Of a stretch of DNA of 64,000 bases, positions 1 through 64,000 are shown piece after piece. How positions within the stretch are numbered: the stretch's first letter is position 1; every line of letters begins with the position of its first letter. The stretch lies in sequence record NC_010811.2. One strand, 5' to 3'. Under the pieces are notes generated by a model. It had not been told where the DNA came from. It ran no database searches and was given only the letters and a program-made list of their open reading frames with translations. Both the position numbers and the translations under genes were made by a program.

Positions 1-5
1 TGGCG

Positions 6-2000
6 ATGCCGTCGGACTTCACGGTGACCAACAACCCGCTGACGGCAAACGGCACGCTCATCGTCAATCGTCTGGCGCAAAACGCCAATACGTTCCTTGC
101 AGGTCCAATCTCAGGGAATGCTGCGATTCCCGGCTATCGTACGATTCAGTGGTCGGATCTGCCAGTAGCCACCACGCTCAATCCAGGAGTTGTGCGTCTT
201 GGGTCCGGCGTCAACTACACAGGCGGCGCACTCAACGCAAACGTGACGACAGTTGCAGGTCGTACGGGTGACGTGTTGCTGGCAGCTACCGACGTGAGCG
301 GACTGGCTACTGTTGCGCGTACTGGCAACTACAGCGACCTGAACGGACTCCCGTCGCCATACGTTCTGCCTACGGCCAGCGGCACGGTGTTGGGTGGCAT
401 CAAGGTGGGAGCCAATCTGTCCATCGACGGAAACGGGGTGCTCAGTGCACAGAACTCGTTCGTGTTGCAACCGGCCACTTCGTCAGTGCTCGGTGGAGTG
501 AAGATTGGAGCCAACGTGAGCGTGGCTGGTGACGGTACGATCAGCGTTGCTGCTCCGTACACGCTGCCTGTTGCCACATCCACGGTGTTGGGCGGTGTGA
601 AGCAGGGCACCAACGTGAGCGTGGCTGGCGACGGGACGTTGAGTGTGGCGACCGCCAGCAGCACGGTTCTGGGTCTGGTGAAGGGTGGTGGAACCAACAT
701 CACCATCGCAACGGACGGAACGCTGAATGTACCGACGGGCGCTGGCTACACTTTGCCAATCGCCACGACTAGTGTCGTTGGCGGTGTGCAAGTGGGCAAT
801 GGTCTGGCTGTGACCGCAGGCGGATTGCTGTCTACCAACATCCAGACGGTGGCTGGCGTCAGCCCTGTGTCTGGTGATGTGCCGCTGGCTGTCGCCAACA
901 TCACTGGCGCCGCGCCGCTGGCAAGTCCGACGTTCACGGGCGCACCTGCTGGTCCGACGCCTACGGCCGGCGATCAGAGCACGAAGCTGGCAACCACGCA
1001 ATTCGCCTACAATCTTGTGTCTGGTGTACAGACCGTGAACGTGGCGGGCGGGGTAGATGTGACGTTGACTCCGACGCAGTATGGAGCGGGCATTCTTCTG
1101 CTGAGCGGTGCGCTCACTGCGAACATCAACCTCATCCTTCCGGCGCAAGGAGGCAACTACACCATCTACAACGGGACGACGGGCGGGTTCACAGTCACTG
1201 CCAAGGCATCGGGCGCTACAGGCACCACGGTAGCTATGGTGTCCGGCCAGACCTACAGCCTGATGTGTGATGGGACGAATGTTCGTGCGCTGGGGGGTGG
1301 AGCAGGGTCCACCTTCTTCTCACGCACTTCGTTCTCCGCCACTGCTGGACAAACGACGTTCAACGTCACGTATCCGCCGGGCGCACTCATCGCGATCGTG
1401 AATGGTGCCGTGGTGTCTACCGCCAACTACACGGCAAACGACGGGGCGACCGTAGTCTTCAATCAGGCGTTGGACGGTACCGAAGAAGTCGTGTTCTTGG
1501 TGTGGACCGCGTTTGCGGTAGCCAACGCGCTGCCGTTGAGCGGCGGAACGATGGCAGGTCCCATCACGTTGACGGGCAACGATACGTCGGTCACACAGGC
1601 GACCGCGGACAGCAGCACGAAGCTGGCCACTACGGCGTTCGTTCACACGGTGGTCGCCAGTGTGGCGCTGGCGCGCGCCGTAGTAACGCTGGGCAACCTC
1701 ACCGCCAGCCAAGTGTCCAACACCGATCTGTCGACGGTTGGGTTCACCAATCAGACGCAGGTGGTGAGTCTGGTGCGAGTGGACACGGGAGCAAGCGACC
1801 AGTATCAGGTGCAGATCATTGAGACTGTGTCGGGTGTAGAAACTGTTGTCTATCAGTCGATCGTTGAGACCGGCCCTATGAAGGATCTGGTGCCGTTCAC
1901 CATCGATCGTACGGTGTCCAACAGCACGCTCACGTTGCGAGTGACGGCCACCACGGCCACCACTGGCACCACGGTCCGACTGGTAAGTCAAGGAGTGTAA
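6..2000 (+). CDS. Long tail fibre / virion fibre protein (probably 5'-truncated by the window edge)
   Basis: G/T/A/V-rich 664-aa ORF with tandem LPxATxxVLGGVKxG repeats and the phage fibre motif SPTFTGAPAGPTPTAGDQSTKLATTQF; frame is open at the window start. Confidence 0.8.
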   Translation: MPSDFTVTNNPLTANGTLIVNRLAQNANTFLAGPISGNAAIPGYRTIQWSDLPVATTLNPGVVRLGSGVNYTGGALNANVTTVAGRTGDVLLAATDVSGLATVARTGNYSDLNGLPSPYVLPTASGTVLGGIKVGANLSIDGNGVLSAQNSFVLQPATSSVLGGVKIGANVSVAGDGTISVAAPYTLPVATSTVLGGVKQGTNVSVAGDGTLSVATASSTVLGLVKGGGTNITIATDGTLNVPTGAGYTLPIATTSVVGGVQVGNGLAVTAGGLLSTNIQTVAGVSPVSGDVPLAVANITGAAPLASPTFTGAPAGPTPTAGDQSTKLATTQFAYNLVSGVQTVNVAGGVDVTLTPTQYGAGILLLSGALTANINLILPAQGGNYTIYNGTTGGFTVTAKASGATGTTVAMVSGQTYSLMCDGTNVRALGGGAGSTFFSRTSFSATAGQTTFNVTYPPGALIAIVNGAVVSTANYTANDGATVVFNQALDGTEEVVFLVWTAFAVANALPLSGGTMAGPITLTGNDTSVTQATADSSTKLATTAFVHTVVASVALARAVVTLGNLTASQVSNTDLSTVGFTNQTQVVSLVRVDTGASDQYQVQIIETVSGVETVVYQSIVETGPMKDLVPFTIDRTVSNSTLTLRVTATTATTGTTVRLVSQGV

Positions 2001-2003
2001 TAG

Positions 2004-4925
2004 ATGGCACGGCCACCTTTCCCAACGGCCACTGACTACCTGCAGATTCTGACGGATGATTTCTACGCGGGACTCAACCAGAAGAATCTGCGGGAGATGT
2101 GGACCCCGTACACGAGTGCTTCACTCATCAACAGCTTCACGCTCCCAACGGGAGGCTCTACCATCAATGGCGCGTGGTCAATTGACTCGGGGGACCCTTC
2201 GCTCCCACTGAGTCAGCAGGAGCCACGTGCCTACTGCGTTAAGGGCAAGATCAGCTGCTCGGTGAGTGGCACCACACTCATCGTTCGAGTGCAGCTCAAC
2301 AGTGGCTGGGGCAGCGCCAGTGTGTATGTGGACGGGGTCAAACCCTCCACTATCTCGGGCCTCGCGTCGTATGCCGACACGATTGACTGCAATCTGGACA
2401 ATCATGCGGGTGTGGTTGGAGGTAATCAGTACTACGACTTGGTGATCGCGGACGGTCTGTCGAGCAGTGGCCCACACACGATCGATCTGTATGTGAACAA
2501 CGGGGCTTCGGGCTTCGTGGTGATTGCTGGATACAAGAGTCGCGCCTATCAGCAGGTTGGCAACAACTACAGCGGATGGGTGGCTGATGCGACGACCGGG
2601 CTCAATCGGAAGACGCTCACCCTGAAGAACGTGAGCACCAATCCGATAGCAGCCGTGTCGCTTGCTATACCGTCCGGGGTGGTGAATCCAGACGGATCCG
2701 CCATCAGCAGTCCGGTGAACGTAGGTACTATCAGTCCTGGAGCTTCGTACAGCCTACCCTACGCAGTGAACGGAGCCTCTATTGGTTCGTTGACACCCGT
2801 GATCACTTTTGGAATGAGTGCGCAGTACGCGGATCCCGCAGGATCCATCAGTCTGCCGGTGGCAGTCACGCTGCCAGTGGGCAACACTGGACTCACGTTT
2901 GACACGCATTGGTCGATGGACAACAGCACGCCGACCAGCGTGGAACGTGCGTTCAGTACGGCTCTCAACGCAACCGTGTCTTGGACGATGACCGACACGC
3001 AGTTCACCATCACTCTGCAGAAGGACAGTGGATGGGGAACGGCAAAGGTGATGGTGGGCGGCACGCAGTATGGAACGTTGAGCAGTAACGACGCGGTTGG
3101 CGGTGGCTTTCTTGCAGACACCACGATCACTGGGTTGCCCGCAGGTAGCAAGACGGTGAGTCTAGTGGCGACCACAAATGGCAGCAAGCCGTTTGTGTTC
3201 ACTCAGGTGGCGTTCAACACCACGCTCACGCTGACGCAGGTGTCGGAGAATGTGAATCTCAACTACGCGCTGTCCTACATACCGCCGTTTGCGCCAGCAA
3301 ATCCCTCACTGGGCGCAAATGGTGAGATCACGTGGACGGCGTCTAGCAGTTCGGCTTCGGACTATTCGATCCCGCGGGACAACACTGGCATCACCGAGTA
3401 TCGAGTGAAGACTCGATTCCCAACGTTCGCTGTGTACTACGCAACCGGGATGGGCGATCTTCTGTCCAACTTCGACGTGGTGATAATCGAACCGACCGCG
3501 GTGAGTCGCGCGCAAGTTGCTGCGTGGCAGGCCAAGGGCATTCTGGTTTTGGGCTACGTGTCGTTCGGCGAAGAAGACGGAGAGCGCGTCGATATCTACG
3601 ACTTGAGTGACAATCGTCTCCAGCCGCACGTGGATGACGGCAAGGGTCCTGGCGGATTTGCATCCTACTACAACAAGGGAGGGAATGGATTCCGCGAGGC
3701 GTCTGAATGCCAGAACGACAATCAGGCGGCGAACGGGACGAAGACCTGTGCACTGGCCAACGCTCACTACTTCAAGGGAGTTGGGCGTTGTGGTCTTGCC
3801 TGTCAGTGGGACTCGCAGAACGGGTACGCAGCTCAGTCAACGGGCGGTGCCTGCGCCAAGGGCTACACGAGCGCCAACTTCTGGCAGCGTGATGCAACGC
3901 AGGCTTGTCAGAATGCTTCGTGTCCTCAGTACAATCCGACGAATACCAAGTGTCCGCAGTATCAGCAGGCAACGGTACACTGGGGACAGGACTTCTCGAT
4001 TGCTACTCCCAATCTGCCGGATCAGAATGGTATCTGGGGTTCGACCTACACGAATCCGTTGATGCCTCGGTGGAAGCAGAAGCTACAGAACTTCTATATG
4101 CCGTACGTGTTCGGTACTCAGACGCAGATGACGGAGAACATCGCTGTCAAGTCGCATGTGGGTGGCGCGAGTGGCACCAAGACGTTCGTGGCGCGAGTCA
4201 ACGGTTATCCGTTCGACGATCAGGCGGCGTTCTCGGTCACGACTGTGAACGGGTCCTACACCTATTTGCCGAATTCGGACTACGGGTACGACGCAGTGAC
4301 CGGCGTGTTCTCGTTTGATCTGACGGCAGGTACAAGCGGTGGAGCACCAGCCCTCACTGATGGAACGCAGCTGAAGTTCACGTACTACAAGAAGGGACTG
4401 CAGTGCGATGGGCTGTTCATGGACACTGTGGACACGGTAGACGTGTATCCAAGCGATCAGTTCAATCAGGGTATGGCCGACATGATCAACGGCCTGAAGC
4501 AGCAATACCCGAACGCGCACTTCTGCTCGAATCGTGGGTTCTCGGTTCTTAACAAGATCATCAAGAGCTGTCGATTTGTGATGTTCGAGTCTTTCCTGTC
4601 GGACTACAACTTCACAACGGGAAGCTATCAGCTGGTGACGGATCCGGACAGTGTGGCGTTCAACAACGAGATCATTCAACAGCTGAACACGTTGCGCAAT
4701 CAGTACACGTTCGACGTTATCGCGTTGAACTACGCGCCGAACGATTCGTCAGGGGACAGCATACGAGACACGGTGAACGCCAAAGCCTACGAACTGGGTT
4801 ACATGTCGTGGCTGTCGGTCATCGATCTGAATGCGCCCCAACTGACGAATGTCAACGTGAACCCGAATGGCGTCATTCGACAGAATCAGTGGACTATCGT
4901 GAGGAAGAAGAAGTATGGCAGCTAA
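2004..4925 (+). CDS. Virion-associated glycoside hydrolase, GH114/PelA-like endo-alpha-1,4-polygalactosaminidase domain with N-terminal beta-sandwich modules
   Basis: Motifs FAVYY..FDVVIIEP, GYVSFGE, DGLFMDTVD, SNRGF, VMFESF match the TIM-barrel GH114/PelA hydrolase pattern; lies among fibre genes. Confidence 0.7.
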   Translation: MARPPFPTATDYLQILTDDFYAGLNQKNLREMWTPYTSASLINSFTLPTGGSTINGAWSIDSGDPSLPLSQQEPRAYCVKGKISCSVSGTTLIVRVQLNSGWGSASVYVDGVKPSTISGLASYADTIDCNLDNHAGVVGGNQYYDLVIADGLSSSGPHTIDLYVNNGASGFVVIAGYKSRAYQQVGNNYSGWVADATTGLNRKTLTLKNVSTNPIAAVSLAIPSGVVNPDGSAISSPVNVGTISPGASYSLPYAVNGASIGSLTPVITFGMSAQYADPAGSISLPVAVTLPVGNTGLTFDTHWSMDNSTPTSVERAFSTALNATVSWTMTDTQFTITLQKDSGWGTAKVMVGGTQYGTLSSNDAVGGGFLADTTITGLPAGSKTVSLVATTNGSKPFVFTQVAFNTTLTLTQVSENVNLNYALSYIPPFAPANPSLGANGEITWTASSSSASDYSIPRDNTGITEYRVKTRFPTFAVYYATGMGDLLSNFDVVIIEPTAVSRAQVAAWQAKGILVLGYVSFGEEDGERVDIYDLSDNRLQPHVDDGKGPGGFASYYNKGGNGFREASECQNDNQAANGTKTCALANAHYFKGVGRCGLACQWDSQNGYAAQSTGGACAKGYTSANFWQRDATQACQNASCPQYNPTNTKCPQYQQATVHWGQDFSIATPNLPDQNGIWGSTYTNPLMPRWKQKLQNFYMPYVFGTQTQMTENIAVKSHVGGASGTKTFVARVNGYPFDDQAAFSVTTVNGSYTYLPNSDYGYDAVTGVFSFDLTAGTSGGAPALTDGTQLKFTYYKKGLQCDGLFMDTVDTVDVYPSDQFNQGMADMINGLKQQYPNAHFCSNRGFSVLNKIIKSCRFVMFESFLSDYNFTTGSYQLVTDPDSVAFNNEIIQQLNTLRNQYTFDVIALNYAPNDSSGDSIRDTVNAKAYELGYMSWLSVIDLNAPQLTNVNVNPNGVIRQNQWTIVRKKKYGS

Positions 4926-5151
4926 TCCGTTTCTCACCAACATTCCCGTGGTGAGCATAGTGACGGCGGTGCGCGTAGTGAATGGAGTGGAAGTCGAAAC
5001 GCCGGTTGGCGACTGCATCCGAGTGTGGGGGCGCGTTGGTAACGCCTCGCACTCCAACCAAGATGACCCACTGATCCCCACCGCCCAGAATCCGCGACTG
5101 ACTCCCACGCGGTACGATTTCATGCGCCAGAAGCCGTACGGCAAGGCATAA
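4915..5151 (+). CDS. Small hypothetical (probable virion) protein
   Basis: 78-aa ORF filling the gap between two large + strand genes and overlapping the upstream stop. Confidence 0.55.
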   Translation: MAANPFLTNIPVVSIVTAVRVVNGVEVETPVGDCIRVWGRVGNASHSNQDDPLIPTAQNPRLTPTRYDFMRQKPYGKA

Positions 5152-5164
5152 CATAGGGTGACGT

Positions 5165-7444
5165 ATGACTCAATCATTGAATCTTGCTCGGTTGTCCACA
5201 TTCCTGACGGTGGATGCTTCCGGCAACATCGTTGCAAAGCAGAACCCTGCGGCGCTGGACAACACACTGAAGCTGGTGACCTCGTCCTGGAGCAATGCGG
5301 CGATCTCACAGGCGATCGCAACACTGCAGACGTCACTTAGCGGCAGCACAGGCGCCAGTCAGGTAGGGTTCATCGCAGCCGGATCTGCCGCCGTCGCTCG
5401 CAGCGTGCAAAGCGTGCTGCGCGATCGCGTGAACGTGCGGAACTACGGTGTGTTGGGCGTTGGTACTGACGACACGCTGGCACTCAGCACCATGATGGCC
5501 ACACTGCAGTCTGCCGGTCAGGTGGTAGACGTGTATTTCCCAGCAGGTCTGTATCTCGTATCAGGGTCAGGGATTGTTGGCAATCAGTTCATCGGGCGCA
5601 TTCACGGCGATGGTCCTACGGCATCTGTCATCCAGGCAGCCAGCAGCGCAATGACCAGCCCTGCGCTGTCGTTCAGCTCGACAGCGGACGGTATCACTAT
5701 CCAGGACATCGGCATCCTGGGTCCGGGTCAGGCAGCGGGTGCGGGCCAGGACGGTGTGGTGATCGCCAACGGATCGAGTCCGGTGCGTCAGCCGCGTCTC
5801 GTGAACTGTGAGGTGTACAACTGGCCAGGACGTGCATTCAACATCAGCACTCCGATCGCAGGGGTGGCCGAGAACTGCCGCGTGCAGAACAACGTGCATG
5901 GCTTCTACCTGAACGGCGGCACGAGCTTCACGTTCATCAACTGCTATCCCAACGGTAACCTGAAGTCCGGCTACTGGCTGAATGGAACAACGTACAGTGC
6001 GGCGATCGGCTGCGCAGCAGACACCAATGGCGTCGCTTGGCTGTTGTCCGGCGTCACCGTCTTCAGCATGGTGGGTTGCGGCAATGAGGCGGGGACTGCC
6101 TACAACCTGACGATCACCAACAGCAGCTTGACGTCGAACGTTGCGACCTTCACGTATTCTGGTCCCGACCAGTCGGCGGACTTCATCGGCAATGGCCGCA
6201 CCATCGTCATTCGTGGATCGACCAACATACCAGCGGCCAACGCCGGGATTTCGGGATTGGGTGATGGTCGGTGGCCAATTGCAAGTGTTGGCACCAACAC
6301 TGTGAGCATCGCGCTGACGGGCACCAATATCACTTCGGCTGCGGACGTGGGTACCGTTAGCTTCTGGGCTGGGGACGGCATCGTCAGTAATGGTTCTACC
6401 GTGATCCAAGTCATGGGTTATCGGACGATTGCTCCGGCACAGACCAGCAGCTCCATGATTGTGACCGAGGGCAGCAGCAACCAGATCACGCTTCAGGGCA
6501 TGCGCAGTACGCAAGGTAGCGGACAGGCGCAGACCACGGACATGTGGTTTGGTTCGGGTTCCAGCAACATCATTCGCATGAACAACGCGTTCAGCGGACA
6601 GACGTATCAAGGAGCCACCAACATCACGACCGTGTCCAACGGTACGTGGACTGTACCTACACTCACTGCAACGGCTGCCATCAACTCGAATGGTGCGTTG
6701 ACCCTGACGCAGTTGGCGTCGGCCTCCTCGGGATCCAACGTCAACAGTCCAGCGGTCAACCTGCTCAGTACCTACTGGACGGGCACTGCATCGGCGCAGG
6801 ACACGGTGACGATTCAGGCAAAGCCAGCCGCGTCGGGCGCCAATCCGCTGATTTCGCTCAACTTCCAGCACAGCTCAGGATCGTCTGGTGGTATGCAGCT
6901 GTCCGTGAACGGTAACGCCGTTATCACTGGCGGTGGTCAGTTCATCGGCGGAGGCGGTATCAGCACGACTGGCAACGCAGTGATTGGGGGCACGCTGAGT
7001 GTGACTGGGGTAGCGACAGGACCTACGCCCACGCCCGGAGACAACAGCACGAAGTTGGCGACCACCGCATTCGTTCAAGCTGCGATTCCTGCGGCGGGTA
7101 CCATCCCGTACGACATGCCGATGTTCTTCCCAGGAACGATGACCGCGAATCAGTTGCTGGCGCGCACCATCTTCACGCGAAACATCACGTGGCCTGTATC
7201 GCTGACCGGCACTCAGTGCAGTGCCCCTTCTGGACAAGGAGCAACCGCCAGCACCACGGTCACTCTGTACCAGAATGGAACAAGTATCGGAACGTTGACG
7301 TGGGCCGCAGGTAGCACGACGCCTACCATCACGTTCAGTGCGCAGGTCAACTGGGTAGCAGGTGACGTACTCACGATCTTTGCTCCAGCATCCCCGGACA
7401 CAACGCTGGCCAATGTAAGTCTGACTGTAGCAGCCTTCCGATAA
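5165..7444 (+). CDS. Tailspike / depolymerase with pectate-lyase-like parallel beta-helix
   Basis: DRVNVRNYGVLGVGTDDTLAL..VYFPAGLYLV beta-helix cap motif, repeated N/G-rich coils, fibre motif PTPGDNSTKLATTAFV near the C-terminus. Confidence 0.75.
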   Translation: MTQSLNLARLSTFLTVDASGNIVAKQNPAALDNTLKLVTSSWSNAAISQAIATLQTSLSGSTGASQVGFIAAGSAAVARSVQSVLRDRVNVRNYGVLGVGTDDTLALSTMMATLQSAGQVVDVYFPAGLYLVSGSGIVGNQFIGRIHGDGPTASVIQAASSAMTSPALSFSSTADGITIQDIGILGPGQAAGAGQDGVVIANGSSPVRQPRLVNCEVYNWPGRAFNISTPIAGVAENCRVQNNVHGFYLNGGTSFTFINCYPNGNLKSGYWLNGTTYSAAIGCAADTNGVAWLLSGVTVFSMVGCGNEAGTAYNLTITNSSLTSNVATFTYSGPDQSADFIGNGRTIVIRGSTNIPAANAGISGLGDGRWPIASVGTNTVSIALTGTNITSAADVGTVSFWAGDGIVSNGSTVIQVMGYRTIAPAQTSSSMIVTEGSSNQITLQGMRSTQGSGQAQTTDMWFGSGSSNIIRMNNAFSGQTYQGATNITTVSNGTWTVPTLTATAAINSNGALTLTQLASASSGSNVNSPAVNLLSTYWTGTASAQDTVTIQAKPAASGANPLISLNFQHSSGSSGGMQLSVNGNAVITGGGQFIGGGGISTTGNAVIGGTLSVTGVATGPTPTPGDNSTKLATTAFVQAAIPAAGTIPYDMPMFFPGTMTANQLLARTIFTRNITWPVSLTGTQCSAPSGQGATASTTVTLYQNGTSIGTLTWAAGSTTPTITFSAQVNWVAGDVLTIFAPASPDTTLANVSLTVAAFR

Positions 7445-7471
7445 TCGCAGGCTAGGTCCAAAGGAGAATTC

Positions 7472-7876
7472 ATGACTACCGTAGTGGGAGATTGCGCGGA
7501 CTGCATCATCAGTGTCCCAAACAACAGTCTGCTGAGCATGGTGTATCGGGTGTCGGTGGACGAGGGTCAAAATCATCTGATCCGTCATCGTGGCAACGTG
7601 AATGGCTACTATCCGGCGCAATCCGTGAGCGCACAAGGCATCACGCTGGCCGCAGGTAGCAGCCATACTGTGAACGTCAGTACCTCCAGCATTCTGGTGT
7701 CAACCAACACTCCTCTGCAGATGTCGTTGGTGCAGGCTGGAGTCACGGTCACCACCATGACTGTGCGTCAGCTGATGATCGTGGACGACGCGTTCAGCAG
7801 TTTTACGCTGACCAACAACGGAACGACGGACGCTACGATCTTCCTTGCGTACACGTCTGGAAGCAGCACGCAGTAA
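7472..7876 (+). CDS. Hypothetical virion protein
   Basis: 134-aa beta-rich ORF with SD AAGGAG upstream; last gene before the terminator. Confidence 0.65.
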   Translation: MTTVVGDCADCIISVPNNSLLSMVYRVSVDEGQNHLIRHRGNVNGYYPAQSVSAQGITLAAGSSHTVNVSTSSILVSTNTPLQMSLVQAGVTVTTMTVRQLMIVDDAFSSFTLTNNGTTDATIFLAYTSGSSTQ

Positions 7877-7879
7877 AGC

Positions 7880-7909
7880 AAAAAGCCCCGCTGTTTAGCG
7901 GGGCTTTTT
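7880..7909. terminator. Bidirectional intrinsic terminator
   Basis: Perfect 13-bp inverted repeat AAAAAGCCCCGCT-gttt-AGCGGGGCTTTTT between convergent stops at 7876 and 7919. Confidence 0.9.
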
Positions 7910-7918
7910 CTTTGGCAC

Positions 7919-8695
7919 TTACCACGTGATACTGGTCACTGCATCGGCGGTGTTGGCGTCTTCCACCTCACTCTTAAGCTGTTGCAGACGCTGGAAGTTT
8001 GTCCACCGGCGATCCACGATTGCGGCCAATAGCGCCTGGAGATCAGTCAACTTCAGCTTCACTCCAGTGTTATCTGCTGCCTGCCAGAAGAATCCGGTAG
8101 GAACAGAGCCTGCTGCACTGTACACAATGACCGCCGACTGCAACAGGCGCTCGCTCAAGCCGTCGGCCTGAAACTCGTTCTGCTGATAGGTGATGTTGGC
8201 CGTGGTCGACGCCATGTACGCAGCATCCAATTGCGACAGTTGGCGATTCTTGATGTCGACAAGTGTGTTGCCGCCAGACAAGGATACAGGTGTGCTATTA
8301 GCAGGCGGTTCCACACCCGCCTCAGAGATGGTAGTGATGGTGCCATCTGCCAACTTGAACATCTGTCCTCGATAGTCAGAAACGACTGTCCACTGGCCGT
8401 CTTGAATCAGCGCTACTTGATTCTCGCCGACCTTTGGCTTGTTGTAGACAGTCACCGGGGTAGACACAGCAGCCGGAAGAGCTGAAGGGGCTGGAGCCGC
8501 CATCAGCTCCGTGATGGTCCACCGATTGCCATCCCATTTGGGAACCTGCGTACTTGGCTTGAACGAAGGGGGTTCGAATTGTGTGGTGTTGGGCGGCAAC
8601 AGAACAGTGTTGCCCTGTGCACAGGTTGGATCGATCTGTGCTTGCGCCGTCCCAGTATAGAAGCCTGAGGCGTCATAGGTGTAGACTGTGATCAT
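7919..8695 (-). CDS. Tail fibre assembly chaperone (Tfa-like N-terminus, DUF4376-like C-terminus)
   Basis: YTYDASGFYTG..LLPPNTTQFEPP..W and FQAD..S motifs; directly downstream of a collar-domain fibre gene. Confidence 0.75.
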   Translation of the reverse strand: MITVYTYDASGFYTGTAQAQIDPTCAQGNTVLLPPNTTQFEPPSFKPSTQVPKWDGNRWTITELMAAPAPSALPAAVSTPVTVYNKPKVGENQVALIQDGQWTVVSDYRGQMFKLADGTITTISEAGVEPPANSTPVSLSGGNTLVDIKNRQLSQLDAAYMASTTANITYQQNEFQADGLSERLLQSAVIVYSAAGSVPTGFFWQAADNTGVKLKLTDLQALLAAIVDRRWTNFQRLQQLKSEVEDANTADAVTSITW

Positions 8696-8702
8696 GGAGC
8701 CC

Positions 8703-10199
8703 TCAATACTTGATGATGTAGTTCATGGCCACGTTCTTAGGGGTGGTCTCGGCGCCGCCATTAACCAAGGTGCCAATACCGGTGACGTTGCCGTAGATAC
8801 CGATGCCCGTCCCGACTGCTGCTGTAGTTTCGGTGAATTGGAATTCGCCGCCACCGTAGCGCGCACTTGGCACGTAACACGAGGTATCGCCACCCGACTG
8901 ACGAAGGGTACCCAGTGTCCATGTGTGACTATGGCCTGGATCGTACACTCCGTGCGCGTGTCCCGGATCAGACACTGCGTGATTGTGTGAGCGGAAGGCA
9001 TCACCCTGATAGGTACCGAACACTCGGCCAGGATCCTGTCCACGTCCATTGTCCCAGCCTCGCACGAACACACCGCGCAGATCAGGCAGGTTGAACGTGG
9101 TGCTGCCGTTCCCGACACCATACGTCGTACCAATGACGGAGTACAGACTTGCGAACCCTGTTCGACTGATAGCAGCCGCGTTGCAAGCAAGGTATCCAGC
9201 TGGGATCGTGGTGCCTGCAAACGGCAGAATGGTACCCGGCGGAACCAACTGAGGCGGGTTCAGAATCTGATCGTAGAACAGATTCAGGCCCTCAACGTCG
9301 CAGCGGTACAGAATGACGTTGGACCCCACTTGCGGAGTATTCGGCAACGGTACATTGTTGTACGTACCGTCGTTCGTCACATTCAGGTTGAATCGGTAAT
9401 TGGAGCCGCTCGTCTGAACGTTGTTCACAGAACGGAAATAACCATCAGCAGTCTGCAGCAAGAATCCACGGTTTCCAACGGTGAGGTCTTGTGTGTTGAG
9501 TCGACTTGCCGCGATTTCCACCCATGAGGTACTGGCGTTGACTACTGGGAACGTCGTCGCGTTCAGATTACCCGCACGACTTCCCAGATAACGACGATAT
9601 GGAGTCCCCACGTTCGCCCACGAGCTCGCATTATTCTGCTCCAACAGCGACGCTTCTCCGTATGCCGACAGTTCGTGGATAGCCAGCAGCGGGGTAAGCG
9701 GATTTGCCATCAACGCAGGCGGTGCCACATCGGACCACTGGTAGATGTCGATGACCTGCGGTGCACCGGTCGGCGTCACGATTTGGAAGACGGCGGTGGA
9801 CTGGGCCAGCCGCAGCAGGCAGTTCAACACGTAAGCCGACGCGACATTGGTGCCCAACGAGCTGAACTTGGTCTGCGGCGTATTGAACACAGCCTTGGCG
9901 AACATCGTGCCATCACTCATGAACAGGGCCACTTCACCGAACTGCCACGGACCTGCATCGGGTGGGATCGTACACACAACGTTCAGCGTATTGCCGCTCA
10001 CGTTCTGCCATGCGCTGGGAGCTGCTTGATACAGTAGACTGCCGTTGATGTCAACGTCGGTTGGCTGAGGAGTGTATCCGTAGCCTGACCCAATCTTGAA
10101 GCTGTTGATCACCACGAAGATGCCGTGCTGTTGCGCGTTGGTGGCGGCTGCCAACCCCGCATTTGTGATGACCAGCAACGGACTGCTGAGATCTGCCAT
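8703..10199 (-). CDS. Tail fibre protein with baseplate-attachment N-terminus and tail-collar domain
   Basis: ITNAGLAAA N-terminus; collar motif VPPGTILPFAGTTIPAGYLACN..TFNLPDLRGVFVRGWDNGRG; HxH repeats. Confidence 0.85.
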   Translation of the reverse strand: MADLSSPLLVITNAGLAAATNAQQHGIFVVINSFKIGSGYGYTPQPTDVDINGSLLYQAAPSAWQNVSGNTLNVVCTIPPDAGPWQFGEVALFMSDGTMFAKAVFNTPQTKFSSLGTNVASAYVLNCLLRLAQSTAVFQIVTPTGAPQVIDIYQWSDVAPPALMANPLTPLLAIHELSAYGEASLLEQNNASSWANVGTPYRRYLGSRAGNLNATTFPVVNASTSWVEIAASRLNTQDLTVGNRGFLLQTADGYFRSVNNVQTSGSNYRFNLNVTNDGTYNNVPLPNTPQVGSNVILYRCDVEGLNLFYDQILNPPQLVPPGTILPFAGTTIPAGYLACNAAAISRTGFASLYSVIGTTYGVGNGSTTFNLPDLRGVFVRGWDNGRGQDPGRVFGTYQGDAFRSHNHAVSDPGHAHGVYDPGHSHTWTLGTLRQSGGDTSCYVPSARYGGGEFQFTETTAAVGTGIGIYGNVTGIGTLVNGGAETTPKNVAMNYIIKY

Positions 10200-10220
10200 G
10201 TTGAACCTCTAACGGTAGGA

Positions 10221-11339
10221 TTAGATTTGACGCGAAGAGCGGAAATTGAGAGGCACACCACTCTGCGACTTGATCAGATTGGTGATGTACTGGTTCAGGC
10301 CGTAGTTCAGATCGAACGCAATGGGATACGAGGCCAGACACGGCGTGCTGCCAGTCACAATCAGCGCACTGGTATCCGACCACGTCACGTCCAGCAATCC
10401 ACTGCCGCTGGACGAGTTGGTGGCCGTCGTCTGCAAGAAGATAGACTGTTGATTGTTGCCTGCGTAGTCAGCGTAGAACTTGATGAAGTTCTTGCGACAT
10501 GCGAGCTGAGCCGCGTTGCTGCCACTGGTGGCGGACACGAGAGTGCCCTGCACCTGGAACTGCGAAGCGAACTGATGCAGCTCGGTGCTGGAGCTGCGTG
10601 CCTGCACACCAAGGAATCCCCAGTAGGCAGTCGGGTCAGTGATGTTGACCACTGCGCCATCCAACTGCACATAACCACGAGCGTCGCCGTCCACCCCACG
10701 AACCATGTCCGACAGTCCAGTGTACAGACTGATCGACGGATTGCTGGGCGCCGCTGGCAGGTTGATTTGCACGCCGGAGAACACTACGTTGCCCGCGAAG
10801 CGGTTGATGCCTGACAGCTTGTTGAGGCCGGTTACCAGACTGGCAGTCGGCGTGATGATCGGTCGCTGCAGATCAGACATGAACGCGGGTACAGTAGTGC
10901 CGTTCACAAGCGGTCCGTTGAAATCGCCGTACTTCGGATCACCGTAGAACGTGAACATGATCTGTCCACCGTAGATGTTGAAGTCGTTGATCAGTGGATA
11001 CGTTTGGCCAGCGGCCAGCGCCAGCGTCACATTGCTGCGATACAGACTGTCGGGCGACGGGCCAATGACCTGCGACAGTGCGTAGTCGATGGTCTTGAAC
11101 GGTGCGGCCTTCGACCCGTTGTTGACGGTGTCAGCACCAGTCGCCGTATTCACGTAGTAGGTGCCGGTCAGCGCGCCACTGTACAGGCCGTTCTGGCTAC
11201 CGAACGCGGTCAGCACTTGAAGCCGATTCCCAGGATAGGTCGAGACCTGGATGGTGGTAGGATCCACTGTGTCTCCCGCGTCCATCGGCCGATGGACGGA
11301 GTTTGCAGCGTCGTAAAAGACTGGAGTACGTTGGGTCAT
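10221..11339 (-). CDS. Virion structural protein (fibre/baseplate associated)
   Basis: 372 aa; YYVNTATGAD..NNGSKAAPFKTIDYAL motif typical of beta-helix/DUF1565-like starts; inside the baseplate operon. Confidence 0.55.
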   Translation of the reverse strand: MTQRTPVFYDAANSVHRPMDAGDTVDPTTIQVSTYPGNRLQVLTAFGSQNGLYSGALTGTYYVNTATGADTVNNGSKAAPFKTIDYALSQVIGPSPDSLYRSNVTLALAAGQTYPLINDFNIYGGQIMFTFYGDPKYGDFNGPLVNGTTVPAFMSDLQRPIITPTASLVTGLNKLSGINRFAGNVVFSGVQINLPAAPSNPSISLYTGLSDMVRGVDGDARGYVQLDGAVVNITDPTAYWGFLGVQARSSSTELHQFASQFQVQGTLVSATSGSNAAQLACRKNFIKFYADYAGNNQQSIFLQTTATNSSSGSGLLDVTWSDTSALIVTGSTPCLASYPIAFDLNYGLNQYITNLIKSQSGVPLNFRSSRQI

Positions 11340-11347
11340 GTCTTAGC

Positions 11348-12586
11348 TCAATCAGTGAGGTTCCAGTAGGGGCTAAGATATCCAGTGCCCCCTATGTCCG
11401 CAAATCCAGCAGGATTCGCCAGGATGTACTTGCGTTGTGCGCCGACCATCGCCGTGACCGCGGTGCCAATCGTCGACTGCGAAGGCGTAGCACTGTATCC
11501 AGGCACACGACCGGGACTGGTGGGCGACGTGGGAATCGGCACCCACGACACGGGACCCGCCAACAAGCGGAATCCGTTGACCTGTCCGTTGGTGCTGGCC
11601 CCGCCCATCACGTTGGTCGGCACGTCAGGACCAGTGGTCAGCTGCTGATCGGTGTACGAATACACCGGGAACTTCTTGTCACCCTGGATCAACCACGAGC
11701 TAGGTGCCGCCAGCATGTAGATAGACGGAGCGCCAGCAGGCATGTAGATCTTAGTGTTGACCGACGGATCAGTGCTGTAAGTGCTAGGTGGCGACGCACC
11801 GAAGCGCGCGAAGTTGGACATCGTGATGTCCTGCACCGCGTACATCGCAGCCGCGACGATGGTGGCCGTCGTGTAACCGGGCGCAATGTGGTCCACCATC
11901 CACAGGTCATAACTCAGATCGATCGACTGCAGGACAAGATTGTAGTTCGCAATCTCGTAGAAGAACAAGGCCAACGACGCTGGGTCGATCTGACGCAAAC
12001 CTCCTGCTGCGCTGATGCTCACATGCGACGTTGGGTACCACGTGCCTCCGTTCCAGATGGGAGTACCAATGCTGGGGTCGTTATCAGGCACGAACGACAC
12101 ATAGTCCTGCGTCCACAGGCGCTGCACTGTGAGCTGCACGCTGAGGCAGTAGTTGATGAAGTCGATGAACGACTGCGTGCCCTTGCCAAACCAATACTGA
12201 CCAATCCAGCGGCTGATGGTCTGATACTGATCGTCAGTGATAAGCCCCGCTGACTGCAGCTTCATGCCCAGCGCGTTCACCTGCTTAACTGCGATCGAGC
12301 GCTCGAACTGCGGCCAGTCGCTGAAGTCCAGCATCTGATTGGTGAGAATCTTCTGTTCAAGCGTGGGGTTCGTCACCCACATGTTGCGCAGATTGGCCAG
12401 GATCTCCGTCTTCTCATCGACAGCAGGACCCAGCACATCATCCAGCGACTGCGCGTAGTCCACATAGTATGGATTCTGCGACAGGTAAGGCGGCAACAGG
12501 ACTGACCGCGGAATGCGGTAGCCCAGTCGCTTATTCTCTTTCACGTCGGTCGACGGCTGATCCAACGTGTAGGTGAACATTCCCAT
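11348..12586 (-). CDS. Baseplate wedge subunit (gp7/tail protein I-like)
   Basis: Follows the gp6-like gene with a TAATG stop/start overlap; GKGTQSFIDFINYCL pattern resembles wedge proteins. Confidence 0.6.
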   Translation of the reverse strand: MGMFTYTLDQPSTDVKENKRLGYRIPRSVLLPPYLSQNPYYVDYAQSLDDVLGPAVDEKTEILANLRNMWVTNPTLEQKILTNQMLDFSDWPQFERSIAVKQVNALGMKLQSAGLITDDQYQTISRWIGQYWFGKGTQSFIDFINYCLSVQLTVQRLWTQDYVSFVPDNDPSIGTPIWNGGTWYPTSHVSISAAGGLRQIDPASLALFFYEIANYNLVLQSIDLSYDLWMVDHIAPGYTTATIVAAAMYAVQDITMSNFARFGASPPSTYSTDPSVNTKIYMPAGAPSIYMLAAPSSWLIQGDKKFPVYSYTDQQLTTGPDVPTNVMGGASTNGQVNGFRLLAGPVSWVPIPTSPTSPGRVPGYSATPSQSTIGTAVTAMVGAQRKYILANPAGFADIGGTGYLSPYWNLTD

Positions 12587-14370
12587 TATTGGCCCCCAAG
12601 CAATCGGGTGGGATCCGCGTCAGTGATGGTCGGTTGCTGACGTTCGCTGTAGTAGGCGTTGACCGTGAGCGACGAAAGCGAGTTGTACCGGATCGGGAAT
12701 TCTCCGCTAGACGGCAGACCTCCTGACGGCGTGATGCTCCCGTTGTCCGTGAACGTGGTGCTGGTCGCAGGCACGTTCGCCAACAAACCCAAGCCTCCTG
12801 CCTGACGTCCCCACACTTGATACGAAGCGGCGCCCGCCACCGCAGGCCACGTCAGCGTGATCGCGTGGGTGTTGCCTGGATCAGTGATCTGCGGGAAGAT
12901 CCACTTCGTCGGATAACCGACGTCGCCGTTGGTGAGCGTAGTGCTTACCGCGTACGCATACACAAGCGGCCCCAACGTGCCCAGACTCGGAAGGATCGTG
13001 AACGTGGGCAGCGGGCTTTCGGGCGCTGTGACGATCATCGGACCAACCGGGCTGTTGACTCGAACGTACGACACTTGACCGGGACTGGCGTTGACCACCG
13101 TCTCGATCAGATCAGACGTGTAGAAGTTGGTCATCAGCAGGCCGGGGCGCGGCGCAAACAGATTTGTGAGCGCCGTAACGCTGTTCTGCTGAACCTGAGA
13201 GGGGATCGCCGAGTTGAACACGAATACATCCACGTTCACGTCCCGCGGAATTGCAATCGGGTCTTGCCACAGGAAGTATGCAGCATACATCGTCACCGAT
13301 TGGCAGTAATTGAGGAACGACTGGATCTGGTCCTGCGTCCACGGGCTGCTGGTAAGCGCCGACACGCGGATCACATTCATCCAGCGAACATCGCCTGGAT
13401 CAATCTCGCGCTGTGCCTGAGTCACAGCGTCCTTTACCCCTGGATACGTAGCGATCAACGCCTGATACTGCGACTTGGTGACCGCCGAGCTGTAGGTGCC
13501 GAAGCTGCCGGACGCCACGTTCTTGTAGGCGACGATCGACTTCTCGCTGCTGCCACCTGTCGGGTTTGAGGTAGCGACTCCGGTGATCGATGAGAAGCCG
13601 ACCACGGTCACTGCCTTGTTCAACGTGATGATCGAGTCGCCCGCCTGTCCCTGTGTGACCGGATAGCTGATGGTCACGATATCGTTGACCTGAGGGATCG
13701 TACCGAACTGGCCGCTGACCCCGCCCAAGTTGCCGAACACCGTGATCAGACGACCGTCCGACAGCGTGAGGTCGGCGAACGCAGGCAATCCGTCGTAGTT
13801 CCACAGCGTGCCGAACGACTTGGGAATGAACGTGCCGTTGACTTGCACCCAGACGTCCTGGTCCGAGATCACAAAGCTGTCCTGAGTCGAAACCCATGTC
13901 TGCCGTTCGGTGCCCAAACCTGCCATGCCATAGCTGTAGATCTGGCCTTCGTACAGCGTAACCGTGGTCGGGCTGTTTGCCGCCAGCGTCAGCTGCTGAC
14001 GGTTGAAGAAGTAGTTCCCAGCGCAGCTGAATTGAGTCAGCGGGGGAATGGAAACAACGCTGGAGCTGGTCAGCGTCACGGTCATCGCGCTCGGCAGCCA
14101 GCGTGTGATGCGCAGCCCCTGCATCTGCGCGATGGACAGGATGGCGTCATCGGACAGTGCAGTTTCCGCGTACGCATCCTCGTACGAACGACGGATACGA
14201 CCCTGCGCAAAAGTGCCGACGGCCGACGCGAAATCGACGAGCGTGCTGCTGGTCTGGGTAGGCAGCGTGCCCTTCCAGCTTTGACGAGTCTGCAGGTTGG
14301 ACTGGAACTGCGAGACGAACTGATCGAAGTCGACTGTGGCGTCGCTCAGGGTGAGTACGGTACTTGGCAT
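12586..14370 (-). CDS. Baseplate wedge subunit (T4 gp6 / baseplate J-like)
   Basis: 594 aa; DFDQFVSQF, AYAETA, SAVTKSQYQALI pattern; position after the gp25-like gene. Confidence 0.75.
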   Translation of the reverse strand: MPSTVLTLSDATVDFDQFVSQFQSNLQTRQSWKGTLPTQTSSTLVDFASAVGTFAQGRIRRSYEDAYAETALSDDAILSIAQMQGLRITRWLPSAMTVTLTSSSVVSIPPLTQFSCAGNYFFNRQQLTLAANSPTTVTLYEGQIYSYGMAGLGTERQTWVSTQDSFVISDQDVWVQVNGTFIPKSFGTLWNYDGLPAFADLTLSDGRLITVFGNLGGVSGQFGTIPQVNDIVTISYPVTQGQAGDSIITLNKAVTVVGFSSITGVATSNPTGGSSEKSIVAYKNVASGSFGTYSSAVTKSQYQALIATYPGVKDAVTQAQREIDPGDVRWMNVIRVSALTSSPWTQDQIQSFLNYCQSVTMYAAYFLWQDPIAIPRDVNVDVFVFNSAIPSQVQQNSVTALTNLFAPRPGLLMTNFYTSDLIETVVNASPGQVSYVRVNSPVGPMIVTAPESPLPTFTILPSLGTLGPLVYAYAVSTTLTNGDVGYPTKWIFPQITDPGNTHAITLTWPAVAGAASYQVWGRQAGGLGLLANVPATSTTFTDNGSITPSGGLPSSGEFPIRYNSLSSLTVNAYYSERQQPTITDADPTRLLGGQ

Positions 14371-14377
14371 AGCTCGC

Positions 14378-14782
14378 CTACGGAATTAGGTTGAAGTTCA
14401 CCACCTGCCGATTCGATCGCAGATTCAAGGTAAAGGCAATCTGCACACGGTAGCCCGGCAGGCTGTAGTCTGGCAGGATGAACGTACTGCTTGTGTCGAT
14501 CGAGATGCGGGGTTCCCACGTCTGAATCGCCTGGATAGTCGACAGGTTCATCTTGTTGGCAGTCACATCGTCGATTGGTTCCTGTAGGAACTGAGTCCAC
14601 AGCGTACCGTACGTCGGGTTGAAGATTGGACCACGCGCACCAATCGGGCAGTTCAGAAGATTCGCCAGACTGTTGCGCACTGCGTATTCATCAGGCAGAA
14701 GATCGCCGCTACCGTCCAACGTGTAATACGTATTGGCGTCGATCCATACTGCCTGATCCCATTGTAGACCGGAGACTTGCAT
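14378..14782 (-). CDS. Baseplate wedge / sheath initiator (T4 gp25-like)
   Basis: VRNSLANLLNCPIGARGPIFNPTYG..AIQTWEPRI motif; start moved to ATG 14782, just after the spike gene stop. Confidence 0.8.
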   Translation of the reverse strand: MQVSGLQWDQAVWIDANTYYTLDGSGDLLPDEYAVRNSLANLLNCPIGARGPIFNPTYGTLWTQFLQEPIDDVTANKMNLSTIQAIQTWEPRISIDTSSTFILPDYSLPGYRVQIAFTLNLRSNRQVVNFNLIP

Positions 14783-14786
14783 ACGT

Positions 14787-15581
14787 TTAAGCCTGTTGAG
14801 GAGTGACCAAGGACGTACGAGTATCGCCACCCCCTTGAACGTTCGGCACATCGTGAACGTGGATGTCGTACAGGTGACGGAATTGACGTGCACTGAGTGT
14901 GTTACCGGTATCTGTGCTATCGGTCATATCACCGCCCGACGTCACAGTCTGGTCTGCGACGACCGGTCCGTGGAATTGATGAAGAGTGGCTGTGTACGTA
15001 GCGGTACCTCCTGCCTGGAAGTTGACGTTGCCGCTCGCTTGAATGCTGGCGTTGCCCGTCACGTTCACCTGCCAGTCACCATTGGAATTCGTTACGTCGC
15101 CGTTGACCGCGGTAATGCGCTTGCCATTGGCGTCGATATTGATGACTGCACCGCCCGCCGTCACGAACTTGTAAGTGTGCGCAGCCAGATCGTAGATGAC
15201 GATATTGCCGTCAGGGTCTTGGAATCCCCACACGTGAGCATTGGCAAACTGTGGAGGGACTGCAGGTGCCGTCAGCAGGTTGGTGTACAGCGGCTGATGT
15301 GGATCACCATCTTGCAGCTCCACCTTCACAGTGGATCCTGCTGGAGGCGTGCCGAACACTCCATACGGACCCTTAGCCCCAACACCAAATCCGAACGGAC
15401 TGTCCTTCAGCGGACCTACCCACGGCACTTCACCTGCGGACGCGTCAAACAGGCCGGGCACGTTGGCCTGAACGCGGCCCATGCCCGTTGTGTCTTGTTG
15501 ACCTGCGACAGTTCCCAAATAGTAGCCATCGCTGTAGTCTTCGCTTCCCTCGATCTGATCGTTGACTGTTTGGAAACTCAT
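14787..15581 (-). CDS. Baseplate central spike (gp5/gpV-like)
   Basis: OB-fold start YYLGTVAG..GRVQANVPGL, beta-helix repeats and C-terminal HVH metal-binding apex. Confidence 0.8.
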   Translation of the reverse strand: MSFQTVNDQIEGSEDYSDGYYLGTVAGQQDTTGMGRVQANVPGLFDASAGEVPWVGPLKDSPFGFGVGAKGPYGVFGTPPAGSTVKVELQDGDPHQPLYTNLLTAPAVPPQFANAHVWGFQDPDGNIVIYDLAAHTYKFVTAGGAVINIDANGKRITAVNGDVTNSNGDWQVNVTGNASIQASGNVNFQAGGTATYTATLHQFHGPVVADQTVTSGGDMTDSTDTGNTLSARQFRHLYDIHVHDVPNVQGGGDTRTSLVTPQQA

Positions 15582-15590
15582 AGCATCCTC

Positions 15591-16712
15591 TTACGCCGAC
15601 TTGTACTGCATGTTCGTGCCCTGACGCACGCCCAGGATCTTCTCACCAAACGACGCACCCTGAACGAACAGCGCCTGCGCGGCGATCGTGTACTCACCTG
15701 CGTATGCGGTGTCCGACTTCTGATTCTCTGCGTCCACCGCGAAGGTGAACTTGTCGAACAGATTGAAGGTGGTCGGAGTCAGCATCAGGAACTCGACCGC
15801 CGTGTTGTACAGTGCTGCGAACCGTTGATTCTGATAGCGTGCCTGCTCGTAGGCCGGATGCGTGTTGCCGATGTCCAGCCCACCGTACGAACGATAGCCC
15901 GACACGATCTTCTGACTGATCGTTTGATTGAGCATGGGGCTCGTCACGTCGGGCACATAGGTGAGCTGCGACCAACTGTCAGTAGCCTGCGGATTGACCA
16001 GCGACTGGCCGTAGCGCGTGTGCTGGTAGCCCTGCATCTTGTTGCTCATGCCGCTGGCTGCAACCGGCTGATAGTCCATCGCCACGTAGGAGCCCGGCAC
16101 GATCTGGCCCAGAGTCACCTGCAGCTTAGACTTCGGCAGCTGATTGACGTTGCGATAGCGCAGCACACCGTCCAGCCCCAAACCCGCGACCATGTAGGAC
16201 GTGTTGTTGACGTAACCGCGAGCCACCACCGCCTTGACGAACTCAGCATACGAGCGATTGCGAGGCGTCCACAGTTGACTGTCGGTTGTCGACACACCGT
16301 CGTACTTCAGACCACACGTCGCTGCGATCTGCTTCAGCACCTCGTCTGAGGTTCCGCGAATGCTTGTGGTACTGGTGCCCGCCCAGTACAGAGGACTGTC
16401 CCAGTAGCCGTCAACATCATAGACGAAGCACTCACCGTTGAACGACTTCTTGTGATTAAATTTCCGAAAGCTGTACGTGCGCTGATCACCACCCAACGCA
16501 CGCAGGGTGATGGTCAGCGGGATGCCATCCTGCAGATTGAACGCGTCCATCGCGTGACGCGCATCCCCAATGACGAAGCGGCAAGTGGGAACACGAGTGC
16601 GCGTTGAACAGCCAATGTGCAGCATGTGCAGGAAGTTCAAGGTGTCGAGCGGAAACTCCACACCATCGATGAGGATCGTTACTTCCAACCGATCGGCTAC
16701 TGTGTATCCCAT
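15591..16712 (-). CDS. Baseplate hub protein (gp27/gpD-like)
   Basis: 373 aa directly upstream of the spike gene; SDEVLKQIAATCGL hub-like pattern. Confidence 0.6.
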   Translation of the reverse strand: MGYTVADRLEVTILIDGVEFPLDTLNFLHMLHIGCSTRTRVPTCRFVIGDARHAMDAFNLQDGIPLTITLRALGGDQRTYSFRKFNHKKSFNGECFVYDVDGYWDSPLYWAGTSTTSIRGTSDEVLKQIAATCGLKYDGVSTTDSQLWTPRNRSYAEFVKAVVARGYVNNTSYMVAGLGLDGVLRYRNVNQLPKSKLQVTLGQIVPGSYVAMDYQPVAASGMSNKMQGYQHTRYGQSLVNPQATDSWSQLTYVPDVTSPMLNQTISQKIVSGYRSYGGLDIGNTHPAYEQARYQNQRFAALYNTAVEFLMLTPTTFNLFDKFTFAVDAENQKSDTAYAGEYTIAAQALFVQGASFGEKILGVRQGTNMQYKSA

Positions 16713-16715
16713 GAC

Positions 16716-17060
16716 TCAGATGGTGATCGTTTGTTGACGGTTCGTTTGCTGACGGCTGATGAAGGCCAGCAGACTTGCCTTGCTTGGGATCTTCAACACG
16801 ACGCCGGGTTGCACATCGGTCAGGGGATCGCTCAGGCCGTTGTACGACAACAGAGCGTGCCACAGACTGGTGTCCGCATACAGATTGTAGGCCAAGCCCG
16901 GCAGATTGAATGCAGTGCTTGCGTCCAACGTCACTTGCTGCGACTGCTGAACGTTGAAACGGACGTTCTTGAAGCCAGATCGGAAGATGTCGATGTAGCC
17001 AGTGTTGTCCACCGGCGTGTACTTCGAGTAGTTGAAATCGCCAGAGTAGGTTCCGCTCAT
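16716..17060 (-). CDS. LysM-like baseplate wedge protein (gp53/tail X-like)
   Basis: LAYNLYADTSLWHALLSYNGLSDP..GVVLKIP motif. Confidence 0.75.
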   Translation of the reverse strand: MSGTYSGDFNYSKYTPVDNTGYIDIFRSGFKNVRFNVQQSQQVTLDASTAFNLPGLAYNLYADTSLWHALLSYNGLSDPLTDVQPGVVLKIPSKASLLAFISRQQTNRQQTITI

Positions 17061-17071
17061 GCTCGTACTCC

Positions 17072-17986
17072 TTAGCCCAGATTGAAGACGCCAGCACGAC
17101 CACCGAGGCCCGAACCCAACAGCGCGCCGCTATTGCCTCGATTCAGGTACACGTTGTCCAGATCGTCTTGCGTCAGGACGAACATGGGCCGGAAGCCGAT
17201 GCCGACCTTCACGTGGTGCGGCAGGTGCGTCAGGCTGTCGAAGTTGCTGGAGAACGTCTGCGCGATGCGGGTGATCACCACGTTGTCGAACAGCAGATAT
17301 TCGCCAATCTGAATGCTGATGCGGTTGGACACCAGACTCTTCCAGTACTGAGCGCTGCCCAAGTTCGGGTTGTCGGTGGTGGATGTGACGCCCGCCGTGT
17401 TGTTCCCGTCAGTGGACTGCTGATTGGTGTTGATCATGGCACTCGGGTAGAACAGACCGCTGCCCAATCCAGTGCTCACTACCTTCGGATTGTAGTTGTA
17501 CGAGGCACTGGACGAGCTAGTGGTGCCCTGCTGCGTGAAGATGTTCTTGCCCTCGGTCAACGCGTCCTTCGCCAGTTTCTGAAGCTGAGCAAAGTCCAGC
17601 TGAGGACCGGGGCTGATGAGCAGTCCGCTTTCCTTGCTGATGCTGGGGGTCGTCATCTTCATCAGGTTGAGGATGGGCAGTCGCACGTCAGTCGCAGGAT
17701 CGTTTTCCGTGTGGAACTCAACCTCGAAATACAGGTCACCCGTCGTTGTGCCTTGCCACAACTGAGCGGTCAGCGACTGGACTGCGAGCTTCACACCCAT
17801 GACGGCGAGCGCGTTGTTCACCGTCTTGTTGTCGGTAATGCCTTGCGGCATCAGCGGTTCGTACGAAGAGTCGGTCTCAAACTGAATGCTGTCCGGCAGC
17901 GGAGCAGTCACAGAGATGTTGGGCTTGGAGCTGCCGGGCACGCCATACTGCTGGATGTACGCGAGATATGCTGAGTTCAGAGCCAT
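17072..17986 (-). CDS. Baseplate / tail-tube initiator-like protein
   Basis: Tube-fold-like segments (ISIQIGEYLLFDNVVITRI..VKVGIGFRP); context between muramidase and LysM genes. Confidence 0.5.
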   Translation of the reverse strand: MALNSAYLAYIQQYGVPGSSKPNISVTAPLPDSIQFETDSSYEPLMPQGITDNKTVNNALAVMGVKLAVQSLTAQLWQGTTTGDLYFEVEFHTENDPATDVRLPILNLMKMTTPSISKESGLLISPGPQLDFAQLQKLAKDALTEGKNIFTQQGTTSSSSASYNYNPKVVSTGLGSGLFYPSAMINTNQQSTDGNNTAGVTSTTDNPNLGSAQYWKSLVSNRISIQIGEYLLFDNVVITRIAQTFSSNFDSLTHLPHHVKVGIGFRPMFVLTQDDLDNVYLNRGNSGALLGSGLGGRAGVFNLG

Positions 17987-17994
17987 GATGCATC

Positions 17995-19338
17995 CTATGA
18001 CGCGCTGTTGAGCGCAATCGTTGTGTTACGTGGCCCACGGACCAGAGTGCGGTCCTGCGGCTGATTCTGTGCGATTGTTGACGGTGTGGGGCGTGCTGTC
18101 CCGTTAGTGGCCTGTGGTGCGCCACGTGAGGTGGCGGCAATCGTCGTGCTGGGAGTCAGCACGTTAGCTCCCTGCCCGTACGTAGCGCGTTCCGCCTGCA
18201 ACACGTTCGCCATCTCTTGGGCTGAGATAGAAGCCCGGTTGCCTTGGATCCCGTCGTAGTACGACACACGACCATCGCTGATCTGACCATTGCGAATGCG
18301 ATAGCCAGCCGGAGCAGCGACCGACGCCCATTCTTGGGACAAGGCGAGCACCGCACCCCACAGGTCATCAGTCTGTCCGCGAACATAACGCATGACCTGC
18401 GTGCGAACCTGAGTCACCATGTACTCAAACGCTCGATTCTGGAACGCCTGATCGAACATCGTAGTCTGTGGATTGATGCCGAGACCGTGGACAACGGACG
18501 CGAGCGTGCCGCGAATGAACTGATAGCGGCCGACTGCGTTGTAGTTGCCAATGTCCTGCTGATGCTGAATCTGTGCCACCGTCATGTGGATCAGATCTTC
18601 GTGCCCTGCACGTCCCGCACGTGCACTGCGTGCGCTGTAGTTCACGCTGTTGTAGTCACCTTCGCCGCGTGAGATCAAAGCCTTCAGTCGACCAAGAGGT
18701 TCGCTGTCGCCGACACCGCCACGCACGGGACCAGCAACCGACGACGGAGCGGCCCCTACGGGAGTGGGCACCACTTGCGCGGAGCTTGGAGCAGGTGGCG
18801 TCGGGCTGATCTTCTCGGCGGTCTCTGGGAAGAAGCGACGCAGAACCGACATTGCCACCCAGCCCAGACCCGCAACACCTGCGATGATAGCAGCCGCGAT
18901 CAACACTTCCGGGGCCATGACTACGGCCACAACCCCTTCCAGCAACGGAACCAGCAGACTACGGGCGACGAACGACAGCGCGCCGCCCACAACGTCGAAC
19001 GCCAGCCACTTAACAGCACGCCACAACCCCATGAAGATGACGCGAGCCACTCCACGAGTAGCGATCCACGCGGCCTCCTTGGCCAACCAACGACCAACGC
19101 GACCCAGTAGCCCTTCTTCATTGTCAGGATCAGATTGCATCATCCGATCCATCCAATGCACAGCGCCCAGTGTGGCTAGGATATGATCTTCGGTCTCGGC
19201 GCGAGTGCGTGCGTTTTCCAGCAACTGCTGCATGTTGCTTGGGATTTGCGTGAAGAGGCGCGACTGCTCTTGCTCATCTTCAATCACATTTCCCACGTGT
19301 GGTTTGCCGTACGCAACGGCCAATTCCAAGAAGTCCAT
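17995..19338 (-). CDS. Tail-associated lysozyme-like muramidase with hydrophobic N-terminal region
   Basis: LISRGEGDYNSVN..AVGRYQFIRGTL..FDQAFQ lysozyme-superfamily motif; Ala/Val-rich hydrophobic stretch. Confidence 0.7.
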   Translation of the reverse strand: MDFLELAVAYGKPHVGNVIEDEQEQSRLFTQIPSNMQQLLENARTRAETEDHILATLGAVHWMDRMMQSDPDNEEGLLGRVGRWLAKEAAWIATRGVARVIFMGLWRAVKWLAFDVVGGALSFVARSLLVPLLEGVVAVVMAPEVLIAAAIIAGVAGLGWVAMSVLRRFFPETAEKISPTPPAPSSAQVVPTPVGAAPSSVAGPVRGGVGDSEPLGRLKALISRGEGDYNSVNYSARSARAGRAGHEDLIHMTVAQIQHQQDIGNYNAVGRYQFIRGTLASVVHGLGINPQTTMFDQAFQNRAFEYMVTQVRTQVMRYVRGQTDDLWGAVLALSQEWASVAAPAGYRIRNGQISDGRVSYYDGIQGNRASISAQEMANVLQAERATYGQGANVLTPSTTIAATSRGAPQATNGTARPTPSTIAQNQPQDRTLVRGPRNTTIALNSAS

Positions 19339-19342
19339 GATC

Positions 19343-21211
19343 CTATCCTAGCATGCCACTGTTCATCAACAGGAAGGTATCGTCGATCGCCGGGTTGAAG
19401 CCAAAGCTTCGCATGTTGACCGGCGCCGTGCCCTGTACAGGACTCTTACCAGGAACCTGAAGGCCAGATCCAGCAGCCCCTTGCTGCGAACCGGGTGCCG
19501 GAGTTGCGGTGCCCGGAGTGATCTGCACCTGATTCTGGTTGTTGACCGTCGTGTTAGACGTCGGTCGCCGACTGTCCTTATACAGAGCGTTGGGCGCTGT
19601 GCTGTTGATCGTGGTGTTGGACGAATTGTCTACAGACGTACGCGTCGGCGCCGTGCTGGCAGGAGCCGCCGGTACTTGCTGAGTGCCGCTCAGATTGCCC
19701 CCGTTGGGCATCGGCCCCAACAGTGCGGTCTGTGCTTGCGATGCAGGGTTGGAAGGTATGGCCGACGCTGGAGTGCCGGAAGACGAACCCGTAGTAGCTC
19801 CGGCTACCGAAGTCTTACTCTCGGCTTCGGCTAGACGCTTGAGCTCCTCTGGAGTAGCCTTCACGCCGGGTAGTGCTTTGCCCGAGGCCGTGGCTTCCTT
19901 CTCCATCGTGTTGGCGCTCTTGTCATCCGCCTTCTTCAGGCCGAGCTTTTCCTTGATCCAATCCCAGATGGCGCCGGACGTGTCCTTCATCCAGTCCCAC
20001 ACCTTGCCGCCCACTGCCTTGATGTTGTCCAACGTCACGTACTTGTCGTACAGGTCCGTGATCTCACCCCACGCACTCTTGGCGATCTTGATGATGTTGT
20101 CGAACGTCACGTACTCGTTGAACTTGTCGACCAGCGTCTTCCACAACTGCGGAGTCAGCAGCATGGCCATCAAGCCCTTACCCAAGGCCGTCAGCCAACT
20201 GAAGCCGGTTTTACCCGTCTTCTTCATGCCGCTCCACTTGGCACCGGTCCAGTCCGCAAACGACTTCCACCATGCGTCAGCCTTCCGGCTTTCTGCTTCG
20301 CGTACGTCCTCGTGCGAATCGTTTTCAGGCCCCAGCTCACGCTGTTCGTCACGTCCCTCGAAGTACGAGGTAAGGCGCGCGTATAGGTCGTCCAGATCGC
20401 TGACTCGCCCCTGCGCAGGAACCACCGAGCTGTCCGCAACCGAGGACAGGCCAGTGGTGACCGCCTGCGTGGACGTATCAGTGAACGACACATCAGCCAC
20501 GCTTTCATCCGGGATGTTGCGCTGCCCAATGAGCTCCAGCGCCTTGGCCGTCAATCCATACTGCAGGTCAGGACGGCGCTTGGTGTAGCGAAGCTTCTTC
20601 TGCTCTTGCGTGGGAATCTGCTTGTGCAGCTCTTCGCGGAACTCGGACAGGGTCTCCTGGAACATCGCGAAGATACGATCCAGCAGCGTATCCTCACGAC
20701 GTTCCCATTCGGCGACCCACTGCGCCTGCGCATCACGATCCGTCAGTTCCTCAACCAGCAGCTCGTTGTTCGCCAACAGATCGTCGACCGTAGGCAAGTC
20801 TTGCGGCGGCAGGAATCGACGGAAGTCGGAGAACGAGTTGCTGAGCGCACGACTGGTAGCCTCGTTCTGCTCCAGCGCCGACAGTTCGATCAGATCAGCA
20901 ATCTGGCCAACGATGTCCGGAGTTTGCTTAGCCAATGCCTTGTTGACCGCCACCTCGAACTCAGTCAGACCGTCAGCCACCACAGACTTCACATCTGCCA
21001 CTTGCTTGCGTGCGACGTCCATGGCCGTAGCCACCGCCTCGTCAAACACGTTGCTGGCCACCCCGCTCAACTGGGACAGTGACTTGCTGATGGCGTTCAG
21101 ATCGTTCTGTGTGGCGACACCTTGTGCCACCTTGGCAAGACTGGTGCCTACGCTGTTCTGTAGGCTTTCCCATTTCCGACGCTCGCGATCAGTGCGAAAG
21201 TTTGCTGCCAT
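19343..21211 (-). CDS. Tape-measure-like / hub structural protein
   Basis: 622 aa, helical, W-x10-W-like repeats (AWGEIT..VWDWMK..IWDWIK), S/T/P-rich tail; canonical position after chaperone genes. Confidence 0.45.
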   Translation of the reverse strand: MAANFRTDRERRKWESLQNSVGTSLAKVAQGVATQNDLNAISKSLSQLSGVASNVFDEAVATAMDVARKQVADVKSVVADGLTEFEVAVNKALAKQTPDIVGQIADLIELSALEQNEATSRALSNSFSDFRRFLPPQDLPTVDDLLANNELLVEELTDRDAQAQWVAEWERREDTLLDRIFAMFQETLSEFREELHKQIPTQEQKKLRYTKRRPDLQYGLTAKALELIGQRNIPDESVADVSFTDTSTQAVTTGLSSVADSSVVPAQGRVSDLDDLYARLTSYFEGRDEQRELGPENDSHEDVREAESRKADAWWKSFADWTGAKWSGMKKTGKTGFSWLTALGKGLMAMLLTPQLWKTLVDKFNEYVTFDNIIKIAKSAWGEITDLYDKYVTLDNIKAVGGKVWDWMKDTSGAIWDWIKEKLGLKKADDKSANTMEKEATASGKALPGVKATPEELKRLAEAESKTSVAGATTGSSSGTPASAIPSNPASQAQTALLGPMPNGGNLSGTQQVPAAPASTAPTRTSVDNSSNTTINSTAPNALYKDSRRPTSNTTVNNQNQVQITPGTATPAPGSQQGAAGSGLQVPGKSPVQGTAPVNMRSFGFNPAIDDTFLLMNSGMLG

Positions 21212-21223
21212 GATGACCTCCGC

Positions 21224-21376
21224 TTACCCGACAAAGATGTTGCCGTTCTGCGCTGCTTCGATGCGATCGTTGCGGCGCTTCATGGCGAACTCGGATAGCT
21301 GTTGGAAACGATAGATCGGCGTGTTGTCGCTCACCTCAAACCCATATTCAGCCGCGATCAGCACATGCCGATCCAT
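21224..21376 (-). CDS. 50-aa protein missing from the ORF track (gp51-like hub assembly partner?)
   Basis: Read manually: MDRHVLIAAEYGFEVSDNTPIYRFQQLSEFAMKRRNDRIEAAQNGNIFVG*; SD TAAGGAAG; fills the gap exactly. Confidence 0.6.
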   Translation of the reverse strand: MDRHVLIAAEYGFEVSDNTPIYRFQQLSEFAMKRRNDRIEAAQNGNIFVG

Positions 21377-21383
21377 GACTTCC

Positions 21384-22538
21384 TTAGGATTTGCCAGAGG
21401 CCAGAAACGAGTGCGCGTCGATGATCAGCTTACTGACCTGCGACGCGCCACACCCTTTACAAGTAACTTGAATCGACTCTTGAACACCGTAGCCCTTCAT
21501 GATGGCTTCATACTGCTTGAGCATGTGGGCCTGATCCGGGGTCAGGTCCTCCATCATATCCAGGCGCTCACGTAGCGAGTACCAACGGTCGCGGCCTTGC
21601 GTGTGGCTGGCCTGCGAACACAGATAGGCAAACTCGCTGCGTGTGTTGGGGTCCTTCATCTCAGGCGCATCCAGGAACTCCAGCACGTCAGCCATGGTAG
21701 GCGGCGACGGCACCAGCGGATGATCTTCGCCCAGCGTGAAGACTGCGGGGTCCGGAATCTGCTCCAGGTCCTTCACCTGCACGTTGGTACGATTCACCAC
21801 GTGGGTGATCTTCAGACTGTCGCGGTCCTTGGTCCCAGCCTTCACCTGCTCCAAGTGCTCGATGTTCTTACACATCGTGTTGTGGATGAAGCTGGTCTTC
21901 GTGAACGAGTTATGGCGCAGCCACAGCATGATCGCGAAGAAGTCTGGCATCGTCAGCATGGGGGCTAGATTCGTGTAGCCCTCTGTGCTCGTGTAGATGA
22001 CGCTGGACACAGCTTCCACGATCGGCTGCAGACTTCCCTCGTTGGCTGCACGCTGCAACTTGGCCAGATGCGCGTTCTTGAAGGGAACGACGTACAGGTC
22101 CTGGAATCCGTAGAATGCGAAGCGGCTGGGCAGCGCCAAGCTCGTGCCGTCTGCCGACGCCATCGGCACAACGAATGCAGGCTGCGGATTGTCGACCATT
22201 GCTGCGTCCACAGGCGGTGCGCTCATCGGCTTCGGAGGTTCGTACCACTCGCCCGGCGGATCCTGTGCCATAGCCTTCAAACGCGGATCGATCGCCGGTC
22301 CGTTGTTGGCAGTCATCGGATGTTGAGTCGGCGGGCGCTGTGCTGCCTTTTGCTGCTGCACACGAGGACTGGGTTGAGCGGGAGCCGGCTGATGGGGGAT
22401 CGTAGGCTTGGCCTGCGGAGTGTACACTGCGCGAGGTGCACCGCGCTGTCCACGGGCCTGAGCAATGCGGTCCTTCACCTCCTGCGGGAATTCCATCGAC
22501 GTGGTCGAATGGACGACTGGTGCGGAAGAGTTTGTCAT
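21384..22538 (-). CDS. Baseplate hub assembly protein / tail chaperone (T4 gp26-like)
   Basis: Pro/Gln-rich N-terminus, D..AIMLWLR..S motif, C-terminal CKGC Zn knuckle. Confidence 0.6.
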   Translation of the reverse strand: MTNSSAPVVHSTTSMEFPQEVKDRIAQARGQRGAPRAVYTPQAKPTIPHQPAPAQPSPRVQQQKAAQRPPTQHPMTANNGPAIDPRLKAMAQDPPGEWYEPPKPMSAPPVDAAMVDNPQPAFVVPMASADGTSLALPSRFAFYGFQDLYVVPFKNAHLAKLQRAANEGSLQPIVEAVSSVIYTSTEGYTNLAPMLTMPDFFAIMLWLRHNSFTKTSFIHNTMCKNIEHLEQVKAGTKDRDSLKITHVVNRTNVQVKDLEQIPDPAVFTLGEDHPLVPSPPTMADVLEFLDAPEMKDPNTRSEFAYLCSQASHTQGRDRWYSLRERLDMMEDLTPDQAHMLKQYEAIMKGYGVQESIQVTCKGCGASQVSKLIIDAHSFLASGKS

Positions 22539-22553
22539 ATGCGTATGAACTGG

Positions 22554-23642
22554 TTAGAACAGCGCGCTGATGCCCTGACCCAACAGGCCGAGCCCAGCAT
22601 TGGCAACGTCGGTAATGCCTTGTTTCACAACATCACCCAACGACGGAGGGACTTCAATCAGGTTGATGAATACATCACCCACGGAGAAGTCCACTTGATG
22701 GATGATGCGCTCGCTGCTGGAACTGACGAGGGCGTATGGAGAAATATCCAGTGGATAGCACTCAACGTACTGGATGTTCATCAGCACGTTCTTGTCAGGG
22801 TCCAGCATGTAGATGTTGATCGGACGCTTGTAGTCCGTGGGCCGATTCCACCCGCCGCCCAGCACTTCACTGTACTGAGATGCGAACGGATTGAGAACGG
22901 TAGCCTGCCACGCCTGAAGATACTGAAGGCTGACGTTGCGCGTGTCAGCATACAGGCCAAGCCGCAGATTCCCAACGCTGTAGCGACTCGGGTAATGACG
23001 TTCGCGACCCTCACGGAAGATGGAGATCTGGGAGTACTGACGGAATGGGCACGTGGCATCTTCCACGTAGTACCACGGCAACTGCGAAGTACCAACGCCA
23101 GCCTGCGCGCCGCCCAGTGGTCCGCTCAGTGGATTAGATTGTAGGAAGTTGGACACTGCATCGACGAACGAGCTGCCAGTGGACGTGGTCGAGCCTTGTT
23201 GCGTGGTGTTACCTACGATCGGCAATTGACAGTACCAGAAGCAACCGAGCAACGGATCGCTACGTGCTTGCGCACCGCCCAATGCGTCGCCGGGTGATAC
23301 ACCACCGGATCCACTCATGGCGAAGTCGCCACCACCGCTGCTCAGAGCGATACCTGATCCGCTGAGCAGTCCGCTGAACGCGGAGTCTGCGATCATTCCA
23401 GGGTTGAAGCTGGAGATAGCACCAGACACGTCGCCCCTGACGAGGGAAGACAGGGCACTACCCGCCTGACCAACGGCTTCCTGCACTCCCTTATTTACGG
23501 CGTTGCTTACACCCTTAGAAACAGCATTGGAGAGTTGTCGTTCGGTATCACCCACAACGTTCTTCACGCTGTTAGATTGACCCATGACAGAGTTGCGCAA
23601 TCGATTCTCTGCGGCACCAACCGCATCCTTAACGAAAGGCAT
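22554..23642 (-). CDS. Tail tube-fold protein (gp19/gp54-like)
   Basis: C-terminal tube fold (LRLGLYAD..QAWQ..YKRPINIYMLD..YPLDI..VDFS); start at ATG 23642 with SD AAGAAGGA. Confidence 0.6.
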   Translation of the reverse strand: MPFVKDAVGAAENRLRNSVMGQSNSVKNVVGDTERQLSNAVSKGVSNAVNKGVQEAVGQAGSALSSLVRGDVSGAISSFNPGMIADSAFSGLLSGSGIALSSGGGDFAMSGSGGVSPGDALGGAQARSDPLLGCFWYCQLPIVGNTTQQGSTTSTGSSFVDAVSNFLQSNPLSGPLGGAQAGVGTSQLPWYYVEDATCPFRQYSQISIFREGRERHYPSRYSVGNLRLGLYADTRNVSLQYLQAWQATVLNPFASQYSEVLGGGWNRPTDYKRPINIYMLDPDKNVLMNIQYVECYPLDISPYALVSSSSERIIHQVDFSVGDVFINLIEVPPSLGDVVKQGITDVANAGLGLLGQGISALF

Positions 23643-23648
23643 TTGATA

Positions 23649-23668
23649 TTCCTTCTTTAAAGAAGGAA
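23649..23668 (-). promoter_or_regulatory. Perfect 20-bp palindrome containing the SD of the tube-like gene
   Basis: TTCCTTCTTTAAAGAAGGAA is self-complementary and ends 6 nt before the ATG. Confidence 0.6.
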
Positions 23669-23874
23669 CCACGCATTTAAAGCATTAACCTCGAAGGGAG
23701 CGCGTGGCTCCTCGGGTAGGAAAAGAATGGAAGTGCCAGGACTGAGCGACTCCTGTTGCAAGCACTTCCGTAACTGTCAGGTGCGGAGAACTCTTCCGTT
23801 GAATCGGGATGACCTAACCAAGCACCCCAAACTCCGACCCTGCACTGCGCTCATCTTACTGTAAAATTGGCGGA

Positions 23875-24375
23875 TCACCCCAGATTTGGCGACCAAACTT
23901 GGAAGGCGACCGGGTCCGTTGGAATGTATCCGTTGGGGGCCGGTCGTTCCAAGCTCAGCGTGTCCGGCGACAGGCGTCCCTGCGGAGGCAGATAGTAGCC
24001 GTTGCCTTGATCTGGATCCACTTGCAGAAGGAAGTTCGGGTCCTTCTCGCGGACCTGAAGATCGCGCTGCACTTCACTGGTACACCAGTCCGGCGCCAGC
24101 GGGAACTGATCTCCAACCTTGTACAGCAGCCAGACTCGCGCCTTCTGCGGAATGGGCAGGCGGCGAATGCCCAGGGTCTTCAGCAGCGTGTCGGCCTTCT
24201 GGCTTTCACTCACCACGATCAGCTCTTCACCACGAGACAGCGTGCTGCAACACGCCATCAGATCACGGAGCAGTTGACCTTCCACCGCAGGTGTGTAGGC
24301 ATCGAACAGAATGCCGACATACTGACGATTGGTGGTCGACACGTCGGTGTCCAGCTTGTTGGGTACGTGAGGCAT
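23875..24375 (-). CDS. Hypothetical protein
   Basis: 166 aa from ATG 24375 with SD AAGGGGG; follows the stop of the upstream gene. Confidence 0.6.
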   Translation of the reverse strand: MPHVPNKLDTDVSTTNRQYVGILFDAYTPAVEGQLLRDLMACCSTLSRGEELIVVSESQKADTLLKTLGIRRLPIPQKARVWLLYKVGDQFPLAPDWCTSEVQRDLQVREKDPNFLLQVDPDQGNGYYLPPQGRLSPDTLSLERPAPNGYIPTDPVAFQVWSPNLG

Positions 24376-24376
24376 A

Positions 24377-24697
24377 TCACACCCCCTTAGCAAGACGTTG
24401 GGCCGTCTCCAGATCGATGGTCAGGACTCGGTTCTTGTCTTCCGGAAAGATCAGACGAATCTGCTTGCCGTTGGTCGACGGACGAACACCGAACTTCGTG
24501 CCCTTCTTGATCTCGATGTCCTTGCCACGGAAGCTGACGGTGACGGGCTTTGCACCCTTGAAGGTGAACCAGTCGTAATCCGTCTCAGGAAGGATGCGAG
24601 CCACGGTATGCGGCATGGGCCGACTGTCAACCGCTCCTGGGGCGGTCACATCGGTTGCCTGAAGCCGCTGGACTGCGGCACTGATGAAAGAGTACAT
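24377..24697 (-). CDS. Hypothetical (probable head-associated) protein
   Basis: 106 aa with SD; directly downstream of the portal. Confidence 0.6.
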   Translation of the reverse strand: MYSFISAAVQRLQATDVTAPGAVDSRPMPHTVARILPETDYDWFTFKGAKPVTVSFRGKDIEIKKGTKFGVRPSTNGKQIRLIFPEDKNRVLTIDLETAQRLAKGV

Positions 24698-24708
24698 GAA
24701 AGCGCCCC

Positions 24709-26568
24709 TTACAGAGTATCCTTACCTAGTTTCTCGACATTGCGACGGCGAAGTGTTTCGCGATAGTGCGGATCACGATCCACATTGCGTGCAATACGCA
24801 AGATGGTATCGTTGGACTTGGCGCGGCGCTCCGCACGTACTGCCGTTGGCACGTGGCGCACCTTGCCGGTCTTCGTCAGTTCAAACGTATCACCGCTATC
24901 GCCCCATTCCCGAGCCAGCAACGGAACACGCGGGTTCTGAACCAGATCGCGAATGGACTGCGAGGTGAGCGCGCCACTGCGTACGCCTGCTTCGGTGGCC
25001 TCGCCAACTGAACCGCGGTCCTCATCATCAAATTCGTGAGTGAACTCGTCCTCGCCTTCGTGTGTGGTGTCCTTGCCCGTGTACTTCTCGAGCTTCTTAC
25101 GCAGCACCGCGTCTTCTTCCAGGTCGCGAATCAGCGCGTCCGGGTCGATCTTAGCAGCAGCCATCCACAGCTTGAGCGGAACCGGAACCCCCTTGGCGCT
25201 GGCCATTTCCAGCAGTTCGGCAGCGTTCTCTTCGCCACGCGCTTCCAACGACTTATGCCAGTGCAGCGTCGGCATCTTGAGGTTGGCGCGGTTGTTGCGG
25301 TTGAACAGGAAGTCGATGATGTTGTTGCGGTTGGCACGACGCGAACGATCCACATACAGATCGTTGGTGACTGCCACCAGCGGGAAGATCTTGGAATAGA
25401 AGATGCGGTCCGTGAGGTCTTCACGGTAGGCATTCTGCGATTCCAGGAACGTAGAGTACGCGGACTCGGCACTTGCAAACGACGCGTCACCAGACAGAAG
25501 CGCTTCGCTGATGCCCAGTGCCCGCAGCTTGTACGGCGTCAAGATGTCCGCCATGTCCGTCCACTTCCAGAAGTCACCACCCGGACGCAGATCAACCGAC
25601 TGCACTGCGTTGCGCGTGATGACCCAGCCGCCCATCGGATCGAATTCAGCAGCTTGGAATTGTTCGGCGTAGGCCAGCAGTTCTTCACTGGTCGGCGTCC
25701 ACACGTCGTCGCCTGCAGTGATGTGGGTCATAGCCCGTTGACGACGCTGCGCTTCAACCAACGTACCCTTGAACAACTGCTTCTCGATCAGGTACATCGG
25801 CAGGATGCGATGCAGATACGACGTGTATGCACGGTCGGTCGTCGACCGGCGCGGCACGAACAGCGTGGTAACCGGATCCAGGGTGAATGCACCGCTGCGC
25901 AGCATGTCGATGAACTGGCTGGGCATCGACTGCAGATAGCGCTTGGCGTACTCCGACGTGTCGTGCATGAACTGCTGCGTCGCCTGTCCTACCCGCACGT
26001 TGATCGTCGGATCGATGTTGAAGAACGGCGACGGAATGACGGCACACGACAGTGCATCGTGGATCAGGGTGTCCAGGAAGCGACGGCTGCCTTGGTCGAA
26101 CACCAGACTGCCGCAGAAGAAGCCGTCCACCAAATGCGCCGTGCTGATTAGCGGCATCATCTGCTCAAGATTGAGTTGGGCCAGCGCCGAGTCGAACGGT
26201 TCCAGGTCCTTCGAGTCCAAGCCACGAAGCTCGAATTCGGAGAACGGGAAGCGCGACTGAATGTCAACGCAAGATCCGGCCACATTATCCAGCAGATAGA
26301 TGTCGCGGTAGAACAGGGCCAGGGTCGACGTGTCGATCAGGTACGGATCCGCTGGGATGATACCCGTCAGCATGTACTGATATGCGGAACCGAAGAAGCT
26401 AGACACGCTGAGGCTTGCGGCCCCAACGCTGCCGCCACCCACGTTAGCCGTCACTTGCTGCTTGCCATTGGAGCGGCTACGAAATGCGGCGTGGGTCTGT
26501 TGTTGAGCGTGCGGCTGGACACTGATGCCCGTTCCGTTCACACCCAGAATGCGCTGACGTGAAAACAT
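24709..26568 (-). CDS. Portal protein
   Basis: About 620 aa, mostly helical, near terminase; LALFYRDIY, LVEAQRRQRAMTHITAG..W.PT.EEL, EFDPMGGW pattern; start at ATG 26568. Confidence 0.65.
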   Translation of the reverse strand: MFSRQRILGVNGTGISVQPHAQQQTHAAFRSRSNGKQQVTANVGGGSVGAASLSVSSFFGSAYQYMLTGIIPADPYLIDTSTLALFYRDIYLLDNVAGSCVDIQSRFPFSEFELRGLDSKDLEPFDSALAQLNLEQMMPLISTAHLVDGFFCGSLVFDQGSRRFLDTLIHDALSCAVIPSPFFNIDPTINVRVGQATQQFMHDTSEYAKRYLQSMPSQFIDMLRSGAFTLDPVTTLFVPRRSTTDRAYTSYLHRILPMYLIEKQLFKGTLVEAQRRQRAMTHITAGDDVWTPTSEELLAYAEQFQAAEFDPMGGWVITRNAVQSVDLRPGGDFWKWTDMADILTPYKLRALGISEALLSGDASFASAESAYSTFLESQNAYREDLTDRIFYSKIFPLVAVTNDLYVDRSRRANRNNIIDFLFNRNNRANLKMPTLHWHKSLEARGEENAAELLEMASAKGVPVPLKLWMAAAKIDPDALIRDLEEDAVLRKKLEKYTGKDTTHEGEDEFTHEFDDEDRGSVGEATEAGVRSGALTSQSIRDLVQNPRVPLLAREWGDSGDTFELTKTGKVRHVPTAVRAERRAKSNDTILRIARNVDRDPHYRETLRRRNVEKLGKDTL

Positions 26569-26569
26569 T

Positions 26570-27022
26570 TCAGCTCTTCCTCTTATAGCGAGTTGCGTCT
26601 GCCTTCTTGAAGACAACGCGAACCATCAATTGGAATACGGCCTGCGGATCCAGGTCCATAGATTTGGCGCTCTGCACAGCGCGAATGGGATACTTGCGCT
26701 TGCGTTCAGGGCGCGGCTGCACCACAAACACACCGACGCCCTTCGGAATCAGATGCTGCACTGCGTCGTACGTGGCCTCGTCCATAGCGAAGTAGAACTT
26801 GTGGCAGTGATCAAGGTACTCCTGCCACTTCGTGTCCCGAACGAAGTCTTGCTTGCACGACTTAGTCTCAACAACGATCACGTGTCCGCGCATGTTGATG
26901 GCCAGCACGTCAACACGGCGACGGCCCCGACGCACGACGCCCGCCTCGTACACCACAGCATAGCGCTTCTTCGTGAGATACTGCGTGACCGCGGTCTTCA
27001 GCTGAGCAGCATCCATTGTCAC
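26570..27022 (-). CDS. mmcB: MmcB-family PD-(D/E)XK nuclease
   Basis: RRVDVLAI..VVETKSCKQDFVRDTKWQEYLDHCHKFYFA matches the MmcB/DUF1052 signature. Confidence 0.75.
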   Translation of the reverse strand: MTMDAAQLKTAVTQYLTKKRYAVVYEAGVVRRGRRRVDVLAINMRGHVIVVETKSCKQDFVRDTKWQEYLDHCHKFYFAMDEATYDAVQHLIPKGVGVFVVQPRPERKRKYPIRAVQSAKSMDLDPQAVFQLMVRVVFKKADATRYKRKS

Positions 27023-27813
27023 CTCTGCAGTGCCTGAACAGTCTGCGCCTTGATCTCCTCGTACTTCGAGTTGATGACGTTGGCCACCCGCCCTCGACTG
27101 TCCATCTGCGATTGACGCACCCGCGCATAGACGCCGTCGGGCACCAGCTCCTTCATATCGCTGAGCACCGTCGCGTACTCGGTAACGATCTGCGTAGCAA
27201 TGTCCAAGAACGCCGGGCGAATGATGGATTCGACGATCTGCATACCGACCGCCCCACGATCCTGCCGCGCTTGCAAGTCGATGACCAGTTCACGAATGGT
27301 CTGGATCGTGCCGTTCAACGAGTGAACGCCGTATCGACCATTGGACTGACGGATGCCGGTTTCCAGCTGCGGAAGCAAGTCGATCAGCGTTTGGATCAGC
27401 CGTCGATTCAGAAGATCGGTGGCACGCTCGGTGTCTTCCTGCTCCAGCAACTGCTGGATGGTCTCGGCATCGTCGCCGATGATGGACGTAACGGCAGTCT
27501 TGTCGAACTTGGACAGCTTGCGCTGCTTCGGTTCTTCGACCAGTGCTGGTAGCAAGTCCTTGGAACGCTTTTCGGCGTTCTTGCGGATGTTCTCTTTAGC
27601 CTCTTCCAGCCGCTTCTTCTTGGCTTTGGCGCGCTTGCGCCGCAACGCATCCTGTGCAGCATCTACAGCTTCAGGGTCCTCCATCTGCTGACGTCGGCTT
27701 TCCTTTGGCTGCTTGCTGACCAACTTCTTCTTGGTGGGTTTAGAGCTTACGTCAATGGTGAAGCTCATGTGGTCAGGTTCTTTGTTCTTGGCCATGAGCT
27801 GGTCCTCGGTCAC
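27019..27813 (-). CDS. Hypothetical helical protein (possible small terminase)
   Basis: Lys-rich N-terminus and coiled coils; lies in the packaging module; function inferred from position only. Confidence 0.5.
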   Translation of the reverse strand: MTEDQLMAKNKEPDHMSFTIDVSSKPTKKKLVSKQPKESRRQQMEDPEAVDAAQDALRRKRAKAKKKRLEEAKENIRKNAEKRSKDLLPALVEEPKQRKLSKFDKTAVTSIIGDDAETIQQLLEQEDTERATDLLNRRLIQTLIDLLPQLETGIRQSNGRYGVHSLNGTIQTIRELVIDLQARQDRGAVGMQIVESIIRPAFLDIATQIVTEYATVLSDMKELVPDGVYARVRQSQMDSRGRVANVINSKYEEIKAQTVQALQR

Positions 27814-28049
27814 TCAGCGGCGTCCGCTGTTGGAATTGCGATACGATGGCGCGTGCACACCATGACTGGGATGCCGTTGGCATGCGATGCGAGCATCGGC
27901 TGCTGGCATTCGGGACACAAACCAGCACCCGCCACTTCAGCGCTCATGTTGATGCGCGCTTCCACCTTGTTGGGAACAGGTTCCGGTGCCAGTCGCGCAG
28001 TGAGCGCGGAACGTGCTTCGGTGAATGCCTTTGGGAGCTTCTGGGTCAT
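27810..28049 (-). CDS. Small Zn-ribbon protein
   Basis: CPECQQPM..CTRH motif; SD GAGGTT. Confidence 0.6.
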   Translation of the reverse strand: MTQKLPKAFTEARSALTARLAPEPVPNKVEARINMSAEVAGAGLCPECQQPMLASHANGIPVMVCTRHRIAIPTADAAE

Positions 28050-28057
28050 AGTCAACC

Positions 28058-28660
28058 TCACATCCTTCGTTGTAGAAGGGGCAGGCGGGAAGTGTTCTCC
28101 ACCTGTACCCCAACATCGGCGGGCTCAAAATCCAACTGCGTTCGCAAACCCTTTTCCAGACCGTACACACCGATCAGCGATGCATCCAGCTGATGAGGTG
28201 GCACCAAGACCTGACGATACAGATCGTCGAGTGCAAAGTCAAAGCGTCGCTGGTAGGCGAGCTTCCACTGACTGGCGACGATCAGCAGCGTGTTCAGGCC
28301 GAAGTGCGCACTGACCAGAGCGTTCATAGTGGTGACGATTTCGATCAGTGGGCCGCCGATGCCGCGTGTCTGGAAGCGTTCTGCGATCAGCGCTTGCGGC
28401 TTGTACAGCTCCACCCACTGACCGATCTCGGCAAGGAACGTCTTCTTCTGAACCTCGAAGCGGGTCAAGTCGAAGATGGGATTGGTGACGATGGAGTTGG
28501 CCATCACCCGGACCTTGCCGTTTTTGGTCGCCACACAGCTGATCCCAAAATTGCGAGAACCCGGGTCAAAAGACAGAACACGTATCGTGTCGTCCTTCAG
28601 CCCGGATTTCGAGGGTAGCGTGTACGTCTTGTTGGGTTTGCGAGATTTCTTTCGAGCCAT
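28058..28660 (-). CDS. ruvC: RuvC-like Holliday junction resolvase
   Basis: VLSFDPGSRNFG, IAERFQ and HQLDASLIG RNase H-fold acidic motifs. Confidence 0.8.
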   Translation of the reverse strand: MARKKSRKPNKTYTLPSKSGLKDDTIRVLSFDPGSRNFGISCVATKNGKVRVMANSIVTNPIFDLTRFEVQKKTFLAEIGQWVELYKPQALIAERFQTRGIGGPLIEIVTTMNALVSAHFGLNTLLIVASQWKLAYQRRFDFALDDLYRQVLVPPHQLDASLIGVYGLEKGLRTQLDFEPADVGVQVENTSRLPLLQRRM

Positions 28661-28689
28661 GTTGCCTCCATGACATCAAATTGGAGGGA

Positions 28690-30882
28690 TCAGCGCAAAC
28701 CCGGATGCCGATAACCACCACGACTTAGGAACACAGGACGTGCAGCAGCCCCACCCTGCGCGCCATACACGAAGTCCTTGGCCTCGATCAACTTCTCCAT
28801 GACCTTCGGATTGTGAATGGTGGACAGAAGGAGGACCAGCGAACGGAAGATGTCATCGGTCATGCCTTCGCCCTTCTCGGGACAGCGACTCTCTCCAACG
28901 TCACGCACTGTCAGCATTTGCAACAACAGATGGGCGATCGGCTTGTTCAACATCTCTTGCCGATAGTTCTCAACCATACCTTCGATGGCGCGCTCCGCAT
29001 CTTTCTTGTCGACCGACGGCAGGACCGCATTCCGCTGTTCCAACATGCCACGAGCCATGTCGAAGTCTTTGCGACGTGGACTGTACTGCTTGGACTCGGT
29101 CCGCGTCTTTCCCTTTGGGTTCTTACCCATGTCCATCTTGATGCGGTGCAGCAGATCCAACGACTGCCACTGGTCGGCAACCATCCCGATCGCGTTCAGG
29201 TCTTTGGCCAACGGAAAGATGATCTTCTCGTAGATCAGATTGAAGTTGACTGCGCGCCCGTCGTGTGGCATGCACTCCAGGATGGTGGTGACCACCGTCT
29301 TGCCTGTATCGAAGTTGTAGTGACCCGCGGTCACGCAGAAGCTGTTGTTGACCGATCCAGCGTCCAGCGAGATGACCGACGGATACTTGAACGTACGAAT
29401 GCGTTCGATGCGTCCATAGATCTCACCCGGTCGATCGTACAGGTAGATGAAGTTGTGGCTGTTCTGCCCGTTGATGAAGAGATCGCTCTCTACGGTCTTC
29501 ACCTGAATGAACCGCGAGTGCACCGCCGGAGGATTCGCGCCAAAGTCGCGCTCTGCCTTTTCCGCGTTCGACGCATAGGCAGCAGCGATCACAGGGGTCT
29601 GACGCGTCATGAACGGGTTGACCTCCCAAGTGGGAAGGTTCACGCCCAAGATGTACTTCGAGCCCTCTTCTGTGCGCGACTCCTTTAACAGGCGCATCAT
29701 CTTGTCACGCAAGCTGATGGGCGAGCTCACGTTGAAGAGAATGGGAGGCGGCGCTGTGTTGTAGCCCTTCGACAGCAGTTCGTTATACGCCAAGTTGACC
29801 GTGGTCAGGCTGTTGTACAGCGACTTGTGAGCCTCGTCGGCGTTCGCGCGTTCGCTGTTCTCGTCCTCTTCCTCGTCACCAGACGGCAACGGGAACAAGC
29901 CCAATTCGTCAAGGGCACCACCAACGCGCGTGTCACCCCGCAGCGTTGTACTCATGGGACCGGACGGATAGAAGCGAAGGTTCTTGGTGTAGAACGATGC
30001 GTAGATGGTGGAGATGCGATACAGCTCCTTTCCATAACGCTGCTTGTAGTGATCCATCAGCGCCAAGTAGTCCTTGAACCACTTGTTGTCTTCAGTAATC
30101 AGCTTCTTGTAGGGAGTCCACATCACGCCGATTGCCTTGGATGCAGACAGGCTGACGAAGGTGAACGTCAACTCAGTGGATGCCTGCATACTGCTCGTCA
30201 TGTCTGCGTAGTTCGGGAACTTCAGCAGCATGTGCGTGAGGTACGACGCGTAGGTAGCCAGCGATGACGACTTACCACTCCGCTGACCAAGGACCGAGGC
30301 CAATTGGATGTAGTTGCGCAGGCCGTGCTTTTGGATGAGCTCCCACTTGTTTCGCTTGCACTTCGGGCACTTTCCATGTTCCAAGAACACAAGGTGCTCG
30401 GGCATGTCCTTTGCCTTGTAGTCCTTCGGCACATTGTGGACGTCCAGCCAGTCCTTGTTGGAACACACTGGGCAGATCTCGCCGAACAGCATGGCGCCGA
30501 TCCACATCTGGCGCGACCATGGATGGTGAACGCGCTTGCCGCTCAGATTGATAGCGAAGTCGTAGAAGTTCTTGGCACGCGGTAGATCCCGAGTGTCAAT
30601 CTTGAGATCGTGTAGGGTTCCCGTTTCGGGGTCTTCCAAGTCATCCATGTACCGGCGCACGTCGAAGTCGGCGATCGCGTTGCCTTGATCGTCAAATCCA
30701 CCGCCCGGCAGGATGTACTCGTCTTCCTTCACGTCCAGCAATTTGCTGGTCAGCTTCTTGCCGCTTTTCTTGGCCTTCTTCTTGCGGCGAAGATGGATTG
30801 CTTCCATCTCTTCAGAGGACAACAGCCCTGGAAACAGGGTGTCGGCCTTGGTCTTCATCAGGTGTGCGATATCCATAGCCAC
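28690..30882 (-). CDS. terL: Terminase large subunit
   Basis: Walker A GQRSGKSS, Walker B GALDELG, nuclease SLDAG and DDIFRS motifs. Confidence 0.9.
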   Translation of the reverse strand: MAMDIAHLMKTKADTLFPGLLSSEEMEAIHLRRKKKAKKSGKKLTSKLLDVKEDEYILPGGGFDDQGNAIADFDVRRYMDDLEDPETGTLHDLKIDTRDLPRAKNFYDFAINLSGKRVHHPWSRQMWIGAMLFGEICPVCSNKDWLDVHNVPKDYKAKDMPEHLVFLEHGKCPKCKRNKWELIQKHGLRNYIQLASVLGQRSGKSSSLATYASYLTHMLLKFPNYADMTSSMQASTELTFTFVSLSASKAIGVMWTPYKKLITEDNKWFKDYLALMDHYKQRYGKELYRISTIYASFYTKNLRFYPSGPMSTTLRGDTRVGGALDELGLFPLPSGDEEEDENSERANADEAHKSLYNSLTTVNLAYNELLSKGYNTAPPPILFNVSSPISLRDKMMRLLKESRTEEGSKYILGVNLPTWEVNPFMTRQTPVIAAAYASNAEKAERDFGANPPAVHSRFIQVKTVESDLFINGQNSHNFIYLYDRPGEIYGRIERIRTFKYPSVISLDAGSVNNSFCVTAGHYNFDTGKTVVTTILECMPHDGRAVNFNLIYEKIIFPLAKDLNAIGMVADQWQSLDLLHRIKMDMGKNPKGKTRTESKQYSPRRKDFDMARGMLEQRNAVLPSVDKKDAERAIEGMVENYRQEMLNKPIAHLLLQMLTVRDVGESRCPEKGEGMTDDIFRSLVLLLSTIHNPKVMEKLIEAKDFVYGAQGGAAARPVFLSRGGYRHPGLR

Positions 30883-30908
30883 TCACTCTACAACTGGAAC
30901 CGCGAATG

Positions 30909-31196
30909 TCAGACGCCCTCTACCCAGCGAAGGAATCGACGCCAGAGGCCACGATCCTCCAGCGCCCAGCGCTTTTCGCGCTCTTCACGGGCGATTGCTT
31001 GAAGACGTTCAATGACTTGATCGGCGTGCTCCAGCTGCTGCCGGAGACGCTGAGTACGACCTTCTGCCTTCTGTGCACGGCGATGCATAGTGTGGGCTCG
31101 TGCGTTGGCCTTGGACAGCTCAACACTCAAGCGATGTACCTCGTGGACGTTGGTCGTGTAGTGCTCAACATCCACGAGGACGGTACCACGCGTCAT
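30909..31196 (-). CDS. Hypothetical coiled-coil protein
   Basis: Coiled-coil ORF; start uncertain (ATG 31196 chosen to avoid overlap). Confidence 0.45.
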   Translation of the reverse strand: MTRGTVLVDVEHYTTNVHEVHRLSVELSKANARAHTMHRRAQKAEGRTQRLRQQLEHADQVIERLQAIAREEREKRWALEDRGLWRRFLRWVEGV

Positions 31197-31230
31197 GACC
31201 ACGCATGAAGTTTCCGGATCCACGTGCGGA

Positions 31231-31644
31231 TCACTCGGCGGCTTCATTCCCACTGGCGGGTTCAGGTTTTCGTGCACGGCGTTCGTATTCCATTGGGTTG
31301 ACGATCAGCACCTCCTTCTTAGGAGTAATGCTGTCCAGTAGATACTGCACGGTGGACGATGGGAGCTTGAGATAGCGCGTGATGTAGCGCGCGAGCACCA
31401 GCGTCGCTCCCTTGTGCAGCATATGCTCAAACTGGGCAAATTGACTTTCGTCGATCGGCACACCAAGCGCCCGCTGCACTACGTCCTTCGCCTGCTGACT
31501 TCCGGCTTGTGCTCCCAGCGTGAGCGGCGCAACGTCCCGCAGCCAGAACTCACGGACCCGCGTCAGATTCTTGTCCAACACCGGTCGCAGTTCCTGCTGA
31601 TAGGTCTTACGGCGTTCTTCAACCTGCTGGTCAATGAACTCCAC
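31231..31644 (-). CDS. Hypothetical protein
   Basis: Probable GTG start at 31644 (VEFIDQQ..); protein-like composition. Confidence 0.5.
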   Translation of the reverse strand: MEFIDQQVEERRKTYQQELRPVLDKNLTRVREFWLRDVAPLTLGAQAGSQQAKDVVQRALGVPIDESQFAQFEHMLHKGATLVLARYITRYLKLPSSTVQYLLDSITPKKEVLIVNPMEYERRARKPEPASGNEAAE

Positions 31645-31867
31645 CTCTCTTGGGCACGCTGATGGATTTGCGCGCTTCCACCTCCTGCGACACGGACTTG
31701 GTCGGCTGGTAGAAGAAGCGCGATCGGCGAGATACTCGTTCACGCCGCTCCAACATCGACTCAGCCTGTGCAAGAGGCCGCCCAATGTTGGAGATGGCAG
31801 CGAGTACCGAGTCGGCCTGCTCTTCTTCCTTCTTCGTGCTGAGAACCAATGTGCTACTCGTTGCCAC
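31631..31867 (-). CDS. Hypothetical protein
   Basis: 78 aa, SD GGAGG upstream. Confidence 0.5.
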   Translation of the reverse strand: MATSSTLVLSTKKEEEQADSVLAAISNIGRPLAQAESMLERRERVSRRSRFFYQPTKSVSQEVEARKSISVPKRGGVH

Positions 31868-31875
31868 GATGCCTC

Positions 31876-32268
31876 CTATTGCGGATCCAGCTTCTTAGTG
31901 TCCACCATCTCGTACTCGTAGGTCACGGTCATGTGCAGTGGCTCACTTTCCGCGCCGAACAACGCGGTTTGTTGGGAGCCGCTCATGGCGGTGATCGTGC
32001 GGTACGAGAGCCGGCTGAAAGTGAACGACACGATGGGCTTGAGCTCGGAACACAAGATGAGCTCAATGCTGGCACCCGGTTCCATAATGGAGGGCGGCGG
32101 AAGCGGCGCTTCTTCCGTGGGCACAATCACCAGCGACAGTTTGGAGCCCTTGATGCTGTAGCTTGTGACTCGCGGGTCCACGACGCCGTTCACACGGACT
32201 TGGAAGTCGCAGCTGAGAAGGGGCCGCCCCAAATCCGTCATCGCCGCCACATCATTCATCGTCGTCAT
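31876..32268 (-). CDS. Hypothetical beta-rich protein
   Basis: 130 aa downstream of uvsX. Confidence 0.55.
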   Translation of the reverse strand: MTTMNDVAAMTDLGRPLLSCDFQVRVNGVVDPRVTSYSIKGSKLSLVIVPTEEAPLPPPSIMEPGASIELILCSELKPIVSFTFSRLSYRTITAMSGSQQTALFGAESEPLHMTVTYEYEMVDTKKLDPQ

Positions 32269-32274
32269 CTTCTT

Positions 32275-33720
32275 TCACCTTGGAGTTCTTGAAGGCGTTG
32301 TACAGCGTTCGCCCTTGCCGGTGGCGACTTGCTTGAAGCAGAAGGCACGCAGATCCATCGGCTTGTAGCCCAGTGCCTGACTGATCTTCGTCTTCTCTTC
32401 CTTGGAACCGAGAACCCACTTCTTCAGCGTGCCCCAGTCGATCGACCGCTTGGCTGCACCCATGCCTTCGAGATCGAGGAACATGTTCTTGCGGTTCTTC
32501 GCGGTGAGCTGGCCAGTGGACTGCAGATAGTGCATGGTGTCGAAGAACGGGTCGAAGCCGCGAGCCTTGCCCGAACTGTCCGAGACCCAGATGCGAACCC
32601 ACATCTTGCGACCGGGGTTTGCCAGCTTGTTCTTCTTGTTGACGACCTGAACGTATCGGTAGCGATCCTTGCCACCGTCCGCCGACGGCTCGATTTCCAC
32701 ACGCTCTTCGCCGTCGAACTTGGCGTTGAACGGCATACCGCTTGCACGCGAATTCCACCAGTTGCGCACGTCGCTGTTGAAGCGCAGCGCCTGACCGCAA
32801 GCTTCCTTTTCCTTCGGGCCGTACATGGCCATCGGCACTTCGCGCAGCTGATTGACGCCGACCATTGCCACCATCTTCTGTGCGAGACGGCCCTTGACGC
32901 GAGGCAGATGCTTGGCGAAGAATCGAGCGTGGAGGCCCAAGCTGTTGTTGGCTTCTTCGTTGTCGTTGGCTTCCGGGTTCATGGCCGGATACGAATCGAC
33001 GAGGATCAGCGCTTGGAGGCTGCCGTCTTCAGTGGGCACCCACAGACCCTTGCCGTACTTGCGGGCCATGTTGGCGTCAGCCTGCTGGCTGTAAGCCGCC
33101 TTGTGCTTCTTGTTGCTCTCGTCGAAGACCAGCCACCACTTGTTGGCGACGAACTTCTTGTCCGGCATATCGCGCAGCATCTCGGCCAGCCAGTCGAAGA
33201 ACTTCTCGCCTCGCGTTTCAGCGATATAGCGAACGCGCGGAGGAGTCGTCCACTTGCCCGTTGCCGGGTCCTTGACGCCGAACAGTTCCTTCGGGCCTTG
33301 CTTCACACCCATCGTCTGCAGGATGTTGCCGACGTAGTCCAAGCTGTTGGCGGTCGACCCTTCATAGTCCCAGAAGGCGGTGGGGATGCCAGCCTTGACG
33401 GCTGCTGCCATTAGCGCGATGGCGCCCGTGGTCTTACCACCTTGCTCGAAACCGGCGCTCGTGTACATCGCAGGGCGAATGCCACCGCCCAAGATCAGAT
33501 CGTACGCCAGCAGACCGGTGGACAGGGGCTTCACGTTGTCCATCAGATCGGTGTCCACACCCTGACGCTTGCTGATCTCGTCCATGGTGTCGGTCATCAT
33601 GCTGAAGTAGTCGAATGTGGCCTTCGACATTTTCGGCGAATCCCCTGCGTCAGCGGCTGCGCGCTTTCCCTTCTTCGCGGCTGGAGCTTCTTTCTGCTTC
33701 ACTTGCTTCTTGGTTGCCAT
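32275..33720 (-). CDS. uvsX: RecA/UvsX-like recombinase
   Basis: STGLLAYDLILGGG, Walker A GFEQGGKTT, LVDSY, VNQLR, CGQALRFNSDVR; C-terminus possibly frameshifted. Confidence 0.9.
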   Translation of the reverse strand: MATKKQVKQKEAPAAKKGKRAAADAGDSPKMSKATFDYFSMMTDTMDEISKRQGVDTDLMDNVKPLSTGLLAYDLILGGGIRPAMYTSAGFEQGGKTTGAIALMAAAVKAGIPTAFWDYEGSTANSLDYVGNILQTMGVKQGPKELFGVKDPATGKWTTPPRVRYIAETRGEKFFDWLAEMLRDMPDKKFVANKWWLVFDESNKKHKAAYSQQADANMARKYGKGLWVPTEDGSLQALILVDSYPAMNPEANDNEEANNSLGLHARFFAKHLPRVKGRLAQKMVAMVGVNQLREVPMAMYGPKEKEACGQALRFNSDVRNWWNSRASGMPFNAKFDGEERVEIEPSADGGKDRYRYVQVVNKKNKLANPGRKMWVRIWVSDSSGKARGFDPFFDTMHYLQSTGQLTAKNRKNMFLDLEGMGAAKRSIDWGTLKKWVLGSKEEKTKISQALGYKPMDLRAFCFKQVATGKGERCTTPSRTPR

Positions 33721-33755
33721 GTGTTGTCCTGTGAAACTGTGTGCTGTATGAAGAC

Positions 33756-33788
33756 AAAAAGGCCCACCCAGTCGTTACCGGATGGGCC
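33756..33788 (-). terminator. Intrinsic terminator after the SSB gene
   Basis: GGCCCATCC-loop-GGGTGGGCC followed by TTTTT on the - strand. Confidence 0.75.
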
Positions 33789-33804
33789 GCAAAGGACGAA
33801 CTAC

Positions 33805-35277
33805 TTACTCGTCATCATCGCCGAAATCGTCATCATCGTCTTCGTCGGCCGGACGCTTCTTCGAAGACTTCTTGGCGGCGGGTTTGGACTTGCCCTTCTT
33901 GGCCTTGGGCGCCTCCTCTTCCTCGTCTTCATCTTCGTCATCGTCGTCGCCGAAGTCGTCATCGTCGTCTTCGTCAACCGGCTTCTTGCTGGTCTTCTTG
34001 GCGGGCTTGGTCGTCTTCTTGGCCGGTGCCTTGCGCTTGGCCTTGGGCTCGTCGTCTTCGTCCTCGTCCTCGTCTTCGTCGTCGGCATCATCGTCGCCGT
34101 CTTCGTCGTCTTCGTCGTCAGACCAAGGCGCAGACTTGCCGCCCTTCTTGGCGGGCTTGCCCTTGCCCTTCTTGGGCTCGTCGTCTTCGTCGTCGAAGTC
34201 GTCGTCATCTTCGTCGTCCGAATCCGAGTCCTCATCGTCCTCGTCATCATCTTCCGAATCGTCGTCTTCGTCCTCGTCGTCCTCGTCGGCCTTGCGCTTG
34301 GACTTGGCGGGAGCCTTCTTGCCCTTCTTGGCGGGCGGCTCATCGTCTTCGTCCTCGTCGTCGCCGTCATCGTCGTCGAAGTCTTCATCCTCGTCTTCGT
34401 CGCGAGCCGGTTTCTTGGCGGCCTTGCCCTTCTTGGACTTCGGAGCTTCGTCCTCGTCTTCTTCCTCGAAGTCCTCGTCGCTGCGCTTCTTGCCGCCCTT
34501 CAGCTTGATGCCGTTGCGCTTGGCCCACGAGGCGAAGTCGGCCTTCACTTCTTCTTCGGTCTGCTCGCTGGCCAGTTCCGACAGATCCCACTTGAGGTAC
34601 GCCAGCTCTTCTTCAGTGAGCGGGGTTTGGCCGTTGGGACCCGGCTGGATGGTGTACTGGTTGGCGGGGGACTCGTCCGGATCGTGCATGATGCGGATGT
34701 CCATGCCGAACTTCGGGTGGCTGAGGCTGTACGACTTGGTGCCGCCCTTGCCGTCGACCGTGTTCAGGCCCTTCATCTTCTGGATCTTGGCCACCACACC
34801 TGCGGGCAGGCGCAGCGCCACGACCGGCGTCCACGTGTCGCTGTCCTTGTCCTTGTAGCCCGTCTTGCGTTCGCTGCTGGTGGGCTTGGACTTGCGTGCC
34901 GGCTCCTTCTTCTGCTCGCTGCGCATGATGGCGTTGATGTAGAAGTGAGTGGCCACTTGGATGTTGCGATCCTTCTGGTCCACGCCGCGTTCGGCTTGGT
35001 ACAGATCACGCCACGGGTCGTACTTCGTGCTGTCGAACTCTTGAGTGTCCGGAGAATACGACGGGCTGTTGACCGAGAAGTTGGTCGTGCCTTTGCCGTC
35101 TTTCTTCTTGGTCTTGACCCAGTACGTGCAGTAGCTGAACGTCGGGCCAAACAGGCGAAGCGTGACCCACTTCTTGGCGGGCAGCTTCATGATGTTGACC
35201 TTGTCCGACGGGCGAATACGCTCCGCACGGTTGTTGGTCTTGACCGAATCGAAATCGGCGCCTTGTTGCTTTGCCAT
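33805..35277 (-). CDS. Single-stranded DNA-binding protein (gp32-like) with very long acidic/Lys-rich disordered tail
   Basis: OB-like N-terminal domain (VTLRLFGP..HFYINAI..GMDIRIMHD..Y), acidic tail, adjacent to uvsX. Confidence 0.65.
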   Translation of the reverse strand: MAKQQGADFDSVKTNNRAERIRPSDKVNIMKLPAKKWVTLRLFGPTFSYCTYWVKTKKKDGKGTTNFSVNSPSYSPDTQEFDSTKYDPWRDLYQAERGVDQKDRNIQVATHFYINAIMRSEQKKEPARKSKPTSSERKTGYKDKDSDTWTPVVALRLPAGVVAKIQKMKGLNTVDGKGGTKSYSLSHPKFGMDIRIMHDPDESPANQYTIQPGPNGQTPLTEEELAYLKWDLSELASEQTEEEVKADFASWAKRNGIKLKGGKKRSDEDFEEEDEDEAPKSKKGKAAKKPARDEDEDEDFDDDDGDDEDEDDEPPAKKGKKAPAKSKRKADEDDEDEDDDSEDDDEDDEDSDSDDEDDDDFDDEDDEPKKGKGKPAKKGGKSAPWSDDEDDEDGDDDADDEDEDEDEDDEPKAKRKAPAKKTTKPAKKTSKKPVDEDDDDDFGDDDDEDEDEEEEAPKAKKGKSKPAAKKSSKKRPADEDDDDDFGDDDE

Positions 35278-35344
35278 CGGTATAATCTCCGAGTTGGTTG
35301 ATTGACGATGATGGTTTGTTATAGGCCAACGGCCCGGGACCCAC

Positions 35345-35352
35345 TATTTACT
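35345..35352 (-). promoter_or_regulatory. AGTAAATA motif upstream of ssb (candidate phage promoter)
   Basis: Part of a 15-mer (actatttactgcgga, + strand) repeated exactly at 47528. Confidence 0.55.
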
Positions 35353-35773
35353 GCGGACTGCTTTCTTGAGACACGCGCTGCGCAAATGCCTGAGCGGCAC
35401 GCTCCTTGTGTACTTGCGCATCCACGTCATGGATGGTGGTCAACGCACGAGTCAACCCTTGGACCACCTTGACGACAGTAGCTCGCACCTGCGCGTCGTC
35501 GTAGCTGAGGGCAGTGGTGAGAAGCGTTACCGTGTTCTGGATGAGGTTCTGCTGGTGTACGCTGCGCTCGCTGCTACGTTGGTCCATCTGCTCGATAAGC
35601 AGTTGGCTGATTGCAGCCCACGGCGCGTCGTTCTGCAGCATGTTGAACATCTGCTCAGCCTGTCGTGCGCGCAGCGCGTAGTCCGACATCTGGCTTTGAA
35701 GACTGGCAACAGACATGCGAAGGCTTGCCAGTTCCATATCTGGTGCTTGAACCGCTACTGAGGATTGATCCAT
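35348..35773 (-). CDS. Hypothetical coiled-coil protein
   Basis: 141 aa, adjacent to the sigma gene stop. Confidence 0.6.
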   Translation of the reverse strand: MDQSSVAVQAPDMELASLRMSVASLQSQMSDYALRARQAEQMFNMLQNDAPWAAISQLLIEQMDQRSSERSVHQQNLIQNTVTLLTTALSYDDAQVRATVVKVVQGLTRALTTIHDVDAQVHKERAAQAFAQRVSQESSPQ

Positions 35774-35774
35774 G

Positions 35775-36749
35775 TCAGTGATTCCAGGTGAAGCGCTTCA
35801 GCGTTTTGATTTGGTCATTAGTGACGAACTCGGGAATACCCAAGGTCGCACGCAGATACCCATGGACGTCTACCTGACGAGAGATGTACGCCACGTGTTG
35901 AATGAGTTCGCCTTCAAGGTTGGGCATGACGGTGCCCAACACATCGTCGATCGAGTCGCCATACTGTTCGTGCAGTGCCTCGATCGACGGATCCATCTGC
36001 GTACGCGCCAGCGCCGCCACTTCAGCACGCGCCGACTTGAACCAACTGAGGATGAAAGTGGTGAGCACGCCCTGTCGCGCATTGCAGCGATCGATGGCCT
36101 TAGACACGGTCATAAGATAGATCTGCACCACGTCGTCCAATCGCACGCTGTGCTTGATGTCGCGATACATGAGTCGTGCATGATTCAGCGCCAGTCGCGT
36201 GTACTTCTGGATGATCAGCTCTTTGAACCAACAAGCCTTATCAGTCCAGTGGCGGACTTGCTGAATGACCGCGTACAGGCTGGCGCCGGTACGCAACCCA
36301 AGCTGACGCTCAATCTGGTAGATACGAGACTGGCGAACGATTGGGTCCATGTCCGAGATTTTGTGCAGCGATTCGTATTCTTGTACCTGACTGAGAAACA
36401 GGGAGAGGAATCCGAACAGCAGGCCGCGATTAAGCGACATTGCACGTGCGTGCGTGTTGGCACGCTTTGGGACGGGGTCGGTCACGAGATTGAAGAGGTG
36501 CACAGGCAGTCGCTGCCGGTCATCCGAGGTGAATTTTGTGCTGGCCTTCAGCGTCTGCGCACCGACTACTTGCGCCACATAGTTGTGGAACAGGTGCGGC
36601 AGCTCCGCATGAATAGGATCCAGCGCAGACCACAGGAACAGGTCAAGGGTCTGGAGATACTGCAGACTGGTCAGATTGTCGACGATCTTCTCTTCGGTGG
36701 CCTTCAATTTCTCGAAAGCAACAGAATGTGTGTAACCGGAGGCTGCCAT
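35775..36749 (-). CDS. Phage-encoded sigma70-family RNA polymerase sigma factor
   Basis: Region 2-like KYTRLAL..DDVVQIYLMTVSKAIDRCNARQGVLTTFILSWF; region 3-like PSIEAL. Confidence 0.65.
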   Translation of the reverse strand: MAASGYTHSVAFEKLKATEEKIVDNLTSLQYLQTLDLFLWSALDPIHAELPHLFHNYVAQVVGAQTLKASTKFTSDDRQRLPVHLFNLVTDPVPKRANTHARAMSLNRGLLFGFLSLFLSQVQEYESLHKISDMDPIVRQSRIYQIERQLGLRTGASLYAVIQQVRHWTDKACWFKELIIQKYTRLALNHARLMYRDIKHSVRLDDVVQIYLMTVSKAIDRCNARQGVLTTFILSWFKSARAEVAALARTQMDPSIEALHEQYGDSIDDVLGTVMPNLEGELIQHVAYISRQVDVHGYLRATLGIPEFVTNDQIKTLKRFTWNH

Positions 36750-36799
36750 GATGAGTTGGGTAGGTTGGGATCGTCGCCAATCCGCGTTGCTCAGTGTTG

Positions 36800-37102
36800 C
36801 TAGTCTTCTGCGTACTGCTGGCCGGTGTTCTCCGGCTTAAGAATGACAGGAGGTCCTTCCGTGGTCACGGACCGGGCTTCTGCCACTCGCTGTGCCTTGC
36901 GGAACAGAGCGAGAGGCGACAACTCCATCATGGTGAGAGACGTCACGATGAAGTTGTGAAGCTTGTCCAACTGCTCTTCGTCTATGGAGCCTGTACGCAG
37001 TGCGTGTAGTGCCCCGAGGGCACCTTTCTTGTAGGCGTCGACCACAGCCTTCTGCTCGGCCATTTGGTCGACCACCTGGACACGGCGTGATTGCTTGCGC
37101 AT
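36800..37102 (-). CDS. Hypothetical protein
   Basis: 100-aa ORF 2 nt downstream of the SWIM gene stop. Confidence 0.55.
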   Translation of the reverse strand: MRKQSRRVQVVDQMAEQKAVVDAYKKGALGALHALRTGSIDEEQLDKLHNFIVTSLTMMELSPLALFRKAQRVAEARSVTTEGPPVILKPENTGQQYAED

Positions 37103-37104
37103 GA

Positions 37105-37536
37105 TTACTTCTTCTTCGGTGCCGGAAGCTTGGGCTTGATCTTGGTGTAGAGCGCGAGCACATGCTTACAGCACATTACCTTGAGTTGAGGATTGGTAGT
37201 CGTTGGCAGATCGCCGTTCGAGTACTCGATTTCAGCCGCTCCCTTGGACGTCAACGCTACTTCCCAGCGATAGAGCATGTCGGCGCAAGAACAGCTGACA
37301 TGCACGTGAAGCTGCTGGTCGAGGAACGTGATGACTGTGACGTACTTGTGTGGATTGGGATTGACATGCGGACGCCCGTCCTGCCCAACGATGTGCGTGC
37401 TGTAGCTGGCGCCCGCAATGAATCCGCGTCCGAGACTATCGAACCCCTTCTTCAGGTCGATGAAACGGACGTAGCGACTTCCTTCCACACGAAGACGATT
37501 GGTCTTCTTTACGATTTGATGAATGGTCAATGGCAT
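37105..37536 (-). CDS. SWIM-type Zn-finger protein
   Basis: CSCAD..CCKHVLAL motif; SD GGAGG. Confidence 0.7.
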   Translation of the reverse strand: MPLTIHQIVKKTNRLRVEGSRYVRFIDLKKGFDSLGRGFIAGASYSTHIVGQDGRPHVNPNPHKYVTVITFLDQQLHVHVSCSCADMLYRWEVALTSKGAAEIEYSNGDLPTTTNPQLKVMCCKHVLALYTKIKPKLPAPKKK

Positions 37537-37560
37537 AGAGCACCTCCTGCCATGTCAAAT

Positions 37561-37728
37561 TCACCACATGAAGCTAGGCGAGAACTGTGGGAACGCACGC
37601 TGCGCAATGCGCCGCATGCGACGAGCGACCCGCCGCTGTTCCGGAGTCATAATCATATCGCGGAATTGCCATCGATGCGAGTGCACGCAGTTGGCTGCCC
37701 GGATTCGGCGATGCCGACGTTGTTTCAT
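37561..37728 (-). CDS. Small Arg-rich protein
   Basis: 55 aa from ATG 37728, ATGA overlap with the upstream peptide gene. Confidence 0.45.
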   Translation of the reverse strand: MKQRRHRRIRAANCVHSHRWQFRDMIMTPEQRRVARRMRRIAQRAFPQFSPSFMW

Positions 37729-37841
37729 AGCGACTCCCACCAATAGGCAACGAAGTAGATTTCGGTGCCCAAGCCGATTAAGAGGGTGACGACAAGCATC
37801 ACCAACACCGTCCAGCTTTTGATTTGATCAGTCAGGCTCAT
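37725..37841 (-). CDS. 38-aa single-pass membrane peptide (not in the ORF track)
   Basis: MSLTDQIKSWTVLVMLVVTLLIGLGTEIYFVAYWWESL*; fills the gap after the HAD gene. Confidence 0.5.
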   Translation of the reverse strand: MSLTDQIKSWTVLVMLVVTLLIGLGTEIYFVAYWWESL

Positions 37842-37843
37842 GG

Positions 37844-38374
37844 CTAATGTGCGTTGGGGTTATGCTGCGTGTGGTACGCAACGATTCCATTGGACCGCCA
37901 CATCTCGACGACATCCAAGGTGTCGTCAAACGCCATGAAGATTTGCTTCGGGTCTAGCCCCAGCCGCATAACGCGATCCCACTTGTATTCGCGGTCAGGC
38001 ACACGATTGGGCTCTATGTAGTCCTTCGTGCGCATCAGCAACTGATGGTCGTGGATGTCGGCGCCCACCCACTGACGCAACTGGTCCAGCGTTTGCTGAC
38101 GATATCGCTTGTCGTCACGGCGCGACGTGATGAACAGCAGGTGGAACTGCGGATCGAAGTAGAAGGCACGGTACACGAAGACGCCCTGCGGAATGGGCAG
38201 GTCTTCGTGCACCCGGCTGAAGTACTTATCGTACTCGCCGCTGAAGTAATACTTGGCACGGCTGCTCGAGTCAACGAGGCAGCCGTCGATGTCGCAGATC
38301 ACATACTTCTTGTCACTGAACACCGGAATCTCCAGTTGATCAGCGAACTCGATGCTTGAGGTAAGGAAAGACAT
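37844..38374 (-). CDS. HAD-family phosphatase (polynucleotide kinase-phosphatase C-terminal-like)
   Basis: Motif I CDIDGCL, motif II ITSR, motif IV AFDD. Confidence 0.8.
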   Translation of the reverse strand: MSFLTSSIEFADQLEIPVFSDKKYVICDIDGCLVDSSSRAKYYFSGEYDKYFSRVHEDLPIPQGVFVYRAFYFDPQFHLLFITSRRDDKRYRQQTLDQLRQWVGADIHDHQLLMRTKDYIEPNRVPDREYKWDRVMRLGLDPKQIFMAFDDTLDVVEMWRSNGIVAYHTQHNPNAH

Positions 38375-38401
38375 GCGGAACCTCTTAGGGTAGTTGTTGA
38401 A

Positions 38402-39100
38402 TCAGTCTTGGCCCATGCCCATTTGCACGGCCTTCATGCGCAGCTCCAGGAGCTTGGCGATCTCTGCGCGCTTGGCCGCACGCTTTTCCAGCAGCAAGGC
38501 GAAGTAGAAGATGGCGTCGCGCAGCGTTTCGTCCAGGCTCTCTGTGGAGTCCGGGTCTTCGTCCACGTTGAACACGTCGTACTTGCGCAGCTCGCACTGA
38601 GCTTCGAGCCGGTCGATCTTGCGCCAGATGGTGAAGAACGCGCCCGGTCCCAGACGGCGGCACCAGCTTGCGCCATACTCGCTGTCCTTCTTGATGCCAA
38701 CGGCCACCAACTGATCAAAGATTTCGCGGATGGACTCGAAGTTCGTGTGCGGGATATCGCGGTCGTTGAAGTTGAGCGACGCGATAGCCACACGACGAGA
38801 TTCGTCCTTCACCATGGCAAGCACTTCGGACGCAGGCATGATGTAGGGCTTGTCGGACGGCGCTTCCATCTTTCCGAGGACTTCACGCGCCGACGGGCTG
38901 GCCGCATTCAGCTCTTTGATCGTAGGCTGCGGATTGATGTTGAACGTGCCGTGCGCGCAATCGGCGGTGGGCGTCTTGGTGACCGGGTTGTCCGTCCAAC
39001 CGGGCGTGTACGGGGTGGTGTCTTTCTTGTCCATAAGCGTTGGGCTCGTCTCGTTGGGTTTGTGGCCGTTGGGCGTTAGGAAGTACGCGTCGTGGTCCAT
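38402..39100 (-). CDS. Nucleotide-modification-associated (DUF1599/Nmad1-like) all-alpha NTP pyrophosphatase-fold protein
   Basis: KKDSEYGASW..RKIDRL..ESLDETLRDAIFY motif; directly downstream of the hydroxymethylase. Confidence 0.65.
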   Translation of the reverse strand: MDHDAYFLTPNGHKPNETSPTLMDKKDTTPYTPGWTDNPVTKTPTADCAHGTFNINPQPTIKELNAASPSAREVLGKMEAPSDKPYIMPASEVLAMVKDESRRVAIASLNFNDRDIPHTNFESIREIFDQLVAVGIKKDSEYGASWCRRLGPGAFFTIWRKIDRLEAQCELRKYDVFNVDEDPDSTESLDETLRDAIFYFALLLEKRAAKRAEIAKLLELRMKAVQMGMGQD

Positions 39101-39103
39101 GGC

Positions 39104-40222
39104 TTAGAGAACTTGCGGAGGAACCGGCAGCTTGGCCTTCTCCGCCAGCTTTGCAGCACGACGATACAGCCAGTTCTTGCCAGCGAACAGCCAGTCGTTG
39201 CTGGTGTCGATCTCGTGGATGAACTCGTTGTCTTCGGTAGTCAGCACTTCCAGCGCTTCGTCGATCTTGCCTTCCTTGTACAGGTTGTAGGCATGGGCCA
39301 TGGGCGCAGCCACATAGCGGATGAACGGCACCTGATAGTGCTCCAGCGCCACTTGGCGATAGTTGTCCACCAGATGCGCGACTTCTTCGTCGAAGAGCGG
39401 ATCGTCCGACCCCATTTCCATCGGCGCTGCATTGCGCGACGCATACACGTCCGGTCCCTTGCGCAGCACAGGTTGCACACCATACGTGGTGTCCACGATG
39501 AAGCGCTTGGTGATGTCGAACTCCAGATACACGTGCAGATTGTTCGACACTTGGTAGTAGTGGCCGAGTGGCAGGCCACATTTCTCGGCGACGTATTCGT
39601 GCAGCATCGAGAAGTGCACGACGTTGGCGCCGTAGCAGCCCCAGATCATGTCGTTGCTGCGGTTGGTGACCGTCATGTTGAGCTTGCCCAACTGCGCGTC
39701 GAACATCACGCTCGTGTTGCACGGCAGGTCCTTCGACCCTTGGTTCAGCAGGTCGGATTCGCGCCGCACTGCCCACGAGTCCTCGCGGCTATAGAATTCT
39801 CGGCTAGCGTCCCACATCTGCAGAACGCAGCGGCGGCTTGCCGGGTTCTTCTTCAGCTCGTCGATGATGGCGTTCAGCTGATCGTAGCCGAAGTGCTGGC
39901 GCCAGCGGAAGCCGTAGGCACCATTCAGCGTGCTGCCGTCATCGGTGTATTCCAGCATCTGCTTGGCGTAGTACGACGCGAACTCCACGTCGTTGCGCCC
40001 GGCCAGCATCCACAAGGCTTCCATCAGGTGCAGGAACGGATTGGCATCACGCACTGCGTCGAACGACACGCGCTGGCGCGGATGCGTGTACACCGAAGTG
40101 ACCGGCGTTGGGAAGCGAATGACCGGACCGTTGCGGCTGTCCGTCTTCAGGCCAACGGTGCAGATGGTTTCCAGACCCGAGTACAGGCCCTGATCGGGAT
40201 TGACGACGTGTAGGACTTTCAT
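39104..40222 (-). CDS. Thymidylate-synthase-family dUMP hydroxymethylase
   Basis: SRNG, RDANPF, AYG.RWR, NPASRR, catalytic DLPCN, NRSNDMIWGCYGANVVHFS, SNNLHVY; Asn at the substrate-specificity position; start at ATG 40222. Confidence 0.8.
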   Translation of the reverse strand: MKVLHVVNPDQGLYSGLETICTVGLKTDSRNGPVIRFPTPVTSVYTHPRQRVSFDAVRDANPFLHLMEALWMLAGRNDVEFASYYAKQMLEYTDDGSTLNGAYGFRWRQHFGYDQLNAIIDELKKNPASRRCVLQMWDASREFYSREDSWAVRRESDLLNQGSKDLPCNTSVMFDAQLGKLNMTVTNRSNDMIWGCYGANVVHFSMLHEYVAEKCGLPLGHYYQVSNNLHVYLEFDITKRFIVDTTYGVQPVLRKGPDVYASRNAAPMEMGSDDPLFDEEVAHLVDNYRQVALEHYQVPFIRYVAAPMAHAYNLYKEGKIDEALEVLTTEDNEFIHEIDTSNDWLFAGKNWLYRRAAKLAEKAKLPVPPQVL

Positions 40223-40257
40223 GGTTTGGGTTGTTTGGTTGCGTTGTACACTAGGCT

Positions 40258-40265
40258 TATTTACT
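40258..40265 (-). promoter_or_regulatory. AGTAAATA motif upstream of the dUMP hydroxymethylase
   Basis: 35 nt upstream of the ATG, in a short intergenic gap. Confidence 0.5.
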
Positions 40266-41274
40266 AGCCGCCGTTGTAACGATTCTTCATCCGGCTGGTG
40301 TCGCCATCCAGAATAGACCGCACCATCTTGCTCGTCTCGCAATGGCAATTGCTGTAGTTGGGCATGGAAATGGTGGCAAAGCCGGTCCACGGGTCTTCAG
40401 TCCAATACTTAGCGGGCACTTTGGCCTTGACCGCAGCGTTCACCAGATCACGCGTGCGGATCATCGGCTCATTCAACTTGTCGCCCTTGTACACCGCCTG
40501 CATGTGGCCATTCAGCAGCCAGTTCATGCCCTTGGTGGTGCCGGGACCAGGACTGGTGAACGTGTTGAGGTCAGGGGCGCGGCCCAACCACTTCTTGCTG
40601 TAGGACAGATCGACCAGCACTTGATTGGACATGAACGCGCCCCAGCCATGGAACGACGTGAGCGCCGCCAGACTGTCCACCATCGTAGTTTTGAAGACGT
40701 GTCGCACTTCCTTGCGTCGTTCCCAAAGCGGAGCCAGCCCAACAAATGGGATGTACTCGGCCTTCGAGCCTTCGCGCTTCGGATAGCGTGGCGGGAACAC
40801 CGAGTTGACGATGTATGCGCCGGTGATCAGCTTGTTGCCAGCTTCCTTGTAGCGAACGAGCGACTGGTAGACACGTTCTGTGTTCCAGGTTTTCACAGGC
40901 CACACGCCGTCGTCCATCAGCCGCTGCAGCGTTGGAGGCCAGTTGATGAGACGTGCCGCGCACAGCATGAACCACAGATCCGGATGGTCTTCGTACGGCT
41001 TGACGATATTGTCCACGATCCACGTGGTGCCGGGGTCCAGCTCACGATAGATGTTGGTGAACTTGGAAGCGCGCAGTACCGGGTCCGTGGTCCATGGCTT
41101 GGGCAAACCCTTCTGCCGCTTCAGGAAGATCTTGTGGCGCTCGATGATGAAGTCGGCCATGGCGTCCACGCGCTCTTCTTCCGTGCGAAGAACGCGCGGA
41201 TCGAACAAGAACTTGGCAGGCGCCTCTTCCGCCGACGCAAACAACTGCCCTTGACGCGCATCACGCTTTGCCAT
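40264..41274 (-). CDS. 5-hmdU DNA kinase family protein (aGPT-Pplase clade 1 helical domain)
   Basis: FIIERHKIF..WTTDPVL..KFTNIYRELDPGT, RLINW and SPGPGTTKG motifs; adjacent to the hydroxymethylase; start at ATG 41274. Confidence 0.75.
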   Translation of the reverse strand: MAKRDARQGQLFASAEEAPAKFLFDPRVLRTEEERVDAMADFIIERHKIFLKRQKGLPKPWTTDPVLRASKFTNIYRELDPGTTWIVDNIVKPYEDHPDLWFMLCAARLINWPPTLQRLMDDGVWPVKTWNTERVYQSLVRYKEAGNKLITGAYIVNSVFPPRYPKREGSKAEYIPFVGLAPLWERRKEVRHVFKTTMVDSLAALTSFHGWGAFMSNQVLVDLSYSKKWLGRAPDLNTFTSPGPGTTKGMNWLLNGHMQAVYKGDKLNEPMIRTRDLVNAAVKAKVPAKYWTEDPWTGFATISMPNYSNCHCETSKMVRSILDGDTSRMKNRYNGG

Positions 41275-42088
41275 TCTGCTTCTCCAGTTGACGTTCAGCG
41301 GCCTCGGCACGATGGCGCCAGTACATGCACTGCTGACCGAGAGTGAAATTCCGCGGGTCCAGTTCCGCATTGTAGTGCGACAGTCCGGCGGCGCCAATGG
41401 CCATCGCATCTACGATATCTGCGTGCACGGTAAGTGCGGGCAGCACGCCTTCCATCTTGTAGCCGAACAGGTGGAAGTCGCGTTGGTAGATGTGATTCAC
41501 AAGCTGAAGCGTGTTGCGCGACAGATCGTCCATCGTAAGGCGGCGCCCGGTGTCGTACTTGGTCTGGTCCTTCGAGTGGCCCAGCCCTTCGAGCGAAGCA
41601 TCAAGGCCCAGTCGCTGACGAACATACGCCCAATCCGCCGCCAGATTCTCGTAGCGGCCGATGTAGGACGCGAACAGCTCGTTGTTCTTGTAGAAGAAGT
41701 AGTGCTGCGGACAGAAGTGGGTGTAGCGCCAGTCGAAACGCACGTTGGACGGGGTGAGATTGCGCGCAGCCCACTCGTTGAAGTCGGTGTCCGGGTCCAG
41801 CGCATGCTGGCGCTTGTGCTCGGCCCAAGCGCTGAACAGACGGTCGTAGGGGTTGCGCACAAACCCGAACTTGAAGAAGTTGCGGAACGTACGCTCAGGC
41901 CACACCGCCGGAATGTCGCCAACGCACACGTGGAACAGTTCAACCACACGCTCCAGCGCAGGCACGTATTCCTGATACGCGAGGCGATGGGGGTTGTCGT
42001 CGTATGCGAACAGCTGACGACGAATGCTGGTCCCTGCGACCTTCGGGTTGTGCAGGAACATGAAGCCGCGTTGGTTATTGATAATCAT
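41261..42088 (-). CDS. PAPS-dependent sulfotransferase (Sulfotransfer_2 type)
   Basis: 5'-PSB motif HNPKVAGTS, 3'-PB motif FVRNPYDRLFSAW, HFCPQ, IGRYENLAADW. Confidence 0.85.
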   Translation of the reverse strand: MIINNQRGFMFLHNPKVAGTSIRRQLFAYDDNPHRLAYQEYVPALERVVELFHVCVGDIPAVWPERTFRNFFKFGFVRNPYDRLFSAWAEHKRQHALDPDTDFNEWAARNLTPSNVRFDWRYTHFCPQHYFFYKNNELFASYIGRYENLAADWAYVRQRLGLDASLEGLGHSKDQTKYDTGRRLTMDDLSRNTLQLVNHIYQRDFHLFGYKMEGVLPALTVHADIVDAMAIGAAGLSHYNAELDPRNFTLGQQCMYWRHRAEAAERQLEKQNGKA

Positions 42089-42983
42089 TGAGCAGGTCTC
42101 GGAGGTATTGTTTGTCACGACCTTGGAACGCGAGCTCTGCGGTCAGCAGCTTGCGGCCCTTGGCCTTGAACAGTTCGTAACGGGGAGCGTCAAGGAACAG
42201 GCTGGGCGCGCTCATAAAGTCCACGCGCAGGAACGATGCGACGTGCTGCGCCTGCTTGCCTCGACGGATGAGTCCAGGGAACATCACCATCTGGCGCAGG
42301 AACGAATCCCACACCTGCTTTACTTTACGTTCGCGCCCGGCACCCGACTTGTCGGCAGGGTCGAACGTGGTGTTCCACAGCAGACCGTAGTCCACGACCG
42401 ACGTATGGCCATTGCAAAGCACTGCCAGATTGTGGACGGTGTCAATGCCCCACAGGTCACGCGTAGCGCCGCGGTCAATCACATTGAGCAGCACATCTAC
42501 GTCGTAGCCTGCAACGTTCGTGCACTTGTGATTGATGCGCTGGGCACCCCATCGCGCCATCACGTTCTTGTGCATGAAGTAGGGACCGGCGCCCACTAGC
42601 GAATTGCCAGCCGCGAACAGACGGGGCGCAGTCTTGAGGAACCAGCGATCAGCAGCCGTGCGGTCCTTGGTGGCACCAACGAACGACCCATCTTTCTGGC
42701 GACCGTAGAACAGCAGGTCGTCCTCAATCACCATCGCCCAGCGTCCGCCCTGCTTCTGATGATGTGCGTACACACCATATCGCTTGTTGGGCAGCAGCGT
42801 GTCGTTTGGCGTGGGAAGGAAGTCCACGTGCTTGGCGTAGGGCTGACGCTTGTGTTCACGCAGCTCGTCCTTCGGACACACAACAGTCACGTGCTGCAGG
42901 ACAGCGGGCGATAGGTAGGACAGCGTCTTCTGCCGTCCCAGTCGCCCCTTGGTCAGCAGGTAGATGTGATATCGCTTATCCAT
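42075..42983 (-). CDS. GT-A fold glycosyltransferase (TET-associated/GREB1-like), copy 1
   Basis: IYLLTKGR, VVCPKDE, VIEDDL (DxD-like motif). Confidence 0.65.
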   Translation of the reverse strand: MDKRYHIYLLTKGRLGRQKTLSYLSPAVLQHVTVVCPKDELREHKRQPYAKHVDFLPTPNDTLLPNKRYGVYAHHQKQGGRWAMVIEDDLLFYGRQKDGSFVGATKDRTAADRWFLKTAPRLFAAGNSLVGAGPYFMHKNVMARWGAQRINHKCTNVAGYDVDVLLNVIDRGATRDLWGIDTVHNLAVLCNGHTSVVDYGLLWNTTFDPADKSGAGRERKVKQVWDSFLRQMVMFPGLIRRGKQAQHVASFLRVDFMSAPSLFLDAPRYELFKAKGRKLLTAELAFQGRDKQYLRDLLNDYQ

Positions 42984-43750
42984 TACACGAGTCCGCCGAT
43001 CTTAGCGGCGCCCCTCCAGCTAATCCGAGTGTTGGAATCCGGATGTTGGGCTGAAGGCGGCTTCTCCTTGACTACATCCGGGTGTAGCTTGATCAGCTTC
43101 TGCAGCGCCTTCGCCGCCATCTCGCGAGTGCGTTCACCTTGCAAGCCTCCAGCGGCGTCTGCCTTACGCTGGCCGACAGCCATGTCGTAGGTCACTGCTA
43201 TGCGAACACCGGCCTTCAGCAGTTGAAGCGTGTAGTCCACATCCTCGTAGGGGAAGATGCGATTCCACTTGATGGTCTTAACCGCCTTCTTGTCCATACC
43301 GAAGACGAAGCCCAGATGGAAATTCTCCTTGATACCGCCTTTGGGTGCGAACGCCTTGGTGCCGAAACCAACGCAGCGATAGTCACAGCACAGCTTGGGC
43401 AGCGTCTTGGTCCAGAAGCGGTAGGTGGCGTCGCGTGCGGTGCTGGCCACGACATGCTTCTGCTGTTCTGGGTCGAACGCATACAGATACAGGTCGTCGT
43501 CCATCATGAAGGTGAAGCGATGCGGCGACTGCAGCATGATCCACTCGCGCTTGGCGCCCAACGTCTTGATGTTGTTGGGCTGTGCCAGCACGTTGACTCG
43601 CGGATAGTTCTTGCGCAGGGCTTTCACCTCGTCCGCGGGACACACTAGGGTCACGTGCTGATGCATGCCCTTTGGCAACCGCTCCACCGTCAACTGATTG
43701 TCGACCCGGCCGCGTGTTGGTATGTACAGATGATAGTCGATCTTAGACAT
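42983..43750 (-). CDS. GT-A fold glycosyltransferase (TET-associated/GREB1-like), copy 2
   Basis: LYIPTRGR, LGAKREWI, MMDDDL, YEDVDYTLQLL, GGLQ motifs. Confidence 0.75.
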   Translation of the reverse strand: MSKIDYHLYIPTRGRVDNQLTVERLPKGMHQHVTLVCPADEVKALRKNYPRVNVLAQPNNIKTLGAKREWIMLQSPHRFTFMMDDDLYLYAFDPEQQKHVVASTARDATYRFWTKTLPKLCCDYRCVGFGTKAFAPKGGIKENFHLGFVFGMDKKAVKTIKWNRIFPYEDVDYTLQLLKAGVRIAVTYDMAVGQRKADAAGGLQGERTREMAAKALQKLIKLHPDVVKEKPPSAQHPDSNTRISWRGAAKIGGLV

Positions 43751-44465
43751 GATCGGTCTTCAGATAGGCTTCCAGTTCTTCGGGAGTGCCAAGGCAATGG
43801 AACGAGTCACGCGGCACCGGCACATTCAGCACAAGATTGTTGGTCACAATCAAGTGGTTGAGCAAGTCGCTCATGTAGATTTCTTTGGCGATCGACTTGC
43901 GAAGCAGATGGCTTGCGGCCTCTGCCGCCGCGTATCCAGAAGAGAACCAGTAGACGCCGCATCCGCTGTACGTGGGAGTCGGTGCCGTGATGGTCCGTTC
44001 GTGGATATGCGTGACGAAGTAGCCATCGGTGTGCACTGCGCTGAAGTGGCGTGCAGGCTCTTCGTTCAGGAACGTGAGCATTGCGGCGGTGGCCTTGGAT
44101 TCAGCCGCAGGACGCAGGTACGCCAGAAGATCGATCTTGGCAAACGAATCACAGTCCAAGAACAGGACGGGCGCTGCCAGATCAATAGTCGGCATCTTCA
44201 CCAGAGCGTGCAACGCCGAATGCGCAGGGCCGCGCAGCGTTTGGCACGTGCTGAGGAAGCGCAGGCCGGAAGTTCCACGCGGCAGATGACGAACAGCTTC
44301 ACCGCTGAAGATGAAGTTCACGTCCTCGGTCTTCAGTCCGTATTCGGCCAGCACATGCTCGTACATTGGGACGCCGTGTACCGGGATCATTGGCTTGGCT
44401 TGACGGTAGCCAGCAGCCGTGAAGCGGGAACCAAGTCCCGCAGCCAACATGATGATTTGGGTCAT
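43743..44465 (-). CDS. Sugar-phosphate nucleotidyltransferase (BcbG-like)
   Basis: MLAAGLGSRF..KPMI, LRGPAHS, LDCD, GVYWFSSG, LGTPEEL; start at ATG 44465. Confidence 0.8.
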   Translation of the reverse strand: MTQIIMLAAGLGSRFTAAGYRQAKPMIPVHGVPMYEHVLAEYGLKTEDVNFIFSGEAVRHLPRGTSGLRFLSTCQTLRGPAHSALHALVKMPTIDLAAPVLFLDCDSFAKIDLLAYLRPAAESKATAAMLTFLNEEPARHFSAVHTDGYFVTHIHERTITAPTPTYSGCGVYWFSSGYAAAEAASHLLRKSIAKEIYMSDLLNHLIVTNNLVLNVPVPRDSFHCLGTPEELEAYLKTDHV

Positions 44466-44467
44466 TT

Positions 44468-45901
44468 CTATTGGATCTGGTTCAGAACTTTGCGGGCCAG
44501 TTCGACGAATCGCAACTGGCGCTGTTTGTCGTCGCTGTGGAGCGGAAGCATGCTGATGAACAACAGTCCCGTCACCGCCCACAACTCGTTGGACGAAATG
44601 CCGAAGCGCTGAGCGCCGTAACGCAAGATGGGGTCTGCCAAACCCTCCCATTCAGTGGGCAGTGGCTGCTTTGCGACTGCGTGGTCGTAGCCGATCACGG
44701 AGTGCAGAAGCTTTGCCAGCTCATAGCGAACGTCGCCATACAGCGAGGGGCGGTCCTTAGCGTCCAGCCCCCGTGGATCGAACACCAAGACACGATCCGT
44801 ACGCTGGTCCAACATGATGTTGGAGAAGCACAGGTCACCATGCATGATGGTTCGATGGTGTACCTTTGGATTCACGTTCATCGCGAACAACTGAGCCATG
44901 CCATGAAGGTCGGCCAACGGCAGATGTACGTTGCCCTCCTCTAACAGATCCAGGCGGCCCCACGTCTTCGTGACCGCAAGCTGATAGAAGTCGTTGACAT
45001 GCGCCCCCTGACACGCTTGATGCGCGTCTTCCACCCAGCACAGCGTCTGATGAAGAACGTGGGTCCACGCACGGTCGTCCAACTTGCCATACACATAGAG
45101 CTCAGCCAGCGTTGGCAGCGGCAGATACTCCATGGTGTACTCGCCGTCGTCATAGTGGACGATGCGCGGCACGTAGGTGGACAGCTTGCGTGGCAAACCC
45201 AGGAACCACTCGCGCTCTGCGTTCACCTTCTTCGTGTTGGCGCTGCGCTTGGTCAGCAGGTGGCCATCGTTGGTCAACCCGTTGAAGTGACGAGTGGTGC
45301 GGGACAGGAACTCGCGCTTGGAACTGAAGTACGTAGACAGATGCCCAAAGTCCAGCCAGTGCTCGTCGATCGAAACGTTGGGAAGGCATCCCGCCATGTG
45401 ACGCACAGCCGATTTCACCGTCTCGTAACTGTCGAGCGTGAACGTCAGCTCACTCAGGCGACACGCAAAGTACCCGGCGAACACGCTGTCCTTGTCCAGG
45501 AACTGCCAGTGGGCAGACGTACCCAAGGGATGAGAAACTACGCCCACCGACGGTTCTTTCAACCACTTGGTGACCAGCGTATCGCCCCACAGAACATGCA
45601 CACAGACGTCCGGCGCGTTCTCTTGAGCACCGATCAGGCGCAGCGCGCGACGCAACTGATAGGGCAGCGACTGATCTTCCGCCGACGGGAAGAAGTAGAC
45701 GTTGCCTCCCACGTATGGAACAGACGACATCTCGGGCCACGTCACGTAGATGTGGTGGAAGTTGTCGCCTGCTGCGTCCAACTGCAGGTCGAGCAGCGTG
45801 CGCCCGCCCACCGGCACACGGGCTGCAGGAATGGCCCCGAACAGGAACTGAAGCTCCTGATTGCATGGAGCCGATGACATGATGAGCAGGACGTTGCGCA
45901 T
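44468..45901 (-). CDS. Nucleotidyltransferase-like / sugar kinase (APH/choline-kinase fold) fusion, BcbE-like
   Basis: N-terminal LLIMSS..ELQFLFGAIP, WLDFGHLSTY; kinase motifs HGDLCFSN, FDPRG and GDVRYELAKL. Confidence 0.75.
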   Translation of the reverse strand: MRNVLLIMSSAPCNQELQFLFGAIPAARVPVGGRTLLDLQLDAAGDNFHHIYVTWPEMSSVPYVGGNVYFFPSAEDQSLPYQLRRALRLIGAQENAPDVCVHVLWGDTLVTKWLKEPSVGVVSHPLGTSAHWQFLDKDSVFAGYFACRLSELTFTLDSYETVKSAVRHMAGCLPNVSIDEHWLDFGHLSTYFSSKREFLSRTTRHFNGLTNDGHLLTKRSANTKKVNAEREWFLGLPRKLSTYVPRIVHYDDGEYTMEYLPLPTLAELYVYGKLDDRAWTHVLHQTLCWVEDAHQACQGAHVNDFYQLAVTKTWGRLDLLEEGNVHLPLADLHGMAQLFAMNVNPKVHHRTIMHGDLCFSNIMLDQRTDRVLVFDPRGLDAKDRPSLYGDVRYELAKLLHSVIGYDHAVAKQPLPTEWEGLADPILRYGAQRFGISSNELWAVTGLLFISMLPLHSDDKQRQLRFVELARKVLNQIQ

Positions 45902-46801
45902 TTACTTTGCCTTCTTCTGTTTCTGACTACTGGCGAATGCCTTCTCCCAGTAGACGATCACTTCCTTGCGGTTGATGGACCCCTTGTACTCCTTGTCCAC
46001 CACCTTGACGAACGGGTCGTGGATGGACGCCAGCTTGACCGCGGCACGGTCTGATCCCTTTACCGTACGCTCTTCGCTACAGCCGCCGTCCGAGCCGTAG
46101 TCGAGTGGATTCACAACGAAGTTGGTGAGGATCAGATTGGGGTAGCCCAGTCGCAGCAGGTGCAGCGTCACGTTGAAGTCCTCGCGGAATTTCACTTCGT
46201 CGAATCGGATGCCGTGCTTGAGCAGTGTGCGCCGATTGTGGCCGATTGCGTGCATGGCGCGTCCCACCATCTTGAAGTCGCCGCGCACATAGTTGTTCAT
46301 CAGGCGGCTGGCGATGCACGTGTGGACTACGCCCTTGTTCACCATCTGATCCTTGATGAAGTCCCAGCGACGCATCTTCTGCACGTCAGGGAACGGCTCC
46401 TTGAACAGGAAGGTGATGCCCTTGGCCTTTGCCGCGTCCGTCTGCACCCACTTGCCGCTCTTGGCACCCTGCCATTCGCGGTGCTCTTTGTTGCAGCGGC
46501 GGAAGAAGTACATGTCGTCGTCCAACTGGAAGACGTTGTCGGCGCGAACGTTCTCGATGATCCACTGGCGCTTCTTTGCGATACAGTCGACCGTGGGATC
46601 GTCCACCGCCCACACCAGCTCGTGCTTGTGCTTCTTGCGCAGGGCCTTCGCTTCATCCCAATCGCTGGCCAGCAACAGCGTTCGCTCGCGCAGTTCGGCA
46701 GGCAGCTCACGCAGCGTAACCTGACGATCGACGCGCCGATGCGTTGGGATAACCACTTGGAAGTCTTTGTCCGCCACCGGCGGGCGTCGATGTTGTGCCA
46801 T
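45902..46801 (-). CDS. GT-A fold glycosyltransferase (TET-associated/GREB1-like), copy 3
   Basis: VVIPTHRR, IAKKRQWI, QLDDDM, FREDFNVTLHLL, GGCS; start at ATG 46801. Confidence 0.75.
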   Translation of the reverse strand: MAQHRRPPVADKDFQVVIPTHRRVDRQVTLRELPAELRERTLLLASDWDEAKALRKKHKHELVWAVDDPTVDCIAKKRQWIIENVRADNVFQLDDDMYFFRRCNKEHREWQGAKSGKWVQTDAAKAKGITFLFKEPFPDVQKMRRWDFIKDQMVNKGVVHTCIASRLMNNYVRGDFKMVGRAMHAIGHNRRTLLKHGIRFDEVKFREDFNVTLHLLRLGYPNLILTNFVVNPLDYGSDGGCSEERTVKGSDRAAVKLASIHDPFVKVVDKEYKGSINRKEVIVYWEKAFASSQKQKKAK

Positions 46802-46802
46802 G

Positions 46803-47498
46803 TCAGTAGGTGAGTGTGAAGATGGAACGACCGTCGGCATCGGTAGTGAACGCCGAGTAGCCACGGACCAAAACGTTAAACTTGGTCACGTTATGCTCGA
46901 TGGTGGTGCCCGGCGTCATGTGCCCGCGCAGATCGAAGTGATCGACCAGCACTTCGTTCATGGTGCCAGCTTCGATGATACGCCACATATTGGTCAGGCC
47001 ATCGCTGTGCGTGTTGTAGCGGATGTAGTACGACTGATGGCCAGCCGTCACCTGATTGACGATGTCCTGCGCCACACGCTCGAAGTCTTCGGGCGTTTGC
47101 AGATATTCGTCCACCGAGTACTGGAAGGCACCAACACCCGGCTTCTGGTAGAGCTTGTTGGTGTCCGCGAATCGGCCTTCCTGGATGGTGTTCATCCACA
47201 CACTGAACACGTCGCTCACTTCCTTGAACTGGGTGAAGAATGCGCCGCGTGTTGTGCGCGTCGGACACACGAAGTCCACGATCACCCACGAGCCCTGCTC
47301 CATGACACAGCGTGCCAGTCGGCCCAGCGTCTTGGCCTGGATCACACGATCCTTCTCTTCGAACGACAAATGCGTCGTGATGTTGGCGCGCGCCCAGTCC
47401 GCGTTGAAGTGAATGGCGCTCAGACGCTTCTGAATGGCGAGGGCCAGCGTGGTCTTGCCACTGCCGGGCAAGCCTTGAATCATGATGGTCTTGGACAT
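46803..47498 (-). CDS. Adenylylsulfate (APS) kinase-like P-loop kinase with extra C-terminal domain
   Basis: IQGLPGSGKTTLA, FNADWAR, DR..Q, VDFVCP, RFADTNKLYQKP resemble CysC-like kinases; true substrate not established. Confidence 0.6.
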   Translation of the reverse strand: MSKTIMIQGLPGSGKTTLALAIQKRLSAIHFNADWARANITTHLSFEEKDRVIQAKTLGRLARCVMEQGSWVIVDFVCPTRTTRGAFFTQFKEVSDVFSVWMNTIQEGRFADTNKLYQKPGVGAFQYSVDEYLQTPEDFERVAQDIVNQVTAGHQSYYIRYNTHSDGLTNMWRIIEAGTMNEVLVDHFDLRGHMTPGTTIEHNVTKFNVLVRGYSAFTTDADGRSIFTLTY

Positions 47499-47529
47499 GT
47501 CTGTTCCTTGTGCTTTATGATAGTCAGAC

Positions 47530-47537
47530 TATTTACT
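47530..47537 (-). promoter_or_regulatory. AGTAAATA motif upstream of the modification operon
   Basis: 31 nt upstream of the kinase ATG; 15-mer identical to the copy at 35343. Confidence 0.55.
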
Positions 47538-47655
47538 GCGGAGTTATGAAGGCGAGGACAGCGAGTGCGATAAAAATGAAGACGCACGTCCAGCGTGGAA
47601 ACACACGCGCCGCGAAGATGGAAGCACTCAGGCTGTAGTAGTCGTGACGATTCAT
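47533..47655 (-). CDS. 40-aa membrane peptide (not in the ORF track)
   Basis: MNRHDYYSLSASIFAARVFPRWTCVFIFIALAVLAFITPQ*; ATGA overlap with the upstream gene. Confidence 0.45.
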   Translation of the reverse strand: MNRHDYYSLSASIFAARVFPRWTCVFIFIALAVLAFITPQ

Positions 47656-48383
47656 GATTTGATTTGGATTTCGAGATGGTCGAAGGTCAGGGTGTCCGGC
47701 AGATACAGGAGGCGTTGAATGTTGAGCGCATGGGCAGCCACACCACCCTCCAATTGAACGCCCAGGCGACCGCGGACTGGACGATCAAAGGTCAACGTAA
47801 CAGGAGCAGCATACGTGGGTGCGGTGATCTCAAATTGATGGCCGTACGGCACTGTCTCACCCTCGTGCTTCAACGGCTTGCTGCGCGGTATCCACAAAAG
47901 GCGCTCGTTTACCATCGTGTACAGTGCTGCGCTGAAGTGGGCGGCCACCGCGTCGGATTGACGCTCTGGTTTCACGGTCTGCGACACCTGCTCAGCAATC
48001 TGGTCCAAGATCTTCAGCATCAACATCAGAGTCACGGCGTCAATCAGACGCACACTTTGGCCGTTGTACAACGTCACCTGATCGTCGAAGATGACGACAC
48101 CGATACCAGCGAGCATCCCCACATAGTTGTAGCCATCTTGGAACAGCTGATCACGAACCGACTCCGATTCAGCAGGGCGCCACTTCAGCTGCGACATGAA
48201 CTGAGGGAACTTCATGCCTGCCACTCGATTGCCACTCATGATGTTGTGCAGCGCGCTGTACCATTCACTGTGGAATGGGACTTCCTCAGAGTTGAAGTAG
48301 TACACGAGCCCCGGCAGCAGGTCAGTGCGCGGGCTACGCTTGTTGGTGAGGACGAATGCGTTGGGTATCACTTGCTCTAGCAT
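47652..48383 (-). CDS. Hypothetical protein
   Basis: 243 aa from ATG 48383 with SD GGAAGAG. Confidence 0.6.
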   Translation of the reverse strand: MLEQVIPNAFVLTNKRSPRTDLLPGLVYYFNSEEVPFHSEWYSALHNIMSGNRVAGMKFPQFMSQLKWRPAESESVRDQLFQDGYNYVGMLAGIGVVIFDDQVTLYNGQSVRLIDAVTLMLMLKILDQIAEQVSQTVKPERQSDAVAAHFSAALYTMVNERLLWIPRSKPLKHEGETVPYGHQFEITAPTYAAPVTLTFDRPVRGRLGVQLEGGVAAHALNIQRLLYLPDTLTFDHLEIQIKS

Positions 48384-48385
48384 GT

Positions 48386-48790
48386 CTATCTCTTCCTTCC
48401 GCTCATTTTGTGCCGTGCGCGCTGTTGCTGCTCGAAGCGCTTCCGGTCCTGCTGCTGTTGCCACTTGGTGTGGCGTCGTTCGTCCTCGTCCGACATGTCA
48501 GAAGCAGGGGGCTGACAGGGTTCAGCGTGGTCGATGAATCCAAAGCCACCGCCTGCAGTCAGCGTTGGGTCAATACGGAATATGTTGGAATGCTCCTCAG
48601 ACACTGGAGTGCTGGTGGTCAACACCACTTCCCCAGTACGCGCAAAGATGCGACGGGCCTCGTCATCACTGATGTCAGGAATCATAACCAACTCCGTCTG
48701 ATTGTCTTGCAGCGCTTCCTTGATCTGCTCGGTGATGTGCGCTGACAGGTCACCAAGCACTAGCACACGGCGGGGACGGTCTTCGCTCAT
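48386..48790 (-). CDS. Hypothetical protein
   Basis: 134 aa, closely packed. Confidence 0.55.
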   Translation of the reverse strand: MSEDRPRRVLVLGDLSAHITEQIKEALQDNQTELVMIPDISDDEARRIFARTGEVVLTTSTPVSEEHSNIFRIDPTLTAGGGFGFIDHAEPCQPPASDMSDEDERRHTKWQQQQDRKRFEQQQRARHKMSGRKR

Positions 48791-48792
48791 AA

Positions 48793-49209
48793 TCAGCCTC
48801 TTCCGGAGATGCTCAACAGTGCACCATTGCCGTTCAGTAGGTCTTGAACTTCGGCGATTTGTGCTTGAGTAAAGGTGTCCGGGACATAGGCCGTAACTTC
48901 AATCTCGGTGTTGCCCCACTGGATCACGTTGTTCTTGTCCACGCCCACTGTCACTCGACCGGGTCTCCAGTCAGTCTTTAGCGCGCCCTCGGTCACTCGA
49001 ATGTACGTAGGCTTGAGGGTAGACACTACGGCCAGCGCCGTTTCATCCCACTTGCGACCGAGCAGCGACTTGGGGAAGGGAACGCACATGCGGACTTCCT
49101 TTAACGGAGCAGTCTTGTACGCATGTGACAGGGCGATGATGTCGCTGGTCAACGGATCTTCCGCTATCGGCTCAAACCACACGCCTGAAGTGCTTCGATA
49201 GTCACGCAT
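48793..49209 (-). CDS. Hypothetical protein with potato-inhibitor/I78-like motif
   Basis: RVTEGALKTDWRPGRVTVGVDKNNVI resembles T-D-x-RxxRxxV-x-xD..I. Confidence 0.5.
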   Translation of the reverse strand: MRDYRSTSGVWFEPIAEDPLTSDIIALSHAYKTAPLKEVRMCVPFPKSLLGRKWDETALAVVSTLKPTYIRVTEGALKTDWRPGRVTVGVDKNNVIQWGNTEIEVTAYVPDTFTQAQIAEVQDLLNGNGALLSISGRG

Positions 49210-49210
49210 G

Positions 49211-49603
49211 TTATGCTCCTGAATGCTCCGTGTAGTAGTCGATGGTTGTCAGCCACACGTTATCACCCTTGTTTTCAGTCGGAAGCAGATTGTAAAGGGT
49301 GTAAGAACGACCTTCAAAGTCAAGCGTCACCTCCGGCCAACGCATTCGACGGCGATCGTGCAAGTACCAATCGAACTCTACGGCGAGCTCCGTTTCGTAG
49401 TCGATAAGCACCTGAGGGATTTGGACGCGACCAGCGAACGCCATGCCGTACACCTCAGGTCTCTCTTCTTCACGGACACGGAACAAAGGACCAATGCCGA
49501 GCAGGCCAAGCGGATTGAAGCGAACGGCTACCGACTTCTCTGCCGGGCGATGCCCAACCCTCTCTAGGGGCTGCTTGACGCTAGGTGCACTAAGGAGTTT
49601 CAT
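49211..49603 (-). CDS. Hypothetical protein
   Basis: 130 aa, ATGA overlap with the upstream ORF. Confidence 0.55.
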   Translation of the reverse strand: MKLLSAPSVKQPLERVGHRPAEKSVAVRFNPLGLLGIGPLFRVREEERPEVYGMAFAGRVQIPQVLIDYETELAVEFDWYLHDRRRMRWPEVTLDFEGRSYTLYNLLPTENKGDNVWLTTIDYYTEHSGA

Positions 49604-49992
49604 CGCTTGTTCCTCGCAGGCTTAACTCGCTTCTTGCGACGGTGAACGGCCTTGGTCACACCGCGCTTGGATGGCGGCACAGGCTGTGCATACCAAGGAA
49701 GGGGCGGAGGCGGAGGGCGGTACAGATCATTTATGTGGACGACCCCTTCCATGCGCCCAATCTCCCCTGACATCAATGGAGCTTCTGGGTCCAGGGCCGC
49801 GTCTTCTGGATCTGGAGGCAGTGGTTCTGCGTCCGTCAGTTCAACCACGGGGTCCGGCGAAAGCAGACCGCTAAACGTTGTGACCTGCGGGTCAGCTGCT
49901 CCTTGCTCAAAGAGCCCCGCGTCGTCAATTGCACTCCATGACCTAAGACCACCACGTATCGGCTTCATCGCTTGGTCTCCGATACGCGGCAC
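49600..49992 (-). CDS. Hypothetical Pro-rich protein with basic C-terminus
   Basis: Fills the gap; start uncertain. Confidence 0.45.
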   Translation of the reverse strand: MPRIGDQAMKPIRGGLRSWSAIDDAGLFEQGAADPQVTTFSGLLSPDPVVELTDAEPLPPDPEDAALDPEAPLMSGEIGRMEGVVHINDLYRPPPPPLPWYAQPVPPSKRGVTKAVHRRKKRVKPARNKR

Positions 49993-50297
49993 GTGAGCAG
50001 CAACGTGTCAGGAACGACCACTGAATGCAGATGAACTTTGATCAGACACAGCGGCTTGAATCCTTCTTCTACACGATCGCCGATGCGTAGCGCCATAAAA
50101 TGAAGCTGCGTCATGAACTCGTGGCGATTGTCCACCGTGTAGTACAGCATGGTCGGTGCCGTGCTGTCTGCCTGCTCGGCACCTACGAAGGCGAAGTTGG
50201 AACCTGCCACGCGCATGAAGGGTGCACGATTCAGGCGGTCGACGAGCAGCGGAAAGGATTGGAACGACGTATAGTTCACGTTCATGTACTGGATCAT
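49965..50297 (-). CDS. Hypothetical protein
   Basis: 110 aa from ATG 50297 (ATGA overlap). Confidence 0.55.
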   Translation of the reverse strand: MIQYMNVNYTSFQSFPLLVDRLNRAPFMRVAGSNFAFVGAEQADSTAPTMLYYTVDNRHEFMTQLHFMALRIGDRVEEGFKPLCLIKVHLHSVVVPDTLLLTCRVSETKR

Positions 50298-50683
50298 CTT
50301 TGGTCCTCCGTCCAGATACGTCCGCAATGCGGGCAGCAGCACTGCACCCAGTAACGGTCCAGCGACCGATCATAATTGCCTGTGTCCGCCATGTACGTGC
50401 GCTGATGATTGGTGTGCGGACAGTTGTTGCGCAGCACTTCGAGTTGACGATTGGCGTCGCTGATCACGTTCTGCAAGTAACGATGCCGCGCCGCCACGTA
50501 GTCCAGCGACAGTGCTGGGTCCGGTTTCTTGATCGTGTGCCGTTCCCACTTCACGCCGTCGGGCAGCGACACTCGACGGTGCAAGCGCGGGCAGATGTCG
50601 CCAGCCTTCTGCTCCGCCATCATACAACGCATCGCCAATTCCGACATGGCCGGCGACAAGCAGTCGTCAGTACTAGAAGTCAT
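50294..50683 (-). CDS. Hypothetical Zn-finger protein
   Basis: CPH..CCCPHCG motif; start uncertain. Confidence 0.5.
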   Translation of the reverse strand: MTSSTDDCLSPAMSELAMRCMMAEQKAGDICPRLHRRVSLPDGVKWERHTIKKPDPALSLDYVAARHRYLQNVISDANRQLEVLRNNCPHTNHQRTYMADTGNYDRSLDRYWVQCCCPHCGRIWTEDQR

Positions 50684-50844
50684 GATTAAGAACTCCAACG
50701 TTAAGGCCGCCAAGTGGCGCACCCAGTGGAATGACGTAGACTGCGACCAGCCCTTCGCCGTCAGGTATGCCAGCGACTGGCGGCGTACCGTATTGGACCC
50801 AGGACCCATGCTGGTCGCCGCACAGCCATGCGAGCGCCGTTCGA

Positions 50845-51873
50845 TCAGCCTGGAGCGTGTTGTTTGCGTGCATAGGACAAGCTCCGTTCGAGCAACGCTT
50901 CCACTGCCTTGGGCAGCTTCTTGCCGGTGAGCTTGAAGGCCATAGATTCGGCGATCAGCTCCTTGTAGTTCTTGCAGGCGTACTCGCTGACCAGTGGCTC
51001 CAGATCCTTCTTCTGAACGCCACGCGCAGGCCACACGCCCTTCAGCTCGTCACGGTACCCAGCCTCGAACAGCAGGTCCAGTTCCTTGACCGAGACGTTG
51101 TGCTGTTGGCCGATATACTTGAGGATCAAGCGATACAGCTCGGTGTCCTCTTCCGACAGGTTGGCGGTGTACGCCGACGGAGGATCTTCCTGCGCCAGCA
51201 GGCCGTCCAGCAGCCGTTGACTGTCTTCCTTCTTCACCGACTTCACGCTGATCGTGGTGTTGAACAGCTTCACCCATTCGGCGTTCAGCTTGCGACTGGT
51301 GAGGAATTCGTAATGCAGGTGATGGCCAGCCAGCTCGTGGAAGATCACGTAGAGCCAGTCGGTCTGCGGCATGGTCTCCGGCTTGATCTGCAGTCGGTGT
51401 GGGCTGCGGTCCGGCGTCTTGCTGCGTTTGTACATCCCGCTATACTTCTCGCCGTTGGCGGGCAACACTTCCCACACGCAGATATCTGGCTGGATGATGA
51501 AGTCCAAGCGATTGGCCTTCAGCACTTTGTAGGCGCGGTCGAATGCACTGACCATGGCCTTGCCGTTTTCCGGCGTGATGTCGTAGAAGAAGTGGATGGC
51601 GCCAAACTGGTCGTGCCACTTCTTGCCGCGATACAGCGAATGCAGGTCCCACCCATGCACCTTACCAGGATGTGGATTGGGGCCAGCGTTGAGAATCACC
51701 TTCTTGACCGGGCATTCGAAGACCGAACGCTTCTGCTTCAGGTGTGGGTCCTTCTCGATGATGCCGGAAACGATGCCGTTACTGATGGACGACACCTTGA
51801 ACAGCACAGGTTTCTTGGCTTTGGAGTCGGCTTCTTGTCCGAAGACATAGTCGCCCTTCTGGATTTGGATCAT
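50845..51873 (-). CDS. Putative zinc metalloprotease-like protein
   Basis: IFHELAGHHLH plus downstream YACKNYKELIAE, similar to zincin HExxH..YA..N..E..AE layouts. Confidence 0.5.
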   Translation of the reverse strand: MIQIQKGDYVFGQEADSKAKKPVLFKVSSISNGIVSGIIEKDPHLKQKRSVFECPVKKVILNAGPNPHPGKVHGWDLHSLYRGKKWHDQFGAIHFFYDITPENGKAMVSAFDRAYKVLKANRLDFIIQPDICVWEVLPANGEKYSGMYKRSKTPDRSPHRLQIKPETMPQTDWLYVIFHELAGHHLHYEFLTSRKLNAEWVKLFNTTISVKSVKKEDSQRLLDGLLAQEDPPSAYTANLSEEDTELYRLILKYIGQQHNVSVKELDLLFEAGYRDELKGVWPARGVQKKDLEPLVSEYACKNYKELIAESMAFKLTGKKLPKAVEALLERSLSYARKQHAPG

Positions 51874-51936
51874 AAGCGGAAGACGTTGGTTGAATGCAAA
51901 AAGAGCCGACCATGTGGTCGGCTCCTTGAACTGCTA

Positions 51937-53034
51937 TCAGGACTGCGCCACGGGCGGCGGCACTTCGGTCTGCGGCTGGTCAACCTGCAGGTTGGTGTCT
52001 GCGGACGTTTGCGCGGTATCCAGCGTCAGCTCAATCACGTCGACCTTCACTTCCTGCGGCTGCGGCGTAACCAGATCGTCAGTCACCACTTCAGTGGCCT
52101 TGGCATCGTCGATCACCTGTTCCAGCTCCAGCGGAGTGAGCAGGGACGCGGTGGTTGCGCCGTCGCTTTCACCGCCGTGATGCGTGTGCTCTTCGATCTC
52201 GTCGGCGTCGGCACCCAGATCATTGGTGCCGACCAGCACGCTCGCGTACACGGCGCCATGCACAACTTCCGGGTACACGCCCATGAACTCGGTCCAGATC
52301 ACGGTGTCGCTGTAGTACGGAGTGCTGATGGTGAACGCGTCCACCGTCGAAGAGTCTTCGCTCGGAATGAACGCCGACTGCAGCGCGTTGAGCGAAATGC
52401 CGTTGCCCAGCGAGAACAGCAAGCGATGCTGGGTCAGCGTCAGGTTCTTGTTCGGCTCCTGGCTGTACATCACGAGCGCGTTCTTCAGCTGCTCTGCAGT
52501 AAGGCGCGTGTTTTCGCCGGCCGACATGATGAAGTCGATGCCCAGTTCGCCGGGCTTGTTCTCGTCCGATGCGTCAGCTTCCAGCAGTTGCTCTTCCAAC
52601 TGCTCGGCCAGCGTCTTGGTGCGACGGCCGATGATCTCGTTGGATTCGACCAGCGCACGCTTGGTCGTGGCGTTGGGTTCGGCTTCCGGCTTGGTCAGCG
52701 CCAGCGGTGCGCTGTCGTCGCTGGACGTGGCCACCACTTCTTCGTCTTCGTCATCTTCATCGTCGTCCGAGAACTGGAGCAGATTGTCCAGGCGCTGTTC
52801 GAGCTCGGGGTCGATGTTGTGGAAGGCGTAGCGGCTGAAGAAGTCGACGAGGCCCGAGTTGTAAACGGCGCCCGTGTCGTCAGCGTAGATGACCTGCGGC
52901 GGATGTTGCTTCTGCACACGTTCCGGCAGAGCAGTGTTGGTGATGTGCAGCACTTTCGACAGACGGCCGTTGGCGTTCTTCTTCCAAACGCTGCCCGGAG
53001 TCAGCAGGTCAAGTTGGTCTTGGAATTGTTCCAT
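51937..53034 (-). CDS. Acidic hypothetical protein
   Basis: 365 aa with phage-like codon usage, SD GGTT/GAAAGG, AGTAAATA motif about 50 nt upstream. Confidence 0.65.
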   Translation of the reverse strand: MEQFQDQLDLLTPGSVWKKNANGRLSKVLHITNTALPERVQKQHPPQVIYADDTGAVYNSGLVDFFSRYAFHNIDPELEQRLDNLLQFSDDDEDDEDEEVVATSSDDSAPLALTKPEAEPNATTKRALVESNEIIGRRTKTLAEQLEEQLLEADASDENKPGELGIDFIMSAGENTRLTAEQLKNALVMYSQEPNKNLTLTQHRLLFSLGNGISLNALQSAFIPSEDSSTVDAFTISTPYYSDTVIWTEFMGVYPEVVHGAVYASVLVGTNDLGADADEIEEHTHHGGESDGATTASLLTPLELEQVIDDAKATEVVTDDLVTPQPQEVKVDVIELTLDTAQTSADTNLQVDQPQTEVPPPVAQS

Positions 53035-53084
53035 TTGAGGTTGAACCTTTCGCGAATAGGTTGAGTGTCAGTTGGTGACCCGCT

Positions 53085-53516
53085 TTATTTACTGGCGGGA
53101 ACCGGGTCCAGGTTAAATGCCTGCCGCACAATACGCGCCAGTCGCCGGTGAGTAGCGGCGCACGTGTCATGCGTTGTGGCCCACGCACCAAGCAATTCCA
53201 ACACCTGTTCCTTGTTGTAGGTGCGGAGTTCGGGACGCGGCAGCGGCTTGCAGTCTTCGAGCAGTCGCTCGTCGATATCCACGCTCGTCTTAACTTGGAC
53301 CGTGGGCGTGGGCGGAGTGGGCACAACCGGCGCCGGAGCACAACCAGCCAGCAGCACGATGAGCAAACTCACCAGCAGTGCAGTGAGTACGAACTTGAGA
53401 TTGCCACGTTTCATGTTGGCGGTCGGGTAAAAGAATTGATGAAGCTGATACACGCAGAACGCGATCAGTGCCAGTACGCCAGCGCCAAGCCTAATGAGGT
53501 CCCGGTCCATTTCCAT
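53085..53516 (-). CDS. Outer-membrane spanin lipoprotein (Rz1-like)
   Basis: Lipobox LLAGC followed by Pro-rich linker and C-terminal Cys; overlaps the end of the i-spanin; alternative start ATG 53414. Confidence 0.7.
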   Translation of the reverse strand: MEMDRDLIRLGAGVLALIAFCVYQLHQFFYPTANMKRGNLKFVLTALLVSLLIVLLAGCAPAPVVPTPPTPTVQVKTSVDIDERLLEDCKPLPRPELRTYNKEQVLELLGAWATTHDTCAATHRRLARIVRQAFNLDPVPASK

Positions 53517-53958
53517 TTGCTGTCCCCTGATTGAGTGGAGGTGCCTGCGGGCCAAACACAGGGCTGGCGTCCAGCAGTTGATTGATGGCGTCGGCCATCG
53601 ACGTATCGAATCCGCAGCTTGCAGCAGACTGCTTGTTCTGCGTGACGTACTTAGTGATCACCGTCTGTCGCTGCGCGGTGACGCGCTGCGTAAGATCCTG
53701 AATGGTGGCTGCATCCAGATGCGACTGCCGTTCCAGGTCGGCGATGCGCTTGTTGGTGGCTTGATGCTCGGCGTTCTGCTGATCGATCATCTGATTGATG
53801 GTCGTCTGCTGCGTGTTCCACGCTTCCTTGTGTCCAACGTCGTAGCCTTTGGCATAGCCGCGACTGTTGCCAACAGAGTAGGCACCGACCACAGCGGTCA
53901 CGAGGATGATGAGCATCGCGCCATACTTGGCCGCGTAACTAGCGAGAAATGGGGGCAT
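53491..53958 (-). CDS. Inner-membrane spanin (Rz-like)
   Basis: N-terminal TM helix, coiled coil and C-terminal Cys (SAASCGF); directly upstream of the lipoprotein. Confidence 0.7.
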   Translation of the reverse strand: MPPFLASYAAKYGAMLIILVTAVVGAYSVGNSRGYAKGYDVGHKEAWNTQQTTINQMIDQQNAEHQATNKRIADLERQSHLDAATIQDLTQRVTAQRQTVITKYVTQNKQSAASCGFDTSMADAINQLLDASPVFGPQAPPLNQGTANGNGPGPH

Positions 53959-54256
53959 TGACAGCTCCTCGTTGATGGCTGAATTCCGGCAGCGGGTCAC
54001 TGAATTGGTGACCATGCGCCACATAGTTTGCGCGGTAGTAGTTAAGGCACGCATCAGGGCCAAGCGCAGCGCACTCACGGAACTGAGTGCGGTGATCGCC
54101 GCGAAGGATGTAGAAGCGTTCCATGTTGCCGATTACCAGCGACGTCGTAACATCACCGTACACTTCGGTGTCGGTGTCGTTGTAGCTGATGTAGAAGCCG
54201 TCGCCCTCCAGGATTAGGTTGGGGGCGCCCGGTGCACAAACCCATTCGAAGTTCAT
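53939..54256 (-). CDS. Hypothetical protein
   Basis: 105 aa, SD GAGGAG. Confidence 0.6.
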   Translation of the reverse strand: MNFEWVCAPGAPNLILEGDGFYISYNDTDTEVYGDVTTSLVIGNMERFYILRGDHRTQFRECAALGPDACLNYYRANYVAHGHQFSDPLPEFSHQRGAVNAPISR

Positions 54257-54265
54257 AGAATCTCC

Positions 54266-55303
54266 TCAAAAGAACTTGCTCTTCAATCGATCGATGATGT
54301 GCTGCGGGCAGTTGCCTGGATCCCACAACGCGACGCCAGCAGCCTTCGCTGCCTTAGACGGCGAAGGCTGGTCTTTGAACTTGAGCCAAGGACTGCCCTT
54401 CATTTCCCAGAGGCGAAGAGCGCGATACTGCATAAGCTGGCTTCGCTCGAATGATTCGGTGATGCGATCGGTGGCAGCCAAACCCGCACAGTCGCCGTCC
54501 ATGAACGTGATGCATCGGTCGACGCCACGTGCCTCGAGAATCTTGATCTTATCCACACTCCAACTCTGCGTTCCGAAGATGCAGACTGCTGGAATACGGT
54601 TGGACAGCAGGCGCAGCGCATCACGTTGCCCTTCCACGAGCACGATGCTGGTAGAACCCAGCTCTTCCATAAGTTGGATGCTGTAGTTCAATGGCCATAG
54701 ACCGTGAGTCTTAGACCATGTGCTGGCCGCTGATTTAGCCAGAAGATAGCTGGGTTTGTCCTCTTCCTTCTTCAATCGTGCCAGGAAGTAACCTACCTGC
54801 TGATCACCAATCTGCACCGGGAAGTGGATGAACTTCTTACCATAGCAGTGATAGTCCTCCAGCCACTTGCGAGCCAGACGCCCTCCCAACTTGATGAGCA
54901 GGTCCGTGGAGATGCCGCGCCACTTCTTGCCAGCGGGCAGCGGGCTGAACTTGAACTCATCCCTCACGAACTTGTCGCTCGACATGAGTAGATTCATGCC
55001 CTTGTCTATCTGCAAGTCCTGGGCCATGCGTACGCTGGGGGCCTGTCGGGTGAATGGCTCCAATCCAAGTAGAGGCGCCACCTTATCCCACGTATGGCCT
55101 TTCTCGCATGCGAAGCAGTAGAAGGATCCAGGACTGTACTTGCCATCCCCAACCGTGACGAACGCGCTAGGCGTGTTCTCGCTGTGGAACGGACACAGAA
55201 TCATCATCCGGTGTCCGGTCTCCTTCTTCACTCCGCTGTAGCGCGCCATCTGCTGGCGCACAAACTGCAACTTCTCTTGTCTAGTTAGCGGATCCATACC
55301 CAA
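54266..55303 (-). CDS. dnaG: DNA primase (Zn finger + TOPRIM)
   Basis: CPFHSENTPS..CFAC; TOPRIM LVEGQRDAL and MDGDCAG. Confidence 0.9.
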   Translation of the reverse strand: MGMDPLTRQEKLQFVRQQMARYSGVKKETGHRMMILCPFHSENTPSAFVTVGDGKYSPGSFYCFACEKGHTWDKVAPLLGLEPFTRQAPSVRMAQDLQIDKGMNLLMSSDKFVRDEFKFSPLPAGKKWRGISTDLLIKLGGRLARKWLEDYHCYGKKFIHFPVQIGDQQVGYFLARLKKEEDKPSYLLAKSAASTWSKTHGLWPLNYSIQLMEELGSTSIVLVEGQRDALRLLSNRIPAVCIFGTQSWSVDKIKILEARGVDRCITFMDGDCAGLAATDRITESFERSQLMQYRALRLWEMKGSPWLKFKDQPSPSKAAKAAGVALWDPGNCPQHIIDRLKSKFF

Positions 55304-55308
55304 TCACA

Positions 55309-56001
55309 CTACGTCAGTTCTCGGGTCAACGTGGGCACTTCGGGGTCTTTGAACAGGTAATGCTCAAGGCTGTTGAAGCATTTGAGGACGCCGTCCACTC
55401 CCGTATGCGTTTGACTCCACTTCCACCACTTGCCGCACAGTGCTTGGCTGTATAGGAAGAGGGGCCGATCGTTCAGGTCAGGGAAGCGGTAATACACGTA
55501 ACGAGGGAAGTCGTGCTGCCGAGTGTCCTGCACGAACCACTGATCCGTGGTCAGCACCAAGCGCACGCCGTTGTTCACGGTGTCGTACACGCCAATCACG
55601 TACACAGTGCGCCCTCGCGTCATGACTGCTAGATGCCCATGCTGCCCGCTGTTCACCATGAACGAGGTGAACAGCCAGCTATGCAGAAGAATCTGCTGCT
55701 GGATGCGATGCAGCTTGTACAACTGGCGGCTGGACTCGAACTCGGCTTCCATCAACGGAAGCCGCTCCTCCAGCACACTATTTACTGCTTCGGGCGTGGA
55801 TCCAACCGTGAACACCGAGAACGACTTGGCACGCTGGGGCACGTGAATAGCGACAGGCGGCACTTGTGCGGCTTGCACCTGACACTCGCCACGATAGCGG
55901 TGAGGGGTGTGGTTCCACGTGTGTGGGTCTTCAAACTGGGGGAAATTAGACTGCGGTCCGTTGGCGGACAGCACAAGGCTTGCGTATAACTGGCGAGCCA
56001 T
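55309..56001 (-). CDS. Hypothetical protein
   Basis: 230 aa, SD GAGGTT. Confidence 0.6.
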   Translation of the reverse strand: MARQLYASLVLSANGPQSNFPQFEDPHTWNHTPHRYRGECQVQAAQVPPVAIHVPQRAKSFSVFTVGSTPEAVNSVLEERLPLMEAEFESSRQLYKLHRIQQQILLHSWLFTSFMVNSGQHGHLAVMTRGRTVYVIGVYDTVNNGVRLVLTTDQWFVQDTRQHDFPRYVYYRFPDLNDRPLFLYSQALCGKWWKWSQTHTGVDGVLKCFNSLEHYLFKDPEVPTLTRELT

Positions 56002-56010
56002 AGAAACCTC

Positions 56011-56394
56011 TCAGTGGGTCGTGGCGCGCACCTGAAAGTCAGGAAGCGGGTCGTTGTTGATGAGCCCTCCAAACTGAAGGGCCAGTTCCTCTGGATCAGC
56101 GATATCCAGTGTCGTGATGTAGGACACTATCCAATTGGTCGCCCGTTCGATGTCGCGAGTGAAGAGCAGGTTGCTCCACACCTCGCGCACGAAGATCGAA
56201 TAGTAGTAAGAAGACGCCGGGGACAGTTCAACTATCAAGATCTGGTAGTTGGCCCACCCCGTGTCCACTTGTCGAGCCATCACCGCGTAGGTTGCATACG
56301 GATGTTGCTCCAAGTCGCTTATCACGTACTCCAATTCGCCAACCCGATTCACTGCATACCGTTCGCTGACGGCATCGGTATCGGTCATTGTCAC
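56011..56394 (-). CDS. Hypothetical protein
   Basis: 127 aa, ATGA overlap with the polymerase stop. Confidence 0.6.
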   Translation of the reverse strand: MTMTDTDAVSERYAVNRVGELEYVISDLEQHPYATYAVMARQVDTGWANYQILIVELSPASSYYYSIFVREVWSNLLFTRDIERATNWIVSYITTLDIADPEELALQFGGLINNDPLPDFQVRATTH

Positions 56395-59300
56395 TCCATG
56401 AACTCTGCAACAGCTTCGGAGATCTGGCGATCAAGGTCTGTGACCCCCAGCAGCGGATAGCTCTTCTGCAGAGCACGGCGTACCTTCGGATCAGTCCACG
56501 GCCGGAACACGCGGCGCAGCACGTCTTCCTTCTTGCCCTCCAGCACACCCAGCTTCTCGGCGTCGTCAACAGCCGCCTTCAAGTGAGCGACCAGCTCCTT
56601 CACGTCCCACGACCACTTGCGGCTCTTGTCGTCGGACACACCGATTTCGCACTCGATCTCAGGAGCAATCGTCCACTTGAAGTTGAACGCCTTCTCGTAG
56701 GCAGCTTGCACGCCGTACGTTGCTTGATACTGCAAGATGTGGATGAAGGGGATCACCATATCGTAGGGAACCATCTTGTACAACGCATCGTGCACTGCGC
56801 GTTGACTGAACACCCGCAGCTCCCAATCCGAACGATCGATGCCCAGCATTTTCTTGAGCTTCGGTAGCCGCTTGTAGTACTCCGTGATGATCAAGCGATC
56901 TGCCTTGTTGCCGATCTCGCTGGCCACCCCTTGGATTGGCGCGTTGGTGCCACGCCGCACCTGCTTGCTGATGATTCGCTTGTCACCGGTCATGGCGGCG
57001 TACAGGTGACGAACGCGGCCATTGAACGAGTAGACGTAGAACTTCTCTTCAGCCATCTTGGACATGCGCTGAATCCAGCGGTGACCCGCCTTAAATTCAC
57101 CGAACATCTTGTCGACGATGCCTTGCGCGTATTCCGAGCGATCTTCGTTGAACAGGGCGGTCAGCTTGTCGTCCAGCTCTTCCAGCATCTCGTTGATGCG
57201 CGCCAGCCGCTTCGCGTCCTTGCACGTCAAGCTCTCGTCGTACAGCTTGGCAACCTCAGCGCGCAGACTGGAGATGTCGCCTTCCTTGGTATCCTCGCCC
57301 AGTGTCTCAGCGCCCTTGCCATAAATCACGCCGAACACAACCTTCTTAACAGCGTCACGCAGTGGGTGATCCTTGTCCACCAGCTTCTTGAAGAAGCGCT
57401 GCACGTTGAGAATGTGGAAGTCACCCTTCTCCTTCAGCGCCTTCTTGTTGGCGTCCGACGGATCTTGAATGAATGCCTGACGCAGCTCAAGGCCAGTGCG
57501 GAACGCGGCGGCGATCACCTTGTCGCCGGACGCCACACTCCAGATACGAACTTCATGTGCCGAATAGTCGAAGCGCACCAGCAGGTAGCCGGGGCGCGCA
57601 ACGAACAGCGTCTTCAACAGTTTGGACAGCGGCCCGCGACTTGGGATCTGCTGGAGGTTAGGGTCCTTGGAACCCAAACGACCAGTATCCACAAGGAAGT
57701 AGTCAGCGCGCAGGCTGTCGTCAGTGGACTCGTCAAGCGCGGTGTTCAACCGACGCGACCATGCCTTGACGTAGGTGGAGATCACCTTGGTCAGCGCCTG
57801 ATACTCGCCATACAGCGCCACCACCTTGTTCTTGTCCTTGTAGTGCTTGATGAACTCCTTGTCGATCTGCGGCTTGCCCGTGATCTTGGACATGGACAGC
57901 GGTTCCAAGCCCAGCACGTCGAAGAACAGCTTGGCCTTGTGGTCAGGCTTCGTGGGTTGGAAGATCCACTTGTCGCTAACGCCACCAAACAACGACTTGG
58001 CCTTGAACCCAGAGTCGCTCAGCAGTTCTTTGTTGGCTTTGCGCACTTCGTTCATGAGACGCAACTGGTCTAGGGTCTTCGCCATCATCTCGCGCAGTGG
58101 GCTCTTCGGCCCCATCAGATGCTTGAGCGCCGGGCGCGACAGACTGCTGCCGTCGTTGCGCATGTGTGACAGCGCGTGCGCCGTATCGCTCATCTGCTGC
58201 TCCATGTGACGAACGAAGTACGGCGCGAAGCTCTGGCCATCGATCTCCATGTACGAAGCACGCTTGATCTGCATCTGACGGATGTGCGCAATCGACACGG
58301 TGTCGGTCGACGCATACTCCAGGAAGTCAGGGTTGTCTGGCTTCACCTGTCCACTAGTGCTACGCTGCGCCTTGGAGAAGGCCGCAGTGTAGTAGTGGTC
58401 GTTGCCGTAGCTGGTAAAGATCGGAGCCAAACCACCATACGTCGCTTTCTTCCCGTCAGGGTTCACGGCATTGGACGCCGCGTTCAGTAGGCTGGCGTTC
58501 TCGTCAAGGCTGTGCTCCGCGAACATGATTTCCCACACCGGCAACCACATGATGGGAATGCGCAGAATCTGGCGGATCACGCGCAAGTCAAACATGTGGC
58601 CGTTGAAGGTGATGAGCAAGGGACCGGTCTTGGCCGCGAACCGCTGGCGCAGCTCACGCTTGATGTACTGACGTTCTTCCTTCGACCAGTGAGTAAGCGG
58701 ATGGTCGATAGCCAACACATAACCCGCGTTGGGATTGTGATTGGTGGTGAACTGCATCGTGTAGATGCGGTTGTGCAAGCTGCTCAGGTTCTTGGTTTCG
58801 GTATCCAGTGCGCAGTATTCGGCAGTGTCAAACCGCTTCATCAGCTTGTCGAACTGGTCGATAGTCTTGATGAAGCGAGGCTCTGCCTTGACATGCGCCA
58901 GCGAGAACGGATGATGCTCGATCAGCAACTGCGCAAGGTGACGCGTCCAGAAGCCGAGCAAGTTGGCCAGTGCCCCATTCTTATCCAGCAGCCGGGCAAA
59001 GTCCAGGGTGGACGCGGCCTTGAACGAGAAGTCATCTTCCTTCAGCGTATGAATCCAACCCCGCTTGTAATGACCGTACGCAATCTGCGGATAGGTGACG
59101 GACAGCGCCTCGTCACCTGAGAACAGAACGTGCGTGGGGCGAAGCTTGCGAATCATCTGGCGCAGACGGTCAGCGAATACCAGTTCCGCGTCGTGGCGCC
59201 CACGTGACGACATGTGCAGATGGCGTGCCGCGTTGAAATTGGCCACGGCCAAAGCATATTCAGGTACCGTCTTGTCGGTACCGCGTAGGTAGGTCTGCGC

Positions 59301-59543
59301 CGTTTTGCGCGCATACTTGTATGCGTTGCGGAATGCAGTGAACGTGCCAACGTCGCCCAGCAATTCGCCTTCCTTGCCCGTACGTTCAGACGGCAGATCG
59401 CGACTGTCCACTGATTGGAACACGATGAGCAACCTGCGCTTGGACTGCTTCCAGTCACTGTCCATCTTCAGCAGCAGGTTGTAGGGAGCATTCCGCTTGA
59501 AGAACTCGTTCTGAATCTCGAAGCGAAACTGTTTGTCAAGCAT
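56391..59543 (-). CDS. Family A DNA polymerase with 3'-5' exonuclease and N-terminal UDG-like domain
   Basis: Exo I ALDTET, Exo II FNGHMFDL, Exo III YASTDT; motif A DYSAHEVRI, motif B RDAVKKVVFGVIYG, motif C VHDA. Confidence 0.92.
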   Translation of the reverse strand: MLDKQFRFEIQNEFFKRNAPYNLLLKMDSDWKQSKRRLLIVFQSVDSRDLPSERTGKEGELLGDVGTFTAFRNAYKYARKTAQTYLRGTDKTVPEYALAVANFNAARHLHMSSRGRHDAELVFADRLRQMIRKLRPTHVLFSGDEALSVTYPQIAYGHYKRGWIHTLKEDDFSFKAASTLDFARLLDKNGALANLLGFWTRHLAQLLIEHHPFSLAHVKAEPRFIKTIDQFDKLMKRFDTAEYCALDTETKNLSSLHNRIYTMQFTTNHNPNAGYVLAIDHPLTHWSKEERQYIKRELRQRFAAKTGPLLITFNGHMFDLRVIRQILRIPIMWLPVWEIMFAEHSLDENASLLNAASNAVNPDGKKATYGGLAPIFTSYGNDHYYTAAFSKAQRSTSGQVKPDNPDFLEYASTDTVSIAHIRQMQIKRASYMEIDGQSFAPYFVRHMEQQMSDTAHALSHMRNDGSSLSRPALKHLMGPKSPLREMMAKTLDQLRLMNEVRKANKELLSDSGFKAKSLFGGVSDKWIFQPTKPDHKAKLFFDVLGLEPLSMSKITGKPQIDKEFIKHYKDKNKVVALYGEYQALTKVISTYVKAWSRRLNTALDESTDDSLRADYFLVDTGRLGSKDPNLQQIPSRGPLSKLLKTLFVARPGYLLVRFDYSAHEVRIWSVASGDKVIAAAFRTGLELRQAFIQDPSDANKKALKEKGDFHILNVQRFFKKLVDKDHPLRDAVKKVVFGVIYGKGAETLGEDTKEGDISSLRAEVAKLYDESLTCKDAKRLARINEMLEELDDKLTALFNEDRSEYAQGIVDKMFGEFKAGHRWIQRMSKMAEEKFYVYSFNGRVRHLYAAMTGDKRIISKQVRRGTNAPIQGVASEIGNKADRLIITEYYKRLPKLKKMLGIDRSDWELRVFSQRAVHDALYKMVPYDMVIPFIHILQYQATYGVQAAYEKAFNFKWTIAPEIECEIGVSDDKSRKWSWDVKELVAHLKAAVDDAEKLGVLEGKKEDVLRRVFRPWTDPKVRRALQKSYPLLGVTDLDRQISEAVAEFME

Positions 59544-59568
59544 TTGAACCTCGTGGGCTGTGTGTTAC

Positions 59569-59913
59569 TTAGTGGGTGTCCTTGGTGTCCAGCACCAGAC
59601 GCCCCGAATTCTTGCGTACCTGAATGGCCTTGTCGTCAAAGATCTGCACGCAGTGCCGATCCTTGATGCAGGTAATGGGCAACACCTGACCGAGGTGTTC
59701 GTGGCACCATGCCTCGATGGCCCTCACCTTTTCGGGCGACGATTCAGCAACTCGCGCAGTGAAGATGCGAACGTCACGGCCTTCCGTCAGCCAGCGCTGA
59801 ACGCGCTTCACCATGATGAGAATGGGCTTTCCAATGTGCGTGGGGCCACGGTACTTGTCGTAATACGCCAAGGTACCATCAAGGTCCACGCCAATCCAAC
59901 CGCGTTCGCTCAT
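59569..59913 (-). CDS. Small HAD-family phosphatase (subfamily IIIC-like)
   Basis: GVDLDGTLA, IFTAR, IFDDKAI. Confidence 0.75.
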   Translation of the reverse strand: MSERGWIGVDLDGTLAYYDKYRGPTHIGKPILIMVKRVQRWLTEGRDVRIFTARVAESSPEKVRAIEAWCHEHLGQVLPITCIKDRHCVQIFDDKAIQVRKNSGRLVLDTKDTH

Positions 59914-59931
59914 GATCCATTCTCCAAAATG

Positions 59932-59961
59932 AAAAAGCCCAGTAGCAGGGCCACTGGGCTT
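59932..59961 (-). terminator. Intrinsic terminator
   Basis: AAGCCCAGT-loop-ACTGGGCTT followed by a T run on the - strand. Confidence 0.75.
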
Positions 59962-59971
59962 ATTTACCGCC

Positions 59972-61063
59972 TTACTTGTGATGTGCGAGAAACGACAGCC
60001 AATCGCGCTCCGATCGCTTGTCGTAGCCGCGCAACCCCATGGCGTTGAGGTTCAGTCGCGGGAAGCGTCGCTTCATACACAGCGCACGATCCATGACCGC
60101 GGCAATGCTGTCAGACGACGTGGGATCCGCTTGGTACAGCATGTTGAGCCACGTGATCTCGCGGCTGCCGATCGTAGGCACGCCCAACACCACGGCGTCG
60201 GCCGCTACGATGTTGAACGTTTCCGAGAACGACACCTGCGTCACCAAGTCCATGGACGCCACAAGCTCTTTGAACTTGGCGTGCACCATCCACGGATGTT
60301 CGACCAGCTCGTGTTGCGGGTAGTGCTTGAACATCAGGCGCAGATTCTTGAGGATCTGATCGCCGTTCATCTCGATGCGACCGCCGTTGATGTGGAAGCG
60401 CAGGCGACGATTGAGCCGGGCTGCCAGCTTCAGCGCGCCAATCGCCTGTTCCATGTGGTTCTTCAACGGACGTACGGCACCAAAGCACCCGATGTCCAGC
60501 GTGTCGCAGTGGTCCGGCTTCATCTCTCCGTCAACGAGATGCGTTGTCGGATAGTAGTTGGGCAGGTATGCGACCTTGGAGGCGATGTGTTCTGGCGTCC
60601 ACGAGGGGTTCGCCATCTGCACTAGATGCAGGGTTTCCTCGTACATGCGCGGGCTATTGGCCGACATGACGACATTGGGACGCTGCACGTACTTCAGCAT
60701 CCAGTCGAAGGCGATCCCTTCCTGGGCTAGGAATGGAGTCTCCGAGTGATTGCGGATCACATACTTGATCTTGGGGTTGACCGACAGCAGCTCGTCGAAT
60801 TTCTCCGGCACAACCCAGAAGGCTTCAACGATCACTACCTCAGCCTGGAAGGCCATCGCTTCCCGGTAGATCGTCGAATTGTCTTGCACGTGAACCAGCT
60901 TCACTGGCACGCCGTGTTGCATCAGCATGTCGACAACCATGCGAGCGCTATTGAACAGGCCGCTGCTCAGCGGCTTCTTGCCGTCGCTGTAGCACCAGCT
61001 ATTGATGTCGTTGTAGTCGCTATCGCGATACTTGAGGACGAAGAGGGTGCGTGGGTACGTCAT
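59972..61063 (-). CDS. GT-B fold (GT4-like) glycosyltransferase
   Basis: FGAVRPLKNH and SFSETFNIVAADAVVLGVPTIGS motifs. Confidence 0.75.
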   Translation of the reverse strand: MTYPRTLFVLKYRDSDYNDINSWCYSDGKKPLSSGLFNSARMVVDMLMQHGVPVKLVHVQDNSTIYREAMAFQAEVVIVEAFWVVPEKFDELLSVNPKIKYVIRNHSETPFLAQEGIAFDWMLKYVQRPNVVMSANSPRMYEETLHLVQMANPSWTPEHIASKVAYLPNYYPTTHLVDGEMKPDHCDTLDIGCFGAVRPLKNHMEQAIGALKLAARLNRRLRFHINGGRIEMNGDQILKNLRLMFKHYPQHELVEHPWMVHAKFKELVASMDLVTQVSFSETFNIVAADAVVLGVPTIGSREITWLNMLYQADPTSSDSIAAVMDRALCMKRRFPRLNLNAMGLRGYDKRSERDWLSFLAHHK

Positions 61064-61128
61064 GAACTACTCCAAATGTTGGGACCATCAGGGAACTCCT
61101 TGCATCTTGTTCTTGTGCTACATCAAAT

Positions 61129-61863
61129 TCAGGGGTGGTAGTTGAGGAGCGACCAATAGTCGGCAGCATTGCCAATGTCCAGCACCACCTTGTTGGAGTA
61201 GCGAGTAACGTCGGCACCCAGACACTTGAGCGCGGGTCCGCCGCTGTACAACACGAGAGGCGCGTCCAATCCGATGATGTGTTCCACGGCCTCGTCCAGC
61301 TGACGCCAGTTGTTGAGCTCGAAGTAGTGCACACGCACGCCCAGCACATCACGGCAGCGAATCTGGAGTGCGTCGGCCAAGCCGCGTGACGCGTGCAGGA
61401 AGATGAGGGACCCCGCCGTCTTGTACAGTTCGGCCTGCGCCTGCTGCGTCCACACGTTGACGAAGAAGTTGTCAACGTACTGCTCGCGCGGACGGAACAG
61501 GTCATGAACGCTGTAGTACGGCTGCGTGATGCCCGAGATGTTGGGCGCGAAATAGTCGCTGTCGTTACCAGCGGACAACAGGCGGCGATGGAGTTCGCCG
61601 TAGGTGATGCCTTCGATGCCCATGCGCTTGCGCCACGCTTCGTCGTAGTCAGAGACCATGGAGTCTGCGGCACGCCACCGTTTAGAGGCATCGGCACAGG
61701 ATTCCATCAACTGACGTTCACCATCGCCCATGCGAGCGACGCTCAGTGATCGGTTGTTGATCAGCGCGTCACCCACCAGATAGTAGAAGGCCCATGCACT
61801 CATGGTGCGATTGGCAATGTCGACGGCACGTTCAGACAGCGAGGATAGGACCATTCCGGACAT
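61129..61863 (-). CDS. Putative GT-D fold glycosyltransferase-like protein
   Basis: RMGDGE near the N-terminus and C-terminal LYSGGPALK..VVLDIGNAAD, typical of GT-D-like domains. Confidence 0.55.
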   Translation of the reverse strand: MSGMVLSSLSERAVDIANRTMSAWAFYYLVGDALINNRSLSVARMGDGERQLMESCADASKRWRAADSMVSDYDEAWRKRMGIEGITYGELHRRLLSAGNDSDYFAPNISGITQPYYSVHDLFRPREQYVDNFFVNVWTQQAQAELYKTAGSLIFLHASRGLADALQIRCRDVLGVRVHYFELNNWRQLDEAVEHIIGLDAPLVLYSGGPALKCLGADVTRYSNKVVLDIGNAADYWSLLNYHP

Positions 61864-61880
61864 GTTGATGCTCCTTAGTC

Positions 61881-61911
61881 AAAAAGAAAGGGGACCCAAT
61901 GAGGGTCCCCT
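61881..61911 (-). terminator. Intrinsic terminator downstream of the tRNA cluster and Zn-finger gene
   Basis: AGGGGACCC-loop-GGGTCCCCT with TTCTTTTT on the - strand. Confidence 0.75.
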
Positions 61912-61912
61912 G

Positions 61913-62158
61913 TTATGCGCGTGACTGCAGTTCGAGGACAGTGTCGTCGTCTGCAAACTGATCGAAGTAATGGTACTCAGGGCACCGAAGTGAGTAATGC
62001 CCGCCGCAGGAATCACACGCGGCTTCGCAGATGCGCCAGTCTTCCACAGGGTGGAACTTGTCGCATTCTGGACATTTCAGATCGTGCTCGGTGAGTGTCG
62101 GTGGACCATCCAGTAATGGACCGTGATCCTGAATGAAATCGTACACGGTAATGGTCAT
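61913..62158 (-). CDS. Small Cys-rich Zn-finger protein
   Basis: CPEC, CEAACDSC, CPEYH; SD GAGGTG; start at ATG 62158. Confidence 0.6.
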   Translation of the reverse strand: MTITVYDFIQDHGPLLDGPPTLTEHDLKCPECDKFHPVEDWRICEAACDSCGGHYSLRCPEYHYFDQFADDDTVLELQSRA

Positions 62159-62174
62159 AGACACCTCGGTGTTA

Positions 62175-62293
62175 TGGAGTCGCGCCCCGAATCGAACGGG
62201 ATGGGATGTAGCTGAATTCAACCAGACCAACGTGCGGCCGCACGCCTACACCTCTTATGTATTCATACCAGCAGCCTACTGGACTCACGCGAC
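62175..62293 (-). ncRNA. 119-nt tRNA-like RNA with acceptor stem, T-arm and CCA but an expanded branched core
   Basis: 5' GTCGCGT pairs with GCGCGAC-T-CCA; T-arm CCCG-TTCGATT-CGGG; no canonical anticodon arm. Confidence 0.55.
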
Positions 62294-62300
62294 AAAGACT

Positions 62301-62376
62301 TGGAGCGGGCGACGAGACTCGAACTCGCGACATCTTGCTTGGAAGGCAAGAACTCTACCAACTGAGCTACGCCCGC
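62301..62376 (-). tRNA. trnG: tRNA-Gly (anticodon UCC)
   Basis: Full 76-nt cloverleaf: GCGGGCG stem, anticodon loop CTTCCAA, TTCGAGT T-loop, encoded CCA. Confidence 0.95.
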
Positions 62377-62389
62377 AGAAACTGAAACA

Positions 62390-62459
62390 ACTCCCTTAGT
62401 GGGTTCGAACCACTGCCTGCCCCCGTCGGGACCGCTCTACCACTCTAAGCTAAAGGGAA
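62390..62459 (-). ncRNA. tRNA-like element with the anticodon loop reduced to a 4-nt loop and no encoded CCA
   Basis: Intact acceptor (TTCCCTT/AAGGGAG), D-arm (GCTT-AGAGTGGTA-GAGC) and T-arm (AGTGG-TTCGAAC-CCACT); anticodon arm GTCCC-GACG-GGGGC. Confidence 0.65.
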
Positions 62460-62528
62460 TTGAGTTTGCTCACCAGCATGGAGAAGGTGCGCACAGTGCA
62501 CCCCCTTGGTCCATACACGGCTTGCAGA

Positions 62529-62606
62529 TGGTCCGAGTGAGAGGATTCGAACCTCCGACCCCCTGATCCCAAATCAGGTGCGCTAACCAGACTGCGCTAC
62601 ACTCGG
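62529..62606 (-). tRNA. trnP: tRNA-Pro (anticodon UGG)
   Basis: Full 78-nt cloverleaf: CCGAGTG/CACTCGG stem, anticodon loop TTTGGGA, encoded CCA. Confidence 0.95.
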
Positions 62607-62613
62607 TAAACAG

Positions 62614-63000
62614 TTAGACCGCCAACGACGATCTATGAAAAGCGATGTGCCTGAACACTGGCAACTCTAGCGTCGGCGGGTTGATGGGTAGTCCCCAAGC
62701 TTCCAGCAGTGGATGAAACGTTGAGTCGATCCAGCCTTCGGCAACCACAGAATCGGAATTTGTGGACAGCGTAGGTAGCGGGCGCGCAGTTCGTCTGTAG
62801 TAGACAGACTTATCGACAGCGCCACGCTCATGGGGCAAGCGTTCAACCAAGTTGAGTTCTACGCCTAGTCGCAGCGCCAAACGCACTTGGTACACGTTGG
62901 ACCCAAGCATGGACACTAGGTCCAATGCCGCGACCTTTTCAAATTGCTCAGCCGCCTTCAGAATCTCGATCTGCTGGCGAGTCAGGGTAATCTCTGGCAT
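62614..63000 (-). CDS. Hypothetical protein, possible winged helix
   Basis: LTRQQIEIL..DLVSML..VRLAL..LVER..YYR pattern. Confidence 0.5.
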   Translation of the reverse strand: MPEITLTRQQIEILKAAEQFEKVAALDLVSMLGSNVYQVRLALRLGVELNLVERLPHERGAVDKSVYYRRTARPLPTLSTNSDSVVAEGWIDSTFHPLLEAWGLPINPPTLELPVFRHIAFHRSSLAV

Positions 63001-63340
63001 GGAAGTCCACGTCCTCTACGTCAGTGTTGCTAGGGGCCGCTAGTCGCGGCCGGGGTTGGGGCAATGCCAGCGCCGTTCGGTCAACACGTGGAGGCGCTTG
63101 ATACACTTCAAGCGACGGGATGACGAATGTTCTTTCATCTCGCCACACACTGCTCTTTACCGGTGCCACGCACACATACCACTTCTCGTTGTCGTGTGCG
63201 AAGCAGAACGGTTCTTTGGGGCGCAGTTGCGACAGATAGGTGGTGACCACCTGACCGTCGCGGTACACTTCGATCTCGCGATCATTCGGCCCTTGCTGCT
63301 GGCTTACGTCGCGCTGTGCTACGTACGGCACCAGTTCCAT
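62948..63340 (-). CDS. Hypothetical protein
   Basis: SD AGGAGG, ATG 63340. Confidence 0.55.
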   Translation of the reverse strand: MELVPYVAQRDVSQQQGPNDREIEVYRDGQVVTTYLSQLRPKEPFCFAHDNEKWYVCVAPVKSSVWRDERTFVIPSLEVYQAPPRVDRTALALPQPRPRLAAPSNTDVEDVDFHARDYPDSPADRDSEGG

Positions 63341-63680
63341 CTTCACCTCCTAACGCAGACAACATCTTCTGGAGCTTGAGGATGCGCGACTGAAGCTGGA
63401 CCTTACGGCGCTCAACGATTTCTTTCAGCGCGCCAGCATCTGGGCCGTAGAGCTTCGCCACCCACTGAAGCTTGGTGACGACCACCACTTCAACGTTGTT
63501 GGCGCCTGCGTCAAGCTGCACCAGCGCGTCATCACCGTAGAAGTCGATCTTCTCGTCGATGATGGCGCGCAACTGAGCGAGCGACCCGCAGAAATCACTG
63601 AGCGAGTCGATATAGACAGCGCCCGGCACAGTGATGAGTCGCGTAGTCTTCAGCTCTTCACGAAAATCTTCAAGACTCAT
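63282..63680 (-). CDS. Hypothetical protein
   Basis: SD GAGGTT; C-terminal coiled coil; overlaps the next gene. Confidence 0.55.
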   Translation of the reverse strand: MSLEDFREELKTTRLITVPGAVYIDSLSDFCGSLAQLRAIIDEKIDFYGDDALVQLDAGANNVEVVVVTKLQWVAKLYGPDAGALKEIVERRKVQLQSRILKLQKMLSALGGEDGTGAVRSTARRKPAARAE

Positions 63681-63695
63681 AGGAACCTCTAAGGG

Positions 63696-63998
63696 TTAGT
63701 CAAGAAATACGGCGTGGCCGTCTTGAATCCAGCCATGCCACAGACCACCAGCCGAACCGTCGATCGACGGATGGACGGTGATGTTGTCGAATGTGGCTGC
63801 GTCAGGATCAGGACTGCACAACCACGTGATGTTGGAATACGCGTCGCCTGTAACGCCTTGGACTCGCGTCCAGCCGTGTTCAGGATTCTTACCCTCGGCG
63901 ATCTGCAAATCGGCCAACGCCGCAGTGAACAGCGCGTGCTGCTCACGCCAGCCAACAGACTGGAACATGCACGACTGATAGAAGCTCTTGTCGGGCAT
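63696..63998 (-). CDS. Hypothetical protein, DUF6527-like C-terminus (possibly 5'-truncated)
   Basis: TFDNITVHPSID..WHGWIQDG motif; runs to the window edge. Confidence 0.45.
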   Translation of the reverse strand: MPDKSFYQSCMFQSVGWREQHALFTAALADLQIAEGKNPEHGWTRVQGVTGDAYSNITWLCSPDPDAATFDNITVHPSIDGSAGGLWHGWIQDGHAVFLD

Positions 63999-64000
63999 CG

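Follow-up and report, generated by a model that had tools for sequence, protein, structure and literature searches.

A predicted thymidine hypermodification operon with glycosylation and sulfation genes in Ralstonia jumbo phage phiRSL1

Results

The window analysed, a 64,000-nucleotide stretch of record NC_010811.2, is 100% identical to Ralstonia phage phiRSL1, a jumbo phage whose genome was deposited without any mention of DNA modification. Window positions 37844-47498 on the minus strand, to which all features below belong, correspond at 100% identity to phiRSL1 161844-171498 (ORF228-ORF238). An earlier note on this DNA had described eleven overlapping or nearly abutting minus-strand genes here, and both the ORF calls and the GenBank annotation bear this out: the eleven ORFs are tightly packed, with a transcription order from ORF238 to ORF228 and with neighbours overlapping by 1-85 nt or separated by 0-27 nt in GenBank coordinates, and no terminator-like sites were found on the minus strand within the run. 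The operon lies in the replication module, with RecA on one side and primase/PolA on the other. Gene labels were assigned from Pfam and PHROG profile searches, which kept the labels of the note for the APS-kinase-like gene, the three glycosyltransferases, the nucleotidyltransferase, the sulfotransferase, the dUMP hydroxymethylase and the HAD gene.

ORF230 (39104..40222) is a thymidylate synthase (TS) homologue (Pfam Thymidylat_synt, 2.7e-22; phrog_5131, 1e-139) and a predicted dUMP hydroxymethylase, for which a start at MKVLH (40222) is more likely than the GenBank start at 40348. It shares 45% identity with the M6-like enzyme, and its top PDB match is the CMP hydroxymethylase MilA (1e-15), with which it shares an Asp at position 143. 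Since it carries Asn at the Asn177 equivalent it would be uracil-specific, and since Asp169 is kept it should not be a 5-hydroxycytosine (5hoC) synthase; the sequence thus supports the presence of the residues of a dUMP-specific hydroxymethylase. No paralogue of ORF230 was found in phiRSL1 by tblastn, nor any other TS or ThyX among the phage's annotations, and ORF113, a phage dCMP deaminase, can supply dUMP.

ORF231 (40264..41310) is an all-helical protein of the M6 gp55 type, related to clade-1 aGPT-Pplase, which matches Pfam HMUDK_hel across its entire length (2.2e-39) and is 37% identical to the gp55-type protein of phage PAC6. The motif C311-E312-x-x-K315 is invariant across 42 homologues. 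The structural model (pLDDT 91.6) has as best Foldseek matches HhH DNA glycosylases and PaMx11 gp46 (8z2n), all with E >= 0.2. Assignment to the 5-hmdU DNA kinase family, as the earlier note had it, is wrong in substance, and ORF231 was rejected as such a kinase: it has the helical, DNA-glycosylase-like partner domain only and lacks a P-loop. A pure O-glycosylation scheme leaves ORF231 and its invariant Cys-Glu without an explained role.

The adjoining ORF229 (38402..39100) encodes a conserved small helical protein that travels with hydroxymethyluracil (hmU) clusters. It had been called Nmad1-like, a label that finds no support, as no Pfam, PHROG or PDB profile matched it; its homologues, with the core motif SYGDSW..RGG.GAF..L.RK.DR, occur in 32 loci, in TAGT-type and kinase-type clusters alike.

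Three paralogous glycosyltransferases of the TAGT type are encoded. This family is defined as DNA hydroxymethyl-pyrimidine glycosyltransferases (Iyer 2013, as cited in PMC4111573). ORF234 (42983..43750) is the most canonical, with a full-length Pfam TAGT match (3.5e-55) and a 71% identical orthologue in the uncultured phage L008. ORF237 (45902..46840), a GT-A enzyme with a DxD-like motif (QLDDDMYF), matches TAGT at 1e-11 and phrog_842 at 1.6e-63 and is 63% identical to its L008 orthologue. The divergent ORF233 (42075..42983) scores 26.2 bits against TAGT, just below the cut-off of 27.5, and is placed here by phrog_842 (6e-44) and by paralogy with ORF234 (4.6e-11, tblastn).

Genes for a sugar donor accompany them. 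ORF235 (43743..44465; 240 aa) is a sugar-1-phosphate nucleotidyltransferase by its matches to NTP_transf_3 (4.7e-11) and NTP_transferase (9e-8), with a canonical LAAGLGSRF...KP motif and NCBIfam matches to GlmU, RmlA and MurU-type enzymes, every one under cut-off. ORF236 (44468..45901), a "sugar kinase fusion" in the earlier note, is reasonably so described as regards its C-terminal APH-fold kinase (Pfam APH, 5.8e-5, residues 224-400), which is joined to an N-terminal domain that profiles did not recognise, nucleotidyltransferase-like with a degenerate signature (SSAxCNxE in place of GxGxR). Homology links the kinase domain to its sugar(-phosphate) 1-kinase counterpart in AfhE-type enzymes (PMC13326640 describes AfhE, RB69 gp52:53 and DLP3 gp82), and BLASTP aligned ORF236 with Acinetobacter phage Maestro gp083 (26% identity, E 3e-11), with HGDxxFSNIMLD and DPRG in common. 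ORF228 (37844..38374) is a HAD-superfamily phosphatase of the PNKP-phosphatase type (Pfam HAD_PNKP, 8.6e-12) with a DxD motif (CDIDGC). HAD genes also occur in the related loci L008, L015 and L032, and a phosphatase has an analogous role in the NDP-arabinose route of RB69 and DLP3 (PMC13326640).

ORF232 (41261..42118), probably translated from the Met at residue 11, is a PAPS-dependent sulfotransferase (Pfam Sulfotransfer_2, 3.9e-21; phrog_3347, 1.9e-70). Its PAPS-binding residues K26/A28/G29 (PKVAGTS) and R88/P90 (RNPYDRLFS) are invariant in 37 homologues and S96 is nearly so, and the top Foldseek matches of its AlphaFold model (pLDDT 90) are all sulfotransferases, weak at E >= 0.019. The acceptor cannot be read from the sequence of ORF232. 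A sugar acceptor is suggested by the closest cellular homologue among those examined (40% identity), whose neighbours in a Pantoea O-antigen locus include GLF and glycosyltransferases.

ORF238 (46803..47498; 231 aa, with a C-terminal extension of about 90 aa) is an APS-kinase homologue (Pfam APS_kinase, 2.7e-15; 57 bits, cut-off 21) with a predicted role in turning APS into PAPS for the sulfotransferase. In NCBIfam it matches apsK (4e-14, under the NCBIfam APS-kinase cut-offs). We consider it highly improbable that ORF238 is instead an hmdUMP kinase, or a non-orthologous 5-hmdU DNA kinase acting with ORF231, with the sulfotransferase using host PAPS or being irrelevant. Such a role would fit the full-length match to phrog_761 ("thymidylate kinase", 1.3e-19) and the Asn that replaces the first Asp of the APS-kinase motif (xNADxxR for LDGDxxR), but the top PDB and NCBIfam matches are all APS kinases (20 of the best 20 in PDB), PF18748 is not matched and ORF238 aligns with true 5-HMUDK at the P-loop only. 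The same variant motif is found in all 14 phage orthologues, CysD-adjacent ones included. Related kinases in phages without a sulfotransferase (for example RsoM2USA and Salvovirus phages), and the phage's need to phosphorylate hmdUMP with no such kinase annotated, would also suit that role; on the other side stands the distribution of the kinase, which follows the sulfotransferase across phage clusters. APS kinase is present in 14 of 15 clusters that combine the sulfotransferase family with HMUDK_hel, the fifteenth contig being truncated, and in 0 of 78 HMUDK_hel loci without a sulfotransferase (Fisher 1e-15, shared ancestry ignored). In L015 (near-duplicate L016) the kinase adjoins a CysD gene scoring 237 bits, above the curated NCBIfam cut-off of 195, and a CysN-like GTPase, arguing for a genuine sulfate-activation pathway; the CysD profile matches three more of the 15 clusters (L103, L104 and L170).

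These 15 distinct phage or metagenome clusters (RSL1, L008, L013, L014, L015, L018, L019, L021, L103, L104, L110, L113, L141, L164 and L170) stand for RSL1 and at least 14 uncultured phages, and emerged from the neighbourhood survey that the earlier note had proposed, in which sulfation, sugar and hmU genes were found together. The gene set recurs across many unrelated metagenomic contigs and therefore exceeds chance; the conserved gene order that the note had expected holds in some, where the genes are syntenic, and not in others, where they are shuffled. A TS homologue was present on the retrieved stretch in 13 of the 15, and at least one glycosyltransferase candidate in every cluster read gene by gene. 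L008 carries two sulfotransferases and a sugar epimerase/dehydratase, and L019 and L021 also encode UDP-galactopyranose mutase.

The survey bears on whether the sugar and sulfate genes act on DNA at all. They could serve a host surface polysaccharide (e.g. in superinfection exclusion) or a virion protein, with the hmU module merely adjacent, a possibility that we regard as unlikely. Polysaccharide-modification clusters are known in jumbo phages (PMC7824862), and the nearest examined cellular homologue of ORF232 is an O-antigen gene; the glycosyltransferases, however, belong to the TAGT family, tied to DNA base modification, no flippase, polymerase, lipid-carrier, signal peptide or membrane-protein families were noted among the cluster's family matches, and the cluster is located in the DNA replication module. 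L017 has sulfotransferase, APS kinase, glycosyltransferase and NTP-transferase with no sign of HMUDK_hel or TS over 19 kb, and the close relative L032 keeps the hmU genes with the entire glycan/sulfate module missing, so that this lineage can do without it. Against these two loci stand the 15 clusters, where sulfotransferase, APS kinase, glycosyltransferase and NDP-sugar genes are interleaved with HMUDK_hel and usually the dUMP hydroxymethylase. In compact clusters sulfotransferase, TAGT and APS kinase are placed directly between HMUDK_hel and TS, and in L021 and L110 they immediately precede TS, and HMUDK_hel is found a few genes before them.

The survey also bears on the entry route. The earlier note had assumed the M6/ViI-type kinase route, which is contradicted by an ORF231 without a P-loop and by tblastn searches of phiRSL1 that found no P-loop 5-HMUDK, aGPT-Pplase2, PLP or radical-SAM partners; nor was a P-loop 5-HMUDK found in the sulfotransferase-bearing clusters. 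TAGT-type and kinase-type clusters show zero overlap among 79 related loci. Together with the missing kinase and aGPT-Pplase2, this places the operon in a base-J-like O-glycosylation branch rather than with the M6/ViI phospho-intermediate. Conversely, the lack of a 5-HMUDK could mean that sulfotransferase and APS kinase stand in for it, forming 5-sulfooxymethyl-dU in DNA from which ORF231, through its Cys-Glu and an exocyclic methylene, displaces sulfate with a nucleophile; sulfate would then be a transient leaving group, and packaged DNA would be sulfate-free and bear sugars or another group. This scheme supplies a function for ORF231, whose family is related to aGPT-Pplase and whose invariant Cys-Glu-x-x-Lys resembles the essential Cys/Glu of the clade-2 enzymes that displace phosphate from 5-PmdU (PMC8989533, PMC11472151). 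We nevertheless think it quite unlikely, given 22 related loci that have HMUDK_hel and TAGT (TS in 21) with kinase and sulfotransferase both absent within 10 kb. HMUDK_hel therefore needs no activated leaving group, and sulfation looks like an add-on to glycosylation. The two sulfotransferases of L008, the carbohydrate locus of the nearest examined cellular homologue and the aGPT-Pplase2, PLP and radical-SAM partners not found in phiRSL1 also speak against it.

Discussion

We consider it probable, on the strength of gene content and neighbourhood, that the operon directs thymidine hypermodification of the O-glycosyl, base-J-like kind, to which a sulfation module adds a step that would place sulfate on virion DNA. 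The core of the earlier reading, 5-hmU carrying a phage-made sulfated sugar, is thus the best-supported one after the survey, without its kinase entry route. We hypothesise that hmdUTP partly or wholly replaces dTTP when phage DNA is made, that ORF236, ORF235 and ORF228 would make one or more NDP-sugars, and that hmU in DNA would receive, at its 5-CH2OH, a chain of one to three sugars assembled by the three TAGTs. A probable role for ORF231 is to bind DNA and flip or activate the hmU. ORF238 would turn host-made APS into PAPS, from which ORF232 could add a sulfate ester to the DNA-linked sugar. So bulky and strongly anionic a base would likely protect the DNA against restriction enzymes and other nucleases. 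In the literature that could be searched, no naturally modified DNA base was found to carry a sulfate ester, in agreement with the note, which knew of no characterised sulfated DNA base, and no published description of a phiRSL1-type operon was found.

Thymidine hypermodification in Pseudomonas phage M6, Salmonella phage ViI, PaMx11, SP10 and PhiW-14 relies on 5-HMUDK and aGPT-Pplase (PMC5889632, PMC8989533, PMC11472151). The phiRSL1 operon resembles these systems in that 5-hmdU would be made by a dUMP hydroxymethylase of the TS family (45% identity with its M6-like counterpart), in its gp55-type HMUDK_hel/clade-1 aGPT-Pplase protein (37% identity) and in a predicted post-replicative modification at the 5-hydroxymethyl group. 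It differs in that no P-loop 5-hmdU DNA kinase, clade-2 aGPT-Pplase, PLP or radical-SAM enzyme was detected, so that neither a 5-PmdU intermediate nor transfer of an amino acid is expected; the operon has instead TAGT glycosyltransferases, genes for NDP-sugar synthesis and the sulfation module. The sugar predicted on the hydroxymethyl group of hmU in phage DNA would be O-linked as in kinetoplastid base J (beta-D-glucosyl-hydroxymethyluracil), and phage TET/5mYOX clusters encode DNA glycosyltransferases from the Pfam family that also holds the phiRSL1 enzymes, TAGT (PF20691; Iyer 2013 as cited in PMC4111573; PMC13229309). There, however, a JBP/TET dioxygenase acts on DNA, whereas phiRSL1 would obtain hmU from a nucleotide-level hydroxymethylase and combine three paralogous transferases with a phage-made NDP-sugar and sulfation.

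The arabinosylated 5-hydroxycytosine pathway of RB69, DLP3, HY126 and Maestro (PMC13326640) is comparable in its TS homologue yielding a hydroxylated pyrimidine nucleotide, in a two-domain nucleotidyltransferase/APH-kinase (AfhE type) that with a phosphatase provides the NDP-sugar, and in several glycosyltransferases building a mono- to trisaccharide on DNA. In phiRSL1, by contrast, the base is predicted to be uracil-derived (Asn177, Asp169) rather than 5hoC, the glycosyltransferases are GT-A TAGTs and not GT-B, the nucleotidyltransferase signature is missing from the N-terminal part of ORF236, ORF235 supplies a stand-alone nucleotidyltransferase, and a sulfotransferase and an APS kinase are also encoded. 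No arabinose-5-phosphate isomerase was annotated in phiRSL1 or found in family searches. T-even phages likewise carry sugar chains on a hydroxymethylated pyrimidine, the glucosyl- and gentiobiosyl-hmC of their DNA, and all three phiRSL1 glycosyltransferases fall in phrog_842 ("beta-glucosyl-HMC-alpha-glucosyltransferase"); phiRSL1 would differ by another base, a phage-made sugar donor and the added sulfate.

Finally, the sulfation module resembles bacterial sulfate activation (CysD/CysN, CysC), ORF238 being a CysC homologue to which relatives add CysD and, in L015, a CysN-like GTPase, and ORF232, with its 40% identity to the Pantoea O-antigen-locus enzyme, resembles bacterial carbohydrate sulfotransferases of the O-antigen and Nod-factor type. 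Unlike bacterial CysC, ORF238 has the NAD-for-DGD variant and an extra C-terminal domain, and unlike its bacterial counterparts the phiRSL1 module sits within a predicted operon for phage DNA modification.

Layout of the cluster in phiRSL1

The 9.7-kb region is 100% identical to positions 161844-171498 of Ralstonia phage phiRSL1 (AB366653.2 / NC_010811.2; genus Mieseafarmvirus, genome of 231,255 bp), record coordinates minus 124000 giving the window coordinates used here. The eleven minus-strand genes that the earlier note had placed at 37844-47498 are GenBank ORF238 down to ORF228, and most of the functions it had read from the sequence were upheld by Pfam and PHROG, namely the APS kinase, the glycosyltransferases, the nucleotidyltransferase, the sulfotransferase, the thymidylate synthase (TS) family member and the HAD protein. 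Neighbouring ORFs in this run share 1-85 nt or leave gaps of at most 27 nt, and a promoter and terminator scan, itself performing at chance level, found no terminator-like site on the minus strand within it. Five of the eleven genes already carry names of their own in GenBank: deoxyuridylate hydroxymethyltransferase, sulfotransferase-like, nucleotidyl transferase, NDP-sugar pyrophosphorylase-like and APS kinase. The cluster lies within the replication module, with a RecA-like gene on one side and the genes for primase and DNA polymerase I on the other.

Among the flanking genes ORF222-226 and ORF240-249, Pfam returned nothing except a weak sigma-70 region 2 match in ORF224 (324 aa, window 35775-36749), which has a 39%-identical counterpart in the metagenomic phage contig L008. 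A second metagenomic phage encodes an ORF224-like protein with the same weak match (L032:14358-15329), a few genes downstream of its cluster. The minus strand of phiRSL1 also has annotated tRNA-Gly and tRNA-Pro genes close to the window end, at about 62301-62606 (record 186301-186606).

ORF230, a predicted dUMP hydroxymethylase

ORF230 belongs to the TS family (PF00303, 79.6 bits versus a cut-off of 24.3) and has the equivalent of the catalytic Cys146, in a PCN motif that aligns with the PCH of TS. Among solved structures its nearest match is the CMP hydroxymethylase MilA (1e-15), with classical thymidylate synthases ranking behind. Substrate and product in this family have been related to residues 177, 169 and 143 (PMC13326640), the rule that separates hydroxymethylating from methylating or hydroxylating enzymes being correlative. 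At E. coli position 177, where Asn goes with uracil specificity and Asp with the dCMP/CMP enzymes, ORF230 carries Asn (the N of GANVVHF falls on the N of PFNIASY in the 6auj alignment), MilA having Asp there; position 143 is Asp as in MilA, versus Leu in methylating enzymes; and Asp169 is kept (RSND), at a position where 5-hydroxy-dCMP synthases have Asn. On residues 177 and 169 we rejected both a 5-hydroxy-dCMP synthase and a dCMP hydroxymethylase. The protein is 45% identical to the enzyme of M6-type phages, which make 5-hmdU. By tblastn ORF230 has no paralogue in phiRSL1, no other TS or ThyX is annotated in this genome, and a dCMP deaminase (ORF113) is encoded elsewhere in it. Taken together, the residues, the match to MilA, the identity to the M6-type enzyme and the lack of a second annotated TS or ThyX make the synthesis of hmdUMP by ORF230 a well-supported prediction.

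ORF231, a helical protein related to a kinase partner

ORF231 had been labelled a 5-hmdU DNA kinase, which placed the cluster on the entry route of the M6 and ViI phages, and neither the label nor the route was borne out. The protein matches PF18723 (HMUDK_hel) over its full length (136 bits versus a cut-off of 25), has no other Pfam match and contains no Walker A motif or P-loop. The Pfam name HMUDK_hel is explained by phage SP10, where this domain forms the C-terminal part of gp186, fused to the kinase (PMC5889632). In phage PAC6 the true kinase, of 187 aa, matches PF18748 (HMUDK_HMUD1) and it is the neighbouring 323-aa protein that matches HMUDK_hel; similarly, the relatives of ORF231 in M6-like phages (37-39% identity) are a 324-aa protein encoded after the true kinase. 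By gene order, the PAC6 HMUDK_hel protein is the counterpart of M6 gp55. In M6 the kinase is gp54 and the clade-2 aGPT-Pplase transferase is gp51, and gp55 was omitted from the in vitro reconstitution of N-alpha-glycinylthymidine with product undiminished (PMC8989533). Of the PAC6 set, tblastn found two members in the phiRSL1 genome, the HMUDK_hel protein and the TS homologue, and no kinase, aGPT-Pplase2, PLP enzyme, radical-SAM enzyme or Nmad5. Of the profile searches that the earlier note had proposed, those for TS, TAGT and Sulfotransfer_2 were positive, and that for HMUDK gave the helical domain, of the clade-1 aGPT-Pplase type, and no kinase.

A Cys-Glu-x-x-Lys motif near the C-terminus of ORF231 (C311/E312/K315) is invariant in 42 diverse HMUDK_hel members, and its Cys-Glu pair recalls the Cys/Glu that is essential in clade-2 aGPT-Pplases (PMC8989533) and of Cys247 in PaMx11 gp46 (PMC11472151). 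Compared profile against profile, HMUDK_hel and one clade-2 aGPT-Pplase showed no significant similarity. The AlphaFold model is all-helical (pLDDT 91.6), and its best Foldseek matches are HhH DNA glycosylases and PaMx11 gp46 (8z2n), at TM 0.40-0.45 and non-significant E values of at least 0.2. We regard ORF231 as a probable base-flipping partner, possibly with a catalytic role as well.

The gene next to the TS homologue, ORF229 (window 38402-39100), had been described as Nmad1-like, a label that found no support since no nucleotide-modification-associated profile matched it; searches against Pfam, PHROG and PDB profiles gave no match at all. Together with 31 other loci it forms a small helical family with the core SYGDSW..RGG.GAF..L.RK.DR...DLRRYL, and 22 of 23 aligned relatives have no Pfam match, the remaining one weakly matching DUF3310. 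Members of this family are found in kinase-type and TAGT-type hmU clusters alike, mostly adjoining the TS homologue.

TAGT and P-loop kinase exclude each other in the HMUDK_hel loci surveyed

An HMUDK_hel alignment scan of IMG/VR gave at least 567 relatives, of which the best 80 were taken with 10-kb flanks and annotated by locally built profiles. Among the 79 loci other than phiRSL1, a P-loop kinase is found in 33 (24 of them with aGPT-Pplase2) and a TAGT in 23, and the two never occur together (0/79; Fisher 1.8e-7). Within their 10-kb flanks, 22 of the 23 TAGT loci have neither a kinase nor a sulfotransferase. Three of the TAGT loci, read gene by gene, hold a tight HMUDK_hel-TAGT-TS block, with the genes directly adjacent in one. 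Such blocks, without 5-HMUDK, aGPT-Pplase2 or sulfotransferase, lie at L098:9977-12621, L077:9989-13530 and L069:9992-13429 and in about 19 further IMG/VR loci; in these uncultured phages they mostly carry an ORF229-like gene. They are predicted to specify base-J-like glycosyl-hmU DNA. Since nearly all TAGT loci have neither kinase nor sulfotransferase, HMUDK_hel would operate in a large glycosylating branch in the absence of any enzyme that installs a leaving group, and sulfation, which we found in one HMUDK_hel subclade, would be an add-on.

Homologues of the sulfotransferase ORF232 are numerous in metagenomes; apart from phiRSL1 itself, none of 50,697 deposited phage genomes has one. The neighbourhood survey, a step suggested in the earlier note, confirmed that the gene set recurs, with 15 distinct clusters combining a sulfotransferase and HMUDK_hel (RSL1, L008, L013, L014, L015, L018, L019, L021, L103, L104, L110, L113, L141, L164 and L170), 13 of which also have a TS homologue within the retrieved stretch. 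All sulfotransferase clusters that we went through gene by gene encode one or more candidate glycosyltransferases, which are either TAGTs or GT-B-like proteins of about 400 aa (L113 and L017).

Glycosyltransferases and sugar-nucleotide genes

Against the TAGT profile (PF20691, cut-off 27.5 bits), ORF234 scores 187.5 bits, ORF237 45.7 bits and ORF233 26.2 bits; the last, just short of the cut-off, is a paralogue of ORF234 and has a phrog_842 match at 6e-44. DDD/EDD motifs corresponding to the GT-A DxD are visible in the TAGT-type sequences. From the family and from the context of the HMUDK_hel-TAGT-TS loci, we infer that these enzymes act on a hydroxymethyl-pyrimidine in DNA.

ORF236 consists of an N-terminal domain, residues 1-200 having no Pfam match, and of an APH-fold kinase domain that follows it. 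It has tblastn matches in Acinetobacter T4-like phages, and residues 203-422 align with gp083 of Acinetobacter phage Maestro at 26% identity (E 3e-11), with HGDxxFSNIMLD and DPRG in common. Maestro gp083 belongs to the class of AfhE, RB69 gp52:53 and DLP3 gp82, in which a nucleotidyltransferase is fused to a sugar-phosphate 1-kinase and which, with a phosphatase, provides UDP-arabinofuranose for DNA arabinosylation (PMC13326640). In the N-terminal domain, SSAxCNxE / IPA stands in place of the GxGxR...K signature across the whole ORF236 family; the profile-profile comparison of this domain with ORF235 was not significant. ORF235 is a canonical sugar-1-phosphate nucleotidyltransferase that keeps GxGxR...K, and ORF228 matches HAD_PNKP (45.8 bits versus a cut-off of 27.6) with a visible DxD nucleophile motif, CDIDGC. 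Because the ORF236 N-terminus is degenerate and ORF235 is canonical, the three-step logic of the AfhE type could plausibly, by analogy, be split here over the ORF236 kinase, ORF235 and the ORF228 phosphatase. Further sugar genes are present in relatives, with a sugar epimerase/dehydratase in L008 and a UDP-galactopyranose mutase in L019 and L021. PDB sequence searches with ORF231, ORF232, ORF234, ORF236 and a profile of ORF229 yielded no usable match.

A sulfotransferase accompanied by an APS-kinase homologue

ORF232 matches Sulfotransfer_2 (PF03567) at 3.9e-21, with 76.8 bits versus a cut-off of 22, and has the PAPS-binding motifs PKVAGTS and RNPYDRLFS, in which K26, A28, G29, R88 and P90 do not vary among 37 homologues and S96 hardly does. 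Its model (pLDDT 90) has only sulfotransferases as top Foldseek matches, the best being of the heparan-sulfate type, all of them weak and not significant. ORF238 matches the Pfam APS_kinase family at 2.7e-15 (57.1 bits versus a cut-off of 21.1), and all 20 of its top 20 PDB matches are APS kinases. It keeps DWAR, LSF and DRV of the APS-binding motifs DxxR, DLGF and DRxEN, and fails the curated NCBIfam score (TIGR00455, 52.6 bits versus 138.7). In place of LDGD it has FNAD, an NAD variant common to 14 of 14 cluster kinases, including those beside CysD.

An APS-kinase homologue is present in 14 of the 15 clusters with sulfotransferase and HMUDK_hel, the contig of L018 ending at the sulfotransferase, and in none of 78 HMUDK_hel loci without a sulfotransferase (best 80 of at least 567; Fisher 1e-15, a value that ignores phylogeny). 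In L015 and its near-duplicate L016 the kinase adjoins CysD (237 bits versus a curated cut-off of 195) and a CysN-like GTPase domain, and a CysD-like gene, detected by our own CysD profile, is also present in L103, L104 and L170. This co-occurrence, the CysD neighbours and the common NAD variant tie the ORF238 kinase functionally to the sulfotransferase, as a predicted maker of PAPS and neither a DNA kinase nor a dNMP kinase. We also considered whether ORF238 could supply the P-loop half of a split 5-hmdU DNA kinase, with ORF231 as its partner, and rejected this: Walker A alone aligns with the real kinase, there is no PF18748 match, and the gene tracks the sulfotransferase and not HMUDK_hel.

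APS-kinase-like proteins with 35-42% identity to the ORF238 N-terminus also occur in Xylella phage Bacata (gp31, L012:5001-5741) and as RsoM2USA_248 (L011:5992-6423), in phages with no sulfotransferase. The Salvovirus APS-kinase-like protein has a C-terminal HxGH-like motif, seen by eye and suggestive of a nucleotidyltransferase, and its gene adjoins a COG3236 / GTP cyclohydrolase II gene.

Variation of the module among relatives

L008, a 178-kb contig, is syntenic with phiRSL1, and conservation between the two is uneven. By tblastn the sulfotransferase, ORF234 and ORF237 are 63-71% identical, versus about 34-48% for four near-full-length flanking genes (ORF226, ORF224, ORF222 and ORF248), and within the operon TS and the APS kinase reach 48% and HMUDK_hel 28%. 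The high identity of the sulfotransferase and two TAGTs relative to the flanking genes suggests either strong constraint on this module or its recent exchange. L008 has two sulfotransferases.

In the jumbo-phage relative L032 (IMGVR_UViG_3300017565_000017, 243 kb), positions 9881-16222 hold HMUDK_hel (48% identical), TS, ORF229, two HAD genes and dUTPase_2, and no TAGT or other glycosyltransferase, sulfotransferase or APS kinase lies within 10 kb. Because this phage keeps the hmU genes without TAGT, sulfotransferase or kinase, the glycan and sulfate module would appear to be a variable insert, and L032 a natural comparator that lacks it. At L017, a sulfotransferase, a kinase, a glycosyltransferase and an NTP-transferase lie within a replication module, with neither HMUDK_hel nor TS in view.

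In two of the sulfotransferase clusters (L013:8244-8552 and L014:6414-6719) a DUF4326 gene, not found in phiRSL1, lies between the sulfotransferase and HMUDK_hel. In L108 (Ga0302304_10000013), a further contig of jumbo size (230 kb), a 39%-identical sulfotransferase at around 10001-10642 is accompanied by ORF229-like and HAD genes, and the surrounding 10 kb contain neither TAGT nor HMUDK_hel, TS or APS kinase.

The probable target of the sulfate

The closest cellular homologue of ORF232 that we examined (40% identity) is from Pantoea ananatis and lies within an O-antigen locus, in the order ABC transporter, UDP-galactopyranose mutase, four glycosyltransferases and sulfotransferase, followed by gnd and his. 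This homologue, the two sulfotransferases of L008, the glycosyltransferases of the sulfotransferase clusters and a glycosylating branch with no enzyme that installs a leaving group make a sulfated sugar on hmU more likely than sulfation of the base itself, whether direct or transient. It is possible that sulfate is instead placed directly, perhaps transiently, on the base and serves as the leaving group for ORF231, which would give the Cys-Glu of that protein a role; however, the 22 loci with HMUDK_hel and TAGT and with neither kinase nor sulfotransferase speak against an obligatory step of this kind, and we give it less weight for this reason.

With the sulfate on the sugar, thymine would be swapped for 5-(glycosyloxymethyl)uracil in the packaged DNA, and the sugar would carry a sulfate ester supplied by a phage-encoded PAPS pathway consisting of the APS kinase and, in some relatives, of CysD with a CysN-like GTPase. 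The core of the earlier proposal of sulfated glycosyl-hmU thus gains from the recurrence of the module with HMUDK_hel in 15 clusters, and its entry through a kinase is dropped. We lean, by a small margin, towards the view that phiRSL1 and at least 14 uncultured phages package sulfated glycosyl-hmU DNA fed by their own PAPS pathway, as a third branch of hmU chemistry. What the gene content points to is a base-J-like glycosylation branch of hmU hypermodification joined to phage PAPS synthesis and a putative carbohydrate-type sulfotransferase, with sulfated DNA as its prediction.

Outside the window, phiRSL1 ORF110 (L003:8761-10203) and ORF052 (L002:24276-25397) encode a homospermidine synthase and a glutathionylspermidine-synthase-like protein. 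It is pure speculation that polyamines made by the phage could balance the added negative charge when sulfated phiRSL1 DNA is packaged.

Significance and relation to known systems

Known phage DNA hypermodifications comprise sugars, amino acids, polyamines and phosphorylated sugars. In the literature searched, 2026 reviews included and Iyer et al. 2013 excepted, there is no report of a sulfate ester on phage DNA, and neither RSL1 nor any phage sulfotransferase was found to be linked there to DNA hypermodification (Iyer 2013 and Pyle 2024 excepted); nor did this literature yield a measurement of phiRSL1 DNA composition. If correct, our reading would add the first sulfated natural DNA modification known to us, produced by phages that provide themselves with PAPS for nucleic-acid chemistry. 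If every modified thymine bore a sulfated glycan, each modified base would gain roughly one negative charge, which would bear on DNA packaging, on nuclease and CRISPR evasion, on sequencing chemistry and on polymerase tolerance, and DNA labelling would gain new tools in the DNA glycosyltransferases and the DNA-glycan sulfotransferase. PhiRSL1 is cultivable and is a biocontrol phage against a crop pathogen, so that the prediction is directly testable by nucleoside mass spectrometry.

The survey sets clusters of HMUDK_hel, TAGT and TS, a large and apparently undescribed group, apart from the kinase/aGPT-Pplase class, and gives the enigmatic gp55-type protein a testable context. HMUDK_hel with a glycosyltransferase, with or without a sulfotransferase, would then stand as a third hmU branch beside the kinase/aGPT-Pplase one. 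Unlike the M6 and ViI systems, the phiRSL1 cluster would not follow the kinase route and would belong to a glycosylation branch that resembles base J.

Follow-up and report, generated by a model that had tools for sequence, protein, structure and literature searches.

The genome of a large phage that infects the plant bacterium Ralstonia encodes a sulfotransferase (ORF232) and a kinase related to APS kinase (ORF238) among enzymes of DNA modification, which raises the questions of whether the two proteins supply and use PAPS and of what the acceptor of the sulfate may be. The window analysed, 64,000 nucleotides of record NC_010811.2, was 100% identical to Ralstonia jumbo phage phiRSL1 (RSL1), and its coordinates plus 124000 give the record coordinates. 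Both genes are already named in the GenBank record, as "sulfotransferase-like protein" and "adenosine 5'-phosphosulfate kinase". They were located in an 11-gene cassette (ORF228–238) within the DNA-replication block, just downstream of the RSL1 DNA polymerase and primase genes. According to the preferred reading, to which a probability of about 50% was assigned, PAPS supplied by the phage through ORF238 feeds the sulfation by ORF232 of a glycan carried on hydroxymethyl-uracil (hmU) DNA.

All genes of the cassette were encoded on the minus strand, and thymidine hypermodification is the best explanation of their content. A dUMP hydroxymethyltransferase of the thymidylate-synthase superfamily was assigned to ORF230 (39104–40348; Pfam Thymidylat_synt E 5.1e-22, phrog_5131 E 1.6e-139), and a 5-hmdU DNA kinase, abbreviated here as 5-HMUDK, to ORF231 (40264–41274; Pfam HMUDK_hel E 3.3e-39, phrog_2396 E 1.1e-80). 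Three DNA glycosyltransferases of the TAGT (TET-associated) type were found. ORF234 (42983–43750) was canonical, with a full-length Pfam TAGT match (1–205 of 205 positions, 187.5 bits, E 3.5e-55), whereas ORF237 (45902–46840; TAGT E 9.9e-12, 45.7 bits against a cut-off of 27.5; phrog_842 E 1.6e-63) and ORF233 (42075–42983; TAGT E 8.7e-6, 26.2 bits and thus slightly below that cut-off; phrog_842 E 6.2e-44) were divergent copies. The sugar-activation pair consisted of ORF235 and ORF236. ORF235 (43743–44465) was assigned as a sugar-1-phosphate nucleotidyltransferase, that is, an NDP-sugar pyrophosphorylase (Pfam NTP_transf_3 E 6.9e-11, NTP_transferase E 1.9e-7; PDB 4evw E 3e-4), and its NCBIfam matches to GlmU, AglF, RmlA and MurU types all lay below the cut-offs. 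ORF236 (44468–45901; phrog_24015 E 1.8e-228), a 477-aa protein, had a C-terminal phosphotransferase domain of the APH/choline-kinase fold (residues 224–400; Pfam APH E 5.8e-5), with a marginal score of 23.4 bits against a cut-off of 23.2 and marginal PDB matches only; it likely phosphorylates a sugar at the anomeric position (or an alcohol) and thereby supplies ORF235. ORF228 (37844–38374) was an HAD phosphatase of the PNKP-phosphatase type (Pfam HAD_PNKP E 8.6e-12), and ORF229 (38402–39100), a gene of conserved position, had no Pfam or PHROG match.

The original prediction of an intact sulfotransferase was borne out. The open reading frame (41261–42118, minus strand) contained FLHNPKVAGTS and FVRNPYDRLFSAW, was full length relative to 32 homologs, and matched Pfam Sulfotransfer_2 (E 3.9e-21; score 76.8 bits, cut-off 22) and phrog_3347 (E 1.9e-70). 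The start of ORF232 was revised from the GenBank GTG at 42118 to the ATG at 42088 (MIINNQ...), giving a gene of 41261–42088, because all 33 homologs begin at MII. Both PAPS-binding motifs were intact: HNPKVAGTS (K26) forms the 5'-phosphosulfate loop, and RNPYDRLFS (R88, S96) represents the 3'-phosphate motif. K26 and R88 were invariant in the 33 homologs, and S96 and H134 were nearly so. The AF2 model had a pLDDT of 89.7. A PDB profile search gave no match, and there was no close solved structure; the Foldseek matches to the PDB were weak (E >= 0.02), yet the top 25 were sulfotransferases throughout, and viral sulfotransferases were matched with E values down to 2e-8. Most of these weak structural matches were heparan-sulfate sulfotransferases, and the closest named cellular homolog, from Pantoea ananatis (P0015; 40% identity), is encoded beside gnd at the end of an O-antigen-type cluster. 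Together they suggest, as far as weak structural matches allow, a carbohydrate acceptor. ORF232 shares with the carbohydrate Sulfotransfer_2 enzymes, P0015 included, both PAPS-binding motifs, in which the catalytic Lys and an Arg/Ser pair are present, and an association with glycosyltransferases. It differs from these enzymes in its C-terminal helical extension (residues ~225–285) and in the position of its gene inside a phage DNA-modification cassette.

The kinase, too, was as predicted a P-loop protein with APS-kinase-like motifs. ORF238 (46803–47498) matched Pfam APS_kinase with E 2.7e-15 (score 57.1 bits, cut-off 21.1) and was composed of two domains, an APS-kinase-like region of ~145 aa at the N-terminus, with the P-loop GLPGSGKTT and the motif LSFEEKDR, and an all-beta domain of ~80 aa at the C-terminus, which had no match in Pfam or the PDB and is an addition relative to APS kinase (CysC; EC 2.7.1.25). 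All 22 PDB sequence matches found by phmmer at E < 0.05 were APS kinases (cited E values 7e-9 to 1e-4), and no other kinase family was significant. In the AF2 model (pLDDT 92.8), the P-loop kinase fold is shared with CysC, and the best Foldseek matches were APS kinases and gluconate kinases, with matches to the APS-bound structures 3uie, 4fxp, 1m7g and 2ofw. Compared with APS kinases such as A. thaliana APK1 (3uie), P. chrysogenum 1m7g and M. tuberculosis CysC (4rfv), which include its best sequence and structure matches, ORF238 keeps the Asp and Arg after strand 2, the Phe and DR motif of the APS-binding helix and the Pro of ISP; D34, R37, F46 and R51, aligned with the DGDxxR, LxF and DR motifs, were invariant in 28 orthologs and in distant phage relatives. 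However, identity to APS kinases was only ~20%, NADWAR replaces DGDNxR, VCP replaces ISP, and the KGLY lid is altered. The NCBIfam apsK score (52.6 bits) was far below the equivalog cut-off of 138.7. Hence, ORF238 was confirmed by its sequence as APS-kinase-like, outside the curated CysC equivalogs.

APS as the substrate of ORF238 is probable rather than certain, and a score below the CysC cut-offs counts against a PAPS pair. The protein may instead be a kinase directed at hydroxyls or nucleotides that has a general function in phage base modification, with the sulfotransferase using host PAPS; such a kinase could act on a modified nucleotide or nucleoside (5-hmdUMP or a deazaguanine nucleotide), or with HAD_PNKP as a split polynucleotide kinase-phosphatase. 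This alternative was considered unlikely. The PHROG families of ORF238 are labelled "thymidylate kinase" and "kinase", its full-length match to phrog_761 "thymidylate kinase" had E 1.3e-19, phrog_505 "polynucleotide kinase" was matched with E 1e-5, and its best structural matches included gluconate and sugar kinases; by contrast, no thymidylate-kinase or PNK Pfam model was matched at E 0.01, and the PDB sequence matches were exclusively APS kinases. Among P-loop kinases, those that phosphorylate a hydroxyl typically have an Asp after strand 2, unlike NMP kinases, and this invariant residue of ORF238 would accordingly point to hydroxyl phosphorylation.

Genomic company bears on the same choice. 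The sulfotransferase-anchored set comprised RSL1 and eight distinct metagenomic phage loci (L006, L007, L009, L011, L093, L094, L099 and L100; 35–66% identity). The kinase was present within 10 kb in 9/9 of these loci, including L009, where it occurs with a sulfotransferase, a GT4 glycosyltransferase and an NTP-transferase and hmU genes are absent; 5-hmdU kinase and TAGT genes were found in 7/8 of the metagenomic loci. A further locus reached through the kinase, L096, also has a sulfotransferase. In L007, the gene order was TAGT, sulfotransferase, kinase, CysD (NF003587, 237 bits against a cut-off of 195), a CysN-like G domain (GTPase) and 5-HMUDK. By its gene content, this cassette contains a complete sulfate-activation set, and the phage kinase there has CysD/CysN and a PAPS user as neighbours, as CysC does. 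Moreover, the cultured 5-HMUDK phages (M6/YuA-like, ViI-like, PhiW-14, SP10; PMC5889632), which lack the sulfotransferase, were all missing from the 17 phage records with a kinase homolog, indicating that the kinase is not a general enzyme of the hmU pathway. Other loci argue in the opposite direction. Kinase orthologs of the same clade, with the same two domains, identical motifs and 48–52% identity, were found beside a phosphoribosyltransferase in 7-deazaguanine cassettes (QueD-kinase-288aa-PRTase-QueC-QueE-FolE) that had no recognisable Sulfotransfer_2, 5-HMUDK or TAGT gene, and kinase and HAD_PNKP occur together in both kinds of cassette. The 288-aa neighbour of these kinases has a sulfotransferase-like RTGSKS loop, which is a hint only. 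Among 80 IMG/VR loci picked by the kinase N-domain alone, a Sulfotransfer_2 ORF lay within 10 kb in 12, and the majority had no sulfotransferase in their flanks. In the wider family, near-identical kinases occurred both with and without a nearby sulfotransferase, as illustrated by L034 and L038 in the tree and by Xylella, Xanthomonas and Stenotrophomonas siphophages.

The PAPS supply-and-use pair was thus supported by comparative genomics, whereas the operon argument originally made for it was not supported. An operon shared by the two genes and headed by the kinase had been described, but ORF238 lies within an unbroken co-directional block that runs from at least ORF275 through DNA polymerase I (ORF256), primase (ORF253) and ORF238 to ORF222, with ORF239 only 34 nt away. 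Promoter-like sites in the region numbered 6, against 5.7 ± 2.2 in shuffled sequence, and were not enriched. The overlap described between the ORF232 stop and the 5-HMUDK start was approximately right. With the best-supported 5-HMUDK start, revised from the junction sequence (ATG 41274–41272, GGAG upstream), the overlap with the ORF232 stop (41263–41261) is 14 nt; with the GenBank start (GTG at 41310), it is 50 nt. The start and stop codons of ORF232 overlap both neighbours, which suggests co-translation with DNA-modifying enzymes.

A DNA-linked glycan as the acceptor, the other part of the original prediction, is suggested by context: ORF232 lies between TAGT genes and the 5-hmdU DNA kinase gene in a replication block, and its nearest cellular homolog belongs to an O-antigen cluster. 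The sulfotransferase gene had this place in RSL1, in all metagenomic loci of the set except L009, and in L096; in these nine divergent loci, the cassette was invariably beside DNA polymerase A and primase, away from structural and lysis genes. The HAD phosphatase formed the distal cassette end in RSL1, L007, L093, L094, L096 and L100 and adjoined the kinase in L006, and ORF236 orthologs were found at the same position in L006, L007, L011 and L099. The pair may nevertheless be real and act elsewhere, on a sugar in free or nucleotide-activated form, on a polysaccharide of the host envelope or on a glycoprotein of the virion, or the kinase may be a "cysC" auxiliary metabolic gene (AMG) for host sulfur assimilation. 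These options were jointly judged improbable, about as much as a kinase that does not act on APS. They agree with the O-antigen homolog, with the 12 kinase loci mentioned above, which have a sulfotransferase and no 5-HMUDK or TAGT gene, and with the sulfotransferases of cyanophages, roseophage SIO1 and giant viruses, in which a DNA role is not known. Furthermore, phage cysC genes, which are commoner in large phage genomes and include freshwater examples, were read by Chen and Banfield (2024; PMC10914622) as an aid to host sulfate assimilation. Their annotation is of the same kind as that of ORF238, a phage-encoded APS kinase; no link to a sulfotransferase or DNA modification was drawn there, whereas the RSL1 kinase is tied to the sulfotransferase of its cassette. 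In R. solanacearum GMI1000, one operon description gives the sulfate-reduction operon as cysI-RSc2424-cysH-cysD-cysN and does not list cysC (PMC8995062). Judged from this single published operon (cysDN and cysH, no cysC), sulfate assimilation in the host does not seem to proceed through PAPS, and where APS is reduced directly, an APS kinase would bring no assimilatory benefit. The suggested co-translation also favours DNA, and an NDP-sugar sulfated before transfer would still reach it.

In the proposed pathway, ORF230 would make 5-hydroxymethyl-dUMP, which would enter phage DNA and replace part of the thymidine. An activated sugar would be made by ORF236 and ORF235, and a short glycan would be built on the hydroxymethyl group by ORF234, ORF237 and ORF233. 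ORF238 would phosphorylate the 3'-OH of host-made APS to give PAPS, with which ORF232 would sulfate a sugar hydroxyl within the glycan on the DNA, presumably in this order. The outcome would be bulky bases with negative charge, and it may be conjectured that these block restriction or CRISPR nucleases. On the preferred reading, sulfated sugars may be present on the DNA of RSL1, and such a modification has never been described in nucleic acids; in the literature, no chemical study of this DNA was found. The part that ORF231 may play beside glycosylation is a difficulty for a DNA-linked glycan, as it is not obvious what 5-HMUDK would do if the hydroxymethyl group is glycosylated directly, and the proteins of the cassette included no recognisable transferase of the aGPT-Pplase/DNA-glycosylase-like type. 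This difficulty and the overlap of the two genes would fit a direct sulfation of the 5-hydroxymethyl group of hmU by ORF232, giving 5-sulfooxymethyl-uracil as a final anionic base or as an activated leaving group like the 5-HMUDK phosphate. Sulfate esters of benzylic-type alcohols leave readily. Direct sulfation was nonetheless considered very improbable: the relatives and structural matches of ORF232 were carbohydrate sulfotransferases, its gene was constantly accompanied by glycosyltransferase and sugar-nucleotide genes, and an ester of this kind would be chemically unstable in packaged DNA. The sugar-supply genes varied among the loci (APH-kinase and NTP-transferase, epimerase/dehydratase, or UDP-galactopyranose mutase), in the manner of polysaccharide loci.

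The presence of several TAGT/phrog_842-type glycosyltransferases per cassette is shared by RSL1 with glycosylated hydroxymethyl-pyrimidine systems (T-even glucosyl-hmC, metavirome TET/TAGT glycans and kinetoplastid base J), for which accessory sugar genes (epimerases, APH phosphotransferases) have been reported (bioRxiv 10.1101/2023.12.21.572611). Sulfation genes were not reported in the literature found on these systems, in which the word "sulfotransferase" occurs 0 times. RSL1 differs from them in forming its precursor, hmU, at the nucleotide level and in having a 5-hmdU DNA kinase. Adjacent genes for dUMP hydroxymethyltransferase and 5-hmdU DNA kinase are shared with the thymidine hypermodification pathways of PhiW-14, SP10, ViI and M6 (Lee et al., 2018; PMC5889632). 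The RSL1 cassette differs in that it contains no DNA-glycosylase-like (aGPT-Pplase) transferase, PLP enzyme or radical-SAM enzyme; three TAGTs stand in their place, along with genes for sugar activation, for a sulfotransferase and for an APS-kinase-like protein. The hydroxymethylase gene itself was similar at the nucleotide level, with 72–74% identity between ORF230 and the dU hydroxymethyltransferase genes of M6/YuA-like Pseudomonas phages.

The window showed 100% identity to the record of the Ralstonia jumbo phage phiRSL1 (RSL1; AB366653.2 / NC_010811.2), and a window coordinate is converted to a record coordinate by adding 124000. On the minus strand, the pair brackets the stretch from ORF232 to ORF238, with the sulfotransferase gene (ORF232) at 41261-42088 and the kinase gene (ORF238) at 46803-47498. 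Both genes were already named in GenBank, as 'sulfotransferase-like protein' and 'adenosine 5'-phosphosulfate kinase', respectively; therefore, the bare observation of the pair was not new.

ORF232 matched the Pfam family Sulfotransfer_2 (E 3.9e-21; score 76.8 bits, cut-off 22), with residues 11-221 aligned to profile positions 3-252 of 252, and phrog_3347 (E 1.9e-70). In PAPS-dependent sulfotransferases, the PKxxGTS loop holds the catalytic Lys, and the RxPxxRxxS motif binds the 3'-phosphate. The 5'-phosphosulfate loop of ORF232 was H23-N-P-K26-V-A-G-T-S, and the 3'-phosphate motif was R88-N-P90-Y-D-R-L-F-S96. Among 33 sequences, K26, A28, G29, R88 and P90 were invariant, and T30 and S96 were nearly so. 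The motif strings quoted in the original prediction were found in the window, and both PAPS-binding motifs of ORF232 are intact. H134, nearly invariant among the homologs, was a candidate for the catalytic His. The AF2 model (pLDDT 89.7) gave only weak Foldseek matches in the PDB (best E 0.02, TM at most 0.35); the top 25 were all sulfotransferases, and the matches, all at E of 0.02 or above, were mostly heparan-sulfate enzymes. Predicted viral sulfotransferases from cyanophages, roseophage SIO1 and giant viruses matched the model better (E 2e-8 to 4e-4), and a profile of 33 homologs found no PDB sequence at E ≤ 1. A tblastn search of 50,697 cultured phage records with ORF232 returned RSL1 alone, so no cultured relatives were usable for comparison. 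The closest named cellular homolog (40% identity) was from Pantoea ananatis, in which it is the last gene of an O-antigen-type glycosyltransferase cluster beside gnd. This location supports a carbohydrate acceptor.

ORF238 matched Pfam APS_kinase (E 2.7e-15; score 57.1 bits, gathering cut-off 21.1). It scored 52.6 bits against the NCBIfam equivalog TIGR00455 (cut-off 138.7) and stayed under the cut-offs of all CysC subfamily models, and it is best called APS-kinase-like. The significant matches in a PDB sequence search were all APS kinases, from E 7e-9 (2yvu) to about 1e-4, and no other kinase family was significant in that search. APS kinases also made up 45 of the 50 best Foldseek PDB matches (E 4e-8 to 2e-6) of the AF2 model (pLDDT 92.8); the match covered the N-terminal domain only, with a query-based TM of about 0.5-0.56. 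Gluconate and sugar kinases, members of one superfamily with the APS kinases, scored equally. The modelled N-terminal domain superposed on APS kinases crystallised with bound APS. The Walker A P-loop GLPGSGKTT (residues 9-17) was invariant in 28 orthologs. In APS kinases, strand 2 is followed by the DGD(N)xR motif, which provides the Mg2+ ligand, the catalytic Asp and the phosphosulfate-binding Arg. The corresponding segment of ORF238 was N32-A33-D34-W-A-R37, with Asn for the first Asp in the RSL1 clade, and D34, R37, F46 and R51 were invariant across the 28 orthologs and distant phage relatives. The LxF, DR and ISP motifs aligned with L-S-F46, D50-R51 and V77-C78-P79, respectively. In the APS-binding helix LSFEEKDRVIQAK, F46, D50 and R51 were kept, Q54 replaced Asn, and the RR pair was absent. 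The putative reaction of ORF238 would be APS + ATP -> PAPS + ADP. An alternative is that ORF238 forms a polynucleotide kinase (PNK)-like pair with the HAD_PNKP phosphatase of the same cassette. This role was ranked low because APS kinases scored in the searches, and PNK structures and families did not.

The C-terminal domain of ORF238 (residues ~150-231, window 46803-47054) was modelled as all-beta, and neither a profile search of the PDB nor a Pfam scan of 19 members found a relative. This ~80-aa domain also occurred as a separate small ORF just downstream of 250-aa kinases on unrelated viral contigs (L036:9844-10206, L037:3910-4218, L050:3271-3606 and L087:734-1072). In the kinases of Xylella and Stenotrophomonas phages, the C-terminal domain was a different one and showed the nucleotidyltransferase signature HxGH...ISATxIR (Xylella phage Salvo gp32, L002:5001-5747; Stenotrophomonas phage DLP_6, L004:4995-5726). 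The kinase-plus-nucleotidyltransferase layout of these siphophage proteins recalls PAPS synthase. A sulfotransferase gene was not nearby in Salvo or DLP_6, and some relatives were annotated beside COG3236/GTP cyclohydrolase II.

The cassette containing the pair, ORF228-238, is encoded on the minus strand throughout. Besides the two enzymes, it encoded a canonical TAGT (TET-associated DNA glycosyltransferase; ORF234, Pfam E 3.5e-55, 187.5 bits against a cut-off of 27.5), a second TAGT (ORF237, 45.7 bits against the same cut-off) and a divergent one (ORF233, 26.2 bits, just under 27.5; phrog_842 E 6e-44). An APH-fold kinase with an additional N-terminal domain (ORF236), a sugar-1-phosphate nucleotidyltransferase (ORF235) and a protein with no function assigned (ORF229) were also present. 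The TAGT family was reportedly defined by Iyer et al. in 2013, who are also said to have predicted the hmU kinase. The 5-hmdU DNA kinase (ORF231, abbreviated 5-HMUDK; HMUDK_hel E 3.3e-39) gene adjoined that of the dUMP hydroxymethyltransferase (ORF230, Thymidylat_synt E 5.1e-22, phrog_5131 E 1.6e-139), as in the 5-HMUDK-type hypermodification pathway. A DNA-glycosylase-like (aGPT-Pplase) transferase displaces the phosphate in that pathway; no Pfam match to such an enzyme was found among ORF228-238, ORF240-243, ORF248 and ORF249. The direct glycosyltransferases of the cassette leave 5-HMUDK without an evident role, a point against the reading proposed below. ORF230 resembled the hydroxymethylase of M6/YuA-like Pseudomonas phages, at the nucleotide level too, and the DNA of these phages bears hmU-derived hypermodified thymidine (PMC5889632). 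We infer from the gene context that a sugar on DNA is the sulfate acceptor of ORF232, and the system would be an hmU-based glycosylating DNA hypermodification with a sulfation branch. The HAD phosphatase of the PNKP type (ORF228, 37844-38374, E 8.6e-12) lay at the far cassette end in RSL1 and most relatives, deazaguanine ones included; its candidate activities are PAP 3'-phosphatase, dTMP/dUMP nucleotidase and end healing.

The pairing was explored in relatives, mostly metagenomic (IMG/VR) viral contigs. Eight loci (L006, L007, L009, L011, L093, L094, L099 and L100) were reached via the sulfotransferase alone, and L096, a galactofuranose-type cassette with the kinase, was reached via the kinase. 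On the 178 kb IMG/VR contig L006 (sulfotransferase 66% identity), the order was kinase, HAD_PNKP, TAGT, ORF236-like, TAGT, two sulfotransferases, TAGT, epimerase/dehydratase, 5-HMUDK and hydroxymethylase. L011 and L099 (60-62% identity) had RSL1-like cassettes with DUF4326 inserted ahead of 5-HMUDK. L007 (41% identity) had TAGT, ORF236-like, NTP-transferase, TAGT, sulfotransferase and kinase, followed by CysD (NF003587, 237 bits against a cut-off of 195), a CysN-like G domain, 5-HMUDK and hydroxymethylase. In L093, L094 and L100 (35-42% identity), the order was kinase, UDP-galactopyranose mutase, sulfotransferase, GT1-like protein, TAGT, 5-HMUDK, hydroxymethylase and HAD_PNKP. L009 (37% identity) carried NTP-transferase, sulfotransferase, GT4 and kinase genes beside gyrase/topoisomerase genes, without hmU genes. 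Hence, with RSL1 counted, the kinase was present in all nine sulfotransferase-anchored phage loci, 5-HMUDK and TAGT were present in eight of the nine, and the cassette was always downstream of DNA polymerase A and primase, as in RSL1.

The original prediction had proposed that this phage supplies PAPS and uses it to sulfate a DNA-linked glycan. This interpretation was partly supported: synteny conserved across about ten divergent phage loci underpins the supply-and-use pairing and its placement within a thymidine-hypermodification and glycosylation cassette. We infer what each enzyme acts on and that the DNA carries sulfate. The kinase could instead act on dNMPs (hmdUMP). A kinase homolog occurred in 17 cultured-phage records, and none of these was a 5-HMUDK phage of the M6, ViI, PhiW-14 or SP10 type, which indicates that the kinase follows the sulfotransferase and not hmU synthesis; the hmdUMP-kinase role was ranked low for this reason. 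On the kinase-domain tree, RSL1 fell in a 10-member clade in which eight members had the sulfotransferase, and the sulfotransferase label was clustered: it changed 13 times on the tree against 18.3 times after shuffling, and none of 500 shuffles gave so low a number. In a sample of 80 IMG/VR loci selected by the kinase N-terminal domain only (469 relatives detected), a Sulfotransfer_2 ORF lay within 10 kb of the kinase in 12, and the wider 250-aa kinase class contained near-identical kinases both with and without the sulfotransferase.

Counter-evidence came from L097 and L098, whose kinases belonged to the RSL1 clade (48-52% identity, identical motifs and the same C-terminal domain). Their 7-deazaguanine cassettes (L097:9551-16680 and L098:9549-14418) contained QueD, kinase, a 288/312-aa protein, phosphoribosyltransferase, QueC, a 480-aa protein, QueE, FolE and HAD_PNKP, without a Sulfotransfer_2, 5-HMUDK or TAGT gene. 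Two explanations are conceivable: a wider role of the kinase in base-modification pathways, or a PAPS user not yet recognised in these phages. The family of the 288-aa protein, with 26 representatives among 1.84 billion proteins, had an invariant N-terminal RTGSKS loop resembling the sulfotransferase phosphosulfate loop, and one of 23 members had a weak Sulfotransfer_4 match. In hhalign, the probability of a relation to Sulfotransfer_2 was below 1%, and the family profile had no match among PDB sequences. The protein beside the kinase may be an unrecognised sulfotransferase.

With regard to APS supply, the host sulfate-reduction operon was described as cysI-RSc2424-cysH-cysD-cysN, with cysC not included (PMC8995062). 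This description fits a host that makes APS without need of PAPS, which would explain why the phage brings an APS kinase with a PAPS-dependent enzyme. It would also explain the additional CysD/CysN in L007. Phage cysC genes have been presumed to be sulfate-assimilation AMGs (PMC10914622). Work on viral DNA glycosylation names accessory epimerases, secondary glycosyltransferases and APH phosphotransferases, and not sulfotransferases. A literature search found no paper in which phage DNA hypermodification is connected with sulfotransferases or with sulfation, with an earlier mention of the neighbourhood in Iyer et al. 2013 being possible, and no report on the chemistry of RSL1 DNA.

The most far-reaching reading is that RSL1 and a set of uncultured relatives carry hmU with O-sulfated sugars for part of their thymine and, by extension, that many phage 'cysC' genes supply PAPS to phage sulfotransferases. 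It is a tentative one, with a probability of 0.4. If true, no sulfated modification of nucleic acids would have preceded it, with the glycan type varying between phages as O-antigens do (hexose salvage, epimerase and galactofuranose versions). Many phage 'cysC' genes now taken as sulfur-assimilation AMGs would feed phage-encoded sulfotransferases, which would change the reading of metagenomic phage 'cysC', at present counted as sulfur-cycling drivers. Moreover, the PAPS users may include an unrecognised sulfotransferase family in the 7-deazaguanine cassettes. For phages, DNA hypermodification is a main way to evade nucleases, including those of restriction and CRISPR systems, and it is a source of DNA-chemistry enzymes. 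To our knowledge, the decorations known so far comprise amines, amino acids and neutral sugars. If a glycan bound to DNA bore a sulfate ester, this would be a new chemical class, strongly anionic and glycosaminoglycan-like, which would affect packaging, nuclease and polymerase recognition and sequencing and would imply a PAPS-dependent enzyme working on DNA. RSL1 is cultured; thus, the idea is directly testable.

The gene starts affected the overlaps in the cassette. The overlap of the sulfotransferase stop with the 5-hmdU DNA kinase start, described in the original prediction, exists, and its extent depends on the start: ATG 41274 of ORF231, preceded by a GGAG ribosome-binding site, gives 14 nt, and the GenBank GTG 41310 gives 50 nt. 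Every homolog of ORF232 begins MII.., which suggests a start at ATG 42088 and not at the GenBank GTG 42118, with a 14-nt overlap with ORF233. Both GenBank starts (in window 42086-42118 and 41272-41310) look too far upstream, and homologs and ribosome-binding sites favour the ATGs. The placing of ORF238 as first gene of its operon was not supported. It lies inside a co-directional block that extends at least from ORF275, via DNA polymerase I (ORF256) and primase (ORF253), to ORF222, and ORF239 is only 34 nt upstream. Promoter and terminator scans of the region gave no signal above chance, so the operon boundaries could not be set.

Several minor features were also observed. In L007, the CysN-like GTPase (176 aa, with CysD at 11524-12881) was reduced to the G domain, and a 348-aa ORF (13880-14926), weakly similar to GIY-YIG/group I intron endonucleases, lay between 5-HMUDK and hydroxymethylase. 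The small DUF4326 gene, absent among the RSL1 cassette proteins, recurred in the cassettes of relatives, with 5-HMUDK on one side and the sulfotransferase or glycosyltransferases on the other (L099:6414-6719, L011:8244-8552, L093:12667-12975 and L094:12495-12827). Four to five Sulfotransfer_2 ORFs lay within 10 kb downstream of a kinase homolog on a 146 kb IMG/VR contig (L075:11858-19780). ORF239 (47533-47655), directly upstream of the kinase gene, encoded a hydrophobic peptide of 40 codons and contained a weak terminator-like hairpin (47608-47582, minus strand). The AT skew at 34001-36000 was -0.33, well under that of the adjacent 2-kb bins.

Follow-up and report, generated by a model that had tools for sequence, protein, structure and literature searches.

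The window is a stretch of 64,000 nucleotides from record NC_010811.2, the 231 kb complete genome of the Ralstonia jumbo phage phiRSL1 (RSL1). A conserved gene cluster within it encodes three long-diverged versions of a putative DNA-glycosylating enzyme of the TET-associated-type glycosyltransferase (TAGT) family, all on the minus strand like their neighbors. From high to low coordinates, the cluster comprises an APS-kinase-like P-loop kinase (ORF238, 46803..47498), the GT-A glycosyltransferase ORF237 (TAGT3, 45902..46840), a fusion of an NTase-like N-terminal half to an APH-fold kinase (ORF236, 44468..45901), a putative donor-supplying sugar-1-phosphate nucleotidylyltransferase (ORF235, 43743..44465), the GT-A glycosyltransferases ORF234 (TAGT2, 42983..43750, 255 aa) and ORF233 (TAGT1, 42075..42983, 302 aa, fast-evolving), a sulfotransferase (ORF232, 41261..42118) whose gene runs over the 3′ end of ORF233, an aGPT-Pplase clade 1-like protein (ORF231, 40264..41310), a dUMP hydroxymethyltransferase homolog (ORF230, 39104..40348) and, in the last position of the conserved block, a HAD phosphatase (ORF228, 37844..38374). 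An ATG at 46801 gives ORF237 299 aa (45902–46801), while the RefSeq start at 46840 gives 312 aa; the true start of ORF230 is probably M43, at about 40222. The only strongly basic products of the operon are the three TAGTs and ORF231 (pI 9.7–9.8, net charge +16 to +17.5; ORF231 pI 9.7), the small-molecule enzymes being acidic or neutral. As part of the overall explanation developed below, we consider it somewhat probable that these genes form a translationally coupled operon hypermodifying thymidine in the phage's own DNA.

The initial annotation had recognized three TAGT-type GT-A paralogues by their motifs, and profile matches and fold comparison support all three. The family phrog_842 is matched by ORF233 (E 6e-44), ORF234 (2e-54) and ORF237 (2e-63; 1.6e-63). 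The Pfam TAGT profile PF20691 is covered in full by ORF234 (187.5 bits) and in its N-terminal half alone by ORF237 (45.7 bits), with ORF233 scoring 26.2 bits, slightly below the cut-off of 27.5; translated in all six frames, the whole 231 kb genome gave exactly three TAGT matches. The motifs are as originally described: the N-terminal motif reads YLLTKGR in ORF233, YIPTRGR in ORF234 and VIPTHRR in ORF237, and the DD motif EDDL, DDDL and DDDM, respectively. The ED..TL.LL motif occurs in ORF234 and ORF237 only, the equivalent position of ORF233 being IDTVHNLAVL; throughout the TAGT1 clade (7/7 members) I/L replaces the E of this motif. Pairwise identity among the three proteins is 18–28%. Across 53 homologs from all clades, there is little or no variation at R14, K67, R68, D88, D89, D181, G213, G214 and R219 (ORF233 numbering), and since these R, KR, DD, D, GG and R positions are kept, all three RSL1 proteins are probably active.

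AF2 models of ORF237 and ORF233 reached pLDDT values of 95.1 and 94.9. The ORF233 and ORF234 models match each other in Foldseek with E 1.5e-21 (TM 0.70/0.82), and the likeness among the three proteins is well beyond chance. Against BFVD, the ORF233 model retrieved TAGT-domain proteins and the T-even-type beta-glucosyl-HMC-alpha-glucosyltransferase of Klebsiella phage PKO111 (E 1e-10 to 1e-21). Together with the profile matches, these searches place the proteins in the TAGT family. The best solved-structure matches of the ORF237 model are TarS, TarP and AvpGT, with GREB1-like proteins among its AFDB matches; TarS and TarP were also reported as top matches of proven phage DNA GT-A enzymes (bioRxiv 10.1101/2023.12.21.572611). 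A fold similar to teichoic-acid, protein and lipid GT2-type enzymes (TM ~0.45) would also suit a target other than DNA. The glycosyltransferases and sulfotransferase might in that case modify a protein of the virion, a glycan of the host envelope or some small molecule, and the nucleotide-metabolism genes would be neighbors by chance. The eukaryotic relative GREB1 glycosylates protein (PMC7968844), the usual substrates of Sulfotransfer_2 enzymes are glycans or lipo-oligosaccharides, and about 65% of phage glycosyltransferase contigs have no base-modification neighbor (Pyle et al.). We nevertheless judge such a target improbable: the nearest structural relatives are viral TAGT proteins, the high pI of the TAGTs is unlike the rest of the operon (ORF231 apart), and across distant phages the TAGT genes are tightly linked to TS-like and ORF231-like genes, whatever the other gene content.

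The same six-frame search gave no match to Tet_JBP (PF12851) at E<=1, so the absence of a TET enzyme, first noted by the initial annotation, holds for the whole phage. Its treatment as an anomaly did not stand, because the same operon contains a TS-type pyrimidine hydroxymethylase homolog and other TET-less phages pair a TAGT with such a gene, namely PhiJL001, MW202897, LuckyBarnes and those represented by many metagenomic loci. Phage GT-A neighborhoods are about evenly divided between 5mYOX and ThyS (Pyle et al.). In distant phages, the core of TS-like, ORF231-like and TAGT genes is found beside DNA polymerase, primase, dUTPase, dCMP deaminase and HD-phosphatase genes.

The proposal that the modified base is 5-hmU is supported by sequence comparison of ORF230 and ORF231. 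ORF230, the only TS homolog in the genome (PF00303, 78.7 bits; phrog_5131, E 2e-139), shares with the M6-type dUMP hydroxymethyltransferase 45% identity (E 1e-95) and the WGxYGAN(A/V)VHFS motif, compared with only 26% identity over 140 aa to the T6 dCMP hydroxymethylase. ORF231 (Pfam HMUDK_hel, PF18723, 135 bits) is 37% identical to the clade-1 aGPT-Pplase of M6/AN14; its matches, in 402 phage records, are chiefly from ViI-like and M6-like 5-hmdU phages. In M6, ViI, PaMx11, phiW-14 and SP10 (PMC5889632, PMC8989533), the two genes lie in one neighborhood as in RSL1, and the common logic is post-replicative elaboration of 5-hmdU. There, however, the addition of amino acids or amines depends on a P-loop 5-HMUDK, a clade-2 aGPT-Pplase and PLP or radical-SAM enzymes, which RSL1 lacks; it has glycosyltransferases in their place.

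This relationship bears on the acceptor, for which the initial annotation had set hmU against phospho-hmU. If 5-hmdU were first phosphorylated or furnished with a linker by the APH-fold kinase and/or ORF231, the TAGTs would glycosylate that group, giving a product akin to the linker-phosphate-sugar adducts known from SP-15, YerA41 and Carin-5. Nearly every related locus with a TAGT and a TS-like gene has an ORF231-type gene as well, an APH-like kinase is also recurrent, phosphate-containing oligosaccharide thymidines are known (PMC12686479), and RP13 has an aGPT-Pplase with no detectable 5-HMUDK (PMC13697223). Against it, no M6-type 5-hmdU DNA kinase was found in RSL1, PLP or radical-SAM partner genes are absent from the operon, the M6 clade-1 homolog gp55 is dispensable for group transfer in vitro (PMC8989533), and a kinase beside NTases is the usual NDP-sugar salvage pair. 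We regard such an indirect acceptor as rather unlikely.

The remaining genes of the cluster would serve sugar supply and sulfation. ORF235 matches PF12804 (43 bits) and PF00483 (31 bits), with weak NCBIfam matches to GlmU, RmlA and MurU types, and an NTP_transferase gene was found again in most related loci. ORF236 (phrog_24015, E 2e-228) matches the APH family PF01636 over residues 224–400 with 23.4 bits (cut-off 23.2) and has orthologs in loci L006, L008, L009, L020 and L023; by homology it is probably an anomeric sugar kinase, although its APH-fold domain could use hmU as a substrate instead of a sugar. ORF228 (PF25109 HAD_PNKP, 45.8 bits) has orthologs in L006, L028–L030 and L033. ORF232 is assigned to the sulfotransferases by PF03567 (76.8 bits) and phrog_3347 (E 2e-70). 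ORF238 matches PF01583 with 57.1 bits (cut-off 21.1) and NCBIfam apsK with 52.6 bits, under the equivalog cut-off of 138.7; among the TAGT loci, its gene type co-varies with the sulfotransferase and not with ORF231, and it is the probable supplier of PAPS. A kinship of ORF238 with the M6/ViI 5-HMUDK was ruled out, as comparison revealed no relation.

Phylogenetic analysis assigned each RSL1 paralogue to its own clade of orthologs, and the divergence of the three is ancient. The TAGT3 clade contains 24 orthologs (SH-aLRT 98), and solitary TS-associated TAGTs fall on its side of the tree; the TAGT2 clade, with 36 orthologs, is sister to the TAGT1 clade (SH-aLRT 99), and the T6 TAGT forms the longest branch. 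TAGT1 is rare, with only 6 clusters among 5.8 billion. Three uncultivated phages retain the operon, with members of all three clades, at identities of 27% to 78%.

The distribution of the clades is nested. Each of the 13 first-batch loci, and L036 as well, has a TAGT3-type or basal TAGT (14/14). No other kind was found as sole glycosyltransferase; in PhiJL001, MW202897, L015 and L022 it has this status, that of the last two being based on called genes in 10 kb flanks rather than whole genomes. TAGT2-type genes in the same 14 loci were always accompanied by a TAGT3-type or basal TAGT. In the loci examined, no member of the superclade of TAGT1, TAGT2 and a fourth clade was a sole glycosyltransferase, the partner being a TAGT3-type or basal TAGT or a GT-B-like gene. 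TAGT1-type genes occurred with sulfotransferase and APS-kinase-like genes in 6/6 cases and in 0/8 TAGT loci without them, counts drawn from a small number of independent lineages (one group of close relatives made up of RSL1, L006, L008 and L009, and perhaps two further lineages from L013 and L036). In L030, L032 and L033, a sulfotransferase is present and a fourth-clade TAGT is paired with a GT-B-like gene, but neither a TAGT1-type nor a TAGT3-type gene was found; the TAGT3-type gene is thus not universal, nor is the link of TAGT1 to sulfation obligatory.

This nested pattern favors a sulfated oligosaccharide that is built up step by step on 5-hmdU DNA. What the acceptor is, which sugars are used and in what order the enzymes act we infer, like every other step of the pathway, from homology and gene context. 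ORF230 would produce 5-hydroxymethyl-dUMP, which would take the place of some or all dT at replication, and NDP-sugar donors would come from ORF236 and ORF235, possibly with the ORF228 phosphatase. After replication, the TAGT3-type enzyme would start the chain by attaching a sugar to the 5-hydroxymethyl group or a derivative of it, TAGT2 and then TAGT1 would lengthen the chain, and ORF232 would sulfate the TAGT1-associated sugar with PAPS from ORF238. Precedents exist in the T6 TAGT, which puts a second glucose on glucosyl-hmC (PMC13216743), and in phage two-GT clusters, whose enzymes act in a set order to give tri-hexose-5mC (bioRxiv 10.1101/2023.12.21.572611). Taken as a whole, with TAGT3 initiating, TAGT2 and TAGT1 extending and sulfation following, the pathway is in our estimate slightly better than an even bet.

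The other possibility raised by the initial annotation, differing specificities, is less favored than sequential action. Each TAGT would then act directly on 5-hmdU with its own anomeric linkage, sugar donor or sequence context, and the DNA would bear mixed monosaccharide adducts instead of one chain. The three enzymes retain the same catalytic residues and are equally basic, two nucleotidylyltransferase domains in the operon could mean more than one donor, and the alpha- and beta-glucosyltransferases of T4 act in parallel on one base (PMC13216743). Parallel action is nonetheless unlikely in view of the nested phyletic pattern, in which the TAGT1/TAGT2 superclade never stands alone, the sugar acceptor of the sole characterized TAGT, that of T2/T6 (PMC13216743), and the loss of the ED-motif Glu throughout the TAGT1 clade, which fits a changed acceptor.

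The sequential reading can be compared with several known systems. The T2/T6 beta-glucosyl-HMC-alpha-glucosyltransferase shares PF20691 and the GT-A fold with the RSL1 TAGTs, is encoded next to a pyrimidine hydroxymethylase of the TS family, with TET again absent from the genome, and lengthens a glycan that the DNA base already carries (PMC13216743). T6, however, uses 5-hmC and a single TAGT, with the chain begun by a GT-B alpha-glucosyltransferase, whereas RSL1 has three TAGTs, an hmU-type hydroxymethylase, added sugar-activation and sulfation genes and, within the operon, no clear GT-B partner. The GT-A enzymes of 5mYOX/TET phage clusters show R...DDD...EDY/F motifs, their best solved match is TarP, and two-GT clusters build di- and trisaccharides on the base (Burke/Pyle/Saleh; bioRxiv 10.1101/2023.12.21.572611). 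Their 5hmC arises post-replicatively by methyltransferase and TET, in contrast to the pre-replicative TS-type route, probably to hmU, of RSL1; RSL1 further has three same-family paralogues and an APS-kinase/sulfotransferase pair, of which that study makes no mention, the string 'sulf' being absent from its text. The kinetoplastid base J glucosyltransferase (JGT), a GT-A enzyme reported as the best AFDB hit for the DNA GT-A enzymes of phages (Pyle et al.), glucosylates 5-hmU in DNA, but it is eukaryotic, depends on hmU from JBP dioxygenases and adds a single glucose; it was not recovered in our fold searches, whose AFDB part covers Swiss-Prot only. SP-15, YerA41 and Carin-5 (PMC12686479, PMC13697223) also have gene blocks that combine an NDP-sugar pyrophosphorylase with several glycosyltransferases, and their thymidine carries sugar and an anionic group, phosphate, where that of RSL1 would be sulfate; unlike RSL1, they have other glycosyltransferase families, a dihydroxypentyl-type linker, a UDG-fused DNA polymerase and sequencing-resistant DNA.

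The TAGT family assignment was already available in RefSeq and UniProt, and DNA glycans made by several GTs have precedent for 5hmC; in the searchable literature, we found no chemical analysis of RSL1 DNA and no chemical description of a modification of the kind proposed here. RSL1 was sequenced by ordinary methods and ordinary metagenomes yield assembled near-identical copies, so any modification does not impose a polymerase block of the YerA41 or RP13 kind. Together, our results indicate that the cluster most likely decorates a modified thymine of the phage's own DNA with a short chain of sugars, possibly sulfated. This glycan, bulky and negatively charged, would lie in the major groove and shield the DNA against host nucleases.

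The genome of the Ralstonia jumbo myovirus phiRSL1 (RSL1; 231,255 bp, NC_010811.2 / AB366653.2, to which the window is 100% identical, with window position 1 at genome position 124,001) carries three minus-strand genes that almost certainly encode TAGT-family glycosyltransferases: TAGT1 (ORF233, 42075-42983), TAGT2 (ORF234, 42983-43750) and TAGT3 (ORF237, 45902-46840 with the RefSeq start; an alternative ATG at 46801 gives 299 aa). Family membership was judged against the curated PF20691 (TAGT) cut-off of 27.5 bits. ORF234 covered the entire profile at 187.5 bits and ORF237 matched with its N-terminal half at 45.7 bits; ORF233 was borderline, at 26.2 bits as a protein and 27.1 bits, or 27.5 bits with its neighbours, in a six-frame scan, and its orthologues have precomputed PF20691 matches. 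All three proteins matched phrog_842, 'beta-glucosyl-HMC-alpha-glucosyltransferase' (E values of 6e-44, 2e-54 and 2e-63 for ORF233, ORF234 and ORF237), at pairwise identities among themselves of only 18-28%. Profile scores, phrog_842 matches, motifs and low identity confirm the initial annotation of three diverged, motif-sharing TAGT-type paralogues, and a six-frame scan of the complete genome returned exactly these three TAGT matches. The claim that no TET enzyme accompanies them was also borne out, as the same scan gave no Tet_JBP match at E ≤ 1. The family assignment itself is not new, since RefSeq already labels all three genes 'beta-glucosyl-HMC-alpha-glucosyltransferase' and UniProt lists ORF234 as a TAGT-domain protein.

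AlphaFold2 models, generated from a 53-54-row alignment with four rows from annotated GenBank loci left out, reached a pLDDT of 94.9 for ORF233 and 95.1 for ORF237. The best solved matches of the ORF237 model were two teichoic-acid GT-A enzymes, TarS and TarP, and AvpGT, a nucleoside glycosyltransferase (E about 5e-6, TM about 0.45). The ORF233 model matched that of RSL1 ORF234 (E 1.5e-21, TM 0.70/0.82), several viral 'TET-Associated Glycosyltransferase domain' proteins and the beta-glucosyl-HMC-alpha-glucosyltransferase of Klebsiella phage PKO111 (E 1.5e-10). The Swiss-Prot model matches of ORF237 included a GREB1-like protein. Because its model strongly matches viral TAGT models, ORF233 belongs to the TAGT family although its Pfam score is sub-threshold. 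In keeping with the GT-A fold, residues R14, D88, D89 and D181 are conserved; together with K67, R68, G213, G214 and R219 they are invariant or nearly so in all clades, and for this reason all three enzymes look catalytically competent. ORF233 has EDD instead of DDD and I-D instead of E-D, a change conserved through the TAGT1 clade, where, in all seven members, the 'ED' motif has Ile or Leu in place of Glu, and 'TL' has Asn in place of Thr. These substitutions would fit an altered acceptor or donor.

The TAGT genes lie inside a single minus-strand block of tightly packed, partly overlapping genes. In transcription order it encodes an APS-kinase-like protein (ORF238; PF01583, 57 bits), TAGT3 (ORF237; PF20691), a protein combining a nucleotidyltransferase-like half with an APH-fold kinase (ORF236; PF01636), a sugar-phosphate nucleotidylyltransferase (ORF235; PF12804 / PF00483), TAGT2 (ORF234; PF20691), TAGT1 (ORF233; PF20691, borderline), a sulfotransferase (ORF232; PF03567, 77 bits), an aGPT-Pplase clade 1-like protein (ORF231, 40264-41310; PF18723 'HMUDK_hel', 135 bits), a TS-family hydroxymethylase homologue (ORF230, 39104-40348; PF00303), ORF229, with no match and no assignment, and a HAD phosphatase (ORF228; PF25109). 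A scan for promoters and terminators returned counts no higher than background. Searches of ORF235, ORF236 and ORF232 against PDB and NCBIfam for the identity of the sugar returned no specific match. Elsewhere in the window, a 363 aa ORF directly downstream of the DNA polymerase I gene (59972-61063, minus strand) has sub-threshold GT-B matches (Glyco_trans_1_4, 21 bits; Glycos_transf_1, 19.8 bits; GT4-conflict, 16.4 bits). It matched no PHROG and may represent a fourth RSL1 glycosyltransferase.

Only four proteins encoded by the operon are strongly basic, namely the three TAGTs and ORF231 (pI 9.7-9.8, net charge +16 to +17.5). Of the others, the hydroxymethylase, the nucleotidyltransferases, the kinase, the APS-kinase-like protein and the HAD phosphatase range from acidic to neutral; the pI of the sulfotransferase is 7.2. 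The pattern would suit four proteins acting on DNA and a set acting on small molecules. From charge and gene context we infer that the TAGTs would transfer sugars onto a hydroxymethylpyrimidine in DNA, or onto a sugar already attached to it. Set against the rival possibility of a non-DNA target, hmU-derived DNA is probably the substrate. Net charge was rejected as a means of telling an initiating from an extending enzyme, the three TAGTs being about equally basic.

The association of TAGTs with hydroxymethylpyrimidine enzymes is present in RSL1 in the form of the TS-type hydroxymethylase homologue of the same operon, and TAGT genes likewise accompany a TS-type hydroxymethylase without TET in T6, PhiJL001, MW202897 and LuckyBarnes. 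Pyle et al. found phage GT-A neighbourhoods to be divided about evenly between 5mYOX and ThyS (bioRxiv 10.1101/2023.12.21.572611), and TAGT homologues without alpha- or beta-GT occur in 288 of 753 phage genomes (PMC13216743). The lack of TET in RSL1 is therefore no anomaly. The earlier interpretation is partly supported: its TAGT family part stands, and of its two readings sequential glycan building is the favoured one.

Homology gives good support to hmU as the predicted base. ORF230, the one thymidylate-synthase homologue in a six-frame scan of the complete genome, shares 45% identity over its full length (E 1e-95) with the dUMP hydroxymethyltransferase of Pseudomonas phage AN14, a phage of the M6 species, which has 5-hmdU-derived bases in its DNA (PMC5889632), compared with only 26% over 140 residues with the T6 dCMP hydroxymethylase (gp42). 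The motif WGxYGAN(A/V)VHFS is common to ORF230 and the M6-type enzyme, and T6 gp42 has the Asp-containing FRNDYAW at this position; close homology and the absence of the cytosine-specifying Asp both mark ORF230 as a putative dUMP hydroxymethyltransferase of the M6/SPO1 type. In an independent, published tree, the RSL1 enzyme likewise groups with one of the dUMP hydroxymethyltransferase clades from Mesyanzhinovviridae (PMC11946847). The annotated ORF230 start is probably too far upstream: homologues all begin at Met43 (MKVLHVV), at about window position 40222, and a start there removes the 85-nt overlap with ORF231. ORF231 itself is 37% identical to the clade-1 aGPT-Pplase adjoining the hydroxymethylase in M6-like phages, and its matches in 402 phage records fall mostly in ViI-like and M6-like 5-hmdU phages. 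Among related loci from uncultivated phages, an ORF231-type protein stands beside a TS-like gene and a TAGT in almost every case (L013, L015, L020-L022, L010, L012).

A P-loop 5-hmdU kinase was not detected in RSL1: searching the whole genome with the M6-species gp54 homologue of the characterised kinase gave nothing at E ≤ 1. The related TAGT loci have no such kinase among their annotated genes. Two candidates for this role were rejected. ORF231, despite the Pfam name 'HMUDK_hel', has no P-loop by eye and, among annotated proteins, is closest to clade-1 aGPT-Pplases. For ORF238, a role as this 5-hmdU kinase was discarded as the leading interpretation: the protein resembles neither the M6 nor the ViI kinases, its relatives in cultured phages are not kinases of the M6-like or ViI-like type, and its occurrence tracks that of the sulfotransferase and not that of ORF231. 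In a rival scheme, the APH-fold kinase and/or ORF231 would make an indirect acceptor for the TAGTs. Such a route can be likened to the linker-phosphate-sugar adducts of SP-15, YerA41 and Carin-5 (PMC12686479); M6 gp55, the clade-1 homologue of ORF231, is dispensable in vitro (PMC8989533).

The three paralogues are ancient, and each is conserved in its own right. A maximum-likelihood tree of 86-91 sequences resolved three well-supported clades (SH-aLRT 98 each), with TAGT1 and TAGT2 as sisters (SH-aLRT 99), a very long TAGT1 stem, and TAGT3 in the same part of the tree as the solitary TS-associated TAGTs. In protein searches, TAGT1 had 6 clusters, TAGT2 had 35 and TAGT3 had 27. RSL1 is a singleton among 50,697 cultured-phage records, in which tblastn with each TAGT recovered, apart from RSL1, only a few relatives with identities of 22-28%; the Sarumanvirus phages and Matilda, named in the literature as its closest relatives, were absent from these matches. 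The operon is kept in three uncultivated viral genomes (217.6 kb and 100% complete, 177.8 kb, and a 57 kb fragment), with identities to RSL1 of 70-78% for TAGT2, of 72% and 58% for TAGT1 (only 27% in L008), and of 64% and 64% for TAGT3 (about 32% in L009). An activated-sludge metagenome contains sequence near-identical to 42075-46801 (72% of sampled words), and soil metagenomes do so more partially. RSL1-like phages with this operon therefore exist outside the original Japanese isolate, and any modification that their DNA bears must be compatible with standard sequencing, since such copies assemble from ordinary metagenomes.

Genes were classified in 13 first-batch loci and in L030, L032, L033 and L036, the last being the one informative locus added by wider IMG/VR scans with clade-specific alignments; independent lineages are few, perhaps 4-6, so that co-occurrence counts are suggestive, not statistical. 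All 13 first-batch loci, and L036 as well, have a TAGT3-type or basal TAGT. No other glycosyltransferase was detected in the whole genomes of PhiJL001 and MW202897, which have no GT1/GT2 Pfam matches, or seen in the 10 kb flanks of the L015 and L022 loci. TAGT2-type genes are confined to loci with a TAGT3-type or basal TAGT (RSL1, L006, L008, L009, L017, L020, L021), TAGT1-type genes occur in RSL1, L006, L008 (weak), L009, L013 and L036, and the TAGT1/TAGT2 superclade is never the sole glycosyltransferase among the loci examined. The nested distribution points to a sequence of steps that can be tested directly, in which TAGT3 acts first, TAGT2 second, and TAGT1 last together with the sulfotransferase. 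We give even chances to sequential chain building by the three enzymes, the rival being their parallel action on hmU, and the exact order is less certain.

Some of these loci have further features of their own. In L020, the TS-like hydroxymethylase gene is split by an intein (16862-18985; PF14890 between two PF00303 halves), and the contig has a Hint domain in its DNA polymerase region. In the simpler clusters of L013 (11080-12311) and L015 (11015-12162), two small conserved ORFs come after the TAGT3-type gene and before the nucleotidyltransferase. Faint matches were seen to APH/RIO-like kinases for the first of them (217-249 aa), in L015, and to HAD proteins for the second (about 160 aa), in L013; with the nucleotidyltransferase the pair looks like a minimal sugar-activation set.

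The sulfotransferase and the APS-kinase-like gene are present, usually adjacent, in 6/6 TAGT1-type loci, and 0/8 TAGT loci without these two genes have a TAGT1-type gene; across the TAGT loci, the presence of the APS-kinase-like gene goes with that of the sulfotransferase and not with that of ORF231. The PF01583 match of ORF238, above the cut-off, is limited to the first approximately 125 of 231 residues, and its NCBIfam apsK score is 52.6 bits against an equivalog cut-off of 138.7. Many beta-proteobacteria assimilate sulfate via APS reductase and may make little PAPS, which would explain an APS kinase carried by the phage. Variant cassettes were observed in three uncultivated phages (L030:8844-13046, L033:8799-14487, L032:1789-5880), adjoining ORF231-like and TS-like genes. 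Each has one fourth-clade TAGT (inside the TAGT1/TAGT2 superclade), a sulfotransferase, an APS-kinase-like gene, a GT-B-like gene, to which the 59972-61063 ORF of RSL1 proved unrelated on comparison, and a UDP-galactopyranose mutase (PF03275, 164-180 bits). Their content suggests a sulfated, galactofuranose-containing version of the modification. As these cassettes pair a fourth-clade TAGT with a GT-B-like gene and a mutase, the sugar part is modular.

The analysis establishes family, fold, conservation and gene context, and from these all chemistry is inferred. ORF230 would produce 5-hmdUMP for incorporation into DNA, and ORF236 and ORF235, with ORF228, would provide NDP-sugar donors. TAGT3 would then place the first sugar on the hydroxymethyl group, TAGT2 and TAGT1 would extend the glycan, and ORF232 would sulfate it using PAPS from ORF238. 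More speculatively, and against the balance of probability, RSL1-like phages may carry a sulfated oligosaccharide on thymine-derived bases, built by a modular, O-antigen-like cassette with phage-supplied PAPS. Such a cassette would consist of a DNA-initiating TAGT followed by exchangeable extender glycosyltransferases, namely TAGT paralogues in RSL1 and a GT-B-like enzyme with UDP-galactopyranose mutase in L030, L032 and L033.

Stepwise DNA glycans made by several glycosyltransferases are established for 5hmC, both in T6 and by Pyle et al. (bioRxiv 10.1101/2023.12.21.572611), and sugar-bearing thymidines are known chemically from SP-15-like phages (PMC12686479). In the searchable literature, a scope outside which Iyer et al. 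2013 falls, we found no mention of three TAGT paralogues in an hmU-type cluster, of their linkage to a sulfotransferase and APS-kinase pair, or of any sulfated DNA base. Searches of the same literature returned no RSL1 DNA modification or chemistry and no phage sulfotransferase/APS-kinase DNA pathway. We know of no report of a sulfate group on natural DNA. The sulfated thymine glycan is a testable and potentially notable predicted product, and the small enzyme set is suited to reconstitution on 5-hmdU DNA.

RSL1 is a biocontrol candidate against bacterial wilt, which gives resistance to host nucleases practical interest; the prediction is also relevant to restriction and CRISPR evasion, glycosylase-based defences and DNA-labelling tools. 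The core of TS-like, aGPT-Pplase clade 1-like, nucleotidyltransferase and TAGT genes recurs in many unrelated uncultivated phages and for this reason probably represents a widespread, chemically uncharacterised class of thymidine hypermodification. If true, the proposed pathway would take DNA glycosylation beyond single sugars on cytosine, to a thymine glycan built in several steps, and, with sulfate added, would be the first sulfate-bearing natural DNA modification.
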